Virus record (IMG/VR): IMGVR_UViG_3300035050_000030 | Location: 1 to 55,923 of that record | Length of the DNA: 55,923 nt | Source: a virus | Lineage: Duplodnaviria; Caudoviricetes | Direction: 5' to 3' (one strand) | Shown here: one piece after another, positions 1-55,923 of the stretch | How positions within the stretch are numbered: the stretch's first letter is position 1 | How the letters are laid out: the number at the start of each line of letters is the position of its first letter | Position numbers and translations under genes: made by a program | The notes under the pieces: model-generated | Seen by the model: only the letters and a program-made list of their open reading frames with translations | Database searches by the model: none | What the model was told of the DNA's origin: nothing

Positions 1-186
1 CCATCGAGCAAGCGCTGCTCGAACTGCGGCCACGTAGAAGAATCCATGCCACTTTCCAAAAGAGAGTGGACGTGTCCTGAGTGCAACACCCATCATGACC
101 GCGACATAAACGCGGCCAAAAACATATTGGCGGCAGGGCTTGCCGCAACAGTCTGTGGAGAGAATGTAAGCCCCGTGTCTCTTTGA
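1..186 (+). CDS. tnpB: TnpB C-terminus (truncated by window edge)
   Basis: Frame 1 reads PSSKRCSNCG...WTCPECNTHHDRDINAAKNIL*: zinc ribbon plus RuvC-III Asp. Confidence 0.93.
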   Translation, partial: PSSKRCSNCGHVEESMPLSKREWTCPECNTHHDRDINAAKNILAAGLAATVCGENVSPVSL

Positions 187-269
187 GACATAGGCTGTTT
201 TCTGTGAAGCAGAAAGTTCCTGGTAGCAATATCGGGAATCCCCTTCCTTCAGGGAGGGGAGGACGTCAA
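1..269 (+). mobile_element. Right end of IS200/IS605-family element, including omega-RNA scaffold region
   Basis: GGGAATCCCCTTCCTTCAGGGAGGGGAGGACGTCAA subterminal hairpin ending TCAA; close match to the end at 54625-54660. Confidence 0.88.
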
Positions 270-297
270 GTGTAATATCTACATATGGAGGTGTCTA

Positions 298-546
298 ATG
301 GGATATTGTGTTTGTGGAGAAAACAGCCCAATTTGTTTTTGCTCGGGTCAAAACGACAAATCGAAAGAGTGGAAATATTTTGAGCTTGAGCAATGTCCAT
401 GGTGCGGAAACGATGTCGAGGTGTTGACCGACGCACCAGCCGGATATGTACAGGACGGGGATGCTGTGCGGTGCGTCGATGCCAACTGCGGTTTCAGATC
501 TAGTGTGTCTGTTGATGACGAAGAAATCTGGATTCAAGACGCATAA
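298..546 (+). CDS. Small Cys-rich zinc-ribbon phage protein
   Basis: GGAGG RBS; CPWCG and CxxxxCG motifs. Confidence 0.7.
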   Translation: MGYCVCGENSPICFCSGQNDKSKEWKYFELEQCPWCGNDVEVLTDAPAGYVQDGDAVRCVDANCGFRSSVSVDDEEIWIQDA

Positions 547-583
547 CGATTGAGTTAAAGCGCCGACTGAAAGGAGGTCGATT

Positions 584-802
584 TTGAACGACTTGTTAGC
601 CCTGTTTGGCGACCGGGAAGAAACAATTTATAGCGCAGAATTGTATCTGTTACGCAAGATCGCAGAGACGAGCAGTGATATGTTGCAAGGGCGTGAGTGG
701 CCCGAGTTCCGAGAAGCAAGTGGAGGGCAAGAAAAGTTGGATAAAGCACATGCTGATGCAGTGATGAATTACGAGCAATGGATATCTGAAGGAGATGGAT
801 AG
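584..802 (+). CDS. Hypothetical protein
   Basis: AAGGAGGT RBS before TTG start. Confidence 0.65.
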   Translation: MNDLLALFGDREETIYSAELYLLRKIAETSSDMLQGREWPEFREASGGQEKLDKAHADAVMNYEQWISEGDG

Positions 803-903
803 TGAGTGGTCTACCACGATTAGCAGAAGATTTGCGGGAACGATACTCGGATTAAAGCGCCGAAGGAGGGGTGAGAAAATAGCTTGATTTAGCCTGAACA
901 ATC

Positions 904-932
904 TTGCACAAATGCCTGAAATTTGGTAGTAT
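904..932 (+). promoter_or_regulatory. Sigma70-like promoter
   Basis: TTGCAC-N17-TAGTAT with TG extension. Confidence 0.55.
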
Positions 933-938
933 TATTGA

Positions 939-1004
939 TGTGTGGCCCTTCTTCTCTTGGACATACACCTCCTTTCTTGCCCCCTCGAAAGAGGGGGACT
1001 TTTT
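939..1004 (+). ncRNA. Candidate ~65-nt sRNA with anti-SD motif, ending in an intrinsic terminator
   Basis: Promoter upstream, CCTCCT at 968-973, hairpin CCCCCTC-GAAA-GAGGGGG then T-run; no ORF. Confidence 0.45.
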
Positions 1005-1009
1005 AAGGA

Positions 1010-1426
1010 CTATTCGGAGAGGCGGGCACCGCATGTTTCCAACACCTCGCGGTATTCGGTGACGATCCCGTGGGGCTGCCAGAAGCGGTAAGCGACGTCC
1101 TGGATCGCAATCTTCCCGGCAAGGGGGAGAGCGTCAACCTTTTTTGCGAGGGCCCTGGGATCAATTTTCCACTTGTCGGCCAGCACTGGCGCGGAGTCCA
1201 GTACTTCGTCTTTGAGAAAATCAGCGTGGCGACCTTCCAGGACAACGCCGTTAAGCATGTCCATGAGGTAGAGCCACTCAGCTTCTTTCAGTTCCGGCAT
1301 GGCATCGGCAATGACCGCCTGCCAATCCTGGATGATTCCGGTCAGACGCCGGGAGAAAGCGCCGGGTTCATCGCACCCGATGACCGGCATGATTTCGTCG
1401 GATAAATAGATAGTTTTTCTGGGCAT
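1010..1426 (-). CDS. Hypothetical protein, possible ribbon-helix-helix regulator; paralog of 53012..53431
   Basis: AAGGAG RBS; N-terminal RKTIYL strand then helices; similar by eye to the 53012 ORF. Confidence 0.7.
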   Translation of the reverse strand: MPRKTIYLSDEIMPVIGCDEPGAFSRRLTGIIQDWQAVIADAMPELKEAEWLYLMDMLNGVVLEGRHADFLKDEVLDSAPVLADKWKIDPRALAKKVDALPLAGKIAIQDVAYRFWQPHGIVTEYREVLETCGARLSE

Positions 1427-1471
1427 AGTGTTTCTCCTTAAAAAAAGCCCCTCCGGAGAGGGGCGGTGTGG

Positions 1472-1705
1472 TTATTCTGCGAAGTTTTTTCTTGAATCAA
1501 GCTCAGACTGAATTTCGTCTTTGTAATAATACGTATGCGTAAAGTTCGCATAATCGAAGCGCCGTTCGGTTACGCTGTAATATATCCTGCCATTGTCGTC
1601 CTCGGCTACACGCAGAAACATATCACCGTGTACACGGTCAATGTCTTCGATGAACATCTGTAATTCTTCGTCCGTCATACTTTTAAGTGTTGGCACTTCC
1701 ATCAT
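1472..1705 (-). CDS. Hypothetical early protein
   Basis: AAGGAGG RBS; co-oriented in leftward operon. Confidence 0.7.
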   Translation of the reverse strand: MMEVPTLKSMTDEELQMFIEDIDRVHGDMFLRVAEDDNGRIYYSVTERRFDYANFTHTYYYKDEIQSELDSRKNFAE

Positions 1706-1762
1706 TCCTCCCTTTCCCTTTCGTTATGCCCGACCGAAGCCGGGGCCATAAATGTTTTTAGA

Positions 1763-2272
1763 TTAAAAGCAGTCGCTGACGTTAAAATCCTCACCAGCAG
1801 CTTCAAGTTCTTCATATTTTTCGTAAGCATCAACCCAAAGCTGATAGTCTTCGTCGCTGATGGTGGTGTCATTTTGCTTGGCCTCGTCAACAAAGCCATA
1901 CTCGTTGACGAATGCGCCAAGCAAGCAGGTTTCTGAACCATACGCCAACTCGGCTTCTTTTTCTGATACAAGCTCAGCCAGGTCACTTACCTTTTTGGCC
2001 TGGTTTGCGGCCATGGTAAGACCCCATTCGCCATCGACAAACTCGCCGCTTGCGTCTAAGTAGATGGAAACATTTTCTTTGTCGTGGTGCAGAAAACAGG
2101 GGCCGGGGTAGTTGGCGTGGAGGGTAAATCTATCTGCTGCGATGATATCGTGTTTGGTGATTTCACCTGTTATATCAATCCCTCCGTTGCCATGGTCTAC
2201 AACTCCTTCAATGCCGTGCTTTTCTATTAAGCTAATCGCCTCTTTGCCCGTTACTGTCTGATTGTTTTTCAT
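1763..2272 (-). CDS. Hypothetical acidic early protein
   Basis: AAGGAG RBS; first gene after the leftward promoter. Confidence 0.7.
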   Translation of the reverse strand: MKNNQTVTGKEAISLIEKHGIEGVVDHGNGGIDITGEITKHDIIAADRFTLHANYPGPCFLHHDKENVSIYLDASGEFVDGEWGLTMAANQAKKVSDLAELVSEKEAELAYGSETCLLGAFVNEYGFVDEAKQNDTTISDEDYQLWVDAYEKYEELEAAGEDFNVSDCF

Positions 2273-2347
2273 GACCTCTCTCCTTTCGCCTCATTCGGCG
2301 TCTCAGGTTGTGGGGGTCGGCTTATCCGTTCCCCTGACTCGTGTGTA

Positions 2348-2375
2348 ATACTATCATACCATCATACATCGTCAA
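2348..2375 (-). promoter_or_regulatory. Leftward sigma70-like promoter with GTATGAT direct repeats
   Basis: Minus strand TTGACG-N16-TAGTAT with TG extension. Confidence 0.5.
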
Positions 2376-2447
2376 GCCCTAAAAATGCTACTCAGTGCTT
2401 TTTCTTCGCAAGTGCCCGTAAATCTGAAAGAAAAAAATGTAAAAATA

Positions 2448-2476
2448 TTGATTGAGTTTCCACTGTGTAGTAAACT
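2448..2476 (+). promoter_or_regulatory. Rightward promoter upstream of the packaging genes
   Basis: TTGATT-N17-TAAACT with A-rich upstream tract. Confidence 0.45.
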
Positions 2477-2685
2477 GTGTATATGGGGTACTCAATATGC
2501 AAAGGCAGTTTGGGGCGTGTGCCGGGCTATAGATAGCGCGTGCAGCGTAGGACTGACTGAGCCGAGAATCCCGCGCGGCTTTGATATGCGCTGTCCGGAG
2601 ATGGGCGGCAAAGGGAATAACTATCGAATAGAAGATTGCAAGCGCAGGCAGCGGAATGGCTGTCGATGTGCGATGAGGGTAAGAG

Positions 2686-3075
2686 ATGGCGTTAACAAGT
2701 AAGCAGGAGAAATTTTGTCAAGGTGTAGCTGCGGGGATGAACAATTCCGAAGCGTACCGTTCTGCTTATGACACCCGAAAGATGAAGCCAGAGACCGTAC
2801 AGAACAAGGCTTACGCCATGGCCAAGCGGGGCGAGATACAGGCGAGGATCGAGGAGTTACGCGAACCTATCATCAAGGATTGCCGAATCACGCTTGAGAG
2901 CCACCTGAACAGGCTGGAAGAATTAGCGCGCAAGGCAGTAGAGGACGGACAGGTAAGCGCGGCGGTTAAAGCGGAAGAGCTGCGCGGCAAAGCATGTGGT
3001 CTGTATGTCGAGAAGCGGGAGGTATCACAGAAGATAAACGTGAACGCTGATTTCTTCGGCATAGATGATGAGTGA
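2686..3075 (+). CDS. terS: Terminase small subunit
   Basis: LTSKQEKFCQ...SEAYRSAY N-terminal HTH pattern; directly upstream of TerL. Confidence 0.88.
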   Translation: MALTSKQEKFCQGVAAGMNNSEAYRSAYDTRKMKPETVQNKAYAMAKRGEIQARIEELREPIIKDCRITLESHLNRLEELARKAVEDGQVSAAVKAEELRGKACGLYVEKREVSQKINVNADFFGIDDE

Positions 3076-4492
3076 AGCGCTCAATATAAGCTATAAAGCA
3101 ACGCCGACGGCGCGGAAGTTCCATCGTTCAAGGGCAAGAGTGCGGGTCCTTATGGGCTGCATCGGGTCCGGAAAAAGCGTCGCATGTTGCTGGGAGATAT
3201 TCAGACGATGCTGTGAGCAGCGCCGGAACGAGCAGGGGATACGCAAATCACGCTGGGCGATAGTCCGCAACACCTACGGCGAGTTGCGCGAAACAACTTT
3301 GAAAACCTGGCTCGACTGGTTCCCCACCCCCGAATTTGGCACGCTCAAGGATGGCGCACCGATTACATACCACTTAAACATCAACGACGTAAGAGCGGAA
3401 ATACTCTTTTTAGCCTTGGACCGACCGAAGGACGTAAAGAAACTTCTCTCCCTTGAGCTGACCGGGGTGTGGTTCAACGAAGCGCGAGAAGCAGACAAGG
3501 CGCTGGTAGACGGCGCGGACGGTCGTGTGGGTCGGTATCCGGCACAAAGAGACGGAGGCCCGACCTGGTGGGGCATGATCCTCGATACCAACCCACCAGA
3601 CGATGACCATTGGCTTTACCATATGGCGGAAGAAGAGCGCCCGCGTGGGTGGGACTTCTTCAAACAGCCACCAGCGATGATCCCCACGGGGGACGATCAA
3701 TATAGGCCGAACCCCGAAGCGGAGAACGTCGAGAACCTTCCGCCCAAATACTACGAGAGTATGATCCCCGGCAAGACGCGCGAGTGGATCAAGGTCTATG
3801 TGCTGGGTGAATACGGCACGATTGAAGAGGGCCGCCCGGTCTTTCCCGAATTTAGAGACATACACGCGGCAGACGGAGAATTGCTCCCATACCGCAATCT
3901 GCCTCTAGTGATCGGCTTTGACTTTGGGCTTAACCCTTCCGCAGTGTTGGTGCAGATGTCACCCCACGGGCAAATAAGGGTGTTGGATGAGCTAGTAGCT
4001 GACGGTATGGGGCTGAGACAGCACATAGATAACGTGCTCAAGACACACTTAGCGCAGCACTATCCGGGCATGGATGTACGGGTGGTTGGTGATCCGGCAG
4101 GGGTGGCACGGAGCCAAACGGATGAAAGAACCTGCTTTGAGATACTTGAAGAGGCGGGGATTAAGGCGGAACCGGCAGCGACCAACGATTTTACGGCAAG
4201 GCGAGATGCAGTAGCGACACCAATGCTTAGGATGGCGGACGGTAAGCCGGGCTTTGTAGTGAGCAATCGTTGCAAGCTGATCCGCAAGGGTTTCAGGGGC
4301 GCGTACCAGTACAGGAGACTTCAGGTCGCGGGGGAATCGCGCTTTGTCGATAAGCCAGACAAAAACCTCGTTTCGCATCCGATGGACGCTTTGCAGTACG
4401 CATGTCTGTACTTCGCACGACCGGCACAGTCACAGAAACGCACACACACCACTGCCCGGACGTATAGACCGGCAACAGCAGCGGGATACTAG
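3065..4492 (+). CDS. terL: Terminase large subunit
   Basis: Walker A GCIGSGKS, WFNEA Walker B, DTNPP coupling motif, GFDFG and HPMDALQY nuclease motifs. Confidence 0.95.
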   Translation: MMSEALNISYKATPTARKFHRSRARVRVLMGCIGSGKSVACCWEIFRRCCEQRRNEQGIRKSRWAIVRNTYGELRETTLKTWLDWFPTPEFGTLKDGAPITYHLNINDVRAEILFLALDRPKDVKKLLSLELTGVWFNEAREADKALVDGADGRVGRYPAQRDGGPTWWGMILDTNPPDDDHWLYHMAEEERPRGWDFFKQPPAMIPTGDDQYRPNPEAENVENLPPKYYESMIPGKTREWIKVYVLGEYGTIEEGRPVFPEFRDIHAADGELLPYRNLPLVIGFDFGLNPSAVLVQMSPHGQIRVLDELVADGMGLRQHIDNVLKTHLAQHYPGMDVRVVGDPAGVARSQTDERTCFEILEEAGIKAEPAATNDFTARRDAVATPMLRMADGKPGFVVSNRCKLIRKGFRGAYQYRRLQVAGESRFVDKPDKNLVSHPMDALQYACLYFARPAQSQKRTHTTARTYRPATAAGY

Positions 4493-6349
4493 ATGGAAGC
4501 ACAAGAGTTCGAGCAGGAAAGTCAGATGACGGCAGCCGACGCCCTGGGGGTACGGTTATCGAGTCAGTTTGACGAATGCAAAGCGCAGAGGCGCGAATAC
4601 GAAGACAGATGGCTGGAAAACCTGCGCATGTATCGCGGGGAGTACGGCCCGGACGTGTCGATACCGAAGAATCGCAGCCGTGCTTTCCTTCGTCTTACGC
4701 GTATAAAGGTGCGCTCGATGGATTCCCGGCTGTTGGACATGCTCTTTCCTTCCGGGAGAAATGAGTCCTTCAAGCTCGAAGCAACCCCGGAGCCGGACGT
4801 GGACCCGGAGTTTATCGCACAGATAGCTGAGAGATACGAACAGCAGACACGGGAGCAGCCGACCGCCGAAGTGCTGGAAAAGCTGGTACGTGAACATGCG
4901 AAGGAATCTGCAACGGCGATGGAGCGCAAGATCAAGGATCAGCTAATTGAACTGCGCTACAAGGCAGCGTGCCGCAATGTGTTTCACCAGGGGCACCTAT
5001 TCGGCACAGGGGTGCTTAAAGGCCCCATGGCTGACTATAAGACCCGCACCGGATATCGCCAGACAGGGGTGAACCAGTACGAGTTCTACGAAGAACCGCA
5101 GACATTGCCGTATTTCGAGGCGGTAAGGCTGTGGGACGTATACCCGGACATGAGCGTGACCGACATTGAAGACGCAGACTATGTGTTTCAGCGTCATGTA
5201 ATGAGCAAGCAGGATCTTCGCGGCCTGGCGGCAAGGGAAGATTTCGACGCGCGGCGCATCCTGGACTATCTCAAGGGCAACCCGGAAGGTGACGCTACCC
5301 TTCTGTATTGGGAGGATGAGCTCAAGAACATCAATGAGCAGATGGATGGCGTTAAGAAGCGCCTGCATAACAAATACGAAGTTCTGGAGTATTGGGGCTA
5401 CGTAGATGGGCAAGACCTTCAGGCCGCAGGTGTGGACGTGGAAGATGAGCACGTTGAGTATATGGCAAACTTGTGGGTGCTGGGTGGCAGGACGGTGAAG
5501 GCTGTATTGGCCCCTTACGATAGCCAACGCCTCCCGTATTACTTCTACCACTACGAAGCGGACGATACATCCATCTTTGGCGTGGGTGTGCCGGAGATAG
5601 GCGAAGATACGCAGATGCTGGCTAACTCAGCCAACAGAGCAATGATTGACAACGCCGCAATTACGGTGGGGCCGCAAGCAGAGGTCAATGTTGACCTGCT
5701 CGATCCTTCCGAAGACCCGCGCGACATATACCCGATGAAAGTATGGCTTCGGTCTGGACGCGGCGCAGAGGGGCAGAACAGAGCGGTAAACTTCTTCTCT
5801 CCGCCGAATCACACGCAACACCTTCTGAACATGGTCGAGACTTTCCGCACCTGGAACGACGAAGTAACCGGCATACCTTCGTATATGCACGGGGATAGCG
5901 ACGTAAGCGGGGCAGGCAAGACCGCATCCGGGCTGTCCATGCTTATGAGTGCTGCAAACCTGACCCTTAAGGACGCGGTGGAGAACTTCGACCAGGGGAT
6001 TACTGTTCCCTTTTTGAAAGAAATGTACTCATGGAATATGAAGTACACGGATGATGACGATATTAAGGGTGACTACGAGGTTAAAGCAACCGGGTCCACT
6101 TCACTGGTTGCTAAAGAGGTGCGGATAAATAACCTGCAGAACTTCCTGAATCTGACCGCCAACGAAGGGGATCAGAACTTAATCGACCGGCGGCAGATGT
6201 TAGAAACCATGCTCAAGGAGATGGAGCTACCGGAACACTTGTTAAGACCGGAAGAAGAAACAGATTATATCAAGCAGTTAGAGCAGGCTGTTCAACAGAT
6301 GCAGCAGCAGATGCAACAACTTATGGGGCAAGGTGATGGACAACCTTAA
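4493..6349 (+). CDS. Portal protein (podovirus type)
   Basis: 618 aa after TerL; FGTGVLKGP, FGVGVPE and TASGLSML motifs; Q-rich tail. Confidence 0.9.
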   Translation: MEAQEFEQESQMTAADALGVRLSSQFDECKAQRREYEDRWLENLRMYRGEYGPDVSIPKNRSRAFLRLTRIKVRSMDSRLLDMLFPSGRNESFKLEATPEPDVDPEFIAQIAERYEQQTREQPTAEVLEKLVREHAKESATAMERKIKDQLIELRYKAACRNVFHQGHLFGTGVLKGPMADYKTRTGYRQTGVNQYEFYEEPQTLPYFEAVRLWDVYPDMSVTDIEDADYVFQRHVMSKQDLRGLAAREDFDARRILDYLKGNPEGDATLLYWEDELKNINEQMDGVKKRLHNKYEVLEYWGYVDGQDLQAAGVDVEDEHVEYMANLWVLGGRTVKAVLAPYDSQRLPYYFYHYEADDTSIFGVGVPEIGEDTQMLANSANRAMIDNAAITVGPQAEVNVDLLDPSEDPRDIYPMKVWLRSGRGAEGQNRAVNFFSPPNHTQHLLNMVETFRTWNDEVTGIPSYMHGDSDVSGAGKTASGLSMLMSAANLTLKDAVENFDQGITVPFLKEMYSWNMKYTDDDDIKGDYEVKATGSTSLVAKEVRINNLQNFLNLTANEGDQNLIDRRQMLETMLKEMELPEHLLRPEEETDYIKQLEQAVQQMQQQMQQLMGQGDGQP

Positions 6350-6387
6350 CAGGGTTTCGGCGCTTTTTTTTGGTTTAAGGGGAATAG

Positions 6388-6588
6388 ATGAGCAAGCCCG
6401 AACTGATACGCGACATACGCGAGCTGCAGCACTCAGGTGCTTACAAACTGATAGCGCAGCTCGTCAACATGGAAGAAGAGGCGCTTTTAAGCCGCCTGCG
6501 TTATGCAGACACGGCAGAAGAAGTGCGCAAGCTACAGGGTGCGCTGGGTGCCCTGGAGTCGATTAAGGACGCAATGCAGATACCCTAA
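6388..6588 (+). CDS. Small head-module protein
   Basis: Sits between portal and scaffold; RKLQGALGAL pattern. Confidence 0.65.
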   Translation: MSKPELIRDIRELQHSGAYKLIAQLVNMEEEALLSRLRYADTAEEVRKLQGALGALESIKDAMQIP

Positions 6589-6612
6589 ACGGGCCTGCGA
6601 AGGAGTGACCAA

Positions 6613-7416
6613 ATGACAGAAGAACAGGAAGAAGTCACAAGGGAGGTAGAAGAAAACCAGGATTTTGACGCTGCATGGGATGAAGAAGCCCCCGCAGAAG
6701 ATCAGGACACCGAAACGCAAGAGGATGAAGGCCAGGCAGAAGGTCAAGAGTCCGACGCGCCGGGAGAAGATCAGGAGGGCGGACAGGCGGATGAAGAAAC
6801 CCCCGAAGAACGGCAGCGCAGAAAGTCATGGGAAGGGCGGCTCAAGAAGCGTGAGGAAGAACTGCGCGCCCGTGAGCAGGAACTTCTGGCGATGCAAGAG
6901 CAGAGCCAGAAGAAAGAGCCTGAACCCGAAGACGACGAGGACGATCCTGAGTGGCAAGCCCTTGTAGATGATCTGGGCGAAGAACTGGCTTTGCGGGTAC
7001 GCAAGCAGAGCAAAGCTATCGCGCAAAAGGAGCTTCAGTCCGAGATCGACAAAGTGCGGCAGGAGATGCGTCAGCAGATCGAACCGCTCACCCAGAGACA
7101 AGCACAACAGCAGACCGAGCAGCACATCAAGACCATTCAGAAGGCGCACCCGGACGCCTTTGACCTGGTTAAAAGCGGGGAGATACAGGAATGGGTGGAA
7201 CAACAGCCTTCCTACCTCCAGCCCGCATTTAAGCACGTCATTGAGCAGGGCAGCGCGGACGAAGTGGTGGAAATGCTCGACACGTACAAACAACAGCGAA
7301 AACCACAACAAAAACAAGCGCCCGTCGCAGCCGTTAAAAGCCGCAGAGGTGGAAAGGTGAGAACTACCGCCGCTGCAAAAGACGACTTTGACGCCGCATG
7401 GGACGAGGCGCAATAG
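6613..7416 (+). CDS. Capsid scaffolding protein
   Basis: Acidic coiled-coil before the capsid gene; DFDAAWDE at both termini. Confidence 0.8.
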   Translation: MTEEQEEVTREVEENQDFDAAWDEEAPAEDQDTETQEDEGQAEGQESDAPGEDQEGGQADEETPEERQRRKSWEGRLKKREEELRAREQELLAMQEQSQKKEPEPEDDEDDPEWQALVDDLGEELALRVRKQSKAIAQKELQSEIDKVRQEMRQQIEPLTQRQAQQQTEQHIKTIQKAHPDAFDLVKSGEIQEWVEQQPSYLQPAFKHVIEQGSADEVVEMLDTYKQQRKPQQKQAPVAAVKSRRGGKVRTTAAAKDDFDAAWDEAQ

Positions 7417-7427
7417 GAGACTAGATC

Positions 7428-8432
7428 ATGGCAACTACAGAATATGGGGACATTTCCCCGCGTACAGCAGCATATGTACAGAAAGAACTCCTGAAGCGCG
7501 GTGAGCCTTACCTGGTGCTGGAGAAATTCGGTCAGGGTAAGCCGGTTCCCACTCGCTCAACCAAGGTAACCAAGTTCCGGCGCTATGAGGCGCTTGATCC
7601 TACGCCCAACGCTTTGACAGAGGGCGTTACGCCGTCAAGCACCACTCTTACCCACACAGATATTACCGCCACCCTGCAGCAGTACGGTGACCTGGTAACT
7701 ATCTCTGACGTGGTAGAGGACACTCACGAAGATCCCGTACTTCAGGAAGCGCAGGAGATTCTGAGTGAACAAGCGGCTCAGATGATTGAAAAGGTGCGTT
7801 TCAACGTCCTGAAGGCGGGAACCAACGTCCACTATGCCAACGGCGAAGCACGCGCCGCGGTAAACACTGTACTCTCCCGCGACATGCAGCGCCGGGTAGT
7901 GCGTGCCCTGAAGCGTCAGAACGCGCGTCACATTACCAAGATTGTGCGCTCTACGCCTAATTACGGCACTGAGAACGTAGCCCCGGCGTTTGTGGCACTG
8001 ATCCACCCTGACCTTGAGGGTGACGTGCGCAACCTTACCGGCTTTACCCCTGCAGAGGACTACGGGAGTATCACCCCGTATCCAAGTGAGCTCGGCAAGT
8101 GTGAGGACGTGCGCTATGTGTCCTCGACTGTTTTCGAGTCATGGGCGGATGCCGGTGGTTCTGCAGACCCCGAGACAACCGGAAGTAATACCCTGCTGTC
8201 TACTACCGGCACCAATGCCGATGTGTACCCGATTCTCTATATCGCGGCCAACAGCTACGGGATCGTACCCCTCAAAGGTAAGGGCTCCATCACTCCGATG
8301 GTAACAAACCCCAAGCCTTCCGATTCCGATCCGCTGGCACAGCGCGGACATGCTTCATGGAAAGCCATGCAGACTGCAGTCATTCTGAACGATCTGTGGA
8401 TGGCTCGTCTGGAAGTTGCTGCATCCGTATAA
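7428..8432 (+). CDS. Major capsid protein, N4-gp56 family
   Basis: YGDISPRTAAY, LTEGVTP and SDPLAQRG motifs. Confidence 0.92.
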   Translation: MATTEYGDISPRTAAYVQKELLKRGEPYLVLEKFGQGKPVPTRSTKVTKFRRYEALDPTPNALTEGVTPSSTTLTHTDITATLQQYGDLVTISDVVEDTHEDPVLQEAQEILSEQAAQMIEKVRFNVLKAGTNVHYANGEARAAVNTVLSRDMQRRVVRALKRQNARHITKIVRSTPNYGTENVAPAFVALIHPDLEGDVRNLTGFTPAEDYGSITPYPSELGKCEDVRYVSSTVFESWADAGGSADPETTGSNTLLSTTGTNADVYPILYIAANSYGIVPLKGKGSITPMVTNPKPSDSDPLAQRGHASWKAMQTAVILNDLWMARLEVAASV

Positions 8433-8439
8433 ACCCACG

Positions 8440-8464
8440 GCGGGGGTGAAAGCCCCCGCTTTTT
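8440..8464 (+). terminator. Intrinsic terminator after the capsid gene
   Basis: GCGGGGG-TGAAAG-CCCCCGC followed by TTTTT. Confidence 0.8.
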
Positions 8465-8486
8465 AACCACTTGGGAGAAGAAGATA

Positions 8487-8930
8487 ATGGCAAAAGCGTA
8501 CACAGAGGCACAGCTTAAAGAGATGCCCCAGGCGGAGTTATTGTCGCTTGCAAGCGAACTCGGCTTAAACGTAGACCCCGGCGAGGATAAGGAACTTCTG
8601 GTAGCGGAGATTTTCTCAGCACAGAAGGCCCCGGCAAAAAAAGCGCAGACAAGACGCCCGCGCAAGGCAGCCACGGAAGAAACTAAGGAAGAATCAGACC
8701 GCGTGACGGTTATCTTTCACGAAACCAGCGGCCCCGACGGTGACGCTCCGGTGAAGCTGGCCCTTAACGGTGACGTAATGCGTGCCAAACGAGGTGAGCC
8801 TGTCAAGATCAAGCGCAAATTCCTCAAGGGATGCGTGGATAACGCGATTATGACCGAATACATACGCGACGAGGAAGCTGGGAAGGTGCGCACCCGCAAT
8901 GTGCCGCGTTTTCCGTACTCGTTCGCATAG
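8487..8930 (+). CDS. Virion-module protein with Rho-N-like helical N-terminus
   Basis: LKEMPQAELLSLASELGL pattern; ends PRFPYS. Confidence 0.6.
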   Translation: MAKAYTEAQLKEMPQAELLSLASELGLNVDPGEDKELLVAEIFSAQKAPAKKAQTRRPRKAATEETKEESDRVTVIFHETSGPDGDAPVKLALNGDVMRAKRGEPVKIKRKFLKGCVDNAIMTEYIRDEEAGKVRTRNVPRFPYSFA

Positions 8931-8942
8931 AAAGGATAGCGT

Positions 8943-9614
8943 ATGGCAACGATAACAGCACAAAGCATACTCAATCGTGCTGCAACGATTCTGCAGGACA
9001 CCACAAACACGCGCTGGCCCGAAGATGAGCTGCTGGATTGGCTTAATGACGGGCAGCGAGAGGTTGTCTTGTATAAGCCGGATGCAAACCCTAAGCTGGA
9101 GGAATTGTCGCTAGACATCGGTACGCGCCAATCAATCCCCCCGCATGGCCTACAGTTCTTGGATGCTGTGCGCAATGTGGTTAACGGCATACCCTCAACG
9201 GCAATCCGGCTGATAGAGCGCCGTGTATTGGATGAGCAGGTTCCTGATTGGCATAGTGAATCGGGTTCTACAATAGTCAAGCACTTCCTGTTTGACGAGA
9301 GGGATCCCAAGCACTTCTGGGTTTACCCGCCTTCTGACGGGAGTGCGAAGGTCGAAGTCTTGTTTTCTTCTGCCCCGGTAGACATTGCCAAGACAGATAC
9401 CATTGGTATTGACGACATTTATGCCAATGCACTGCTCGACTACATCCTGTATCGCGCCTACCTGAAGGATGCAGATTACGCAGCCAACGACAACAGAGCT
9501 ACAAGTCAACATCAGCGGTTCCTTTCTTCACTGGGGATGCTGGATGCGCAGGAAGCGACCAACAACCCTTATGTGCGCAAGAAAAACCCTGTTGTCCCAC
9601 CGGGTGGTGAGTAA
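8943..9614 (+). CDS. Head-tail adaptor (DUF6682-like)
   Basis: LQDTTNTRWPEDELLDWLNDGQRE, FWVYPP and YILYRAYLKD motifs. Confidence 0.75.
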   Translation: MATITAQSILNRAATILQDTTNTRWPEDELLDWLNDGQREVVLYKPDANPKLEELSLDIGTRQSIPPHGLQFLDAVRNVVNGIPSTAIRLIERRVLDEQVPDWHSESGSTIVKHFLFDERDPKHFWVYPPSDGSAKVEVLFSSAPVDIAKTDTIGIDDIYANALLDYILYRAYLKDADYAANDNRATSQHQRFLSSLGMLDAQEATNNPYVRKKNPVVPPGGE

Positions 9615-10246
9615 TGGTGTATTCAGGGTTTGACACTTTAATGCCGCTTATTAGGCCCGATGTGCCGCAGTGTCCCGATGTAACCATAGAGCAGTACATG
9701 GTTAGAGTTGTGCGGGACTTTTGCGAGCAGAGCAGGGTTTGGCAGGAGTGGACAACTGAGGTTATAGGCCCTGGCATCGAAACGTACCCGCTAAGCGTGG
9801 GCACTGGAGAGGTGGTCGCGGTCAAGAAGGTGCAGCACAGCGATGGGCGCAAGCTGCAGCCGATTGATTACACCCTACCCGGCGAGGAAGAGGGCAATAT
9901 GGCGGCCTTGTCCGGCGTTGTCGGCTTTACGTTCGATCCACCGGATACTCTGCATATTCAAGGTTCCCCAACGCAGTCAGAGGAAGTTTTCGTTCAGCTA
10001 TCCCTCAAACCTACCCTTGAGCAAGCACAGGCTCCTCAGTGGTTGATTCAAAAATATGAGGACGCACTTGTCAATGGGGTGCTGGCACGGCTGAAAATGA
10101 TAGCCAACAAGCCTTGGAGCAACCCGGATTACGCCATGGCTCACAAAGATATGTTCTTGCGCGGCATTGCTTCGGCGCGTATCCATGAGCTGAAAAAACA
10201 CACAAACGCTAGTTTAAGTATAAAAGCGCGACCCTTCGGGGGGTAG
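9614..10246 (+). CDS. Adaptor/tail-associated protein
   Basis: PDVPQCPD...FCEQSRVW and KPWSNP motifs; coupled to the upstream gene. Confidence 0.65.
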   Translation: MVYSGFDTLMPLIRPDVPQCPDVTIEQYMVRVVRDFCEQSRVWQEWTTEVIGPGIETYPLSVGTGEVVAVKKVQHSDGRKLQPIDYTLPGEEEGNMAALSGVVGFTFDPPDTLHIQGSPTQSEEVFVQLSLKPTLEQAQAPQWLIQKYEDALVNGVLARLKMIANKPWSNPDYAMAHKDMFLRGIASARIHELKKHTNASLSIKARPFGG

Positions 10247-10267
10247 CCGTAACAAAGGAGGCAGACA

Positions 10268-11728
10268 ATGGCATCGTTCCCCATAAAATTAGATGGTAGT
10301 GTTGATCCTGCCACCCCTACCGAGTGGAGCGTAACCACTAGGTCAGGTAAGGGTGCGCCGGTTAACGCAGTAGAGCACGATAATAGCATGATCTCGCTTA
10401 GAGAGGCAGTGAACGAACTGAACAAGGATCAAACCGGTCACGCCGAAGCCGCTGACCCCCACACGCAGTACGCGCAAAAAGCGTCTTTGTCCATAACCCC
10501 AGCTGCAAACAAAATACCCCAGGCTGATGCTAATGGATACTTGCACCCCGGCTGGCTGACAGGAGTGCGGACTGGATCGGTAGGATTTGCATACAATATC
10601 AAAACCGACACATTTATTCGCACCGGAGACGCGGCGGATATACCTGTGGGTCAGTTCTGCGGTACAACTGTATCGCCAATTTACCAAAACTTACGTAGGG
10701 TGGTGCTTACAGATGCGGGTGCAGTGTACAAAGAGATTGATTGGCTGGATTTTACCAAACACACAGACGGCACTAGCGTAGCACTCGACGGAAGTAACGG
10801 ACAGATAATGGTGGAGTATCAACCCGCTTATATCCGTACAGGCGTTGTCGGCGATTGGTACTATCTTGAAATATCCCATACACAACTCCCAGGCTTCCAG
10901 CTTCATCCACTATTTGATGGGGTTGACGTAGCATATCAGGGCGCTTATGAAGCAAGCGTGTACAACTCTAAACTCTGCTCAATCGCTAAATCCCCCGCAG
11001 ATGGAACGTCCAACGTATACCCTGTCACTAACCGCACGGGTGATTGGGGCTATACAGGCTTAACCGCACAGGCTACCGACACACTCGCAGAAGCGCGTGG
11101 CGCAGGGTGGCAACAAGCAGACTTCTGGACGAAACACTGGGAGCGGTGCTTGATGCTTGTTGGATGGGCAGGATTTAACTTCCAAAGCATGGTCGGCGAA
11201 GGGCGTACAGGATTAAGCGGTGGGGATTGGGTTAATGACAGCTACATCGGACCTTGTGGATTAGCTGACGCAGTGAGTGGCTACTACGGCAATAGCAATC
11301 AATCTTACTCGTCAATCCTAGGCATTGAAAACCCTTTCGGGCATATATGGGAGCGCGTTGCATCCCTGATAAGCGATTGGGATGTGTACGTTAAAGGGAC
11401 ACCGCCTTTTGATTACTCAGCAACCACCGGATGGGATAGGCTGACTGACTATAGTGGGGTGGGTGTAACACTGCCAAGCAATAGCGGATATGGCGGCACA
11501 CCCCATAGTGGATTAGGCTTTGTACTCCCAGCAGACACTACAGGGTCTTCAAGCTCGCGTTTTAGCGATTATTTCTATCAAAACAGTGGCCTTCGCGTCT
11601 TTCGGGTGGGCGGTGCTGCGAATGATGGGGCGACTGCGGGTCCGTTCTATTGGGTTGCGAGTTTTTCGGCGGCGGTTGCGGCTGCGGATTTCGGCGGGCG
11701 GCTCTGCTTCAAGAAGTTGGCTGCGTAG
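10268..11728 (+). CDS. DGR target: tail fibre/receptor-binding protein with C-terminal CLec-type domain
   Basis: Fibre-like N-terminus (TRSGKGAP, HAEAADPHTQY); GAYEA, GIENPFGHIWE and terminal GG...GGRLCF. Confidence 0.88.
   Translation: MASFPIKLDGSVDPATPTEWSVTTRSGKGAPVNAVEHDNSMISLREAVNELNKDQTGHAEAADPHTQYAQKASLSITPAANKIPQADANGYLHPGWLTGVRTGSVGFAYNIKTDTFIRTGDAADIPVGQFCGTTVSPIYQNLRRVVLTDAGAVYKEIDWLDFTKHTDGTSVALDGSNGQIMVEYQPAYIRTGVVGDWYYLEISHTQLPGFQLHPLFDGVDVAYQGAYEASVYNSKLCSIAKSPADGTSNVYPVTNRTGDWGYTGLTAQATDTLAEARGAGWQQADFWTKHWERCLMLVGWAGFNFQSMVGEGRTGLSGGDWVNDSYIGPCGLADAVSGYYGNSNQSYSSILGIENPFGHIWERVASLISDWDVYVKGTPPFDYSATTGWDRLTDYSGVGVTLPSNSGYGGTPHSGLGFVLPADTTGSSSSRFSDYFYQNSGLRVFRVGGAANDGATAGPFYWVASFSAAVAAADFGGRLCFKKLAA
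11586..11712 (+). repeat. DGR variable repeat (VR)
   Basis: Ungapped match to 11771-11897 with 21 mismatches, none at third codon positions. Confidence 0.92.
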
Positions 11729-11733
11729 CAGCC
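11719..11733 (+). promoter_or_regulatory. DGR target-recognition hairpin downstream of VR
   Basis: GGCTGC-GTA-GCAGCC (GNA triloop) spanning the target stop codon. Confidence 0.7.
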
Positions 11734-11770
11734 CGAACACGGGTTTTGATCTTGGGCTTTCCGGTTCGTT

Positions 11771-11897
11771 GTGGCCTTCGCGTCTTTCTGGTGGGCGGTT
11801 ATGCGAATCATGGGACGTATGCGGGTCCGTTCTTTTGGTATGCGGATTATTCGGCGGCGGGTACGACTGCGAATATCGGCAGGCAGGTCTGCTTCAA
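11771..11897 (+). repeat. DGR template repeat (TR), atypical
   Basis: Between target and RT; 18 A versus 9 A in VR; followed by GCCTTGCCCCTTGGCAAAAA spacer motif. Confidence 0.85.
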
Positions 11898-11994
11898 TGT
11901 AGTGCCCCGGAAAGCCTTGCCCCTTGGCAAAAAAGTAAACGACCATAAAAGTGTGTTAGTAGGATATCCGAACGCTCAGGAGGTCAGAAGCAGC

Positions 11995-12981
11995 ATGAAA
12001 CGCTACGGCGATCTATATAAACATATCTGCACCATGGATAACATTATCTTGGCGCACGAACGCGCTCGCAGGGGGAAGAAGTTTTACACCGAAGTTAAAA
12101 TGGTGGATTCCGCCCCGGATTACTATTTGGGGCAGATACGGAAGATGCTTGTAAACAAGACATTTGTGAACTCTGAATATACCGTGCTTCACAAGCGAGA
12201 AGGCAAGAAAGACAGAGAAATATGGAAACTACCCTATTACCCTGATCGTATTGTTCACCACGCAATCGTTAACATTCTGGAGCCCATTTGGATGCGAACA
12301 TATATCCGCGATACATACGCCGCCCTTCCGGGCCGTGGGATTCACGATGGAGTGCGCCGGGTGAAGAAGGCTCTGGAGGATAAGGAGAGCACGCAGTATT
12401 GCTTGAAAATGGATGTGCGTAAATTCTACCAATCCATAGAAAACGAGGTGCTAAAGCAGGTAGTTAGAAAAAAGGTGAAATGTAAGGATACTCTGTGGCT
12501 TCTTGACACGATCATTGAAAGCGCCCCGGTCGTTCCTATCGGTAACTACACCAGTCAACACTTCGGTAACCTGGTTCTTTCAGACCTCGACCATTGGATA
12601 AAGGAAGAATTGCGTATCAAGCATTACTTCCGCTATTGCGATGATCTGGTGCTTTTGCACCACAGCAAAGAGGAGATTCACGCGATACGCCAGCGGGTTG
12701 CTGACTATTTACGCAGCGAGTTGTTGTTGGATATGAAAGGCAACTGGCAGGTGTTCCCCGTAGGTGTACGAGGGATAGATTTTCTGGGTTATCGCTTCTT
12801 CCACGGCTACACCCTGGTGCGCAAGTCAATCGTGGCAGCGTTCAAGCGGCGCTATCGTAACGGAAATATAAGATCACTGGCCGCATACAACGGATGGTTC
12901 AAGTGGGCAGACACCCACAATCTACAGCATAAATATAACTGGAGGCAAAAATATGAAAGGCTACAGCACGCAACAGCCTGA
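11995..12981 (+). CDS. DGR reverse transcriptase (328 aa)
   Basis: AGGAGG RBS; PDRIVHHA, LKMDVRKFY, PIGNYTSQ (DGR-type GxxxSQ), RYCDD and IDFLGY motifs. Confidence 0.95.
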   Translation: MKRYGDLYKHICTMDNIILAHERARRGKKFYTEVKMVDSAPDYYLGQIRKMLVNKTFVNSEYTVLHKREGKKDREIWKLPYYPDRIVHHAIVNILEPIWMRTYIRDTYAALPGRGIHDGVRRVKKALEDKESTQYCLKMDVRKFYQSIENEVLKQVVRKKVKCKDTLWLLDTIIESAPVVPIGNYTSQHFGNLVLSDLDHWIKEELRIKHYFRYCDDLVLLHHSKEEIHAIRQRVADYLRSELLLDMKGNWQVFPVGVRGIDFLGYRFFHGYTLVRKSIVAAFKRRYRNGNIRSLAAYNGWFKWADTHNLQHKYNWRQKYERLQHATA

Positions 12982-13393
12982 AAACGCCGTACCGCACAAT
13001 GGCGGGTGGCAGTATCGGTTTAACATCGCCCAAGTAACACGCACAGATGATGAAGGCGTGGAGTACATCGAGTGGGAGTACGATTACATCAACTCGGCAA
13101 ACCACCCCAGCACCAGGGCTGCATACGAAGAAATTGTAACCGCCCTGATCCAGAATGAGGTGGATAAGTACAACAAGGCGAACGATGTGCTATTCCGCGA
13201 TGTTCACAGCTGCAAATCCTACGCGGATATGACCGGGTATGAGCACCAGGCCTTTTGCTTAGGTGTGTTTACCTGGAACCTCGACGTATGGCAGGCGGTA
13301 CGCCAAATCCTTGCCGATGTAAAGGCGGGAACCCGACAGGCTCCAACCATTGGTGAATTTCTAACTGAACTGCCGGTGTTCGTCCAAGAATGA
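12953..13393 (+). CDS. Tail-fibre-associated/chaperone-like protein
   Basis: C-terminal SCKSYA...VWQAVRQILADVKAGTRQAPT..FLTELP resembles proteins beside phage fibre genes. Confidence 0.55.
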   Translation: MKGYSTQQPENAVPHNGGWQYRFNIAQVTRTDDEGVEYIEWEYDYINSANHPSTRAAYEEIVTALIQNEVDKYNKANDVLFRDVHSCKSYADMTGYEHQAFCLGVFTWNLDVWQAVRQILADVKAGTRQAPTIGEFLTELPVFVQE

Positions 13394-13683
13394 GGCGCTT
13401 CGCCGACTTTGCAGAACCAAGCTGTCTATTAGACGGTGAAAAGATCAGGATAGACGATGTAGTAAACAGGGAAATTGCAATCCTCAACTACAGTGTGCGC
13501 GAAAGCAGATTCAGTAAGAACAAGTCAGGAAATTATCTGACACTGCAAGTGGAGATCGACAACGAGCGTAGAGTGCTATTCACCGGTTCAGACGTACTCA
13601 TAGAGCAGATGGAGCAATACGGCGACAAAGTACCGTTCATAGCGATAATCAAAAAGGTAGACAAGTTTTACACACTTTCGTGA
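13390..13683 (+). CDS. Small beta-rich protein, candidate DGR accessory factor
   Basis: GEKIRIDDVVNREI, LFTGSDVL and VPF motifs; ATGA overlap with the upstream gene. Confidence 0.55.
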   Translation: MRRFADFAEPSCLLDGEKIRIDDVVNREIAILNYSVRESRFSKNKSGNYLTLQVEIDNERRVLFTGSDVLIEQMEQYGDKVPFIAIIKKVDKFYTLS

Positions 13684-13690
13684 GGGGTTA

Positions 13691-15280
13691 ATGCGCATAG
13701 ATATATCGACATTCAAGGGCACAGCACCGCAAGTGGCTCCGCACCTTCTCCCGGACGGTGGGGCGACGGTAGCCAAGAGCTGCGAACTCGGCTTTGGCGA
13801 CCTTAGACCGATTCATGGGCTGAGTGCGGGCGGTACAACCGCCATCGCGGGGGATATAAAAAGCCTCTACCGCTATCTGGATAACTTCTGGTTTACCTGG
13901 CTCGCAGATGTGGATGTGGTGCGCGGACCTATTGCCGGAGACACGAGCGGCAGGGTATATTTCACCGGTGACGGTGTGCCGAAGTTCACCTATGCTTCCG
14001 TGGCAACCAGCGGGGGCATATACCCTTCGGTGGATTACACCCTAGGAGTGCCCTCACCAGAGACTGCCCCTGTATTGAGCGTGGCTGGCGGGGAACCCTC
14101 CGAAGATATTGCCGACGCACGCGACCGGGTGTATGTTTACACCTACTCCAACGATTTCGGGGAAGAGTCCGCACCGTCTCCCGCTTCGAGCATTATCACT
14201 GTGAGCGGTACGCAGACCGTATCCGTCTCAGGTCTGGAAAATCCCCCTTCCGGGAGTTACGCCCCATTCCAGTACAAAAACATCTACCGCACCGACGAAA
14301 ACGGGGCTTATCGCTATGTTGCAAGTACTGACGTGGCGAGTTCTTCATACACCGACGCGATAGAAGATGCCGCCCTGGGTGGAGAGCTGATAACTACCGA
14401 TTGGAACATGCCGCGCGACGACATGCAGGGGCTTACCTTCATGCCCGGCGGAACACTGGTGGGTTTTTCCGGCAAGACGGTGTGCTTCAGCGTGGCGAAT
14501 CAGCCCCATGCGTGGCCTGTCGCGGGGGAATACGTGGTGCATGACGATATTGTAGCAATCGGCACCTTTGGTTCATCGGTGCTTGTCGCCACCACATCGT
14601 ATCCAGTAGTGCTTACCGGGGCGGATTATTCCAGCATGAGCGTTGAACGCCTGGAGGTATCGCAGGCGTGTCTGTATAAGCGCGGTCTGGTGGACGCCGG
14701 GACCGCCATTATGTACCCCTCCCCTGAAGGACTAACCCTTGTCGGCATATCTTCGGCACGCGTACTGACTGAGGGGATGGTGGATCGCGAACAGTGGAAC
14801 GCCTTAATCGAGGGCTTCCGCTTTGGTGTTTACCACGATGGTAAATATATAGCTTTCACTGATACCGGCGGGTTTATGGTTAGCTTGCAGGACGGCAGTA
14901 TTGTTGAGCACGACATTATGGCCGTGGGCGGATATCTGCACGAAAAGACCGGCAAACTCTACCTGACCAAAGACAACGACGGCACCATCTACGAATGGGA
15001 TGCCGGCAGCGCGATAGCGTACACATGGCGCAGCAGGGAGTATCAATTACCACTTCCGAGGAACTTCGGACTTGTGCAGGTGGTAGCAGAGGCTTACCCG
15101 GTAACGGTCACGGTTTACGCCGACGGCGAGCAAAAGGTGCAGTACACCGTAGATTCTTCCAAGGCGCTCAGGCTTCCAGGGGGATTCAGGGCGAGAACGT
15201 GGGAGTTGGGGCTTGTAGGGAAAAACCGCGTCTTGTCTGCACACCTGGCGCAATCAGCGCAGGAACTTCAACGGGGGTAA
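13691..15280 (+). CDS. Tail nozzle/stabilisation protein
   Basis: FKGTAPQVAPHLLP, YVYTY...GEESAPS and PHAWP motifs; beta-rich. Confidence 0.75.
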   Translation: MRIDISTFKGTAPQVAPHLLPDGGATVAKSCELGFGDLRPIHGLSAGGTTAIAGDIKSLYRYLDNFWFTWLADVDVVRGPIAGDTSGRVYFTGDGVPKFTYASVATSGGIYPSVDYTLGVPSPETAPVLSVAGGEPSEDIADARDRVYVYTYSNDFGEESAPSPASSIITVSGTQTVSVSGLENPPSGSYAPFQYKNIYRTDENGAYRYVASTDVASSSYTDAIEDAALGGELITTDWNMPRDDMQGLTFMPGGTLVGFSGKTVCFSVANQPHAWPVAGEYVVHDDIVAIGTFGSSVLVATTSYPVVLTGADYSSMSVERLEVSQACLYKRGLVDAGTAIMYPSPEGLTLVGISSARVLTEGMVDREQWNALIEGFRFGVYHDGKYIAFTDTGGFMVSLQDGSIVEHDIMAVGGYLHEKTGKLYLTKDNDGTIYEWDAGSAIAYTWRSREYQLPLPRNFGLVQVVAEAYPVTVTVYADGEQKVQYTVDSSKALRLPGGFRARTWELGLVGKNRVLSAHLAQSAQELQRG

Positions 15281-15283
15281 TAT

Positions 15284-18200
15284 ATGGCGCTCAAAAGACC
15301 ATCCATCCCGGCATTATCCGCAAAGACACCGAGTGATATACGCCGGGCGATAACTTCACTTGTTGACCACTTGACGGGTGTGGGCAGGCAACAGGAGTTA
15401 GCGGAGCAATCCATAAGGAGGATAGCCGGCGACCTGAGTAGTGTTGGGGTATTCTCCGCGCAACCGGCACCAACCGGCCTTGTGGTTACCGGTGCGTTTA
15501 ACACTATTATCCTCCAGTGGGATCAATCCAAAACCAGCGGCTTTTCACACACCGAGGTGTGGCGCTCACCGGAAGATAATCTGAGCAACGCACAGCCTGT
15601 TGGCTCCACGTCGGCTTACATGTTTGGGGATACTCCGCCAGATTCAAGCCTCAGCAAGACCTATTACTACTGGATTAGGTACGTAAACCAAGCAGGGCAG
15701 CCAGGTCCGTACAATGACACAGCCGGAACACCGGGCAAGACCGCCGACGACCCAGCGTATGTGCTCGAAGTCTTGACCGACGAGATAACCGAAGGGCAGC
15801 TGTACAAGGGTCTGAATGAGCGCATTGACAAGATAGACCTTAACATTGTCACCGAAGGCGACGTATATGATACTGACCTGTTCTCAGGTATGGATGACAT
15901 ATATAACTCCCTGTTTCAGCAGCAAGCAGATTTTTCTGGCACGCTAGATTTACATTTGTCGCTGATTGACAACATAACCGGCAAAGTACAGAGGGTGGAA
16001 GCAGACCACCAGGATAGACTCGGATGGCTGGAAAGTGTAGCCCCGGGCATTGAAGCAAATAGGACTTCGATCGGTAATGTAGAGACAACCCTTAGTTTCG
16101 ACATCGGGGAGCACAACACACGCATACAGTCTCTTGAGTCGGAAATCTCCGGACTTGAATCCGAGATAACAGGTTTAACAACTACCGAGTGGGCGTCAAC
16201 TTCTGGGTATACAGAGGGCCAGTATGTGCGAAGCGGTGATAAGGTTTGGCGGTGTACTCAGACTCACGAGGCACCGTCCCCAGAGCCGGTCATTGGTTCC
16301 GCATACTGGGAGGAATCCGAAGCGATACACACCCTAGTTTCAAGCGTAGACGCGCGGGTAAGCGAGTTAGAAGGTGAAATAGTTACGAAGGTGGCGCAGA
16401 CGTCTTTTGATAGCTTGTCTAGTACCGTTAGTAGGCACGAGACCAGCATTACTCAAAACGCTACTGAGATAGAAACAAAAGCATCACAGGTAGATTTGGA
16501 TACCATAGGAGACACGGTGTCCTCTCATGCCACGAGTATCGCACAGAACGCAGATAGCATAGCCCTCAAGGCGTCACAGGCTGACTTCAATGTATTGGAG
16601 GAACTGGTATCCACCAACCAAACCAATATAACACAGAACGCCGATGCTATAGCCCTAAAGGCTTCGCAGCTTGACTTGGACGCCGTGGAGGTCACGGCTA
16701 CCAACGCCGAATCCCAGGTAAACATAGAAAGTGGCCGCATCAACATGGTATCCGCGTCGATTACCGGGCCCATATCTTATGAACCGGGCGAGGTACACGA
16801 GGACGGCACTTATGTAGAATGGGCCGGTGACGTCGCCAATGTTGAGGGCCGCGTGGCTATTTCCGAAAACATCTTGTCGGCACATACCGATGAACTAACG
16901 TCGCAAGCAGCCAGCCTCTTGTCGCTCCAGGGGGCAGTGGACGGGAACACTGCAGACCTAGTGAGCGAGTCAAAAGTGAGGGCCGACGCCGACAGTGCCT
17001 TGGCGAGTGACATAACTGCACTCCGCGCTGGGGTGGACAACAACGTGGCGTCAATAATCGCGGAAAGTACAGCTAGAGCCGACGCAGATAGCGCCTTAGC
17101 ACAGGATATAACCACGCTTGCTTCTAGCGTAGACGATAATACTGCAGCCATCCAGACCGAGCAGGTAACAAGGGCTGACGCGGACGAAGCAATGGCAGGC
17201 CAAATTACGACCATTTCTTCATCTGCTACAGGGCCGGTTGCTTATGCTCCCGAAGAAGAGATGTATGAAGATGGTACATACGTAGAAGGAGTGGAAGACG
17301 TCCAGAACGTAGATGGGCGCATCGCAACGGCGCAAAGCATAATAAACACCCACGCTGACAGGCTGACCTCCCAGGCAAGCAGCCTGTTTAGTTTGGAGGC
17401 TTTGGCGGCTGAGAACAGCGCCCAGATACTCGAAGAACAAACCGTCAGGGCGAGTGCGGACGAGGCCATAGCTTCCGATCTCTCAGTATTGCAGTCAAAG
17501 GTGGGGTGGAGTGAATCAGCGATAAGGAGTGAACAGGTGGCGCGAGCTGATGGTGATTCCGCTCTTGCGCAGGATATAACAACCCTGATCACCAGCGTAG
17601 ATAATAACACTTCTGCAATTCAGACAGAACAAACCGCCCGCGCCGACGCAGATAGCGCCTTAGCACAGGATATAACCACCCTGCAAACCACGGTAGACGG
17701 GAACACCTCCGCAATTCAGACCGAGCAGACAGCTAGAGCCGACGGTGACAGTGCCTTAGCACAGGATATAACCACGCTCCAAACAACGGTAAACGGTCAT
17801 ACAACCTCCCTGCAAACCAAGGCCGAAGTATCTGACCTTAACTCGGTCTACGAAGTGAAGATTGACGGGTACAACCGCGTAACCGGCTTTGGGCTTTTCT
17901 CTAGTACCGAATCATCTGAGTTTACGGTTATAGCAGACCGCTTTGCGGTTATGCCATCCGACAACACTACTGGAGGGGCTTACCCATTTGTTGTTGAAAA
18001 TGGAAAAGCATACCTGCAGGGCGCGGTTATACAAGATGCTACGATTGGTGGCGCAAAAATCGCAAACTTGGCAGTAGACAATGCAAAGATCGCAACCAGT
18101 GCAATTAGCAATACGAAAATCGCTAATGCCGCGATTACCAATACGAAAATCGCTGATGCCGCGATTACTAACGCCAAGATTGCCAATGCCGCTATAACCA

Positions 18201-18622
18201 ATGCGAAGATAGGCGACGCGGCGGTGGATACCCTGCATATCGCAGGGAACGCGGTAACTATTCCTGACGTTGGTCTTCAAGTAGGAACATTAGATCTTAC
18301 TGGTGATCCTAGTACTGAGTTACATATATTAGCAACAGCTTCAATATATCTTGATGAAGCTGGCTATGTATTGTTTTGGGGTGGTTGCAATGTAACCCAT
18401 GGCGAAGGGTGGCAAGACGCCAGGGTCTCTTTGTGGTTAAATGGTGTTCAAAAAGCAATATGGGGAGGTGCGTCTGGTGTAACGGGAGCAGCATTATTTA
18501 GAGGGGCAAGTCTTGATGTAGGAACTCACAAAGCAGAATTAGTAGCTTCAAGGGGGGCTGCACAATATGATGAATTAGGATTTGATTATGGATGTGTAAT
18601 TATACAGGCGGCTAAGCGATGA
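15284..18622 (+). CDS. Long tail fibre/host-specificity protein
   Basis: FN3-like TYYYWIRYVN, carbohydrate-binding-like WRCTQTH, coiled-coil repeats, ADRFAV...PFVV motif, ITNAKI repeats. Confidence 0.85.
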   Translation: MALKRPSIPALSAKTPSDIRRAITSLVDHLTGVGRQQELAEQSIRRIAGDLSSVGVFSAQPAPTGLVVTGAFNTIILQWDQSKTSGFSHTEVWRSPEDNLSNAQPVGSTSAYMFGDTPPDSSLSKTYYYWIRYVNQAGQPGPYNDTAGTPGKTADDPAYVLEVLTDEITEGQLYKGLNERIDKIDLNIVTEGDVYDTDLFSGMDDIYNSLFQQQADFSGTLDLHLSLIDNITGKVQRVEADHQDRLGWLESVAPGIEANRTSIGNVETTLSFDIGEHNTRIQSLESEISGLESEITGLTTTEWASTSGYTEGQYVRSGDKVWRCTQTHEAPSPEPVIGSAYWEESEAIHTLVSSVDARVSELEGEIVTKVAQTSFDSLSSTVSRHETSITQNATEIETKASQVDLDTIGDTVSSHATSIAQNADSIALKASQADFNVLEELVSTNQTNITQNADAIALKASQLDLDAVEVTATNAESQVNIESGRINMVSASITGPISYEPGEVHEDGTYVEWAGDVANVEGRVAISENILSAHTDELTSQAASLLSLQGAVDGNTADLVSESKVRADADSALASDITALRAGVDNNVASIIAESTARADADSALAQDITTLASSVDDNTAAIQTEQVTRADADEAMAGQITTISSSATGPVAYAPEEEMYEDGTYVEGVEDVQNVDGRIATAQSIINTHADRLTSQASSLFSLEALAAENSAQILEEQTVRASADEAIASDLSVLQSKVGWSESAIRSEQVARADGDSALAQDITTLITSVDNNTSAIQTEQTARADADSALAQDITTLQTTVDGNTSAIQTEQTARADGDSALAQDITTLQTTVNGHTTSLQTKAEVSDLNSVYEVKIDGYNRVTGFGLFSSTESSEFTVIADRFAVMPSDNTTGGAYPFVVENGKAYLQGAVIQDATIGGAKIANLAVDNAKIATSAISNTKIANAAITNTKIADAAITNAKIANAAITNAKIGDAAVDTLHIAGNAVTIPDVGLQVGTLDLTGDPSTELHILATASIYLDEAGYVLFWGGCNVTHGEGWQDARVSLWLNGVQKAIWGGASGVTGAALFRGASLDVGTHKAELVASRGAAQYDELGFDYGCVIIQAAKR
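16960..17800 (+). repeat. 87-bp (29-aa) coiled-coil repeats within the tail fibre
   Basis: Recurrent AIQTEQTARADADSALAQDITTL; near-identical DNA near 17070, 17640 and 17730. Confidence 0.85.
18040..18235 (+). repeat. 30-bp (10-aa) tandem repeats, ANAAITNAKI type
   Basis: About six consecutive units in translation and DNA. Confidence 0.85.
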
Positions 18623-19035
18623 TGAGAAATTATACAATGTACGAAATAAAAACAGGTAGAGTGATTCAAATAGGTTCCAGCCTGGACATAAATTTGCACC
18701 TGAAAAAAAGTGCTGAGACGGGTATTGTGCTGGATGCCCACGCTAGTTCTACACAGTATGTTTCCGCTGGTAAACTTTGCGAGCGCCCCAGCATGGTGGA
18801 AGATTTAGGGGTCTCGCTAAATAAGGTAGACATTCTGGCAGACGGAGTAGACGCGGCTACTCTGTCTAACCTGCCGGATTCCAGTACGGTTATATATAGA
18901 GGACCAGATAGTGTACGACGTGAGTTAGTCCAAGACGGAACCATAGAATTTGTTACAGACATCCCCGGTGAGCACAGTATCCGTATTGAGTGTTTTCCAT
19001 ACCTGCCCGAGGAGGTAACCATCCATGCAACTTAA
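18619..19035 (+). CDS. Tail-fibre accessory protein
   Basis: Overlaps the fibre stop codon; ILADGVD and FPYLP motifs. Confidence 0.6.
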   Translation: MMRNYTMYEIKTGRVIQIGSSLDINLHLKKSAETGIVLDAHASSTQYVSAGKLCERPSMVEDLGVSLNKVDILADGVDAATLSNLPDSSTVIYRGPDSVRRELVQDGTIEFVTDIPGEHSIRIECFPYLPEEVTIHAT

Positions 19036-19456
19036 AGCCATCCAGGGCATTGATACTATAAAGAGGCAAAAACTTGACGAAGCGAAGCAGGGCTATACTG
19101 CTATGTGCGCCGGGAGCTGCCCGGATACCGGGGCGCAGATATATGTGGACTGTACTGTAAATGGGCAGACCTTCCGCATGAACGCCGGGAGAATAGCTGC
19201 CGAGACGTTGGACAGCGGCGTTCGCTTCGCAGAGCGCAGCGGTGCGACTACCACGACTATTGTGGATTTTTACGATAATCAACACCATGACATTCCACTA
19301 GAGGTAGCCCAGCAGGTAAATATGCAGCAGGCTCAGGATGCACAGGAGCATTACTTTGCCTATCAGCGGATGAAGGAGCAGATACGGGCAGCAAACTCGC
19401 CCACAGAGGTGCGAGAGGTAAACTTGACGTTCAATGTTAAGGCAGAGCCTAAGTAA
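19025..19456 (+). CDS. Tail-fibre assembly-like protein (DUF4376-like)
   Basis: Position after fibre; DFYDNQHH and C-terminal KEQIRAANSPTEV patterns. Confidence 0.6.
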   Translation: MQLKAIQGIDTIKRQKLDEAKQGYTAMCAGSCPDTGAQIYVDCTVNGQTFRMNAGRIAAETLDSGVRFAERSGATTTTIVDFYDNQHHDIPLEVAQQVNMQQAQDAQEHYFAYQRMKEQIRAANSPTEVREVNLTFNVKAEPK

Positions 19457-19479
19457 CCATGCATAATCAACCACTTACC

Positions 19480-19508
19480 TTGTAAAACTGCCGTATTTGC
19501 GGTATATT
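19480..19508 (+). promoter_or_regulatory. Sigma70-like promoter
   Basis: TTGTAA-N17-TATATT. Confidence 0.6.
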
Positions 19509-19514
19509 GTAAGA

Positions 19515-19585
19515 AATAAACACAGGACACCTTCAACAAGGCCCTGCTGTGCTTTCTCCTTCGGGACTGCATGGCAGGGTTTTTT
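19515..19585 (+). ncRNA. Candidate sRNA or attenuator leader
   Basis: Long stem CCCTGCTGTGC/GCATGGCAGGG with inner C-TTCG-G loop and T-run. Confidence 0.4.
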
Positions 19586-19597
19586 ATTAGGAGCAAA

Positions 19598-19981
19598 ATG
19601 CGCAGCATAAGCCTCAGAAATGACTGGCCCTTTATCCGTGAAGGTTTAGAGCAGATTCAAGCCAAGAGCGATCCGCTCGACTGGATACCTGAAGACTATT
19701 ACATGCTCCTAAAGCAAAGGGTGATGGATGGGTATGTTTGGGAGGACACGGGATTTATCCTCTTTCGGGAGGTGGATAACCCATTCACGCTGGAGCGCGG
19801 TATATTCGTCATGGCGGCGTGGAGCCACAACAAGAAGGGCTCGCGTCAGGCATGGAAAGACTTTGAACAACAGGCGCAGGGCTGCGCATACAAATTCATC
19901 GAAATGGATAGCACAAGGAGCGGATGGGAGCGCTACGATAACTGGCAACCCGTACGCACCGTATACAGAAAGGAGCTCTAA
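19598..19981 (+). CDS. GNAT-like protein preceding the ejection genes
   Basis: AGGAG RBS; STRSGWER motif; usual podovirus position. Confidence 0.6.
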   Translation: MRSISLRNDWPFIREGLEQIQAKSDPLDWIPEDYYMLLKQRVMDGYVWEDTGFILFREVDNPFTLERGIFVMAAWSHNKKGSRQAWKDFEQQAQGCAYKFIEMDSTRSGWERYDNWQPVRTVYRKEL

Positions 19982-19982
19982 C

Positions 19983-20564
19983 ATGGGCGGAGGTGGCGGC
20001 GGTGACGTCGATCCCAAAGAAACAGCACAGGAGCGCGAACTTGCGGCAATCAGCAAGGAACAGGTAGACCGCTGGTGGAACGTAGGAAGGCCGGCACAAA
20101 TGCAGTGGGTTGAGGATGGGCAGGTAACTGGCGCAGACCGCAGTCTTATGCGCGGAGAAGTTGGTGCGAATGTCCATCAGCAGACGCAAGGTCTACGCCA
20201 GGGGCTTCAGGAGCAACAGCAGAAGCGCGGTGTTTCCCCCACTGGTGGTAACGCCATCATGGGCAAAAGCTCCCTCGAAAACGATGCAACCGGCAGGATT
20301 GGCAGCAGTGCCCAGGCAGCAGGCCAGCACGCCATGACAAACAAGAACCTTGGTCATCTGATGAATGTCACATCTGTAATGCGCGGTGAAGGTGTAGACG
20401 CCCAGCAGGGGCTTACTTCGCTTGCCAAGACAGCCACAGAGGACAGTATCAAGGACGCCAAGGTCAACTACTACGATAACAGAAAAGAAGGATCAACCGT
20501 CGGTGCAGCGGTAGGCATGGGGCTTAGCGGCCTCAATAACTATTGGGACGACGAGAAAGGATAG
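19983..20564 (+). CDS. Putative internal virion (ejection) protein
   Basis: MGGGGGG N-terminus, G/A/Q-rich; AAGGAG RBS. Confidence 0.65.
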   Translation: MGGGGGGDVDPKETAQERELAAISKEQVDRWWNVGRPAQMQWVEDGQVTGADRSLMRGEVGANVHQQTQGLRQGLQEQQQKRGVSPTGGNAIMGKSSLENDATGRIGSSAQAAGQHAMTNKNLGHLMNVTSVMRGEGVDAQQGLTSLAKTATEDSIKDAKVNYYDNRKEGSTVGAAVGMGLSGLNNYWDDEKG

Positions 20565-20567
20565 GTT

Positions 20568-21116
20568 ATGCCAGGATTGACAGGATACTATCCGGGATTG
20601 CGATACCCTTACTATACCGAGGCGGAACCGGTAACGGCAAACACCTCAATCAGCAATAGCCTACAGCTGGCGGCAGATGCGGGGCGCAACTTTGTGCCTG
20701 GCCTGACTCCGGCAGCAACGGGGTACAAGGAAACCGAAGAAGCAACCAATACCCTAGCCCAGCTCACCCGCGACCAGTGGGAATATTACAAGCAAGTCGG
20801 TGTTCCGCTCGAAAACACCCTGTACGAATCTTACCGAAATGAAGGATTGTGGGGCGATGCAGTACAGAATGCAACGGATGTAACCGATTCGCAGTTTGCC
20901 GCCGCAAATGGAAACCTTCAGCGCCAGCAGGCCAGGTACGGTGTGGGCTTAAACAACCGACAACAGCAAGCGTCACAGCGCGGCATGGGGCTATCCAAGG
21001 CGGCTGCAATGGTCGCAAACCGCAACGATGCACGCAAGATGATGGCAGAAACCGATAACGCGGTTATGACCGGCGGAAATACGCAGTCAGTAACCCTTAA
21101 ATCGCTTATGGGGTAA
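20568..21116 (+). CDS. Putative internal virion protein
   Basis: A/Q-rich helical protein in the ejection cluster. Confidence 0.6.
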   Translation: MPGLTGYYPGLRYPYYTEAEPVTANTSISNSLQLAADAGRNFVPGLTPAATGYKETEEATNTLAQLTRDQWEYYKQVGVPLENTLYESYRNEGLWGDAVQNATDVTDSQFAAANGNLQRQQARYGVGLNNRQQQASQRGMGLSKAAAMVANRNDARKMMAETDNAVMTGGNTQSVTLKSLMG

Positions 21117-21120
21117 CGAT

Positions 21121-21744
21121 ATGGCAAGAGGACTTTTAGGCTTAGGTCAGAGCTATCAAAGCATGGGGCAAAGCGGTCTACAGGCAGCGTCTAGGATGCA
21201 GACAGAGCGCGAACGTCAGGGTGAGATGCTCGAAGCGCAGCAGGAGGCTGAAGAAGCACAAGCGCGTGGACAGATTGCCGGGACCATAGGCTCGGTGGCT
21301 GGCAAAAATTCAGACAAGATTGTTGGGATGTTCTCTGGCGGTGGTGAGGCTGTCACCGGGTCAGGGCTTCAGCTGGCCGCTGACACGACCGCCGCAAAAA
21401 CTGCAGGGATGGCTGTAGAGGCAGGAACCGGAGCAACGGCAAATGCAGCAGGTTTAGCAGCAGGGTCAACTGCCATTGAGGCAGGCACTGGAGCCGTGGC
21501 GAACCAGGCCGCTTCGCAGGTTGGTTCGCAACTCGCAACCCAGGCAGCAACCCAGGGGGCAATTCAGGCCGGGACCGGAGCCGTCGCAGGCACGGCAAGC
21601 GGAGCGGCAGGAGGTGCAGCCGGGGCAGCTGGAGGTGCAGCCGGTGGAGCGGCCACGGGTGCGGCTGCCGGGTCGGTAGTCCCTATTGTGGGCACAGTAA
21701 TTGGAGCTGCGGCAGGCGCACTTCTAAGTGGCCTGTTTGACTAG
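21121..21744 (+). CDS. Putative membrane-inserting ejection protein
   Basis: Glycine-zipper C-terminus VVPIVGTVIGAAAGALLSGLF. Confidence 0.65.
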   Translation: MARGLLGLGQSYQSMGQSGLQAASRMQTERERQGEMLEAQQEAEEAQARGQIAGTIGSVAGKNSDKIVGMFSGGGEAVTGSGLQLAADTTAAKTAGMAVEAGTGATANAAGLAAGSTAIEAGTGAVANQAASQVGSQLATQAATQGAIQAGTGAVAGTASGAAGGAAGAAGGAAGGAATGAAAGSVVPIVGTVIGAAAGALLSGLFD

Positions 21745-21752
21745 GAGGGGAT

Positions 21753-23186
21753 ATGAGCATACAGGGATTCGCCGGTGGCTTAATGCAGGGCTACGATTTC
21801 ATGGAAGATCAGTATGACCGCAGAGACCGCAGGCAGAGATTAGATCGTCAGGAATCACGCGCGGAAAGCCGCGAAGCTCGTGCCCAGGATCAGTACGAGA
21901 CAAACAAGAGCCTTGCGCTTGAGCAAAGGGAATGGGCGGAAAAGCAGCGCAAGGATCAAGAGCGTTTGAATATGATTCGTTCGGCGCAATACAAGGTGCA
22001 AAACGGGATACCCTTGTCGGCCGAAGAACAGGAAACATTAAACGTGCAAATGCAGGATCCCAAGACACAAGCAATCCTGCAAAACATTCAGAAGAACCCC
22101 AAAAAAGCCAACCAACAAGCGAGAAACATTAAGCTTGCCATTGAGGGTAAAGCTGATCTGAATAAAGCCATCGAGGATGGTAACGAGCTGTTAAAGCCGT
22201 TTATACAGCAGGGGGCAGGAAAGAATAAGCGCATTGATGGAATCACCCCCGTTGGCAGAAAAGTCTACGCAAAACTGAGTTACGAAGATGAGGATTACGG
22301 CACTCCGATAAAGGATGCGCCACTGACAACCAACCGTAGCAAGAATGATTACCTGGTGCGCGACCTCGATCTTGGCAGGCTCTACACGGCGGCTGACTAC
22401 CTCGACCAGCTATCTGCTATGGCTATCCAGCTTGGCGACACTGCGCCACTGGAAAGGCAAGCCAAGCAGGAGCAGGCGCAGCGCGAAATGGGCCTGAAAG
22501 TTTTGGAGCGCGGCTGGGACCGTGAGGATTCCCTGGCTGAGCACCAATACAAAATGGAGCTGGAACGCTTAAAAGGAAGTTTCAAGCTCCAACAGGAAGC
22601 CATGAAGAGGGCAGAGCAGGGCCTTGGCGAAACTCCGGGATATATTAAGCAGGCGTTCACTGAGCCGGTGCTGGATGAAGAAGGCAACCCGGTTATGCAG
22701 CTGGATAAGAACGGCAATGAAGTTCCGGCCGTTCGTACCAACCAGGCAGCCATGGCAGAGCTTGCCGACTTTGCCCTGCAACGAGGACATCGTAATTGGG
22801 ACGACGCCTACCGTGAGTTCGTACAGGTAAAACAACAGCAGGCGCAACAGCGGCAAGCAGAGATACGCGCAAAGCAGGCGCAAGAGCAGGCGCAGAAGAA
22901 GGTAGCGAATACCGAGCAGCTAATTCAGGGTGGTGACATTCAGGCGGCTAAGCAAATACTTGCAGAGTACCAGCAGAAAACCCCGGAAGTGTATCAGTTC
23001 ATCATGGAGAACCTTTCCGAAGAGAGCCGGAAGGCTCTGCAGCAACCCGAGCAGGCGCAGCCGGAAAAAGAGTACACCCTGGGCAAAGGTATGCAGGACG
23101 CGAAGGCAAACATCGGCAGAGCAGGTCAGAAGGCAGCCGGACTCAGTGAATGGATGGACAGCCTTAACTTTAACTGGAAAAAATAA
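21753..23186 (+). CDS. Putative internal virion protein
   Basis: GFAGGLMQGY N-terminus; long Q/E/R coiled coils. Confidence 0.6.
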   Translation: MSIQGFAGGLMQGYDFMEDQYDRRDRRQRLDRQESRAESREARAQDQYETNKSLALEQREWAEKQRKDQERLNMIRSAQYKVQNGIPLSAEEQETLNVQMQDPKTQAILQNIQKNPKKANQQARNIKLAIEGKADLNKAIEDGNELLKPFIQQGAGKNKRIDGITPVGRKVYAKLSYEDEDYGTPIKDAPLTTNRSKNDYLVRDLDLGRLYTAADYLDQLSAMAIQLGDTAPLERQAKQEQAQREMGLKVLERGWDREDSLAEHQYKMELERLKGSFKLQQEAMKRAEQGLGETPGYIKQAFTEPVLDEEGNPVMQLDKNGNEVPAVRTNQAAMAELADFALQRGHRNWDDAYREFVQVKQQQAQQRQAEIRAKQAQEQAQKKVANTEQLIQGGDIQAAKQILAEYQQKTPEVYQFIMENLSEESRKALQQPEQAQPEKEYTLGKGMQDAKANIGRAGQKAAGLSEWMDSLNFNWKK

Positions 23187-23206
23187 CCTGCGCGAAGGAG
23201 TGAGAT

Positions 23207-26200
23207 TTGGCTGAAAAACAAATTGATTGGGAATCGTTCGGGCGGCAGCTCGAAGAAGCCGACAAAATAGAGGAAAGCGTTTACGGTAATCTGGCAGAAC
23301 AGCGCAGACAACAGACTGACCACTTCGGGGATACCGTAACCGATGTACAGGCAGGTGTATTAGGTGCCGGGCGCGGACTTGTCGGTTTGGCTGATCTTGT
23401 GACCCCCGGACAGCTTGGCAAGGTGGTAGACGAATACACTCCGCTGGATGAATGGGAGGAGCAGGTTGAAAGCCAGTATTCCCCCGCACGTCAGCAGGCC
23501 CAGGCGGACTTTGCCAACGCAGAAGGGATCACCGGCAAGATCGGTGAGATCGTCAAAAACCCCTCGCTTGCCACGTCTGCCGCCATTCAATCTGCACCGT
23601 CGATGCTTGCCGGTGGTGGGGTAGCCAGAGCCGGGGCGAGCCTGTTAAGTAGAGGGACCAAATATCTGCCAAAGGCGGCTGATTACCTGTCCAAACTTAA
23701 AGGGGTGTCTAAGGCCAAGGGAGCCCTGGGGAAAAACGCCGGGGCTATCACGCGCGGTGCTGTCGGTGAGGGGCTTATATCCGCAGGGCAGCAGGCGGAA
23801 GATATACGCAGTCAGACCGACACAGGAGAGACAAGCGCGACTCAGGATATTATCGCAGCCGTTACGGGCGCAGGAACAGCGGCCTTTGGTGCATTAGGCG
23901 GGCGCGTAGCACAGAAGCTAGGTCTTGCCGACCCTGACATTCTTGCAGCGGGTGGCGATGTAGTAGGCGCGGCCGTCAAAAAAGGCATGCCGCGCCGTGC
24001 TGCAGAAACCGCCTTTGTGGAAGGTATTTTCGAGGAACTTCCGCAATCAGCGCAGGAACAGATGTTGAACAACATCGCCCTTGACCGACCTGTTACAGAA
24101 GGCCTAGAAGATGCCGTAGTAATGGGCGCGGCTGCCGGTGGTGTTATGGGCGGTGCTACCGGGATGGTGTTTGGTGGCGGAAAGTCCGGCGACGGCTTTA
24201 CCATAGCGGACGACCCCAAGAACCCCGCAGAAACAAAGGTTCAGCCCGAACAATCCGAAGCCGAAAAGCAATGGGAAAGTGCCTGGGAAGGTGTAGCCGC
24301 ACAGGAGGACGAAAACCAGAAGCGTGCGCGCGTAAAGGATAGCCAGTTTGGCGACGAAATCCCCGGCGAAAACATTATGCAGGTAACCCAACGCCAGGGT
24401 TTAGGGCTTGGCCCCTTGACTGCGCCAGGTAGACTTCTCCCGTATCAGGAGCAGGCAACGCCGGAAGTGCCCCCGGAGCAGGCAAGCGAGCCAATGCCCA
24501 TGAGCATGTCGCCGGAAATGTTTGAACAGACGGGTCGTATGCTTCCCTACAGCTACCGCGACAACATGTCCCCAGAACAGCAGACAGAGCGCACCAACAT
24601 CGCTCTGAGCGAAAGAGACCGCCAACAGCAAAGCCTTACCCGTGAGCAGTTTGCCGAAGCGCAGAAGCGGGTGAGTCAGGTTGACAACTACGCGCAGATG
24701 CGTGAAAACACCATGCGCGATATCCGCAACCTTGAGCGCAAGAAAGACCTGAACAAGTCACAGCGCAACCGCCTGAACAAACTGAGAGAACGCTTCGACC
24801 GTCTCACCCGCGTAGCCCCGGAGAAGCGCACCAACGCCGATAAGGTGACAAGGGAGGGCAACAGGGAGTTTATTCCGGTGATGAAGCGTAAAGAATACCG
24901 CGATGTTCTTCCGGAGTACGTGCGCCAGAACGTTCTCACAAAAGACGAAATGGGTATGGGCACCGTGGTTGACGCCGATGTGCGCGGTCATGCCGGTAAA
25001 CGCACCCCATCAACCAACGCAGCATGGGCACAGGACGCCATCGGTGTAGCTGGATCGGCCAAGGCTTTGCGCAACGCGGTGAATAAAGCTGCCATGGGCG
25101 AACCCCTGGGCGAGAACCAGCGCATAGCCGTAGAGATAGTAGCCGACGCATACAGCCGCGAACGGGTAGCAGCAGGACTTGAAGAAGCAAAACAGCGCCG
25201 CATTGACACACAGAACAATACCCGTATGCTTAAAGCCGCAGAGGGTAAACCGTCAAGCCAGTTCCTCGAAATGGACGAGCAGGAAAGCGCCATTTACGCG
25301 GAGTTTGACGACGAAGCCAAGACCTTGCACGAACTCACCGCGCAGGCATACGATTTAGCAGATGAAAACAGTGTAGATGCCCTGCTAGAATCCGACCTTA
25401 GCGACGGGGAGATCGCCGCAGAACTCTATAACCTGATTGAAAGGAAAACCGATGGGCGACAAAGCCAAGCAGGTGAAACAGTTGATAGACCGGCAGAGAC
25501 AGCGCAAGGGCTTGAAGCAGGGACCGCAGAACGGAACCGGCCCGAAAGCACAGAAGGGGATGTGCGACAAGAAGTAGACCCGGATCAATTTCCTGACGCC
25601 ACGAAAATGATCGAAACGGAACAGGCAACCGAAGCGACTGCACAGCCCACGGCTGACGTAGCAATCGAGGCAGGGCAGGGTCAGCGTAGCGAATCTGCCG
25701 CACCCGACTTTGAGGAAATGGTAAAGGAAGCCGCTCGCTGGAGAGGGGCAGCTCTGAACCATGCCTCCAATCTTGACAAAAAAGGCAAGTTCAAGGTATC
25801 GCAGCGCACTACCAAGGGCGACCTGGACGAATACCTGATGCGCAGGTACGGCATTGACGAAACAGCCGCAAGGGACGTTTCCAATGCGCTTACACAGCGT
25901 AACGTAGAGGATGATAGGACCGCAGACCCGGCAGACTATGAGGGTGAGGCGTGGCAGCAAGTTGGCAAGCCTGTTGCATCTCAGCCACAAGACACAGCTC
26001 CCGTAGCTCCTGACGAAAACCCCGCGCAAGCCGACCTCCCCGCAGAACGCATAAAGTTTGTCGAGCGCAAGGTGGACGAACTCGGCAGCATCGAGGCGGT
26101 AGATAAGAAAGAAGCGTTCCAGAAGGCGGATGAGGGCGAAACCCCGCAACAGGACGCGAAGGGCAACGAGGATTCAGCGCCCGAAGATACCAGCGTAAGC

Positions 26201-29200
26201 GGAGAAGATAACGCACAGACGCTACGACAGGGTGACGGTGAAGCGGTGAATATCGGTGTAGCATACAACCGCCTCATGTCACGCGGAGATATTACCGCCG
26301 AGGAAGGCAAGCGGGTAAATGAATACTTTTCCGGCACAAAAGGCATGGAACGACTTGAAAACCTGGATGGCACCAAACCTGTTAGCGATTTGATGAATGA
26401 GATCAAAGAGGGTGCGCTGGGCAAGAATAAGCCGGAGAAGGACACGCCGGGAAAAACGACCAGGGAGCCCAAAACAAACACCGATAAAAAAGAATCCTCC
26501 GACGCAAAAGGCGCAGAAATAGACGACTTCGGGGAAAAGCTCGAAGGCGCACGCAAGGATATGGGGAACTTCACCACCTCCGAACTTGAGTCCGATAGTG
26601 ATATTGCCGCCTCAACACTGAGCAAAATATGGCCGAAGGCTGAAGTAGACAGGCTGGACGATCCCCAGCAGGCCGCGTTTGCGACCGTACTGCGCGGGAT
26701 GATCCCCAGCAAGCCGCGCAAGAGATTTGCGCTCGCCCGATGGGTTGACTCCGTAAAGACCGCAAAAACCCTCATGGAGCAGTTGGAAAGCAAGGGGTTC
26801 GACGCAGCGTTAAGTCGGATGCGCTCACCAGAGTATCCAGGCCTTGGGGTGTTGGCAGACCATATAGAAGTTATGGCAAAACTGCCGCGTGAATCATGGG
26901 GCAGGATTGACAAGATTGAGGTGCGGCCCAACGCGTACCACCTGGACAAAGACGGCAAGGAAGTCCCCGCACCATTCTCCATGGCGAGGATAGACGGGCG
27001 CAACCATCACTTTGATAGCGTTGTTGAACTGGACGCTGTGGCGGAAAATATAAACGCCCTGCTTACCGAACAACCGCAAGGCACTAGCGATGCAGGCAAA
27101 TTTGAGATTCGCACCCAGGGTGGGCGCTACTTTATCAACCGTAAAGGTGACGGCGAGTACCGCACCCTTGTCAGCTTCGACACTTTCAAAGAGGCAAAGG
27201 ACTTTCGCAAAAACGAAACCGCGAAACTTGCCGAACTGTGGGAGGCGGTCAAAGAGCGTGACAATGTAAAGAAAACCGACGTGCGCCGCAAGGAAAACCG
27301 ACCCCGCACCGGCACCGACCGGCGCAAAGGGCAGGATGTAACCGCTGAACAGTTTGAACAGGCATTTGGCTTCCGTGGGGTGCAGTTCGGTAACTGGGTA
27401 AAGCAAGGTAAGGCCGGAAGGGATCGACAGGGGATGCTCAACCAGGCATATGATGCCCTGCACGATCTGGCCGATATTGTGGGAATCCCGAGCAACGCAA
27501 TATCGTTGAACGGTGAACTAGGCCTTGCGTTCGGAGCACGTGGTAGCGGTAACGCGGCAGCACATTATGAGCCCGGCACTATTGTTATCAACCTGACCAA
27601 GACCAAGGGCGCGGGTTCACTGGCGCACGAATGGTTCCATGCGCTCGACCATTACTTCAGCAGGAAACGCACAGGCGATACCAGCCCGGCAAGCAGAGAA
27701 GAATCATTCATCACCTACAAACCGGAACGCCTGTATGTACTGAAAGACAATGGCAGGGGTTATCATCAGCCGCTAACCATGGCAGAAATCAAAAGACGCC
27801 ATGAAAGACACCCCACGTCCAAGCTGTACAACCCGGAAAACTGGCAGCTTGACCCGAACCACCCCGAAGGCGTGCGCCCTGAAGTTGAGGCGGCGTTTGC
27901 CGACCTGGTTAACCAGTTGAATGAATCCCCCATGAGCCAGCGTGCAAGGGTTTTAGACAAGGGTAAGGCCGATGGATATTGGGGCAGGATCATAGAGCGT
28001 GCGGCAAGAGCGTTTGAAAACTACGTCATTGATAAGATGATGAAGAACGGATACCGCAACGACTATCTTGCGAATGTAACCGAGTACAGCGAGTTTGCTC
28101 GAAATAAAGACCGCTACCCATATCTGAAGGGGGATGAACTGGAGCCGGTAGCCAATGCGTTTGATAACCTGTTTGGCACAATAGAAACGCGCGAGACCGA
28201 CCGGGGTGTGGAAATATTTGAAGGCCCGGAAACCTATGGTACAATTCAAGAAGGAGGTTCGAGCAATGACCAACTATCCTTCGACTTTAACGGAAAAGAT
28301 ACTAACAACCGAGATACCGCCGATGGGAACATACGACCCTCTGCCGGGGTATCGCTATTGTGGCGGAAGGGTTCGCTCCCGATCAAAAGGAGCATCGCGG
28401 CTGACCTTGAGGCGCGACTTGATACAATACAGACCGGCACATTCAAGAGCGGCATTACCCAAATAAACACCCCAAGTGATGCTGCTCACGTCCTTGCGCC
28501 GCTACGCAAAAGCGGTGTTGAGAAGTTCCATGTTCTTGTGCTCGACAAAGACAAGGCCCCCCGCGCGATTATCGACGTATCGACCGGCACGGTAAATTCT
28601 TCGCTTGTTCATCCTCGTGAAGTTGTTGGCCCTGCACTCGACATTCCGGGCGCAGCTTCAGTTTATTTCGGCCATAACCACCCATCAGGTGTGGCGGAGC
28701 CAAGCAGGGAGGACACGGCTATTACCGACAGGCTACAAGACCTGTTTAGCGGCACAGGGGTTGAGTATGCGGGGCATGTAATATTTGGAGAAAATGGCGA
28801 ATACCGCGCCCTTGGTGATGCAGCAAACCAAAAGGCAGCTCCTGGCGTAAGAAAAAGCGATGTGCCGGTGATGCAACGCAAGATTGTCCGTCGCTCTCAA
28901 GCAAGAGGCGTTACCGGCCCGGACGACGTTGCAAAGTATCTGCGCGGCAACGGGGTCCTCCTTCTTGACAGCAAAAACAAGCCGGTAGCCTGGGTAGAAA
29001 TGACCGATGCGGAAATGGGTAAATTGCGAACGGGCGGTACCGGCTCCGGTTCTGCTCTCCTTTCCCGCGCCGCCTCGCAGACCGGTGCAGCCGGGATAAT
29101 CGTATCATCCCAAGCCCCCAACGCATGGAAGAACGTAGCACGCTATGCCGACAAAGCAGGCATGCGCATGCTTGACGCTGTGGTTGAGGGGCAAGGCTCA

Positions 29201-32200
29201 GTGGTGGCAAAAGGAGGATCGGTGCAACAGAGCGGCCCCTTCTACTCCAAGAGCACAGAGAAAACCAACAACACCCCCGCCCAGGTAGAAAAAGAAGCAA
29301 AGTCCTTCCTCGGCAAAGGCTTCGAGAAGATGAAGCAAGCCGGAACGCTGAAGGTGGTGCAGAGTGTGGAGGATTTGCCAAAGGGTGGCTTGAAATCCAC
29401 TGTTAGCGCAAAAGAAAAGGCTCGTCGGGACGGTTATGATGTAGACAATATATACTACCATAGAACGTATGCAGGAGAGAGTTTGCCCGAAGCGGTTCGC
29501 CCCAGGGATGTGCTAGACAACTCTAATTTCTACGGTGGAATTTTTGCTACTACCGATCCACGGGGGTCATCCGGGCCGCAAACCCACGGTGACTTAGGTG
29601 CGTATGTGGCCCGCAACGCACTCAAGCATGGCGACGATGTAGATGTTAAAAGGGTGGAGGATGCTGTCCGTGCGGTAAGCAGAGAAACGCTGACAGCTGA
29701 AGAAATGGAGACCGTCTATGATGTTGTAGTTGATGATGTTAATTTCACAAAAACCGACATCTCGGAAGAACGCTGGCGTGACATATTGGGGGAATATGAC
29801 GAAATATACCCAATAGACGCGTTTCAACAGGTGTTCCGGGGCGAAGTTGCGCGCGAAATGGGTTTTGATGTTATTGACACCTACGATGAGCATGGTGTGA
29901 GTCAGATGTTGCTCGGTGGTGGTGATGTGCGCTTCCTTGGGCGTGTAGATAGTGAAAGCACCCTGTTTTCCCGCTCCGGCGACATAGCAGGCATGTACCA
30001 GGATGGCACCGTTCATCTGGTAGCCGACCAGATAGCCAAGGGCGAAACCGCTGGACTTCTGAAACACGAAGGCTTACACCTCCTGCTGCGCAACGATCCC
30101 ACCTTTAAGAAGCGCAAGGGCGAGATCATGCGCCAGTTCAAAAACCTCAAGAATACGCCGAAGGTGAAAGAGGCGTATGCCGTAGTACCCAAGGAGACCG
30201 ACCAGAACGTGCGCGACGAGGAAGCACTGGCGTACCTGGTGCAGAACCACAAAGAGCACAGCCTGGTTAAGCGGATCATCTCAGCGGTTAAGGCGTGGAT
30301 GTTCCGCAACGGTATTCCGGTAACAAAGCTGACCGAAGGTGACTTGACCGCATTAGCGGCACAGGGGGTTAAGCGGTTCAGCAAGGCACAGACGATGGAG
30401 CAGGCGTTAGCGCAAGCGGACGCAATGGTTGGCAGTGAGCAACCCGTATTCTCCCGCAAGCGCACCAAGGGCACCGAAGCGCAGGAGAAAGCCCTGCGCG
30501 AGACACAGGCGGTCCCTAAAGATGAAATGTCCTGGCATGAGCGCGTGCAGGACTGGATGAAGGGGATCAGCGAAAACTTCAATAAAGAGAACATCCGCCA
30601 ATCGGTATTTGACGAATATGCCAGTGTAGAGAGAGCGGAAAAGCAGAAATACGGCAAACTTCTGGACGCTGACTTTTCCCCATCCAAGGCGTTACGTGCT
30701 ACCAAAAACCTTGATTCAGTTATGGCGGCAATCTTCATGAAGGGTAAGATACGCCTCAACAAAAACGGCTGGACCGAACTTGTAGACCCGGAGAACGGCA
30801 AAGGGTTCCTGAAGATATTTGAACCCTTGTTCCAGTATGAGGGCGGATCACTCACCCGCTTGTGGGAAGGCTACGCCGGGGCGCGCCGAGCTAGGGAGTT
30901 GAAAGCGCAGAACCGCGAGAATAACTACAGCGACGAATATATAAGGGAATTGCTGACGCTCGGAGATGAGTACGACGGCACCAACGGCAAGCCGGACTTT
31001 AAGGCGATATTTGACGAATACCAGGCGTTCAACAAATCCATCCTGGACTTTGCCGAAGCTGCTGGCGTGATTGACCCCGAAACCCGCAAGTTCTGGGAAA
31101 GCAACGACTATATCCCGATGTATCGCATCCTGGACGCCATGGCTGAAGCTGTGGGGCCGAGCAAAAAAGGCGGCGTGGCAAACCAGACAAGCGGAATACG
31201 CAAGCTCGAAGGCGGTGTAAATAAACACGGCGGCGTACTGGAAAACATGGTAATGAACATGACCAAGCTGGTGGACGCCAGTTATAAGAATATCGGTGCT
31301 GAACGCGCCATTGACCTGGGGCTTGAAACCGGGCATGTTGACGAAGTTGCTGGATCAGCTGCGAATATAGATGAAGAGCAAGTCAGGGAGTATGTCAACG
31401 ATGTAGGCCTCGACTACGACGCTATGGACAAGAATCAACAGGAAGCATGGCGCAAGACCCTGGGTAAATTCAGCCCTGAAGGTGGGGATATTGTCCATAT
31501 TCTCAAAGACGGGAAGCGCAAGTATTACCGCGTGAACGACCCCCTATTTCTGCGCAGCTTGCAGAGCGTAGGCGGCACTGATAGCAATGTATTGGAACTA
31601 TTCCGCATGTCTAAAAGCCTGTTGACTAACACGGTTACGGCTGACCCTTCGTTTATGTTGGCGAACTTTCTGCGTGACTCCATAAGCACGTGGATGGTTA
31701 CAGGCACAAAAATGATACCGGTACTCTCCGGGATAAAGCAGGGCATGAAGGCGTGGAACGAGGACACGATGCTCTGGCAGATGATGGCAGCCGGTGCCGG
31801 GGGTGGGCGCTTCTACAACACCCGCTCCAAAGATGTGCGCAAGATGGCGAACCAGATCGAAAAGAAAATGAAAGATAAAAACTTCTCCGAGACGGTCCTG
31901 GATTCGCCGGGCAAAATATGGCAGTTCTGGCAGAAGATGGGCAACGCCTCCGAGAATGCAAACCGTCTGGCAGTCATGCAGGATTACCTTAACCGGGGAT
32001 ACACCCTGACAGAGGCCGCGTATCAGGCAATGGATGTAATGAACTTCACCCGCCATGGTGACGGGGTGATAATGAAGTTTATGATGGATACGGTGCCCTT
32101 CCTGAACGCACGTATTCAGGGCTTGGATCGCTTATATCGGGGGGCAAAGGAAAACCCCGGCACATTTGCTATACGGGGTGCAATGATGGGTATGGCCTCC

Positions 32201-33112
32201 CTCGCGCTATATATGGCGAATAAAGACCGGGAAGAGTACGACGATCTTCCTGAATGGGACAAAGATATTTACTGGCACTTTTTTACCCCTGTGGGACATT
32301 ATCGCTTTCCCAAATCATTTGAAGTTGGCGCAATCTTTGGTACACTTCCAGAACGTATTGCTGAAGCGATAAGCAAGGGCGAAACAAGATTCCTCGCAGA
32401 CGCAACAAAGCGAATGGTAATGGATACATTCGCCTTTGACCCCATGCCTCAGTTGGTAAGGCCGGCATACGAGATAGCCATTGACCGCAACCGCTTCTTT
32501 GATATGCCGATTGTAGGTTTTGACAAGTACCTCGAACCCGAAGCGCAGTACAACACCCGCACGCCGGTAAGTTATGTTAAACTCGCAGAAGCTATGCCGG
32601 ATATAGCGCCGGACTTTCTCAGAAGCCCGAAGCAGCTTGAACACCTCGTGCGGGGGTACACATCTTCTGTCGGTTCAATCATGTTCTGGATGGCTGACCG
32701 GATGATGGAGCAGGCGGGGATGATCGACAAGAAAGAAACCCTGCAACTCACGGAAGCGCCGGTAATAAAACGATTCTTCCGTGAGCACGACCCCAGAAGT
32801 GTGAAGTATTCCAGCTACTTCTACGATATGGTCAACGAGGCGGATCAGATATACAAGACCGTCAACAAGTACATGAAGTACGGACGCCGGGATGATGCCC
32901 GCGAACTCATAGACGACAACCGCGAACTGTTGCAAAAGCGTAAAGGCTTGAACCGTTACAAGAGGCAAATATCCGAAATCAACCGCACAATGGATAAGAT
33001 AGCCCGCTCAAGCCTTGCACCGGCAATAAAGGACGCACGCAACCGTAAGCTACAGCAGCAGAAAAACCGGCTGCAAAAGAGAGCCGTAGAAATCTACGGG
33101 GAAGGATTCTGA
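23207..33112 (+). CDS. Giant polyvalent (injected) protein: LPD5/LPD1-like zincin region, RadC/JAB, ART-like, metallopeptidase, LPD38-like C-terminus
   Basis: IDDFGEKLEGARKD, AHEWFHALD, HPREV...HNHPSG...PSRED, YYHRT, KHEGLH, LPEWDKDIYWHF...PKSFEVG. Confidence 0.85.
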   Translation: MAEKQIDWESFGRQLEEADKIEESVYGNLAEQRRQQTDHFGDTVTDVQAGVLGAGRGLVGLADLVTPGQLGKVVDEYTPLDEWEEQVESQYSPARQQAQADFANAEGITGKIGEIVKNPSLATSAAIQSAPSMLAGGGVARAGASLLSRGTKYLPKAADYLSKLKGVSKAKGALGKNAGAITRGAVGEGLISAGQQAEDIRSQTDTGETSATQDIIAAVTGAGTAAFGALGGRVAQKLGLADPDILAAGGDVVGAAVKKGMPRRAAETAFVEGIFEELPQSAQEQMLNNIALDRPVTEGLEDAVVMGAAAGGVMGGATGMVFGGGKSGDGFTIADDPKNPAETKVQPEQSEAEKQWESAWEGVAAQEDENQKRARVKDSQFGDEIPGENIMQVTQRQGLGLGPLTAPGRLLPYQEQATPEVPPEQASEPMPMSMSPEMFEQTGRMLPYSYRDNMSPEQQTERTNIALSERDRQQQSLTREQFAEAQKRVSQVDNYAQMRENTMRDIRNLERKKDLNKSQRNRLNKLRERFDRLTRVAPEKRTNADKVTREGNREFIPVMKRKEYRDVLPEYVRQNVLTKDEMGMGTVVDADVRGHAGKRTPSTNAAWAQDAIGVAGSAKALRNAVNKAAMGEPLGENQRIAVEIVADAYSRERVAAGLEEAKQRRIDTQNNTRMLKAAEGKPSSQFLEMDEQESAIYAEFDDEAKTLHELTAQAYDLADENSVDALLESDLSDGEIAAELYNLIERKTDGRQSQAGETVDRPAETAQGLEAGTAERNRPESTEGDVRQEVDPDQFPDATKMIETEQATEATAQPTADVAIEAGQGQRSESAAPDFEEMVKEAARWRGAALNHASNLDKKGKFKVSQRTTKGDLDEYLMRRYGIDETAARDVSNALTQRNVEDDRTADPADYEGEAWQQVGKPVASQPQDTAPVAPDENPAQADLPAERIKFVERKVDELGSIEAVDKKEAFQKADEGETPQQDAKGNEDSAPEDTSVSGEDNAQTLRQGDGEAVNIGVAYNRLMSRGDITAEEGKRVNEYFSGTKGMERLENLDGTKPVSDLMNEIKEGALGKNKPEKDTPGKTTREPKTNTDKKESSDAKGAEIDDFGEKLEGARKDMGNFTTSELESDSDIAASTLSKIWPKAEVDRLDDPQQAAFATVLRGMIPSKPRKRFALARWVDSVKTAKTLMEQLESKGFDAALSRMRSPEYPGLGVLADHIEVMAKLPRESWGRIDKIEVRPNAYHLDKDGKEVPAPFSMARIDGRNHHFDSVVELDAVAENINALLTEQPQGTSDAGKFEIRTQGGRYFINRKGDGEYRTLVSFDTFKEAKDFRKNETAKLAELWEAVKERDNVKKTDVRRKENRPRTGTDRRKGQDVTAEQFEQAFGFRGVQFGNWVKQGKAGRDRQGMLNQAYDALHDLADIVGIPSNAISLNGELGLAFGARGSGNAAAHYEPGTIVINLTKTKGAGSLAHEWFHALDHYFSRKRTGDTSPASREESFITYKPERLYVLKDNGRGYHQPLTMAEIKRRHERHPTSKLYNPENWQLDPNHPEGVRPEVEAAFADLVNQLNESPMSQRARVLDKGKADGYWGRIIERAARAFENYVIDKMMKNGYRNDYLANVTEYSEFARNKDRYPYLKGDELEPVANAFDNLFGTIETRETDRGVEIFEGPETYGTIQEGGSSNDQLSFDFNGKDTNNRDTADGNIRPSAGVSLLWRKGSLPIKRSIAADLEARLDTIQTGTFKSGITQINTPSDAAHVLAPLRKSGVEKFHVLVLDKDKAPRAIIDVSTGTVNSSLVHPREVVGPALDIPGAASVYFGHNHPSGVAEPSREDTAITDRLQDLFSGTGVEYAGHVIFGENGEYRALGDAANQKAAPGVRKSDVPVMQRKIVRRSQARGVTGPDDVAKYLRGNGVLLLDSKNKPVAWVEMTDAEMGKLRTGGTGSGSALLSRAASQTGAAGIIVSSQAPNAWKNVARYADKAGMRMLDAVVEGQGSVVAKGGSVQQSGPFYSKSTEKTNNTPAQVEKEAKSFLGKGFEKMKQAGTLKVVQSVEDLPKGGLKSTVSAKEKARRDGYDVDNIYYHRTYAGESLPEAVRPRDVLDNSNFYGGIFATTDPRGSSGPQTHGDLGAYVARNALKHGDDVDVKRVEDAVRAVSRETLTAEEMETVYDVVVDDVNFTKTDISEERWRDILGEYDEIYPIDAFQQVFRGEVAREMGFDVIDTYDEHGVSQMLLGGGDVRFLGRVDSESTLFSRSGDIAGMYQDGTVHLVADQIAKGETAGLLKHEGLHLLLRNDPTFKKRKGEIMRQFKNLKNTPKVKEAYAVVPKETDQNVRDEEALAYLVQNHKEHSLVKRIISAVKAWMFRNGIPVTKLTEGDLTALAAQGVKRFSKAQTMEQALAQADAMVGSEQPVFSRKRTKGTEAQEKALRETQAVPKDEMSWHERVQDWMKGISENFNKENIRQSVFDEYASVERAEKQKYGKLLDADFSPSKALRATKNLDSVMAAIFMKGKIRLNKNGWTELVDPENGKGFLKIFEPLFQYEGGSLTRLWEGYAGARRARELKAQNRENNYSDEYIRELLTLGDEYDGTNGKPDFKAIFDEYQAFNKSILDFAEAAGVIDPETRKFWESNDYIPMYRILDAMAEAVGPSKKGGVANQTSGIRKLEGGVNKHGGVLENMVMNMTKLVDASYKNIGAERAIDLGLETGHVDEVAGSAANIDEEQVREYVNDVGLDYDAMDKNQQEAWRKTLGKFSPEGGDIVHILKDGKRKYYRVNDPLFLRSLQSVGGTDSNVLELFRMSKSLLTNTVTADPSFMLANFLRDSISTWMVTGTKMIPVLSGIKQGMKAWNEDTMLWQMMAAGAGGGRFYNTRSKDVRKMANQIEKKMKDKNFSETVLDSPGKIWQFWQKMGNASENANRLAVMQDYLNRGYTLTEAAYQAMDVMNFTRHGDGVIMKFMMDTVPFLNARIQGLDRLYRGAKENPGTFAIRGAMMGMASLALYMANKDREEYDDLPEWDKDIYWHFFTPVGHYRFPKSFEVGAIFGTLPERIAEAISKGETRFLADATKRMVMDTFAFDPMPQLVRPAYEIAIDRNRFFDMPIVGFDKYLEPEAQYNTRTPVSYVKLAEAMPDIAPDFLRSPKQLEHLVRGYTSSVGSIMFWMADRMMEQAGMIDKKETLQLTEAPVIKRFFREHDPRSVKYSSYFYDMVNEADQIYKTVNKYMKYGRRDDARELIDDNRELLQKRKGLNRYKRQISEINRTMDKIARSSLAPAIKDARNRKLQQQKNRLQKRAVEIYGEGF

Positions 33113-33114
33113 TT

Positions 33115-33237
33115 ATGGCAAACCAGGGGTGGTTGTTGATTCTCACGGTGATAGGCGGGGTGTTCTTTGCCGGTAACTCACTTGCAATGATGCTCCTGGG
33201 TATCGTGCTAATAATTATTCTTGCCACGATTTTCTGA
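33115..33237 (+). CDS. 40-aa hydrophobic membrane peptide
   Basis: MANQGWLLILTVIGGVFFAGNSLAMMLLGIVLIIILATIF; starts 2 bp after the upstream stop. Confidence 0.5.
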   Translation: MANQGWLLILTVIGGVFFAGNSLAMMLLGIVLIIILATIF

Positions 33238-33261
33238 TCTAACCACACATACAGCAAAACC

Positions 33262-33293
33262 AAGGGGTTGCCTTAACGGGTAGCCCCTTTTTT
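33262..33293 (+). terminator. Intrinsic terminator ending the virion operon
   Basis: AAGGGGTTGCC-TTAACG-GGTAGCCCCTT followed by T-run. Confidence 0.8.
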
Positions 33294-33305
33294 GTGTCTT
33301 GGCTA

Positions 33306-33335
33306 TTGAGTACAATGGGTACACAGTGGTATACT
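33306..33335 (+). promoter_or_regulatory. Promoter upstream of the lysis genes
   Basis: TTGAGT-N18-TATACT with TG extension. Confidence 0.5.
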
Positions 33336-33371
33336 CATAAGTATAACCTTTCAGTTTATCACAGGGGACTT

Positions 33372-33962
33372 ATGGAAAACTACTGCGTTCTTATCGACCC
33401 CGGCCACGGAGGTATCTTCTCCGGTGCCGTAGCGGGCGGTGTGGAGGAAAAAGATATTACTCTTGGCGTGTCGTACCAGTTGTTCGAGAGATTGCGCGAG
33501 AAGGGCATACACGCGCTTATGACGCGCATGGCAGACCACGAGCTAAAACTAGACCTTGGCGCGGACCTCCAGGAGCGGTGCAATATCGAGCACAAGATCA
33601 GACCCGCGCTTTTCATCTCGCTCCACTGTAACGCTGCCTCCAGCGAGCAAGCACACGGGTTTGAGGTTTTCACTTCTCCCGGAGAAACCCCATCAGACGC
33701 AACCGCCGCAAACATCTACACCTACATGCATGCTGATCATCCGGATATCACTTACCGCACCGACTACAGCGACGCCGATCCGGACAAGGAAGCAAACTTT
33801 GCGGTCCTCACCGGCACGCGCGGCCCTGCGGTATTGGTAGAGCTTGGCTTTCTGACCCACCCCGAAGAACGCAAGCGCCTGACCAGCCCCCACTATACAA
33901 GCGCAATCGCTGGAACAATCGCAGAAGCAATCATTGCATCCCCCTGGCTTTTCGGGAGGTGA
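33372..33962 (+). CDS. Endolysin, N-acetylmuramoyl-L-alanine amidase (Amidase_3)
   Basis: IDPGHGG, EKD, FISLHCNA and PAVLVELGF motifs; ATG at 33372 has a GGGGA RBS. Confidence 0.93.
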   Translation: MENYCVLIDPGHGGIFSGAVAGGVEEKDITLGVSYQLFERLREKGIHALMTRMADHELKLDLGADLQERCNIEHKIRPALFISLHCNAASSEQAHGFEVFTSPGETPSDATAANIYTYMHADHPDITYRTDYSDADPDKEANFAVLTGTRGPAVLVELGFLTHPEERKRLTSPHYTSAIAGTIAEAIIASPWLFGR

Positions 33963-34285
33963 AATTGTCGGAAACATGCCACGACATACACAACAAAGTT
34001 GGGAACCTGAAAGTAACCGTAACCCTGGTTCTGGCAGCGTTCGGAACCATCCTGGTGTTGACCGGATATAACATCAACCAGACCCTGCAGACGCGGCAGG
34101 AAATGATCCGCACAATGGGCGAAATGCGCACCGAGATACGCGAAGATGTGGCCCGTATCGGCGGACAAATGAGCGCCACGAGCCTACGCATAAAGCACTT
34201 GGATGACCGCATATTTGAAAACCGGGAATTGCTTGTGGACCACGAAAAGCGGATACAGAGGCTAGAGAAGCATGAGGGAGAATAG
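33959..34285 (+). CDS. Single-TM coiled-coil protein, possibly holin-like
   Basis: TM segment VTVTLVLAAFGTILVLTGY; overlaps the endolysin stop. Confidence 0.5.
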   Translation: MKLSETCHDIHNKVGNLKVTVTLVLAAFGTILVLTGYNINQTLQTRQEMIRTMGEMRTEIREDVARIGGQMSATSLRIKHLDDRIFENRELLVDHEKRIQRLEKHEGE

Positions 34286-34456
34286 CGGGTGCATAGCAAT
34301 CAAAGCCTACGGAGCCTGCCGCTCGAAAAGCTGCAAAACATGTCACGCACAACCTGGCAACGTTGCCCGTACTCATGCTGTGGAGTTTGCCCGTGCCGGA
34401 CAGCCCGGCAGTGCAGTGCTTGGGATAGATGGCCCTGCAAGGTAGCGGAGGAATAA

Positions 34457-34579
34457 TTGAAGAAACTCAGATACATATTACTGGCAATAAAGTTCTTACT
34501 CCAAGGCGACAACCTTCAAGAAGCCCGAAAGTTCGCGGCTAAACTTGTGTACGGGTTTGAACGGCTGAGCAAGAAATAA
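34457..34579 (+). CDS. 40-aa hypothetical protein
   Basis: GGAGG RBS, TTG start, MKKLRYILLAIKFLLQGD... Confidence 0.45.
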   Translation: MKKLRYILLAIKFLLQGDNLQEARKFAAKLVYGFERLSKK

Positions 34580-34585
34580 AAACAA

Positions 34586-34669
34586 GGGCGCGTTGGGCAG
34601 GTGGTGAGCCCCACAGACTGTAAATCTGTCGCTAACGCTTTGGTAGTTCGATTCTACCCGCGCCCACCA
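34586..34669 (+). tRNA. tRNA-Tyr(GTA)
   Basis: Acceptor GGGCGCG/CGCGCCC+ACCA; anticodon arm ACAGA-CTGTAAA-TCTGT; long variable arm; T-arm GGTAG-TTCGATT-CTACC. Confidence 0.92.
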
Positions 34670-34799
34670 GTTAAGTTCCCGCTCTGCGTAAGCATCGGGC
34701 TCAAGTCCGCAATAGCGGCACAGCTCACCTACCAGGATGTAGGCGGAGTAACGGGGTTGTCGCATGGCATCCCCAGCTGATAACTATTCAGGAGGAAGC

Positions 34800-35297
34800 A
34801 TGGAACAGTACATCGGAGTAAAAATTATCAACGCCAAACCCATGAGCCGCCAAGAGTACAACGATTTTCGTGGATGGGAACTGCCCGAAGATGAGAACGG
34901 CGCAGATGAGGGCTATCTGGTCGAGTATGTAGACGGTGGACAGGCCAATACCGAGGCATACGAGGGTTATGTAAGCTGGTCGCCTAAGGATGTTTTCGAG
35001 CGCGCCTACCGCCAGACCGAAGGCATGACGTTCGGCATGGCAATCGAGGCGGCAAAGAAAGGCTGCAAGATCGCACGGAAAGGCTGGAACGGTAAGAATA
35101 TGTTTGTCGTGTACCAGAAGGGCTACCCCGAAGGCATCCCGGCAAACAAGAATACCGCTGAAGCCTTCGGCCTTGCAGAAGGGGAGCTGTTCAAGGTGCG
35201 CCCGTACCTGCAAATGCGCTGCGCTGATGGCACGCACCAGATGTGGCTTGCATCGCAGTCTGACATTCTCGAAGAAGATTGGGTTGTGGTGGGGTAA
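34800..35297 (+). CDS. DUF2829/Tad2-family protein with extra N-terminal domain
   Basis: MTFGMAIEAAKKGCKIARKGWNGKNMF...WLASQSDILEEDW; N-terminal YVSWSPKDVFERAY. Confidence 0.82.
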   Translation: MEQYIGVKIINAKPMSRQEYNDFRGWELPEDENGADEGYLVEYVDGGQANTEAYEGYVSWSPKDVFERAYRQTEGMTFGMAIEAAKKGCKIARKGWNGKNMFVVYQKGYPEGIPANKNTAEAFGLAEGELFKVRPYLQMRCADGTHQMWLASQSDILEEDWVVVG

Positions 35298-35524
35298 TGG
35301 CAAAGATAGAGGTTTTGCCGGAGCAGAGATGGGGTGCGGATGCCGCGCTCCATTCCGCCCTGGAATCCATAGGCCCTGAAGATAAGGTGTTGGTGTTAGG
35401 CATCATCACCCTTGAAGACGGCTCTACACAGCGAGTAATGCGCTCTGCGAACATGACGCAAGGTGAAGCACTGTTTGAGATGGAGCGCAGGAAGCTGGAA
35501 TTACTAACTGAGGTGGAGGGTTAG
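35297..35524 (+). CDS. Hypothetical protein
   Basis: TAATG coupling to the upstream gene. Confidence 0.6.
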   Translation: MAKIEVLPEQRWGADAALHSALESIGPEDKVLVLGIITLEDGSTQRVMRSANMTQGEALFEMERRKLELLTEVEG

Positions 35525-35665
35525 ATGGCAAACGGAAAATGCAACGCACCTACGGAAGTATACCAGCGCGTAACCGGGTTTTTCCGCCCGGTTCAAACCT
35601 ACAACAAAGGCAAGGCAGAGGAATACCGCGAACGCGTCAACTACAAACCGGAGACAAAGCTATGA
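35525..35665 (+). CDS. 46-aa stand-alone NrdD-type glycyl-radical domain protein
   Basis: GGAGG RBS; MANGKCNAPTEVYQRVTGFFRPVQTYNKGKAEEYRERVNYKPETKL; ATGA overlap with the next gene. Confidence 0.8.
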   Translation: MANGKCNAPTEVYQRVTGFFRPVQTYNKGKAEEYRERVNYKPETKL

Positions 35666-35838
35666 AAAAACTACTCGCATTACTTATTGTCACACTCATG
35701 CTGTCCGGCTGCGGCCTCAACTGGGAGGCGGGCTTTAGCGTGGGCGTTGATCTGGCAGAGCTGCGCAAAGAGCGCGAAGCCCAGGGCAAGCCACATATTG
35801 AAGACGTAGTATTCGGTGACGAAGATGCAGAAGATTGA
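35662..35838 (+). CDS. Small lipoprotein
   Basis: Signal peptide MKKLLALLIVTLM with LSGC lipobox. Confidence 0.75.
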   Translation: MKKLLALLIVTLMLSGCGLNWEAGFSVGVDLAELRKEREAQGKPHIEDVVFGDEDAED

Positions 35839-36262
35839 TAGCATTGTCACATATAAGAGCGGCTACAAGCACCAGAACGATAAGCTGAGGGTGTACCAGA
35901 CACGCATATGCCCACCCCAGGTGGTAGAATCCCGTTTTATCACCCTGAACACGGACGGACGCCTGTTCATAAACGGTGGGTATGCCTGGGACGGCCCCAC
36001 CGGCGTGCCGGAATGGCTGGTGAAACGTTGGATAAAGTGGCTCATGCGCCCAAGCCTGATCCATGACGCTCTGTGTCAACTCGCCCGCGAAGGTCTGCTA
36101 TCCCCCAAATACGCGGAGCAGATAGATATTGAGTTTAAGCTGGCGTGCCACCAAGACGCGCGTTGGAAGTGGCTTGGCAATACGGCTTACTTCTTTGTGC
36201 GCAAGTTTGGCAGCTTTGCCACCGACCCCGCAAACAAACGGCCCATCCTCACGGCCCCTTAA
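35816..36262 (+). CDS. DUF1353-like phage protein
   Basis: GYAWDGPT and SLIHDALCQL motifs. Confidence 0.7.
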   Translation: MTKMQKIDSIVTYKSGYKHQNDKLRVYQTRICPPQVVESRFITLNTDGRLFINGGYAWDGPTGVPEWLVKRWIKWLMRPSLIHDALCQLAREGLLSPKYAEQIDIEFKLACHQDARWKWLGNTAYFFVRKFGSFATDPANKRPILTAP

Positions 36263-36739
36263 TGCCATTGCCCCGGTAGCCCCTCCTTCTACCGGGGATT
36301 TTTTGACACCACATCCCGCAATCACATCGTCAACATCTTCCTTTCCCTGTTCGCTCAATCTTCTATAAGACAGAATCACCCACGCCTCGCGCTCGTCAAT
36401 CTCCCCTACGTAGGGTTGCGCCCCCGTATCAGTGATATTCGGAGCGTCTACGGATGTTTCGCGCACGATTGCCGACCCGGGGGACTCAAGCAGGCCCCTG
36501 CGCCTTTCCGTTGACCCGATTCCATCTCTAAGCCAAACTAGGTTTACATTTAGAGTGTCGGCCAGTTTACCTAAAACTATTTTAGATGGGTTCTTTTTTT
36601 CTCCAGACTCAAGCTGACCGATGTGAGCCGCTGAAACATCTACCTTATCCGCAACAGCCTTCTTGCTGAGACCTAGTTCAAGCCTTCTCTTTTTCACTCT
36701 TTCGCTAAACTGAGTTGTTTTTTTCGGTTGACATAGCAA
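36098..36739 (-). CDS. XRE-family HTH repressor (start uncertain, no S24 peptidase domain)
   Basis: FSERVKKRRLELGLSKKAVADKVDVSAAHIGQLESG...WLRDGIG; divergent from the cro-like gene. Confidence 0.8.
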   Translation of the reverse strand: MLCQPKKTTQFSERVKKRRLELGLSKKAVADKVDVSAAHIGQLESGEKKNPSKIVLGKLADTLNVNLVWLRDGIGSTERRRGLLESPGSAIVRETSVDAPNITDTGAQPYVGEIDEREAWVILSYRRLSEQGKEDVDDVIAGCGVKKSPVEGGATGAMALRGREDGPFVCGVGGKAAKLAHKEVSRIAKPLPTRVLVARQLKLNIYLLRVFGG

Positions 36740-36756
36740 TAAACCTGGTTTAGTTT
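36728..36756 (+). promoter_or_regulatory. Rightward lytic promoter with overlapping palindromic operator
   Basis: TTGACA-N17-TAGTTT; TAAACC-T-GGTTTA at 36740-36752. Confidence 0.65.
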
Positions 36757-36833
36757 TAGTTTCACAAGGGCGCACAGGGGCGCAACAGCGAATATTTAAC
36801 GATAAACAATACCACAAAAAGGAGGTGAACAAC

Positions 36834-37028
36834 ATGGAGCAAAAAGCAACGCTACTCAGCATCAGAGAGGCAGCGGAATACCTCGGAGTGTCAAAAAGCA
36901 CTTTGCGGATCAAACTCAACAACGGGCAATGGAAGATACCCAGCGTCGAGTTTGGCACTGACTCACTCCGCAGATTCGACGTTCGCGATCTGGACAGGTT
37001 TATCGATCGCTACAAGGTGAGCGCGTAA
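36834..37028 (+). CDS. Cro-position HTH_17/Xis-like DNA-binding protein
   Basis: LLSIREAAEYLGVSKSTL; AAGGAGGT RBS. Confidence 0.8.
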   Translation: MEQKATLLSIREAAEYLGVSKSTLRIKLNNGQWKIPSVEFGTDSLRRFDVRDLDRFIDRYKVSA

Positions 37029-37077
37029 GCAAACCTCAACGCAGAATCCGGCAGGCGCAAGGAAAGGAAAAATTAAA

Positions 37078-37815
37078 ATGACGGAAATAGTCAAAGCCAC
37101 ATTCGAGGATAAGGAATTTAGCTTTCGTGAAGATGGATGGTTTAACGCGACGGAAGCGGCAGCACGATTTGGTAAGCAGCCGACAGCATGGTTGCGCCAA
37201 CGCGAAACGGCAGAATACCTGCTCGCTTTAGCACAACAGTGCGGATTCAAAAGTGCTTCTGAGGATGAAATCAATAAAATCAGCAACTTGCGCCACGGTG
37301 GCGCTGCGTCACAGGCCGCAGTGCTGCGGTTCTCAAAGAAAACAGGCTTTGTAAAGACAAAACAGGGTAGTCCGGAACACGGTGGCGGCACCTGGATGCA
37401 CCCAAAGTTGGGGGTAGCTTTCGCCCGCTGGCTGGATGTTCGATTCTCAATCTGGTGCGACATGCAGATCGACAACATTCTTCGCGGGGAAATAGACACC
37501 CAGCGTCTGCGGCATGAAGCAGCGGCATCATTCAAGTTAATGCAGGGCATGCTTCACGATGTGCGTAGCGGGGACGGCAAAACTACAAAATCGTACCACT
37601 ACAGCAATGAAGCTCGCCTTATCAATTACGCACTCACTGGAGAGTTTAAGAGCGTGGATCGCGATAGCCTCCCGCCGCATGAGCTGGACAAGCTGGCACT
37701 GTTCGAGAAGAAAAACGCGATACTTATCGGACGTGGTGTTGAATACAAAGACCGCAAAAAGATGCTGGAACAGTACGCGCTCGACCTGGCAGCACAAAAG
37801 GGAATAGCCGCATGA
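37078..37815 (+). CDS. KilA-N domain antirepressor-like protein
   Basis: DGWFNATEAAARFGK, GGGTWMHPKL and FARWL motifs. Confidence 0.9.
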   Translation: MTEIVKATFEDKEFSFREDGWFNATEAAARFGKQPTAWLRQRETAEYLLALAQQCGFKSASEDEINKISNLRHGGAASQAAVLRFSKKTGFVKTKQGSPEHGGGTWMHPKLGVAFARWLDVRFSIWCDMQIDNILRGEIDTQRLRHEAAASFKLMQGMLHDVRSGDGKTTKSYHYSNEARLINYALTGEFKSVDRDSLPPHELDKLALFEKKNAILIGRGVEYKDRKKMLEQYALDLAAQKGIAA

Positions 37816-37988
37816 ACTACCTGAATCCAAAAGAGGTGCAACAAAAGTTCAGCGTATCGCGCCAAACCATCTGGACATGGCGCAAATACCACGGATTCCC
37901 CGAACCGCACAAGTTGGGCGGGGTGAGCCGTTGGTGTGAGCAGGAGGTTGAAGAATGGGCAGAAGAACAAAAGCGGCAAACCGCATAG
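37812..37988 (+). CDS. AlpA-family regulator (58 aa, below ORF-track cutoff)
   Basis: MNYLNPKEVQQKFSVSRQTIWTWRKYHGFPEPHKLGGVSRWCEQEVEEW. Confidence 0.8.
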   Translation: MNYLNPKEVQQKFSVSRQTIWTWRKYHGFPEPHKLGGVSRWCEQEVEEWAEEQKRQTA

Positions 37989-38094
37989 AGAACGCAATCT
38001 TAACTATCGTCGTGCTTTCCCTTTTGCTCGGGTGTTTTCATCTGACATTCAAAGAGGGTGGAGCATGGGATTACAACATGGAGCAGGTATTGAA

Positions 38095-38271
38095 ATGAAG
38101 GACGAAGAACTGAAGTGGTTTCTGGAAACGCTGAAGAAATCAAGACTGCAGATGCGTCAGGACTTACAACGCTACCGCGCCAAGGTTGACGAACTGGCAG
38201 AAACCGAAGTTGCGATTACGAAAAAAATCGAAAGCGTGGAAGCGTCATTAAAGGAAAGGGGTGCGGCATGA
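38095..38271 (+). CDS. Hypothetical coiled-coil protein
   Basis: Coupled to the next gene; start uncertain. Confidence 0.5.
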   Translation: MKDEELKWFLETLKKSRLQMRQDLQRYRAKVDELAETEVAITKKIESVEASLKERGAA

Positions 38272-38465
38272 ATTGGGACGCGTTCAGGATGGGGTTAGAC
38301 CGGAACGATATTGAAGAGCTGAGCGAATACATCAAGGAACTGCAGGGAGCCAGGGCGCACGTAACCCAGGCCATCGAACACCTGCAGGAAGAGGATGCAG
38401 AGATCGACATTGAAATACAGCGCACCTACCAGCGCATCAAGAAACTAAAGGAGGTGGCAGCATGA
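38268..38465 (+). CDS. Hypothetical coiled-coil protein
   Basis: ATGA overlaps at both ends. Confidence 0.6.
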   Translation: MNWDAFRMGLDRNDIEELSEYIKELQGARAHVTQAIEHLQEEDAEIDIEIQRTYQRIKKLKEVAA

Positions 38466-38625
38466 GAGAAAGCCATGACGATTGGGATGTTTGCCAAGCA
38501 TGTGGCGAACTAGTAGAGGCCGGAGATCCGGGATGTAGATGCGACATGCTCCGGGATTATGAAGAAGAAAAGGGGGACTTCCTTTTTCACAGTAAACGAG
38601 ACCGCGAGGCGGAAGAGAGGACGAT

Positions 38626-39390
38626 ATGAGCGAAACAGCCACTACATACGAACTGGAAGATGCCCGAAAGGAAAGGGTGGTGCAACCAATCACGCCAATG
38701 ACCCTGTTGCAATCCGCCCAAAACACCAACGCAAGCATCGAGCAGATGCAGCAACTTATGGAGCTGCAGATCCGCTGGGAGCAAAACGAGGCACGTAAAG
38801 CATACAACGAAGCGATAGCCGCGTTCAAGTCTGAAAACGTGCATATCTATAAGGATAGCGTTGTAGATTTCACATCCTCCAAGGGGCGCACCAACTACGC
38901 ACACGCGAACTTGGCAAGCATCGTTTCGGCGGTAACACCTCTTTTGTCCAAATACGGTCTGTCTCACAGCTGGGAAACCCAGCAGGACGGAAACACCGTG
39001 CAGGTGTCGTGCAAAATAGCGCACCGCCTCGGACATTCTGAAAAAATCTCCCTGTACGCAGCACCGGATAACAGCGGCAACAAAAACAGCATCCAGGCCA
39101 TCGGATCTACCGTTACCTACCTGCAGCGGTACACCTTGGTATCCGCGCTCGGCTTGGCAGCACACGAGCAAGACGACGATGGCCGGATGGGGCAGCAATC
39201 ACCCACCAATAGCGCGCCCGCCAATGATGGCACCTTGCCTGACGAGCGATTTAAGCAACTCAGGCCCGCATGGGAAAGACTCATAAGGTCCGGGGATAAA
39301 TCCGTGCAGGACATTATCAACGCTGCGAAGGGTAAGGGCATTGTTATGACGAATGAACAGGTACAACAACTTGAAAGGATTAAGCGATGA
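38626..39390 (+). CDS. ERF-family single-strand annealing protein
   Basis: YAHANL and IQAIGSTVTYLQRYTLVSALGL...DDDG motifs. Confidence 0.9.
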   Translation: MSETATTYELEDARKERVVQPITPMTLLQSAQNTNASIEQMQQLMELQIRWEQNEARKAYNEAIAAFKSENVHIYKDSVVDFTSSKGRTNYAHANLASIVSAVTPLLSKYGLSHSWETQQDGNTVQVSCKIAHRLGHSEKISLYAAPDNSGNKNSIQAIGSTVTYLQRYTLVSALGLAAHEQDDDGRMGQQSPTNSAPANDGTLPDERFKQLRPAWERLIRSGDKSVQDIINAAKGKGIVMTNEQVQQLERIKR

Positions 39391-41048
39391 AAAACATGCG
39401 TATAGAGAATTGCATACAGGGATCACAAGAATGGCACGCACTGCGCGCTAACCATTTCACCGCGTCCGATGCGGCCGCAATGATGGGGGAGAGTAAATAC
39501 AAAAGCCGGAATCAACTCCTGGAAGAGAAGGCTACCGGCAAAACCCCCGAAGTATCCGAAGCAAAGCAGAGGATATTTGACCAGGGGCATGAGGCGGAAG
39601 CTGCAGCACGCGACATCCTGGAGATGGAGACGCTTGAAAGTTACCCACCGCTCGTGGCCACTCGCGAGATTGAAGGTCTGCCACTGTTGGCTTCGTTCGA
39701 CGGTTGCAGCCTGGGAAGCCGCGGACTGTGGGAGCACAAACTATGGAATGAAACCCTGGCGGAGAATGTGCGCAACAAAACCCTTGAACCTGCTTATTAC
39801 TGGCAACTGGAACACCAACTCTTAGTTGCCGGGGATGAAGCGCAGCACGTGATTTTCACCGTCTCAGACGGAACCATGGAAAAGCGCGAAACCATGGTTT
39901 ATGAATCTGTGCCTGAACGGCGCAAAAAGCTTATTGCAGGGTGGAAACAGTTTGCAGAGGATTTGAAAAACTACAAGCCCAAAGCCAAGCCGGAGCAGGT
40001 TGAGGGCGCGGACGCTGACGGTTTCCCCCTGGTGGAATACGAAGTACACGGCACCGCCATTTATTCCAACCTGCGCGATATTCTCCCGATTGTGAAGGAA
40101 CGCGCAGAGGAAGAAATGGCCCGTCCGCTGGAAACGGATCAGGACTTTGCGGATAAGGAAAAGCAGGTAAAGGCGGTCAAGGCAGCGCGTAAGCACCTGA
40201 AGGAAACAACGGAAGATGTAAAGGGTGAGTTTGTGTCCTTCGCTGAGTTTTCTTCCTTGGCGGCGGAAATGGACAGTGTGCTGCAGAAGCTTCAGAGCCA
40301 CGGCGAGAAGGCCGTTAAAGATGCCAAGGCGCAGAAAAAGCGCGAGATTGAGCAGAGTGCAGACGAGGCCCTGCGCGAGCATATCGCAAGCGTGAACGAA
40401 AAGATTGCCCCCCTGCACATTGAAAACATCATCGACATTATCCCGGATTGGGGCACAGCGATGAAAAACAAGCGCACCCTTGAATCCCTGCAGAACGCGG
40501 TAGACGAAGAGTTGAGCCGGGTGCAGGTGGGGATTAAGCAAACATTCAAACTCGTTTGGGAAAACCTCGAATACTTCAACAGCCAGAAGGACTACCACTT
40601 TCTGTTCAACGACCTGGAGCGGATCGTCAACCAGCAGTCCGAAGGCTTTAAGGCCCTGGTGCAGCAGCGTATCGCGGACTACGAAGCGGAGCAGAAGGAA
40701 AAGCGCGAACGTGAGGAGAGGGAGCGCAAGGAGCGCGAAGCGGCAGAGGTAAAGCGCAGGGAAGAGGCTGAAGCGCGGCGCAAGGAACGGGAAGAAGCGG
40801 ATGCCAAGTGCAGGGAAGAAGATCGTGCGCAGGAGGTTAAGACCGAACCGGAGGAGGCCCATGAAGCATCGGCAACGAATGCACAAACGCCTGCTGAAGT
40901 GCCAATACCTGAGAAGGTTTCTACGGGCGAAGCGTACACGCTCATTGATGAAATAGAGGCATGGGCGCAGCGACACCAGTTGGAACCATCGTCCTTGCGG
41001 GAGCTGTTCCAGATTATCCGCAGGCATTATGCGAAGGAGGCAGCTTAA
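39387..41048 (+). CDS. YqaJ/lambda-exonuclease-family protein with coiled-coil tail
   Basis: QGSQEWHALR, TASDAAAMMG, LASFDG, WEHK and YYWQLEHQL motifs. Confidence 0.9.
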   Translation: MKNMRIENCIQGSQEWHALRANHFTASDAAAMMGESKYKSRNQLLEEKATGKTPEVSEAKQRIFDQGHEAEAAARDILEMETLESYPPLVATREIEGLPLLASFDGCSLGSRGLWEHKLWNETLAENVRNKTLEPAYYWQLEHQLLVAGDEAQHVIFTVSDGTMEKRETMVYESVPERRKKLIAGWKQFAEDLKNYKPKAKPEQVEGADADGFPLVEYEVHGTAIYSNLRDILPIVKERAEEEMARPLETDQDFADKEKQVKAVKAARKHLKETTEDVKGEFVSFAEFSSLAAEMDSVLQKLQSHGEKAVKDAKAQKKREIEQSADEALREHIASVNEKIAPLHIENIIDIIPDWGTAMKNKRTLESLQNAVDEELSRVQVGIKQTFKLVWENLEYFNSQKDYHFLFNDLERIVNQQSEGFKALVQQRIADYEAEQKEKREREERERKEREAAEVKRREEAEARRKEREEADAKCREEDRAQEVKTEPEEAHEASATNAQTPAEVPIPEKVSTGEAYTLIDEIEAWAQRHQLEPSSLRELFQIIRRHYAKEAA

Positions 41049-41509
41049 TGGAAAAACGCTGCACGAAATGCGGGGAGGCTAGGCCGCTGGAGGAGTTTTG
41101 TGTCGATAAAACAATAAAGAGCGGACGCTCCTCTCGGTGTAAAGAGTGTCGCAGGGAATATCTCCGGGAATGGAGGGAGAAAAATCGCGGTAAATTGTTA
41201 GAACGTTCGCGCCAATGGGTAGCGGAAAACCCTGAAAAAAGGCGGGAGACCGTCCGAAAATCGGACGCGAAAAACGCTAAAAAAAGGCGGGAAAAGGCCC
41301 GCGAAAGGTATGCGGAAAACCGGGAAAGACTGAACTTGGACACTTTGAAGAGAGGAGCCAGGAACCGTAAAAACCTATCTGACGTATATGTGCGCCAAGT
41401 AATGACAAGAAGGTCCCCACTGCTACATGCAGATATCCCCCAGGAACTTGTGGAAGCTAAACGGGTTGAACTTAAAATCAAACGCTATCTAAGGGAGCAA
41501 AGCAAATGA
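41048..41509 (+). CDS. Zinc-finger basic protein (HNH-associated N-domain type)
   Basis: KRCTKCGE...SRCKEC. Confidence 0.65.
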   Translation: MEKRCTKCGEARPLEEFCVDKTIKSGRSSRCKECRREYLREWREKNRGKLLERSRQWVAENPEKRRETVRKSDAKNAKKRREKARERYAENRERLNLDTLKRGARNRKNLSDVYVRQVMTRRSPLLHADIPQELVEAKRVELKIKRYLREQSK

Positions 41510-41751
41510 CCACAATTACAGACATTCGCAACGACCTTATCAACGTATTTGAAGGACTCCAGAACGGCACTGTGGAGCGTAAAGACGCTGTAGAAATCAA
41601 CAACACCGCAGGGAAGATAATTTCTTCTGCCAAGACCCAGCTTGCGTATGCGGCATTGCGTCAGGAAAAGCCGGACATTCCTTTTCTTGACACTTCCACC
41701 AAGGAACAGATCGAGCACGAGGAGCCCCATAAGATCGAGGGGGCCGCATGA
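41506..41751 (+). CDS. Hypothetical phage protein
   Basis: Coupled ORF; INNTAGKIISS. Confidence 0.6.
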   Translation: MTTITDIRNDLINVFEGLQNGTVERKDAVEINNTAGKIISSAKTQLAYAALRQEKPDIPFLDTSTKEQIEHEEPHKIEGAA

Positions 41752-42056
41752 GCTACTACAACACCACCAACCTGAAAGGAGCGGAACTGAAAGCCGCCCA
41801 GGATAAAGCCCGCACCCAGGAGCAGGACGTTTACGAAATCCTGTACCTGGCGAACCGGCCCCTGGGTGCGAGTGAGGTAATGGAACGGCTGAACCACTTT
41901 AACAAACGCCCGCCCATAACATCGGTAAGGCGGGCAATATCGAACTTGAAGAAAAGCGGATTAGTAGAGCGGGCTGAGCGTCAAATTATCGGCCCGTATG
42001 GCAGGCGCGAATACGCGTGGACACTCAAACGTAAGGAGCCCATGGGATGGCAGTGA
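41748..42056 (+). CDS. Winged-helix DNA-binding protein
   Basis: PITSVRRAISNLKKSG...GPYGRREYAW. Confidence 0.65.
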   Translation: MSYYNTTNLKGAELKAAQDKARTQEQDVYEILYLANRPLGASEVMERLNHFNKRPPITSVRRAISNLKKSGLVERAERQIIGPYGRREYAWTLKRKEPMGWQ

Positions 42057-42685
42057 GGCAAGAACAAGGAGGAGTGGTCTGCAAGGGGCGTCGCTGGACA
42101 GAAGCGGAAGTGGAATTGCTTAGGCAAGGTTTCGGCGCCGGCATCCCTGATGATGAAATGGCGGTTCTTTTAAGGCGGACGCATGTTGCCATAAAGCAAA
42201 AGCGCAAGAGAATGAAGATTACTGGCGACCCCAATCAAAGGCGGCTGTCTGATAAGGCAAGAACTGGAATGGCTAGGAAAAAGAGGGGGCCAGAAAGCCA
42301 CTCATGGAAAGGCGGCAGGCGCATAACTTCAGGCGGATATGTCGAAATACACATGCCAAGCCATCATCGTGCAAGAAAAAATGGATACGTTTTCGAGCAT
42401 ATAGTTGTCGCTGAGAAAAAAGAGGGGAGAAGGATGTCACGCGATGAATGTGTCCATCATGCCGATGGGAACAAAGAAAATAATTCCCCTGAAAATATCA
42501 TAGTAATTAAAAGGTCGGCCCATTCGGGACAACACGCAAGGCTTAGAAGCAGGAAGGTCGAAATGATTTGCAGCGTATGCCACGCCCCGTTTTACGTAAA
42601 GCCATCCCATCGGGAAAAAAGGAAAACATGCAGTAAATCATGCGCGGCACAAATAACTTTATGGAGAGGAAACCAATGTCAGTAA
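42047..42685 (+). CDS. HNH endonuclease
   Basis: WKGGR, YVFEHIVVAE, VHHADGNKENNSPENI; C-terminal Zn finger. Confidence 0.85.
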   Translation: MAVRQEQGGVVCKGRRWTEAEVELLRQGFGAGIPDDEMAVLLRRTHVAIKQKRKRMKITGDPNQRRLSDKARTGMARKKRGPESHSWKGGRRITSGGYVEIHMPSHHRARKNGYVFEHIVVAEKKEGRRMSRDECVHHADGNKENNSPENIIVIKRSAHSGQHARLRSRKVEMICSVCHAPFYVKPSHREKRKTCSKSCAAQITLWRGNQCQ

Positions 42686-43245
42686 ATAAGTGGATAGGTA
42701 TCGGCAATCTTACTCGTGATCCGGAAAGCAGATTTACACCTTCCGGCACTGAAGTTTGTAACTTTAGCATTGCCTGCAATGACAGGTTTAAGGACCGTGA
42801 AGGCAATAAGCAGGAGAGTGTCGAATATGTAAACATTGTCGCATGGCGTCAACTTGCTGAAATCTGCGGTAAATATTTGCAGAAGGGCAAGCAGATTTAT
42901 GTTGAGGGGAAGCTCAAAACGAGAAAGTGGCAGGACAGAAACGGTGTCGACCGTTACACCCCCGAAATTGTAATTGACACTATGCAAATGCTCGGCAGTG
43001 CATCCGATAGCCAGCAGAACACCGGTGCCGGACAAAATGCCGGACAATCCCAGCAGCAGAATAACGCCCAAGCCCCCGGAAACACTGGCGGTTACGCTGG
43101 ACAAAATCAAGGACAACCCCAGCCACAAAACGGCCCCTCTGGATACAGCCAGCAAAGCGGCCCATCCGGATACGGCCAGCCGCAGAATAACGGACAGCCT
43201 GGAGGGGTGCCGGGGTTTAACCCTGATGATTCTATCCCCTTCTAG
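42676..43245 (+). CDS. ssb: Single-stranded DNA-binding protein
   Basis: VNKWIGIGNLTRDPE, YVEGKLKTRKW and acidic tip DDSIPF. Confidence 0.95.
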   Translation: MSVNKWIGIGNLTRDPESRFTPSGTEVCNFSIACNDRFKDREGNKQESVEYVNIVAWRQLAEICGKYLQKGKQIYVEGKLKTRKWQDRNGVDRYTPEIVIDTMQMLGSASDSQQNTGAGQNAGQSQQQNNAQAPGNTGGYAGQNQGQPQPQNGPSGYSQQSGPSGYGQPQNNGQPGGVPGFNPDDSIPF

Positions 43246-43252
43246 ATACCAC

Positions 43253-43288
43253 GGGGGCGACAGTACGCCAGAGTCGTCCCCCCTTTTT
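43253..43288 (+). terminator. Intrinsic terminator after ssb
   Basis: GGGGGCGAC...GTCGTCCCC followed by TTTTT. Confidence 0.65.
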
Positions 43289-43331
43289 GGACAAAATGAG
43301 CTATCATTATAAATGGAACGGAGGTAATAAA

Positions 43332-43850
43332 ATGCCAATACAACAGTTAGACTCACCGCAAGTTTGCTTAATATTCGCAAGCACAATCCTCGGCTTGCTC
43401 GACACTGTAAAAAACCGCCGCGCAGATGTATTGGGCGGCTGGGACAAGGTCACCGTAGGACAGGGGGTGCTGAAGAAAACCGATCCCGCGATTGAGCATA
43501 TCCGCGAGATGGAGGATCGCTTTTTTGCCGTGACCGCAGACCTTGCCAAACTGTGCGGCAAGATGAGTGTGGAAGTGCTGCGCAAGAACGGCAAGAAGCC
43601 CGTCACCCTGATAAACGCAGAATCCCGCGATTACATCTATGAAATATCCGGCGCTGTGATTGACGAATTACAGCACTTTGTTGATACAGCCGCAAACGGA
43701 CGCGAACCGGGGCTGACCTACCTTGAAGGATACAACGACGCCCTGGACGAAGTGGAACACTTGATGTTCCGGCACAACGTATCCCGCCAGAAAGCCGTGG
43801 ACACCCTACGTGAAGCGCATAAGTCACGCGCATTGAAGGAGGCAGCATGA
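43332..43850 (+). CDS. Hypothetical protein
   Basis: GGAGG RBS before ATG 43332. Confidence 0.6.
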   Translation: MPIQQLDSPQVCLIFASTILGLLDTVKNRRADVLGGWDKVTVGQGVLKKTDPAIEHIREMEDRFFAVTADLAKLCGKMSVEVLRKNGKKPVTLINAESRDYIYEISGAVIDELQHFVDTAANGREPGLTYLEGYNDALDEVEHLMFRHNVSRQKAVDTLREAHKSRALKEAA

Positions 43851-44146
43851 GCGACATGGCAAGCGGGATGGAAAGCAAACGGCAGGAAGCAATGTTGTTG
43901 TGCCGCCGCGCGACTGCCCTTGGACGCCAGGAGGGTGGAAGCCATTACAAAAATATGGAGATTGAGCCTTTATCCTTCTGCGCTGCGAATATGACGCCAG
44001 AGCAGATCAAGGCGGTAGTACAGCAGAACACCTTGAAATACATCTGGCGCGACAAGGACGACTATATCACTGACCTCAAGAAAGCCAGACATTACATAGA
44101 TTGGGCGATTGAAACCCTTGAAGGGAGGATAGAAAGTGAAGATTGA
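43847..44146 (+). CDS. DUF3310-family protein
   Basis: QEGGSHYK, NTLKYIWR and DLKKARHYID motifs. Confidence 0.85.
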   Translation: MSDMASGMESKRQEAMLLCRRATALGRQEGGSHYKNMEIEPLSFCAANMTPEQIKAVVQQNTLKYIWRDKDDYITDLKKARHYIDWAIETLEGRIESED

Positions 44147-44480
44147 AGAATACCAGACACTGGCAAACAAGACCGCATCCTACCCTGGACGTTTAGGGCT
44201 GAAAGATAACGACATGCGCGGACTGTTTTACACATCCCTCGGCCTTGCTGGAGAAGCCGGAGAATACACGGATAAAATCAAAAAGGTATTGCGTGACGAC
44301 AACGGGGAAATCCGCAAGCGTGACGACCTGCTTTTGGAACTCGGTGACGCCCTTTGGTACATCGCGCAGAACGCCCAGGAGCTAGGCTCGACACTGGAGG
44401 AAGTAGCGCAGATGAATATTGCGAAGCTGAACAGCCGTCAGCTACGCGGAACTATCGGCGGCAGTGGCGACAACCGATAG
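44136..44480 (+). CDS. MazG-like nucleotide pyrophosphohydrolase
   Basis: LGLAGEAGE, ELGDALWY and GSGDNR motifs. Confidence 0.9.
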   Translation: MKIEEYQTLANKTASYPGRLGLKDNDMRGLFYTSLGLAGEAGEYTDKIKKVLRDDNGEIRKRDDLLLELGDALWYIAQNAQELGSTLEEVAQMNIAKLNSRQLRGTIGGSGDNR

Positions 44481-44490
44481 TGGGGGGGTT

Positions 44491-45267
44491 ATGGGAAAGA
44501 ATGTCATAACACACATAGCTGCAGAACTCGTGGAGCAGGGGGAGATCACACGCGAGCGCATAGCGGAAATTGCCGGAGAAAATAGAAACCCGGCACAGGT
44601 TATCTGGCAGCTTCGACAAGACGGATATGTAATCGACGCCGACCGTGCATACAAAGCCCGAAAGTGGATGTATCGCGGTGCATACGAAGGCGGGCACAAG
44701 ATAGTGGATCGCGTAATCGAAGCACTCAATATCAACGGAGAGGTTACGCGAAAAGAGTTGGAAACCATGTCGTCCACGGAAAGCCCGTCGGAGATTATCA
44801 GGCGGGTGCGACGGCTGAGGGGTATCGGAGTAAAGGTAGTGAGGAACATCCCCGGCACCAGACGCGCAGAAGCGTGGGCGCTGGAAGATAAAAGCGCCGG
44901 GATGGATGCTCACTTACGCAACCGTCAGCGCGGCAGTCTGGAGGGGCCGGAGCTGGAAACGGTGAAAGTCAAGTGTATGCGGTGCGGCGCAGACGTAAAT
45001 GTCGATGTCTGGCCGGGAGATAGCGCACCAGGGCATAAGCTGTGCTGCCGGTGCAATGCCGGAAGCCACGAGGAGGCGATTGATTACAAAGGCAAGGGCC
45101 ACCGGGGGAAGTCTGTAATTGAAAAGCCCGTACATGAGCCCTGCCGTGTCTTTCGCCCCGGAGATCGTGGATTCAAGGAGCGCGCCACCGCGTGTACACC
45201 CCCGCGAGAGATCAAAGACAGGCTATCAGACAAGATGGCAAACGTAAGTTTGAACATAAAGTTTTAG
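44491..45267 (+). CDS. Tandem winged-helix plus zinc-finger protein
   Basis: Two similar units (QGEITRERI / NGEVTRKEL); CMRCG...CCRC. Confidence 0.55.
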   Translation: MGKNVITHIAAELVEQGEITRERIAEIAGENRNPAQVIWQLRQDGYVIDADRAYKARKWMYRGAYEGGHKIVDRVIEALNINGEVTRKELETMSSTESPSEIIRRVRRLRGIGVKVVRNIPGTRRAEAWALEDKSAGMDAHLRNRQRGSLEGPELETVKVKCMRCGADVNVDVWPGDSAPGHKLCCRCNAGSHEEAIDYKGKGHRGKSVIEKPVHEPCRVFRPGDRGFKERATACTPPREIKDRLSDKMANVSLNIKF

Positions 45268-45277
45268 GAGGTAAGTC

Positions 45278-45796
45278 TTGAGAATTACTGTGCTTAAAGA
45301 GGCTGGACTGGAAGAGGCATTGCTAGGCCTGAGTCTGAATAAAAATCAACCGCTTGATAACATGCTACCGCTTTTAAGCAAGCTCGCAACAAAAGATTTT
45401 GGTCACAATAAGGCGATGGAAAGCATAGCAGTTTGGCTGGACATAACCGCGCCCCGGTATTTTTGGCAGCAGTTCGACACCTATCGGATCGGGGTTTCAA
45501 AGCAAAGTCAGAGCACGATGCACACGGGCATGAAACGCGAACTTACCCAGGCAGACTTTTCCATGCCGATACCTGACGCACTACTTGATGATCTGAATTT
45601 CTGCATCCGGGAACATGATTTTGACCGTTACAAAGCCCTGTTGCCTGAAAGTTTTTTGCAGCGCCGGGTGGTAAGCACCAACTACAAGGCGCTGCGGAAC
45701 ATGTACCAGCAGCGCAGAACCCATAGGCTCCAGGAATGGAAGGAGCTTTGCGATCATCTGTATGTAAACCTGCAGTACGGGGAGTGGTTGGTATGA
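45278..45796 (+). CDS. Divergent ThyX-fold protein
   Basis: GHNKAME, APRYFWQQFDTYR, SQSTMH, LPESFLQ, NYKALRN...R. Confidence 0.75.
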   Translation: MRITVLKEAGLEEALLGLSLNKNQPLDNMLPLLSKLATKDFGHNKAMESIAVWLDITAPRYFWQQFDTYRIGVSKQSQSTMHTGMKRELTQADFSMPIPDALLDDLNFCIREHDFDRYKALLPESFLQRRVVSTNYKALRNMYQQRRTHRLQEWKELCDHLYVNLQYGEWLV

Positions 45797-45987
45797 CTAT
45801 AACCCTGGACGTGCGCGACGTATCAAACGGCGGCCCGAATTGGGTGAAGGATCAGATGCTTAAATCTGGAACGAAACCCTACCCTTACACATGGCGGGGC
45901 AAGGGCACAAGCATAGAGATAACGGGAGAACCCATTGAAAACGAAGATAATAATCAGAAGCGACAAACAGCGCCAGCGTGCGCATGA
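45793..45987 (+). CDS. Hypothetical protein
   Basis: ATGA overlap with the upstream gene. Confidence 0.45.
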   Translation: MTITLDVRDVSNGGPNWVKDQMLKSGTKPYPYTWRGKGTSIEITGEPIENEDNNQKRQTAPACA

Positions 45988-46342
45988 GCTTGTAGACGAA
46001 GTGCCGGAAGGGTACGAGGTGCTATTCCAGAAGCACAAAGACAAGAAAACCCTGGAACAGTTGGCTTACACCTTCGGGGTTATCTACCCGGCCATGATCC
46101 GCAAGCTCGAAGAAAGCGGAACCGGCGACACATTCACCGTAGAAGAGATGCACGACTACATGAAGCGCAAGATAATCGGCCCGGTACATAAAGAAATTTG
46201 CGGAGAGGTAAAAGAATTTACCCCGGAACTGAAGAAATCAGACCGCAAGGCGTGGAGCGAATACATAGACAGCTTGATTCGCTTTTGCTGGAACCGCCTT
46301 GAGATTGCGATACCTGCACCGGAATGGAGGGAAGATGGTTAA
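45935..46342 (+). CDS. NinB/Orf-like recombination protein
   Basis: KKTLEQLAY, EEMHDYMK and WSEYIDSLIRF patterns. Confidence 0.55.
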   Translation: MKTKIIIRSDKQRQRAHELVDEVPEGYEVLFQKHKDKKTLEQLAYTFGVIYPAMIRKLEESGTGDTFTVEEMHDYMKRKIIGPVHKEICGEVKEFTPELKKSDRKAWSEYIDSLIRFCWNRLEIAIPAPEWREDG

Positions 46343-47011
46343 AGACACCGTTATAAGCCTTTTTGATCTGACCGGGAAGATGGTTGAGCCTTGGCTGGAA
46401 GCTGGTTTTGAGTGCTGGATCGTAGATACACAACATCCGGTGGCATACGAAAGCGGGGGAGTTACGAGCGAAGGTCGGCTGCATAAGGTTCATGCAGACC
46501 TGAGCCGTCCATGGCTTTGCCCTGTTGAGCGCAGAAGGATCGCTTTTGTTTCAGCGTTTCCGCCCTGCACACATCTGGCAGTAAGTGGGGCAAGGTGGTT
46601 CAAGGGTAAGGGGCTGCGCCGCTTGGCATCGAGTATAGAAATGTTTGCAACTGCAGCTGAGTTTGCAGAGTGGAGCGGCGCACCGTACTTGATAGAAAAT
46701 CCGGTGAGTAACATTGCGAGCCATTGGCGAAAGCCGGATCACACGTTCAGTCCACACCACTTTACCGGGTACAGACCGGAGGATAATTACACTAAAAAAA
46801 CATGCCTGTGGACCGGGGGGGCTTTGCGATGCCTGCAGCGTTTCAACTTGAAGGGGCGGACAGGCCGGACGACAGGATACACAAGTGTCCGCCTGGCCCG
46901 GAGAGGCACAATATCCGGAGCGCTACCCCGCTCGGATTTGCTAAAGCGGTTTTTGAAAGCAACTACAAGGATATGAGTGATGAACTTCAAGCAAAAAAAA
47001 TGGCGCAATAA
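46335..47011 (+). pseudogene. C5-cytosine methyltransferase-like gene split by a frameshift in a G7 tract
   Basis: AFPPCTHLAVSG, IENPV, YTKKTCLWTGG; continues in another frame as FAMP...RSATPLGFAKAVFESN. Confidence 0.8.
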
Positions 47012-47267
47012 AAAATACCTGGCCTTCGTGCGTTCCCTTCCATGTGCAATCTGCGGCAGACCGTCCGACCACGCACACCACATTATAGGTATAGGCGGTA
47101 TGGGCGGCATGGGAACCAAAGCCCCGGATAGCATGACAATGCCCCTTTGTGCAGCTCACCACCTTGCTATGCACAACAGTGATTACCCCTGGAGCGACCA
47201 GTGGGAGTATATAGCCCGAACCCTGGGCAGGGCGATAGATGAGGGGGTGCTGGATGTTAAAAACTGA
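46980..47267 (+). CDS. DUF968-like HNH/Zn protein
   Basis: YLAFVRSLPCAICG, AHH and PLCAAHH motifs. Confidence 0.8.
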   Translation: MNFKQKKWRNKKYLAFVRSLPCAICGRPSDHAHHIIGIGGMGGMGTKAPDSMTMPLCAAHHLAMHNSDYPWSDQWEYIARTLGRAIDEGVLDVKN

Positions 47268-47383
47268 GGTAGACCCCAAATATTGCAAAGAGTTCTGCTG
47301 CGCCGGGCGGTTTATTGAGAAACGCGGATGTGCGGCAAGCGGAGGTGAGGAATGTCCGAACAAGAGTGCAAGGAGGAAAAGGC

Positions 47384-47662
47384 ATGGCGGATAAAGCATG
47401 GAAGAAGTTTGAAAGACTAGCAGCGTCGTATTTCGGCGGTAAGCGTTGCCCTGTCCTGGGTGATGATACCAAAGCCGATGTCAACCACGAGACGCTATAT
47501 ATAGAGTGCAAGAAGCGCAAAAAGCACAGCGTTGTCACATTGTGGGATTCGGTCAAGGTACGTGCCAAGAAGGAAAACAAGACGCCGGTGGTGTGTCTGT
47601 CGGAGAATGGCAGGCCGGGTTTCTGGATTGTGGTTCATTCAGATGATTTAACAAAACTGTGA
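47384..47662 (+). CDS. PD-(D/E)xK nuclease, possible Holliday junction resolvase
   Basis: WKKFER, ADV and YIECK motifs. Confidence 0.7.
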   Translation: MADKAWKKFERLAASYFGGKRCPVLGDDTKADVNHETLYIECKKRKKHSVVTLWDSVKVRAKKENKTPVVCLSENGRPGFWIVVHSDDLTKL

Positions 47663-48474
47663 ATGATTGCAAGGAAAACAGAGGTGCGACATTGATACAG
47701 ATAAATAATTGGTCGTCATTTCAATCATACAAAGACAGGAAGCCGCCCTGGATCAGATTCCATAAGTCTCTGCTGGATAATTTCGAGTACCAGTGTATGA
47801 GCGCAGAGGCGAGGGCGCTACTTCCGATGCTGTGGTTGCTTGCAAGCGAAGATGAAGATCCTACATCCGGTTTGATCCGTGACGGATTGGACAAAATAGC
47901 CTTCAGGCTTAGGTTGTCGCGACAAGTTGTCGAGGATGGGGTCGCCGAATGTGAGGCAAACGGATTTATTGAGCAAAAACAGTCATGTAACGAATCCGTA
48001 ACGGGAGCGTTACAAAACCGTATCTCAACCGTAACCCCAGAGACAGAGACAGAGACAGAGACAGAGAAGAACACTCCCGACAACTCTGCCGAGCAGTCGG
48101 ATGTGTGGTCAGATAATTTCGATGAATCAATCGTCGAGTTTGTGCGTTCATTCCAGGAGCACGTCAAACAGGAGATGGATAAACGCGCACCAGCGATAAC
48201 GGAAACTCTGATTAAAAGCGGAACCGAAACCGTGGACAAGCTGATCCGCATTGACGGTCACACCCTGGATGATGTCAAGGACGTGCTCCGGTGGGCGGTA
48301 AAAGACGACTTCTGGCAGCGCAACGTTCTGTCTATCGCTTCGCTGAGGAAGAAGTCTGACGGCCTGACCAAATTCCAGAAGATACTGGCGGCAAAGGAGG
48401 ATTCTGCCAGACCGCGATCCGGCGGCAGAGTGCCACGAGATAATAACGTCTTTCAAGACTACGAGTGTGTGTGA
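47659..48474 (+). CDS. Replication initiator (O-like)
   Basis: NWSSFQSYKDRKPPWI, ETETET linker, WAVKDDFWQRNVLS; precedes DnaB. Confidence 0.8.
   Translation: MNDCKENRGATLIQINNWSSFQSYKDRKPPWIRFHKSLLDNFEYQCMSAEARALLPMLWLLASEDEDPTSGLIRDGLDKIAFRLRLSRQVVEDGVAECEANGFIEQKQSCNESVTGALQNRISTVTPETETETETEKNTPDNSAEQSDVWSDNFDESIVEFVRSFQEHVKQEMDKRAPAITETLIKSGTETVDKLIRIDGHTLDDVKDVLRWAVKDDFWQRNVLSIASLRKKSDGLTKFQKILAAKEDSARPRSGGRVPRDNNVFQDYECV
47986..48067 (+). repeat. Putative origin: GTAAC iterons plus (CAGAGA)x5
   Basis: TGTAACG, CGTAACG, inverted CGTTACA and CCGTAAC, then hexamer tract at 48038-48067. Confidence 0.55.
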
Positions 48475-49766
48475 TGATAAATTTACAAGAGGAGATTGTC
48501 GGAACGTTGTTGACGTTCCCGGAAGAGATACACAACGTGCTCGATATTCTATCGCCAGAGGAATTTACCGGCCAGTATCGGCAAGTTGTGGAGGAAATGA
48601 CAAAATCCGAAAGCGCGGATGTTGTCAGCATATCGGCTACAACAGGAGTCCCGGCCTCGAACCTGGCGAATTGGATGGAGGGGCACGGATCACGTTATCA
48701 CCTGCGCAAATACTGCGAACAGCTGCGGGACCGGAACACCAGGCAGCGCATAGCGCGTATCGCTTCCGATCTGGTGGGTATGGCGGAAGAATCGACAGCC
48801 GAGCAGATGATTGAGTTTGCGGAAAGCTCGTTGCTGGAGGTCGCACCGAAGGGGAAGAGCGAACCCCGGCAGGTAGGGGACGCGTTGGCGGAAGTCTTTG
48901 CCGGACTTGAAGAACGCTACAAGAACCGGGGGCGCGTTGTCGGTATCACAACCGGGATCGCGGGACTGGACAGAGCCACAAACGGCCTGCAGGTGGGGAA
49001 ACTCTACGCTATCGCCGGTAGACCGGGGATGGGTAAGACCGCTATAGCAATCAACCTGGCGATGGCAGCGGCGAAGAACGCGGGGCAGGTGCTGTTTTTC
49101 TCCATGGAAATGCTGATCCACGAGCTGATAGAGCGCATGATTGCCGCTGAGGGTGGGGTGAAATACTCCGCCCTGGCAAGCGGGAACATGAAGGATTCTG
49201 ATTGGTCGCGAATGACTACCGCGGCAACGGGGCTGCAGGATTTGCAGTTTGCCGTGGACGATACCAGTTCGGTGTCTATCCAGCATATCAAGACCCAGGC
49301 GCGGCAGATGCAGGTCAGGAGAGGCCTGAAGATGGTGGTGGTTGACTACCTCACGCTTATGGACATGCCGGACGGACCGCAACGCTCGGCGGTGGTGGGC
49401 ACGGTAACGCGGGGACTCAAGCGATTGGCAAAAGACTTAGGCATACCCGTGGTGATCCTGTGCCAGCTATCGCGAAAAGTGGATGAGCGCACCGATAAAC
49501 GCCCGATAATGTCAGACTTGAGGGATTCCGGGGAGATAGAGCAGGATTGCGATGTGATTATGTTTCCCTTCAGGGAGTGCGAGTATTGCCAGCAGTGCCG
49601 AAACTTTGAGGATAATGCAACCCACAACCTGGAGAAACACCAGCGCAAGGCGGAGATCATCATCGGAAAGAACCGGGGTGGTCAGAGGAATGTGTCGATC
49701 CCGTGCGAGTTCCATGGCGAACATCAACGCTTTGTGGACGCGAACCGGGAGGATTGGGAATGGTAG
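48465..49766 (+). CDS. dnaB: Replicative DNA helicase
   Basis: GRPGMGKT, FSMEM, VVDYL, CQLSR and SDLRDSGEIEQD motifs. Confidence 0.95.
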   Translation: MCVMINLQEEIVGTLLTFPEEIHNVLDILSPEEFTGQYRQVVEEMTKSESADVVSISATTGVPASNLANWMEGHGSRYHLRKYCEQLRDRNTRQRIARIASDLVGMAEESTAEQMIEFAESSLLEVAPKGKSEPRQVGDALAEVFAGLEERYKNRGRVVGITTGIAGLDRATNGLQVGKLYAIAGRPGMGKTAIAINLAMAAAKNAGQVLFFSMEMLIHELIERMIAAEGGVKYSALASGNMKDSDWSRMTTAATGLQDLQFAVDDTSSVSIQHIKTQARQMQVRRGLKMVVVDYLTLMDMPDGPQRSAVVGTVTRGLKRLAKDLGIPVVILCQLSRKVDERTDKRPIMSDLRDSGEIEQDCDVIMFPFRECEYCQQCRNFEDNATHNLEKHQRKAEIIIGKNRGGQRNVSIPCEFHGEHQRFVDANREDWEW

Positions 49767-49972
49767 AGGTCAGGCACAGGGATGGATACCTGGAGTTCTG
49801 GCTGGATGATGTGCTGCTGACGGACTACGCCCTGGACGACATCAACGCGAACATCGACGAATGGTTGCGCCACATGAGGGCTAAAAACTGGTTCGACAAG
49901 AAAGTGGAGGTGCAGGCTATCTCCAGATTTGTTGCTGTGGCTCCATTTTGCTACCCACAATCGAAAAACTAA
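49760..49972 (+). CDS. Hypothetical protein
   Basis: GGAGG RBS; WLRHMRAKNW. Confidence 0.55.
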   Translation: MVEVRHRDGYLEFWLDDVLLTDYALDDINANIDEWLRHMRAKNWFDKKVEVQAISRFVAVAPFCYPQSKN

Positions 49973-50001
49973 GTCCTGGATATACGTTGGCATAGGTAAG
50001 C

Positions 50002-50352
50002 ATGAGAAAGTGGCTCAGAATGGAAATCAGGATGTGGAAAAGAACTCAGGCCGGGATCGTGCCGGTGGAGGTTGAGGATATGCGAGACTTGGAAACGCTG
50101 GTCGAGATGATGCGCGACTCTGACGGGATCGTGCAAGTAAAGCGCGGCGAGCATGTAGCGTACCGGGTGTTTTCGCAACGTGGATACCATGAAGCAATGC
50201 GCAAGGGTGACGGCGGCGTGAGCATCATAGACGAACGAAAGTTTGAAGCATTTTTATCAGATTATCTTAACGAGGAACACGCGCAAGCGATGGAAATGTT
50301 GGCGAGAGAATTGCCGGAATTTAATATTTTAACAGGACTGGAGGTTGAGTGA
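50002..50352 (+). CDS. Hypothetical protein
   Basis: Co-oriented ORF; start uncertain. Confidence 0.5.
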   Translation: MRKWLRMEIRMWKRTQAGIVPVEVEDMRDLETLVEMMRDSDGIVQVKRGEHVAYRVFSQRGYHEAMRKGDGGVSIIDERKFEAFLSDYLNEEHAQAMEMLARELPEFNILTGLEVE

Positions 50353-50600
50353 TGCGGATAGCAGATAAGTGTACTAGATGCGGAGCAGAGTTTACCAAGA
50401 GCTCGCTTATAGCGCGTAAGGCGCTGGAAGGAGAATAGCATGTGTCCTATATGTGGATCAGAATTGATACAGATGGATTGGGTGGTTCATAAGAGTGGTA
50501 GAGTGTGGCGCGGGTGGCTGTGTAGCAACCGGAGCTGTGGTTACGACAGCGCAGAATATGTTGGTAAATTGCCTGAACAAAACCGAATAAAGAAGGGGGA

Positions 50601-51974
50601 ATGATAATGGAGTATGAAGAGTTCATACGCTCGAAAAGCATAAAATTTAGCCCGCAAGGGATAAAGGCGGGCGAGTTATGCGGGGAGATGTTCGACTTTC
50701 AACGCGACATAACCAGATGGGCGCTGAAGATTGGACGCGCTGCAATTTTTGCGGATTGCGGCATGGGTAAAACACTGATGCAGTTAGCATGGGCTGACCA
50801 GGTTGTAAAACAGACCGGCGGCAACGTCCTGATACTTACGCCATTAGCAGTTGCAGAGCAGACCGTGCGCGAGGGGGAGAAGTTCGGTATTCAAGTAAGA
50901 TACACCCGCGAACAATCAGACGTACAGCCAGGGATTACAATCACCAACTATGAAATACTTGATAAGTTCGATGCTGATTATTTTAGCGGTGTCGTGCTTG
51001 ATGAGAGTTCCATTCTAAAATCCTTTACGGGTAAGATTCGCAACAGTCTAATCGAAAAATTCAGACAAACAAAATACAAACTGTGTTGCACCGCCACTCC
51101 CGCACCTAATGACCATATGGAACTCGGCAACCATAGCGAGTTTTTAGGCGTGATGTCACGCGTGGAAATGTTATCTATGTTCTTTGTACACGATGGCGGA
51201 GATACGGCGAAATGGCGGCTGAAAGGACACGCAGAGGAACCGTTCTGGAAGTGGCTGTGCTCATGGGCTGTCAATATCCGCAAGCCCTCAGATCTTGGAT
51301 ATAGTGATGAAGGATTCGACCTGCCGAAACTGATATACCATCACCACGTTATCAAAAAAGAATCCGCGCCGGAGGGTTTTCTATTTCCAGTTGAAGCCCT
51401 CACGCTCACGGAACGCCAACAGGAACGCAAAAACACTATTGATGACCGCGTAAAGAAATGCGCTGAGATTGTCAATGCTGAAGATGATCCGTTCCTCGTG
51501 TGGTGCAACCTAAACGATGAGAGTTCAAAAGCCTGCAAAGCCATAGAAAATAGCATTGAAGTTACCGGGTCAGATAAGCCGGACGTCAAAAAAGAGCGCA
51601 TGATAGGATTTACAGATGGCAAATACAACCGGCTTATAAGTAAGCCCAAAATAGCTGGATTCGGCATGAACTGGCAACATTGCAGCAATATCGCTTTCCT
51701 CGGACTATCTGACAGTTATGAGCAGTTTTATCAAGCCGTGCGCCGATGCTGGAGATTCGGGCAAAAAAGGAATGTGCATGTGCATATCATAACCGCAGAG
51801 ACAGAGGGGGCTGTAGTTGAGAATATAAAGCGCAAGGAAAGAGACGCAAAAAAAATGGCCGACAGCATGATTGAACATATGGCAGACATAAACCGCGAGA
51901 ACATAAAAGAAACCGCTGCAATCAAGACAGAATACAATGCAAATCAAAAGATGGAGGTTCCAAAATGGATGTAA
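50601..51974 (+). CDS. SNF2-like SF2 helicase
   Basis: DCGMGKT, LDESS, TATPAPN, GFGMNWQ and RRCWRFGQ motifs. Confidence 0.92.
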   Translation: MIMEYEEFIRSKSIKFSPQGIKAGELCGEMFDFQRDITRWALKIGRAAIFADCGMGKTLMQLAWADQVVKQTGGNVLILTPLAVAEQTVREGEKFGIQVRYTREQSDVQPGITITNYEILDKFDADYFSGVVLDESSILKSFTGKIRNSLIEKFRQTKYKLCCTATPAPNDHMELGNHSEFLGVMSRVEMLSMFFVHDGGDTAKWRLKGHAEEPFWKWLCSWAVNIRKPSDLGYSDEGFDLPKLIYHHHVIKKESAPEGFLFPVEALTLTERQQERKNTIDDRVKKCAEIVNAEDDPFLVWCNLNDESSKACKAIENSIEVTGSDKPDVKKERMIGFTDGKYNRLISKPKIAGFGMNWQHCSNIAFLGLSDSYEQFYQAVRRCWRFGQKRNVHVHIITAETEGAVVENIKRKERDAKKMADSMIEHMADINRENIKETAAIKTEYNANQKMEVPKWM

Positions 51975-52882
51975 TCAATCAGGAAATAACCGAACAATAC
52001 GCCGCATATCACGGGGACTGCTGCGAAGTGATGAAGGGAATCCCCGATCACAGTGTGCATTTTTCCATTTATTCTCCCCCTTTTTCGTCGCTGTATACGT
52101 ACAGTAATAGCGATAGGGATATGGGTAATAGTAAAAACTATGATGAGTTTTTCACTCAATACAGATTCCTAGTAAAAGAGCACTACAGAACAATGATGCC
52201 TGGCAGGATAGTAGCCGTACACTGCATGAACATCCCCCTTATGAAAGAGCGAGATGGATACATCGGCATTAAAGACTTTCGCGGAGATATTATCAGGCTT
52301 TTTGAATCAGAGGGTTTTATCCTGCATTCTGAGCATGTGATTTGGAAAGATCCCCTTGTAGAAGCAACTCGGACAAAAGCCCTCGGCTTGATGCACAAGC
52401 AACTATGCAAAGATTCCTCAATGAGCCGCGCCGGCCTGCCTGATTATCTTCTGGGGTTCCGCAAGCCTGGCGACAACCCTGAGAGAGTAGAACACCCGAA
52501 AGGACTTGAAACATTCGCAGGCGAAGACCCCCCAAAGACCGGCAACCGCTCGCATGAATATTGGAGGCGCTACGCATCCCCGGTGTGGATGGATATAAAT
52601 CAATCCAACACGCTGCAAAAAGCATCCGCGCGGGATGAAAAAGACGAGCGCCACATATGCCCGTTGCAACTTGACGTTATTGAGAGAGCTATACAGTTGT
52701 GGACAAACGAGGGAGATACAGTCCTAACACCGTTCGGAGGCATTGGCTCAGAGGGATATGTGGCCGTCAAGATGAAGCGCAGAGCCGTGTTGATTGAGCT
52801 AAAAGAGAGTTACTTCGGCCAGCTTATCAAAAATATGCGCGAAGCCGCTCGGAACGCAGGCCACCAGAAAGGGCTTTTTTAA
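51965..52882 (+). CDS. N4/N6 DNA methyltransferase (beta class)
   Basis: YSPPF catalytic motif; HICP; TPFGGIGS SAM-binding motif. Confidence 0.92.
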   Translation: MDVINQEITEQYAAYHGDCCEVMKGIPDHSVHFSIYSPPFSSLYTYSNSDRDMGNSKNYDEFFTQYRFLVKEHYRTMMPGRIVAVHCMNIPLMKERDGYIGIKDFRGDIIRLFESEGFILHSEHVIWKDPLVEATRTKALGLMHKQLCKDSSMSRAGLPDYLLGFRKPGDNPERVEHPKGLETFAGEDPPKTGNRSHEYWRRYASPVWMDINQSNTLQKASARDEKDERHICPLQLDVIERAIQLWTNEGDTVLTPFGGIGSEGYVAVKMKRRAVLIELKESYFGQLIKNMREAARNAGHQKGLF

Positions 52883-53011
52883 CCGAAAAAAATATATTAT
52901 CCCCTTGAAGATGATGATCAGGAAATACTTGAAGAAATACACGACTTCATAATTAACAACGCATAAACACACACCGCCCCTGCCCCGGCAGGGGCTTAGA
53001 AGGAGCCACAC

Positions 53012-53431
53012 ATGGACAAACGCGCAACAATATATCAAGAACCCCACACCCGCCAACTGCTGAACGTGGGAGAAAACCGATCAGCCCGTGCTAACGGGAT
53101 TTTCTCGCGCTACATCGAGATCATCCGCAAGCACGTGCCTATGCTAGGCATTGACGAGTGGTGGTGCATCATCCAGTGCAACCGCGATCTTGACGATACC
53201 GCCGACGTTACCCGCCAGGTGTACCGCAATCTGCTTGATGCGCCGCCGGAACATGACAACCTGATAAATATCGTTCGCGGTATGGGTTTTCTCGAACGCT
53301 GCGCAGTGGCAGAGATTGCCATGCAGGGGCAAAAGCTGGAGAGCATGGACGAGTTGGAGGGGTATTTTATCCTTTGTTCCGTAAAACCCCGTCGTTCACG
53401 GCGGGGATATAAGGAACGGTTTAGATGTTGA
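53012..53431 (+). CDS. Paralog of 1010..1426, 3' end replaced by IS sequence
   Basis: KRATIY...SAR..GI..RY...P.L...EW; codons after 53370 come from the IS left end. Confidence 0.7.
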   Translation: MDKRATIYQEPHTRQLLNVGENRSARANGIFSRYIEIIRKHVPMLGIDEWWCIIQCNRDLDDTADVTRQVYRNLLDAPPEHDNLINIVRGMGFLERCAVAEIAMQGQKLESMDELEGYFILCSVKPRRSRRGYKERFRC

Positions 53432-53456
53432 CATTTAAACGAAAGAATGGTATCGT
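53428..53456 (+). promoter_or_regulatory. tnpB promoter
   Basis: TTGACA-N17-TATCGT; ATG is 7 nt downstream. Confidence 0.6.
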
Positions 53457-53463
53457 TTAAACC

Positions 53464-54603
53464 ATGGATATTAAGCGAGCTTACAGATATCGGTTTTACC
53501 CTACTCCGGCGCAGGAAGAGATTTTAGCGCAGACGTTCGGCTGTGCTCGCTATGTCTATAACTACATGCTCCGCCTTCGGACGGATGCCTGGTTTGAGCG
53601 GGGAGAGCGCTTTGGATACCACGAGACCTCAGCTTTATTGACCAAGCTCAAACGCCAGGAAGATCACGCTTGGCTCAAAGAAGTTTCGTCCGTACCGGTG
53701 CAGCAGTCCCTGCAACACCTTCAGCGGGCTTTTAATAACTTCTTCGCTAAACGAGCTGGTTACCCATCGTTTAAGACAAAGCATGGGAGGCAGTCCATCA
53801 CCTACGTTGCCAGTGGCTTTTCGTGGGATGGAATAGCGCTGACCCTCGCCAAGATGAAAGAGCCATTGGCGATTCGCTGGTCACGTCCCATCCCCGAGGG
53901 GGCTAAAGTCACCACCTGTACCGTCTCCAAAGACACCGCAGGACGCTACTTCGTATCCCTGCTGTGCGACGATACCGTTACACCCTTGCCGGAAGTCCCC
54001 GGTCAGGTTGGGATTGACCTGGGGCTGACCCACTTCGCCATTCTGTCCACGGGCGAGAAGATCGCCGCCCCAAACACCTTCCGCCGCAACGAAAAGAAGC
54101 TTGCGATGTTGCAGCGCCGCCTGAGCAAAAAGCAAAAAGGATCAAAGAACCGAGCCAAGGCCAAGCAGAAAGTGGCCCGGCTCCATGCGAAAATCGCCGA
54201 TACCCGGCAGGATTTTCTGCATAAGGTCTCCACCCGGCTCATTCGCGAGAACCAAGTGATCGCCGTTGAGACCTTGGCCGTGACCAATATGGTCAAAAAC
54301 CGCCACCTGTCCAAGTCGATATCTGATGCCGGATGGAGTGAATTCATCCGGCAACTCGATTACAAAGCCCGGTGGTACGGACGGACCCTGATCGGGATCG
54401 ACCGGTGGTATCCGTCAAGTAAACGTTGTGCGGACTGCGGCTACATCATGGGCAAAATGCCCCTGTCGTGCCGTCACTGGACGTGCCCTGAGTGCGGAAC
54501 CGTCCATGACCGCGACGTCAACGCCGCCCGCAACATACTGGCCGCAGGACATGCGGTTGCAGCCCTTGGAGAAGCGGTAATCCCGGAGCAGGCGCATGCC
54601 TGA
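53464..54603 (+). CDS. tnpB: RNA-guided endonuclease TnpB
   Basis: AYRYRFYP, GCARYVYN, RuvC residues in GIDLG, AVETL and DRDVNAA; CxxC/CPEC zinc ribbon. Confidence 0.96.
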   Translation: MDIKRAYRYRFYPTPAQEEILAQTFGCARYVYNYMLRLRTDAWFERGERFGYHETSALLTKLKRQEDHAWLKEVSSVPVQQSLQHLQRAFNNFFAKRAGYPSFKTKHGRQSITYVASGFSWDGIALTLAKMKEPLAIRWSRPIPEGAKVTTCTVSKDTAGRYFVSLLCDDTVTPLPEVPGQVGIDLGLTHFAILSTGEKIAAPNTFRRNEKKLAMLQRRLSKKQKGSKNRAKAKQKVARLHAKIADTRQDFLHKVSTRLIRENQVIAVETLAVTNMVKNRHLSKSISDAGWSEFIRQLDYKARWYGRTLIGIDRWYPSSKRCADCGYIMGKMPLSCRHWTCPECGTVHDRDVNAARNILAAGHAVAALGEAVIPEQAHA

Positions 54604-54676
54604 GTCGGCTCGCTTCGATGAATTGGGAATCCCCGTCCTTCAGGGCGGGGAGGATGTCAAGGCTCGCTTCTATGGC
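54560..54676 (+). ncRNA. Omega-RNA 3' scaffold plus guide (5' limit uncertain)
   Basis: Known tnpB architecture; stem GAAGCG/CGCTTC and right-end hairpin; guide would start at 54661. Confidence 0.6.
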
Positions 54677-54678
54677 TC

Positions 54679-54715
54679 AAAAAAAGGGTTCGCAAATTTT
54701 CCTTTGCAAACCCTT
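54679..54715 (-). terminator. Terminator downstream of the tRNA fragment
   Basis: AAGGGTTCGCAAA/TTTGCAAACCCTT with A7 on the plus strand. Confidence 0.75.
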
Positions 54716-54723
54716 GATTTTGT

Positions 54724-54768
54724 TGGTGGAGGCGATGGGGATTGAACCCACGACCTCAGCGTTGCGAA
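54724..54768 (-). other. att core: 3' half of tRNA-Ala(CGC)
   Basis: Minus strand TTCGCAA-CGCTG-AGGTC-GTGGG-TTCAATC-CCCAT-CGCCTCC-ACCA with U70; 5' half absent. Confidence 0.88.
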
Positions 54769-54770
54769 GG

Positions 54771-54971
54771 CTAGGAGCTGAAACTTTTGGTTGGGGGGCT
54801 GACAAACTCAATGACCTTTTCAAGCTGCGTCTTTGTCCACCGATACCCACGGCACCGCCCACGGCCCAAATCCAGCGGTTGTTGGTGTGCTTCGAGCATT
54901 ATCGACCTGGCAACCGGTGGGGTTGTGCGGAGGACGTCTGCTATGTCTTGGGCTGTGAGTAGGGGGGTCAT
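54771..54971 (-). CDS. Excisionase-like HTH protein
   Basis: LLTAQDIADVL...GYRW; stop codon 2 bp from the att core. Confidence 0.6.
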   Translation of the reverse strand: MTPLLTAQDIADVLRTTPPVARSIMLEAHQQPLDLGRGRCRGYRWTKTQLEKVIEFVSPPTKSFSS

Positions 54972-55174
54972 TTTGGCATTCTCACATCTTCTTGGTTCGC
55001 ATATACCACTGCGTTTGTTATCCAGCCTTTCAACTCTGTATGTCGTTTTTCAAACTGTTCCTTGTTGCCATAGTACCAACCATCTCGTTCCCGGTGTTCA
55101 ATATATGCCAATAGCTGTTCAAGGTGTGTTCGACGTAGCCCCTTTAGGCTTAATGATTCAAACGTGACGGCCAT
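54968..55174 (-). CDS. Hypothetical protein
   Basis: ATGA overlap with the xis-like gene; DGWYYGNKEQF. Confidence 0.6.
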   Translation of the reverse strand: MAVTFESLSLKGLRRTHLEQLLAYIEHRERDGWYYGNKEQFEKRHTELKGWITNAVVYANQEDVRMPK

Positions 55175-55368
55175 TTACGCACCCTCCACTATATCACCAA
55201 AAAATGTAACCCATTACCTTAACTCTCGTGCCCGGATCTTCTTTTTCAGCCGTTCAATCTCGGCCTCAAGTTCTGTAATCTTGTTCGCCATGTGTAATAT
55301 AACATTGGAGTATGTGTCTTTGTATTCGATCCGTATCTCTTCCAGCAATTCTTTTTCCATTGTCCCCC

Positions 55369-55923
55369 CTACATCATAAGGTCTTCAAAAAACACCGGCC
55401 ATAGATTCGCAAACTTTGTTCTCATTGGGACCATGATCCCGCGCATTTCTGGATGAGCAGCATTGGCACAGCGGAGGGTGAAAATGTGCCTCCACTCCCT
55501 AATATTGGCGGTGATAACGATCTCCGTCTTGGTGGCGTTGGGGAGAACTGCACGGGCGTTTTGGGGGGCTACGCCCATCTCCAAGAGATCCTGATAGTAT
55601 CTTTCGGCATCTCTAATTGCAGAGCATGCGGTATGTTTTGACAGCCTGATTTTCTCCAAATCTCTTGTCCCGGCTGATCCATCAAGCCAGTACGGTCTGA
55701 TAAACTCCACATCGCCCTTGTACGCGCAGTACCGCTGTGACTCCTGAGAGAAAGCGCAGAGCCTGTGCCGGACCAATTCATGCGACACGCCACGATCGCA
55801 GATGATCCGTACCGTGATTGAACAATGTTCCAGGATACTGTGGTGCCCACGATTGATGCATACCCGGATCAACTTCTCTGCGCTCCCGTCCTTGATCTTC
55901 CCCTCGGACTGGTAACAGGTCCG
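55369..55923 (-). CDS. thyX: FAD-dependent thymidylate synthase (5' truncated by window edge)
   Basis: GHHSILEH, SHELVRHR...SQESQRY, ARAVLP and NIREWRH motifs; frame open to the edge. Confidence 0.95.
   Translation of the reverse strand, partial: RTCYQSEGKIKDGSAEKLIRVCINRGHHSILEHCSITVRIICDRGVSHELVRHRLCAFSQESQRYCAYKGDVEFIRPYWLDGSAGTRDLEKIRLSKHTACSAIRDAERYYQDLLEMGVAPQNARAVLPNATKTEIVITANIREWRHIFTLRCANAAHPEMRGIMVPMRTKFANLWPVFFEDLMM

What the first reader, a model, noticed from the sequence alone, without database searches (positions are those of the whole stretch)
11586..11897. DGR whose template repeat appears to be mutagenised itself
Seen: VR and TR align ungapped over 127 bp with 21 mismatches. 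Twelve are at TR adenines, as expected, but nine are at TR T, C or G (ctg/cgg, tat/gct, cat/gat, tat/act, ttt/tat, tat/gtt, gat/agt, ggt/gtt, gtc/ctc), and in three of these VR has the A. None is at a third codon position. Both copies fit a single ancestral AAT-rich template. Established: in BPP-1-type DGRs TR is invariant and only adenines vary, so this VR cannot come from this TR. Inference, alternatives: cDNA retrohoming onto TR itself, which would reprogram or exhaust the library; gene conversion from a VR allele; a true TR acting in trans; an RT with wider base specificity; or an assembly chimera. Eight of the nine non-A mismatches lie 5' of a TR-like 3' end, suggesting a patch.
Basis: partly seen in the sequence, partly recalled or inferred. 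Interest (0 to 1): 0.9.

Follow-up and report, generated by a model that had tools for sequence, protein, structure and literature searches.

The report
Phage DGR with a self-mutated template
A phage's built-in targeted-mutation device (a diversity-generating retroelement) has a master template that has itself lost about half of its mutable adenines, most likely because one of its own scrambled copies overwrote it, which I found reported only for engineered systems.

Summary
VR 11586-11712 and TR 11771-11897 align ungapped with 21 mismatches: 12 at TR adenines, 9 not, none at codon position 3.

Among 65 distinct TR-VR pairs of this RT clade the window is the lone outlier. Its core has 8 non-A of 17 mismatches; the next has 3 of 14, and 50 of the other 64 have 0. 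Its TR is also the A-poorest.

At 7 of the 9 non-A sites, the TRs of all four closest relatives have A (Fisher p 1.4e-7). The window TR lost A at 10 of 22 conserved adenine columns, to T, G or C. The other two sites are a T>G change in VR and a C>G change in IMH*.

Contigs of two runs reproduce this TR exactly, so a chimera is unlikely. A near-identical population in another study has a TR contig differing at 14 unseen places, and VR alleles this TR cannot template.

Best reading (0.75): an adenine-mutagenised copy (cDNA or a diversified VR allele) recombined into TR, and the present VR has not been rewritten since. The phage encodes Erf/RecE/SSB, the kind of protein that drives TR self-mutagenesis in engineered DGRs. 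The route is unresolved.

The parts
10268..11728 (+). DGR target gene (486 aa tail protein) carrying VR at its 3' end
   Evidence: ORF; phrog_5302 'tail protein' E 3.7e-55; no Pfam or NCBIfam hit. The Atlas model of residues 280-486 resembles viral tail-fibre proteins, among them a cluster where 55% of members carry Mtd_N (a lead only).
11586..11712 (+). Variable repeat (VR)
   Evidence: It keeps A at 11633, 11649 and 11660, where TR now has T, T and G, so it descends from an older, A-richer template.
11693..11712 (+). Candidate IMH at the 3' end of VR
   Evidence: This stretch is identical in the VRs of the window, L115, L116, L002 and L003, while upstream columns vary. Calling it IMH is by analogy to BPP-1 (PMC3240598 passages).
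11719..11733 (+). GC-rich inverted repeat (6-bp stem, 3-nt loop) just downstream of VR; the stop codon lies in the loop
   Evidence: Read from the sequence. One stem pair covaries (T-A in the window and L115, C-G in L116 and L003). The loop is 4 nt in those three relatives. The fold z-score in wider context is not significant.
11771..11897 (+). Template repeat (TR), orthologous by position and flanks to the TRs of relatives
   Evidence: It ends 97 nt before the RT start, as in relatives. The 5' flank is identical to L115's and the 3' spacer is homologous. It has 18 A in 127 nt (0.14) against 0.21-0.35 in 64 other pairs.
11793..11867 (+). Stretch of TR in which adenines were lost
   Evidence: A is lost at 10 of the 22 columns that are A in all 4 closest relatives' TRs: 11793 G, 11800 T, 11809 C, 11818 T, 11834 T, 11839 T, 11845 G, 11860 G, 11861 G, 11867 C. 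In addition 11797 G and 11848 T sit where 3 of 4 relatives have A.
11878..11897 (+). Candidate IMH* at the 3' end of TR
   Evidence: It differs from the VR counterpart at 11881 (A/G), 11885 (A/G) and 11887 (G/C). The first two recur in relatives; 11887 G is unique to the window, with C in TR and VR of all 4 relatives.
11898..11994 (+). Spacer between TR and RT (presumed 3' part of the DGR RNA), with a conserved hairpin at 11917-11930
   Evidence: RNAalifold on 10 relatives predicts 15 pairs, 10 of them with compensatory changes. The hairpin is kept in 10 of 10.
11995..12981 (+). Reverse transcriptase, intact
   Evidence: Pfam RVT_1 E 7.6e-15, above the cut-off. The ORF is open and contains YCDD and IGNYTSQ; reading these as DGR-type motifs is recalled. 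It is 71% identical to the RT of L115, which has a canonical TR-VR pair.
13390..13683 (+). Conserved 97-aa ORF downstream of RT; candidate accessory protein of this DGR clade
   Evidence: tblastn finds it in 46 of 121 relatives' loci, usually right after the RT. AlphaFold model pLDDT 89.6. The best viral fold matches are RT-domain proteins (E 8e-8 and 1e-5). No family hit.
38626..39390 (+). Erf-like ssDNA annealing protein (possible agent of homology-driven incorporation into TR)
   Evidence: phrog_155 E 1.2e-34. Its involvement is inference.
39387..41048 (+). RecE-like recombination exonuclease
   Evidence: phrog_7655 E 1.3e-140.
42640..43245 (+). Single-strand DNA binding protein
   Evidence: phrog_44 E 6.6e-50.

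Best explanation
This is a phage tail-protein DGR of ordinary layout (target with VR, TR, RT). Its template repeat was recently overwritten, over at least 11793-11867, by a copy of itself that had passed through the element's own adenine-specific mutagenesis. The donor was either the mutagenised cDNA or a diversified VR allele. It entered TR by homology rather than by normal IMH-directed homing, plausibly helped by the phage's own Erf/RecE/SSB recombination genes.

The present VR was made from the older A-rich template and has not been rewritten since, so VR and TR now disagree at former adenine positions.

Shown: adenine-specific loss in TR relative to all close relatives, and that the TR sequence is reproducible.
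Inferred: the donor, the recombination route and the timing.
For: 1. The window is the only outlier among 65 distinct TR-VR pairs from 122 loci examined (45 gave no usable pair). Its core non-A mismatches are 8 of 17; the next locus has 3 of 14, and 50 of the other 64 have none. Its TR A fraction is 0.14 against 0.21-0.35.
2. 7 of the 9 non-A mismatch columns are A in the TRs of all 4 closest relatives (p 1.4e-7). The window TR lost A at 10 of 22 such columns, to T (4), G (4) and C (2).
3. TR differences are asymmetric. Window against L115, L116, L002 and L003 gives relative=A/window=A counts of 14/2, 15/3, 12/3 and 14/4. Pairs among the relatives give 3/3, 2/5, 3/6, 5/6, 3/5 and 1/3.
4. VR keeps A at three columns where TR has T, T and G. 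VR therefore predates the TR change. TR changes that VR does not carry had no phenotype, so selection on this genome's own tail protein could not have favoured them. A 10:1 bias to A sites then needs a mutational cause.
5. Contigs of runs X1 and X2 (5,105 and 16,378 nt) cover 11000-12600 with 0 differences, and nothing else was laid in either run.
6. In run X3 (another study), contigs identical to the window lie on both sides: records 4, 8 and 10, with 0 differences over 107, 115 and 438 nt. The single full-depth contig across TR (record 6, 11698-12107, 218.7x) has 14 differences. X3 VR alleles carry A at 11663, C at 11676 and codons CTT GGT at 11660-11665, none of which this TR could template.
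7. The phage encodes an Erf-like annealing protein, a RecE-like exonuclease and SSB. In E. coli DGR systems coupled to the annealing protein CspRecT, cDNA recombines into the TR itself and erases adenines, mostly in the middle of TR. I read passages of bioRxiv 10.1101/2025.03.24.644984, 10.64898/2026.07.21.739853 and 10.64898/2026.06.12.731847.
Against: - The positions of the 14 differences in X3 record 6 were not shown (table cut). Placing them in TR is inference from the identical flanks, from a predicted 13-14 differences, and from the tallies of change kinds.
- The closest relatives with readable TRs have only 65-71% RT identity.
- Only contigs were available, not reads, and X1 and X2 may both be the source. 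Minor A-rich TR molecules could be hidden.
- Two of the nine non-A mismatches (VR 11604, TR 11887) are not explained by adenine loss.
- Nothing in IMH* has become more IMH-like; it has one extra difference, so no reason is visible why TR became a recipient.
- The internal 'patch' is not significant (p about 0.085).
- The role of Erf is only an analogy.
Confidence: 0.75

Rival explanations
1. Gradual loss of TR adenines by ordinary point mutation (with or without selection for a narrower library) in another strain, followed by recombination between VR and TR. This would have joined that strain's TR to a VR made from an A-rich template.
For: - A theory preprint predicts loss of TR adenines in stable environments (10.64898/2026.02.18.706561, passages).
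- Relatives show single TR codons that have lost an A with the VR in step, such as L005 TAT and L003 AGT.
- X3 holds at least two co-circulating strains, and the phage has recombination genes.
Against: - There are ten or more A-site changes against one non-A change in TR, while the flanks appear unchanged relative to X3 (indirect).
- Relatives differ among themselves symmetrically at A and non-A columns.
- It needs an unseen donor strain.
Confidence: 0.1
2. The functional TR lies elsewhere (a helper phage, a co-infecting relative or the host) and acts in trans. The copy at 11771-11897 is a disused pseudo-template.
For: The present VR cannot derive from the present TR. DGR donor functions can be supplied in trans (Wu 2018 passages).
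Against: - There is no third copy in the 98%-complete genome.
- The copy is orthologous in position and flanks to relatives' TRs.
- The RT and the spacer RNA structure are intact.
- This reading still does not explain why the decay is adenine-specific.
Confidence: 0.05
3. Assembly chimera: reads of VR variants were threaded into the TR position.
For: The source is a metagenome, VR is hypervariable in related populations (X3), and depth in X1 and X2 is low (6.8x and 11.1x).
Against: - Contigs of two runs, made by a different assembler, give the same sequence with 0 differences, and no other contig was laid in either run.
- The longest exact VR-TR identity is 18 nt.
- Sites 11793, 11797 and 11800 lie within 31 nt of the TR-unique base 11770. 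Sites 11860, 11861 and 11867 lie within 31 nt of the IMH*-specific bases 11881-11887. Word paths of length 31 therefore tie them to TR. That Logan uses 31-letter words is recalled.
Confidence: 0.04
4. The RT of this element misincorporates at T, G and C as well as A, so the TR is intact and the VR is simply more widely mutated.
For: - Non-A-to-N differences occur in 23% of DGRs, up to 11 in one target (PMC5758913 passages).
- The engineered BPP-1 system puts 10.9% of mutations at T.
- L007 shows T changes between mutated As.
Against: - The non-A mismatch columns are exactly those where the window TR differs from all four relatives' TRs (p 1.4e-7).
- No mismatch lies at a third codon position or in scaffold codons.
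- Relatives with 65-71% identical RTs are canonical.
- The TR itself is A-poor.
Confidence: 0.03

Closest known systems
Bordetella phage BPP-1 DGR (mtd-avd-TR-brt), the prototype
   Same: VR lies at the 3' end of a phage tail/receptor-binding gene and TR lies just upstream of an RT. Variable positions fall at codon positions 1 and 2 of AAY-type codons. [quoted passage not shown]
   Different: There is no Avd (PF05635 absent); a conserved 97-aa ORF follows the RT instead. The TR is not invariant: only 12 of 21 mismatches face adenine. My recollection, from no call, is that swapping IMH* for IMH in BPP-1 made TR variable. Here IMH* has not become IMH-like.
Engineered DGR plus recombineering in E. 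coli (DGRec; BPP-1 RT/Avd with CspRecT)
   Same: The TR itself is mutated at adenines ('TR self-mutagenesis', 'continuously erasing adenine from TR'). Changes concentrate in the middle of TR, with a bias to G/T over C. The window TR shows T 4, G 4, C 2, changes between 11793 and 11867, and the phage carries an Erf-type annealing protein.
   Different: That is a synthetic plasmid system that relies on an added annealing protein and a MutL mutant. Here the evidence is a single natural end state, with no proof that Erf or cDNA was involved.
Atypical natural DGRs with non-A-to-N TR-VR differences (Wu et al. 2018 NAR; Roux et al. 2020 preprint)
   Same: Wu: 86 of 372 DGRs have such differences, 24 have more than one, and the maximum is 11. 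Roux: 7 clusters among more than 30,000 DGRs have under 75% adenine mismatches. The window has 57%.
   Different: In the passages I read, those surveys attribute the differences to RT infidelity, integration errors or unrelated mutation. Here sister TRs show that the template lost adenines.

Membership tests
Diversity-generating retroelement (DGR) | Reverse transcriptase of the DGR lineage next to the repeats | tested here: met
   RVT_1 is above the cut-off and the ORF is intact with YCDD. All 64 other TR-VR pairs found beside homologous RTs are adenine-biased. The closest, L115, is 71% identical. NCBIfam has no DGR-specific model; the hits to other RT families are below their cut-offs. The IGNYTSQ motif as a DGR hallmark is recalled.
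Diversity-generating retroelement (DGR) | Near-repeat pair: VR at the 3' end of a target ORF, non-coding TR near the RT | tested here: met
   VR 11586-11712 lies inside ORF 10268-11728. TR 11771-11897 ends 97 nt upstream of the RT.
Diversity-generating retroelement (DGR) | TR-VR differences confined to (or at least 75% at) TR adenines | tested here: not met
   12 of 21 (57%) face adenine. Against the A-rich template inferred from four relatives, 19 of 21 fit A-to-N in VR and/or TR. The element is a DGR by descent but in a non-canonical state.
Diversity-generating retroelement (DGR) | Invariant TR (one-way TR-to-VR transfer) | tested here: not met
   The TR lost A at 10 of 22 conserved adenine columns, with asymmetric differences from all four relatives.
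Diversity-generating retroelement (DGR) | IMH/IMH* pair and a GC-rich inverted repeat after VR | tested here: met
   The VR 3' end is conserved in 5 of 5 VRs. TR differs there at 3 positions. The inverted repeat at 11719-11733 has one covarying pair and is absent after TR. Function was not tested.
Diversity-generating retroelement (DGR) | Accessory protein Avd | tested here: not met
   PF05635 has no match in the six frames of the window, nor in 4 relatives' records that are 14-83% complete. A conserved 97-aa ORF follows the RT instead.
Diversity-generating retroelement (DGR) | VR displayed on a C-type-lectin/Mtd-like fold | tested here: inconclusive
   There is no Pfam hit and no PDB sequence hit. 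Atlas structure rows give TM 0.85-0.90 by query to viral tail-fibre clusters, one with Mtd_N in 55% of members. A feature hit goes to a cluster with FGE-sulfatase in 29%. These are leads only.

The most novel reading that the evidence does not exclude
This is a natural counterpart of engineered 'TR self-mutagenesis'. In phages that carry both a DGR and an Erf/RecT-type annealing protein, mutagenised cDNA is now and then annealed into the template itself. Templates would then be eroded or reprogrammed in bursts, and A-rich templates would persist only through selection among phage lineages or through recombination. This would also explain a share of the 'non-adenine' DGRs in surveys.
Probability: 0.25. 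Interest if true: 0.8.

Novelty: new variant of a known kind. Interest (0 to 1): 0.6.

Why it matters
An invariant template is the feature that lets a DGR rewrite its target again and again. A natural element caught with a half-erased template, beside a VR made from the older one, shows that the one-way rule can fail in the wild. It gives a concrete route by which DGR libraries shrink, shift or die.

It offers a testable explanation for the rare DGRs with non-adenine mismatches: check whether sister templates have A at those columns.

It also links a known nuisance of engineered DGR systems (template self-mutagenesis through annealing proteins) to phage biology. That suggests natural DGRs must be protected against their host genome's own recombination genes.

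Tried and rejected
- **Third copy of the repeat:** none found in the window (blastn word size 7; search of the own record).
- **Closer relatives:** none above 71% RT identity in viral contigs, metagenome contigs or genome contigs. The phage collection gave no blastn match. An exact 29-nt TR-flank pattern found nothing in viral contigs.
- **Reading the TR of run X3 through predicted proteins:** the TR read in the RT frame gave 1 unrelated partial hit. The C-terminal 199 aa of the target gave only 4 hits at 59-63% identity. No close VR alleles were obtained, so I could not test whether any VR follows the present TR.
- **X7 cover:** run X7 leaves 11823-11867 almost uncovered by its main contigs. 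I draw nothing from that.
- **VR hairpin fold:** in a 58-nt context it is not better than shuffles (z -0.71). The inverted repeat rests on direct reading and one covarying pair.
- **Loop length:** the 3-nt loop (4 nt in relatives) as a cause of failed homing is rejected as evidence, because X3 contigs show no insertion there yet its VR is diverse.
- **Deaminase-type editing:** rejected, because the changes go to T, G and C.
- **Reciprocal VR-TR exchange:** rejected, because VR is not A-rich.
- **97-aa protein against PDB:** Foldseek gave no match at E <= 0.001; the weak rows are mostly OB-fold proteins.
- **Literature:** five searches found no report of a natural DGR whose TR shows adenine loss. 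I read passages only, plus one section of the Roux preprint. Supplements were closed, and Wu 2018 Table S1 and Roux Table 4/Fig. S4 may bear on this.
Full report
**Observation.** The window is an IMG/VR virus record of 55,923 bp rated 98% complete.
- A 127-nt direct repeat lies at 11586-11712 and 11771-11897, with 106 identical positions at a fixed offset of 185.
- Of the 21 mismatches, 12 face a TR adenine and 9 face TR T (5), G (3) or C (1).
- At three of the nine, VR has the A.
- Twelve mismatches are at codon position 1, nine at position 2 and none at position 3 of the target frame.

**Anatomy.**
- The first copy (VR) ends the 486-aa ORF 10268-11728. This ORF is a tail protein (phrog_5302). 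It sits in the structural module between an SU10-type adaptor and an internal virion protein.
- The second copy (TR) is non-coding and ends 97 nt before an intact RT at 11995-12981 (RVT_1).
- VR ends in a stretch that is identical in five related VRs. A 6-bp GC-rich inverted repeat follows at 11719-11733, and one of its pairs covaries among relatives. TR lacks the repeat and differs in the terminal stretch at three positions.
- The spacer between TR and RT has a conserved RNA structure.
- There is no Avd. A 97-aa ORF that follows the RT is conserved in this clade.
- The rest of the genome is an ordinary tailed phage with terminase, portal, major head protein and endolysin. It also has a replication and recombination block with an Erf-like annealing protein, a RecE-like exonuclease, SSB and endonuclease VII.

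**How unusual it is in its own clade.** I fetched 121 loci with homologous RTs.
- Of 122 loci examined (the window included), 45 gave no usable pair, mostly because the contigs were cut.
- 65 distinct ungapped TR-VR pairs lay next to the RT.
- I left out the first 12 and last 25 columns, where alignment edges and IMH/IMH* differences sit. On that core the window has 8 non-A mismatches of 17.
- The next locus (L102, a contig of 1.4x coverage) has 3 of 14. Thirteen others have 1 or 2, and 50 have none.
- The window TR is the poorest in A: 0.14 against 0.21-0.35.

**What the relatives' templates say.** The four closest relatives with readable cassettes align with the window in ungapped register. 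They are L115 (a Deltaproteobacteria MAG, RT 71%), L002 (68%), L116 (67%) and L003 (65%). L115 has an identical TR 5' flank.
- Twenty-two columns are A in all four TRs. The window TR keeps A at 12 and has T (4), G (4) or C (2) at 10.
- Seven of the nine non-A mismatches (TR 11800, 11809, 11818, 11834, 11839, 11845, 11861) fall in these columns. Only 3 of the 100 matched non-A columns do (Fisher p 1.4e-7).
- TR differences between the window and each relative are lopsided. Counts of relative=A against window=A are 14/2, 15/3, 12/3 and 14/4. The relatives differ from each other evenly: 3/3, 2/5, 3/6, 5/6, 3/5 and 1/3.
- The window lineage therefore lost adenines, to all three other bases. That is the signature of DGR mutagenesis, not of deamination.

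**The two exceptions.**
- VR 11604 G against TR 11789 T: T is found in TR and VR of all four relatives, so VR changed (T>G, Leu to Arg).
- TR 11887 G against VR 11702 C: C is found in all four relatives, so TR changed, within the IMH*-like end.
- In the RNAalifold consensus of ten relatives, that C pairs with a G just upstream of the RT start. The window has G opposite G there. This is a prediction only.

**Artefact?** Contigs of runs X1 and X2 (both possibly the source, so not independent of the window) cover 11000-12600 in single pieces of 5,105 and 16,378 nt with no difference. No other contig was laid in either run.
- VR and TR share at most 18 identical bases in a row.
- Sites 11793, 11797 and 11800 lie within 31 nt of the TR-unique base 11770.
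- Sites 11860, 11861 and 11867 lie within 31 nt of the IMH*-specific bases.
- A word-graph assembler cannot have spliced these sites in from VR reads. The word length of 31 for Logan is recalled.
- Contigs hide rare variants, so a minority A-rich TR cannot be excluded.

**A near-identical population elsewhere.** Run X3 comes from another study and holds 0.66 of the sampled words.
- It holds contigs identical to the window on both sides: records 4, 8 and 10, with 0 differences over 107, 115 and 438 nt. A second, more divergent strain is also present.
- One contig (record 6, 410 nt) spans 11698-12107 at 218.7x. That is about the summed depth of both strains (230.8x just downstream), and it has 14 differences.
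- The table of positions was cut, so I could not see where they lie.
- An A-rich template modelled on the relatives predicts 13-14 differences in TR. The unshown tallies of change kinds can hold them: 7 T>A, 11 G>A, 2 C>A and 1 G>C, against 5, 5, 2 and 1 predicted.
- X3's VR is fragmented into many low-depth contigs. Among them are alleles with A at 11663, C at 11676 and codons CTT GGT at 11660-11665. The window's TR could template none of these, but AAT AAT could.
- This is indirect but consistent evidence that the A-rich template is the normal state of this phage, and that the window carries a recent derivative.

**Order of events and why selection is not enough.**
- VR keeps A where TR has T, T and G. 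At four further former-A columns it carries a base different from TR's.
- VR therefore descends from the A-rich template and has not been rewritten since TR changed.
- A TR change has no phenotype until it is copied into VR. Selection on this genome's own tail protein therefore cannot have favoured changes that VR does not carry.
- A 10-to-1 bias to adenine columns then needs a mutational cause.
- The remaining way out is a TR that evolved elsewhere and was joined to this VR by recombination. I keep that as the main rival (0.10).

**Route.** Three routes would put mutagenised sequence into TR.
- (a) cDNA annealed into TR by homology.
- (b) Gene conversion from a diversified VR allele in the replicating pool.
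- (c) Mis-targeted homing at IMH*.

Evidence bearing on them:
- In E. coli systems that couple the BPP-1 RT to the annealing protein CspRecT, the TR itself is mutated. Adenines are progressively erased and changes cluster mid-template. RT-independent TR-VR recombination also occurs there (passages). This phage encodes an Erf-type annealing protein, an exonuclease and SSB.
- Mildly for (b): at the columns of 11793 and 11797, relatives' TRs have A (4 of 4 and 3 of 4). Their VRs have G (3 of 4 and 4 of 4). The window TR has G at both, which is the VR state.
- Mildly against (c): the three conserved mutable adenines nearest the 3' end are all kept (p about 0.085), and IMH* has not become IMH-like.
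- None of this is decisive.

**Consequence.** The template has lost adenines at 10 of its 22 conserved A columns, and likely at two further columns. If it is still used, the next homing would fix partial codons (T, C, T, T, T, G, G at the seven sites) and narrow the library.
- I found no VR allele that follows the new template, so activity after the change is unknown.

**Known and new.**
- One-way transfer and an unchanged TR are stated for BPP-1 (PMC5703328, PMC3240598 passages).
- Surveys list non-A-to-N differences: 86 of 372 DGRs, at most 11 in one target. Seven clusters among more than 30,000 DGRs have under 75% adenine mismatches. The passages I read explain them by RT infidelity or unrelated mutation.
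- Template self-mutagenesis is described for engineered systems only.
- Five searches found no natural case. Supplements and subscription papers were not visible.
- I file this as a DGR by descent that is in a new, non-canonical state.

**Limits.**
- I had no raw reads, and the X3 positions were unseen.
- The relatives with readable TRs are only 65-71% identical in RT.
- The mechanism is inferred from an end state.

Noticed in passing
window 13390-13683 (+); e.g. L048:3896-4186, L115:1955-2245, L049:1224-1505: A ~97-aa ORF is conserved just downstream of the RT in 46 of 121 relatives' loci (27-69% identity in alignment A1). It has no Pfam, PHROG or NCBIfam hit. The AlphaFold model (pLDDT 89.6) is a small beta-rich domain with one long helix. 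The best BFVD fold matches are viral RT-domain proteins (E 8e-8, 1e-5), so the domain may be fused to the RT in other phages. PDB matches are weak and OB-fold-like. It is a candidate accessory subunit in a clade that lacks Avd.
   Followed up: partly
window whole; records behind L011, L018, L015, L041: No Avd-type gene (PF05635) was found in any frame of the window, nor in four relatives' records that are 14-83% complete.
   Followed up: partly
window 11898-11994; hairpin 11917-11930: The TR-RT spacer has a conserved predicted RNA structure: 15 pairs, 10 with compensatory changes across 10 relatives. It includes a 5-bp hairpin kept in 10 of 10. A predicted long-range helix joins the IMH* region to the bases just before the RT start. 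The window's unique G at 11887 breaks one of its C-G pairs.
   Followed up: partly
window 11725-11727: The loop of the inverted repeat after VR is 3 nt here but 4 nt in L115, L116 and L003. This changes the stop codon from TAA to TAG without changing the protein. X3 contigs show no insertion there.
   Followed up: partly
window 38626-43245: A recombination module: Erf-like annealing protein, RecE-like exonuclease, endonuclease VII-like protein, HNH endonuclease and SSB.
   Followed up: partly
columns of window 11793 and 11797 in L115, L116, L002, L003: Relatives' TRs keep an A at these two 5' columns (4 of 4 and 3 of 4), while their VRs almost always have G (3 of 4 and 4 of 4). The same A-in-TR, G-in-VR rule holds at the two IMH* columns. 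Either only G is tolerated in VR, or these columns lie outside the transferred segment (a similar pattern by eye).
   Followed up: no
L102:1615-1923, L097:1975-2358, L099:278-604, L120: A few relatives have single columns where VR has A and TR has a non-A base. This hints at minor template adenine loss elsewhere. L102 is a 1.4x contig, so errors are possible.
   Followed up: no
window 23207-33112 (+): A 3,301-aa ORF matches several PHROGs of unknown function and, weakly, a DarB-like antirestriction family.
   Followed up: no
window 53464-54603 (+): A transposase gene (phrog_506, E 2.8e-145) lies near the right end of the phage record. A repressor-like gene lies at 36098-36958 (-).
   Followed up: no
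window 11594-11701 in run X3: In X3 the laid depth drops over VR (74-132 against about 180-220 in the flanks) and the region breaks into many low-depth contigs. TR is one full-depth contig. This looks like an actively diversifying population.
   Followed up: partly
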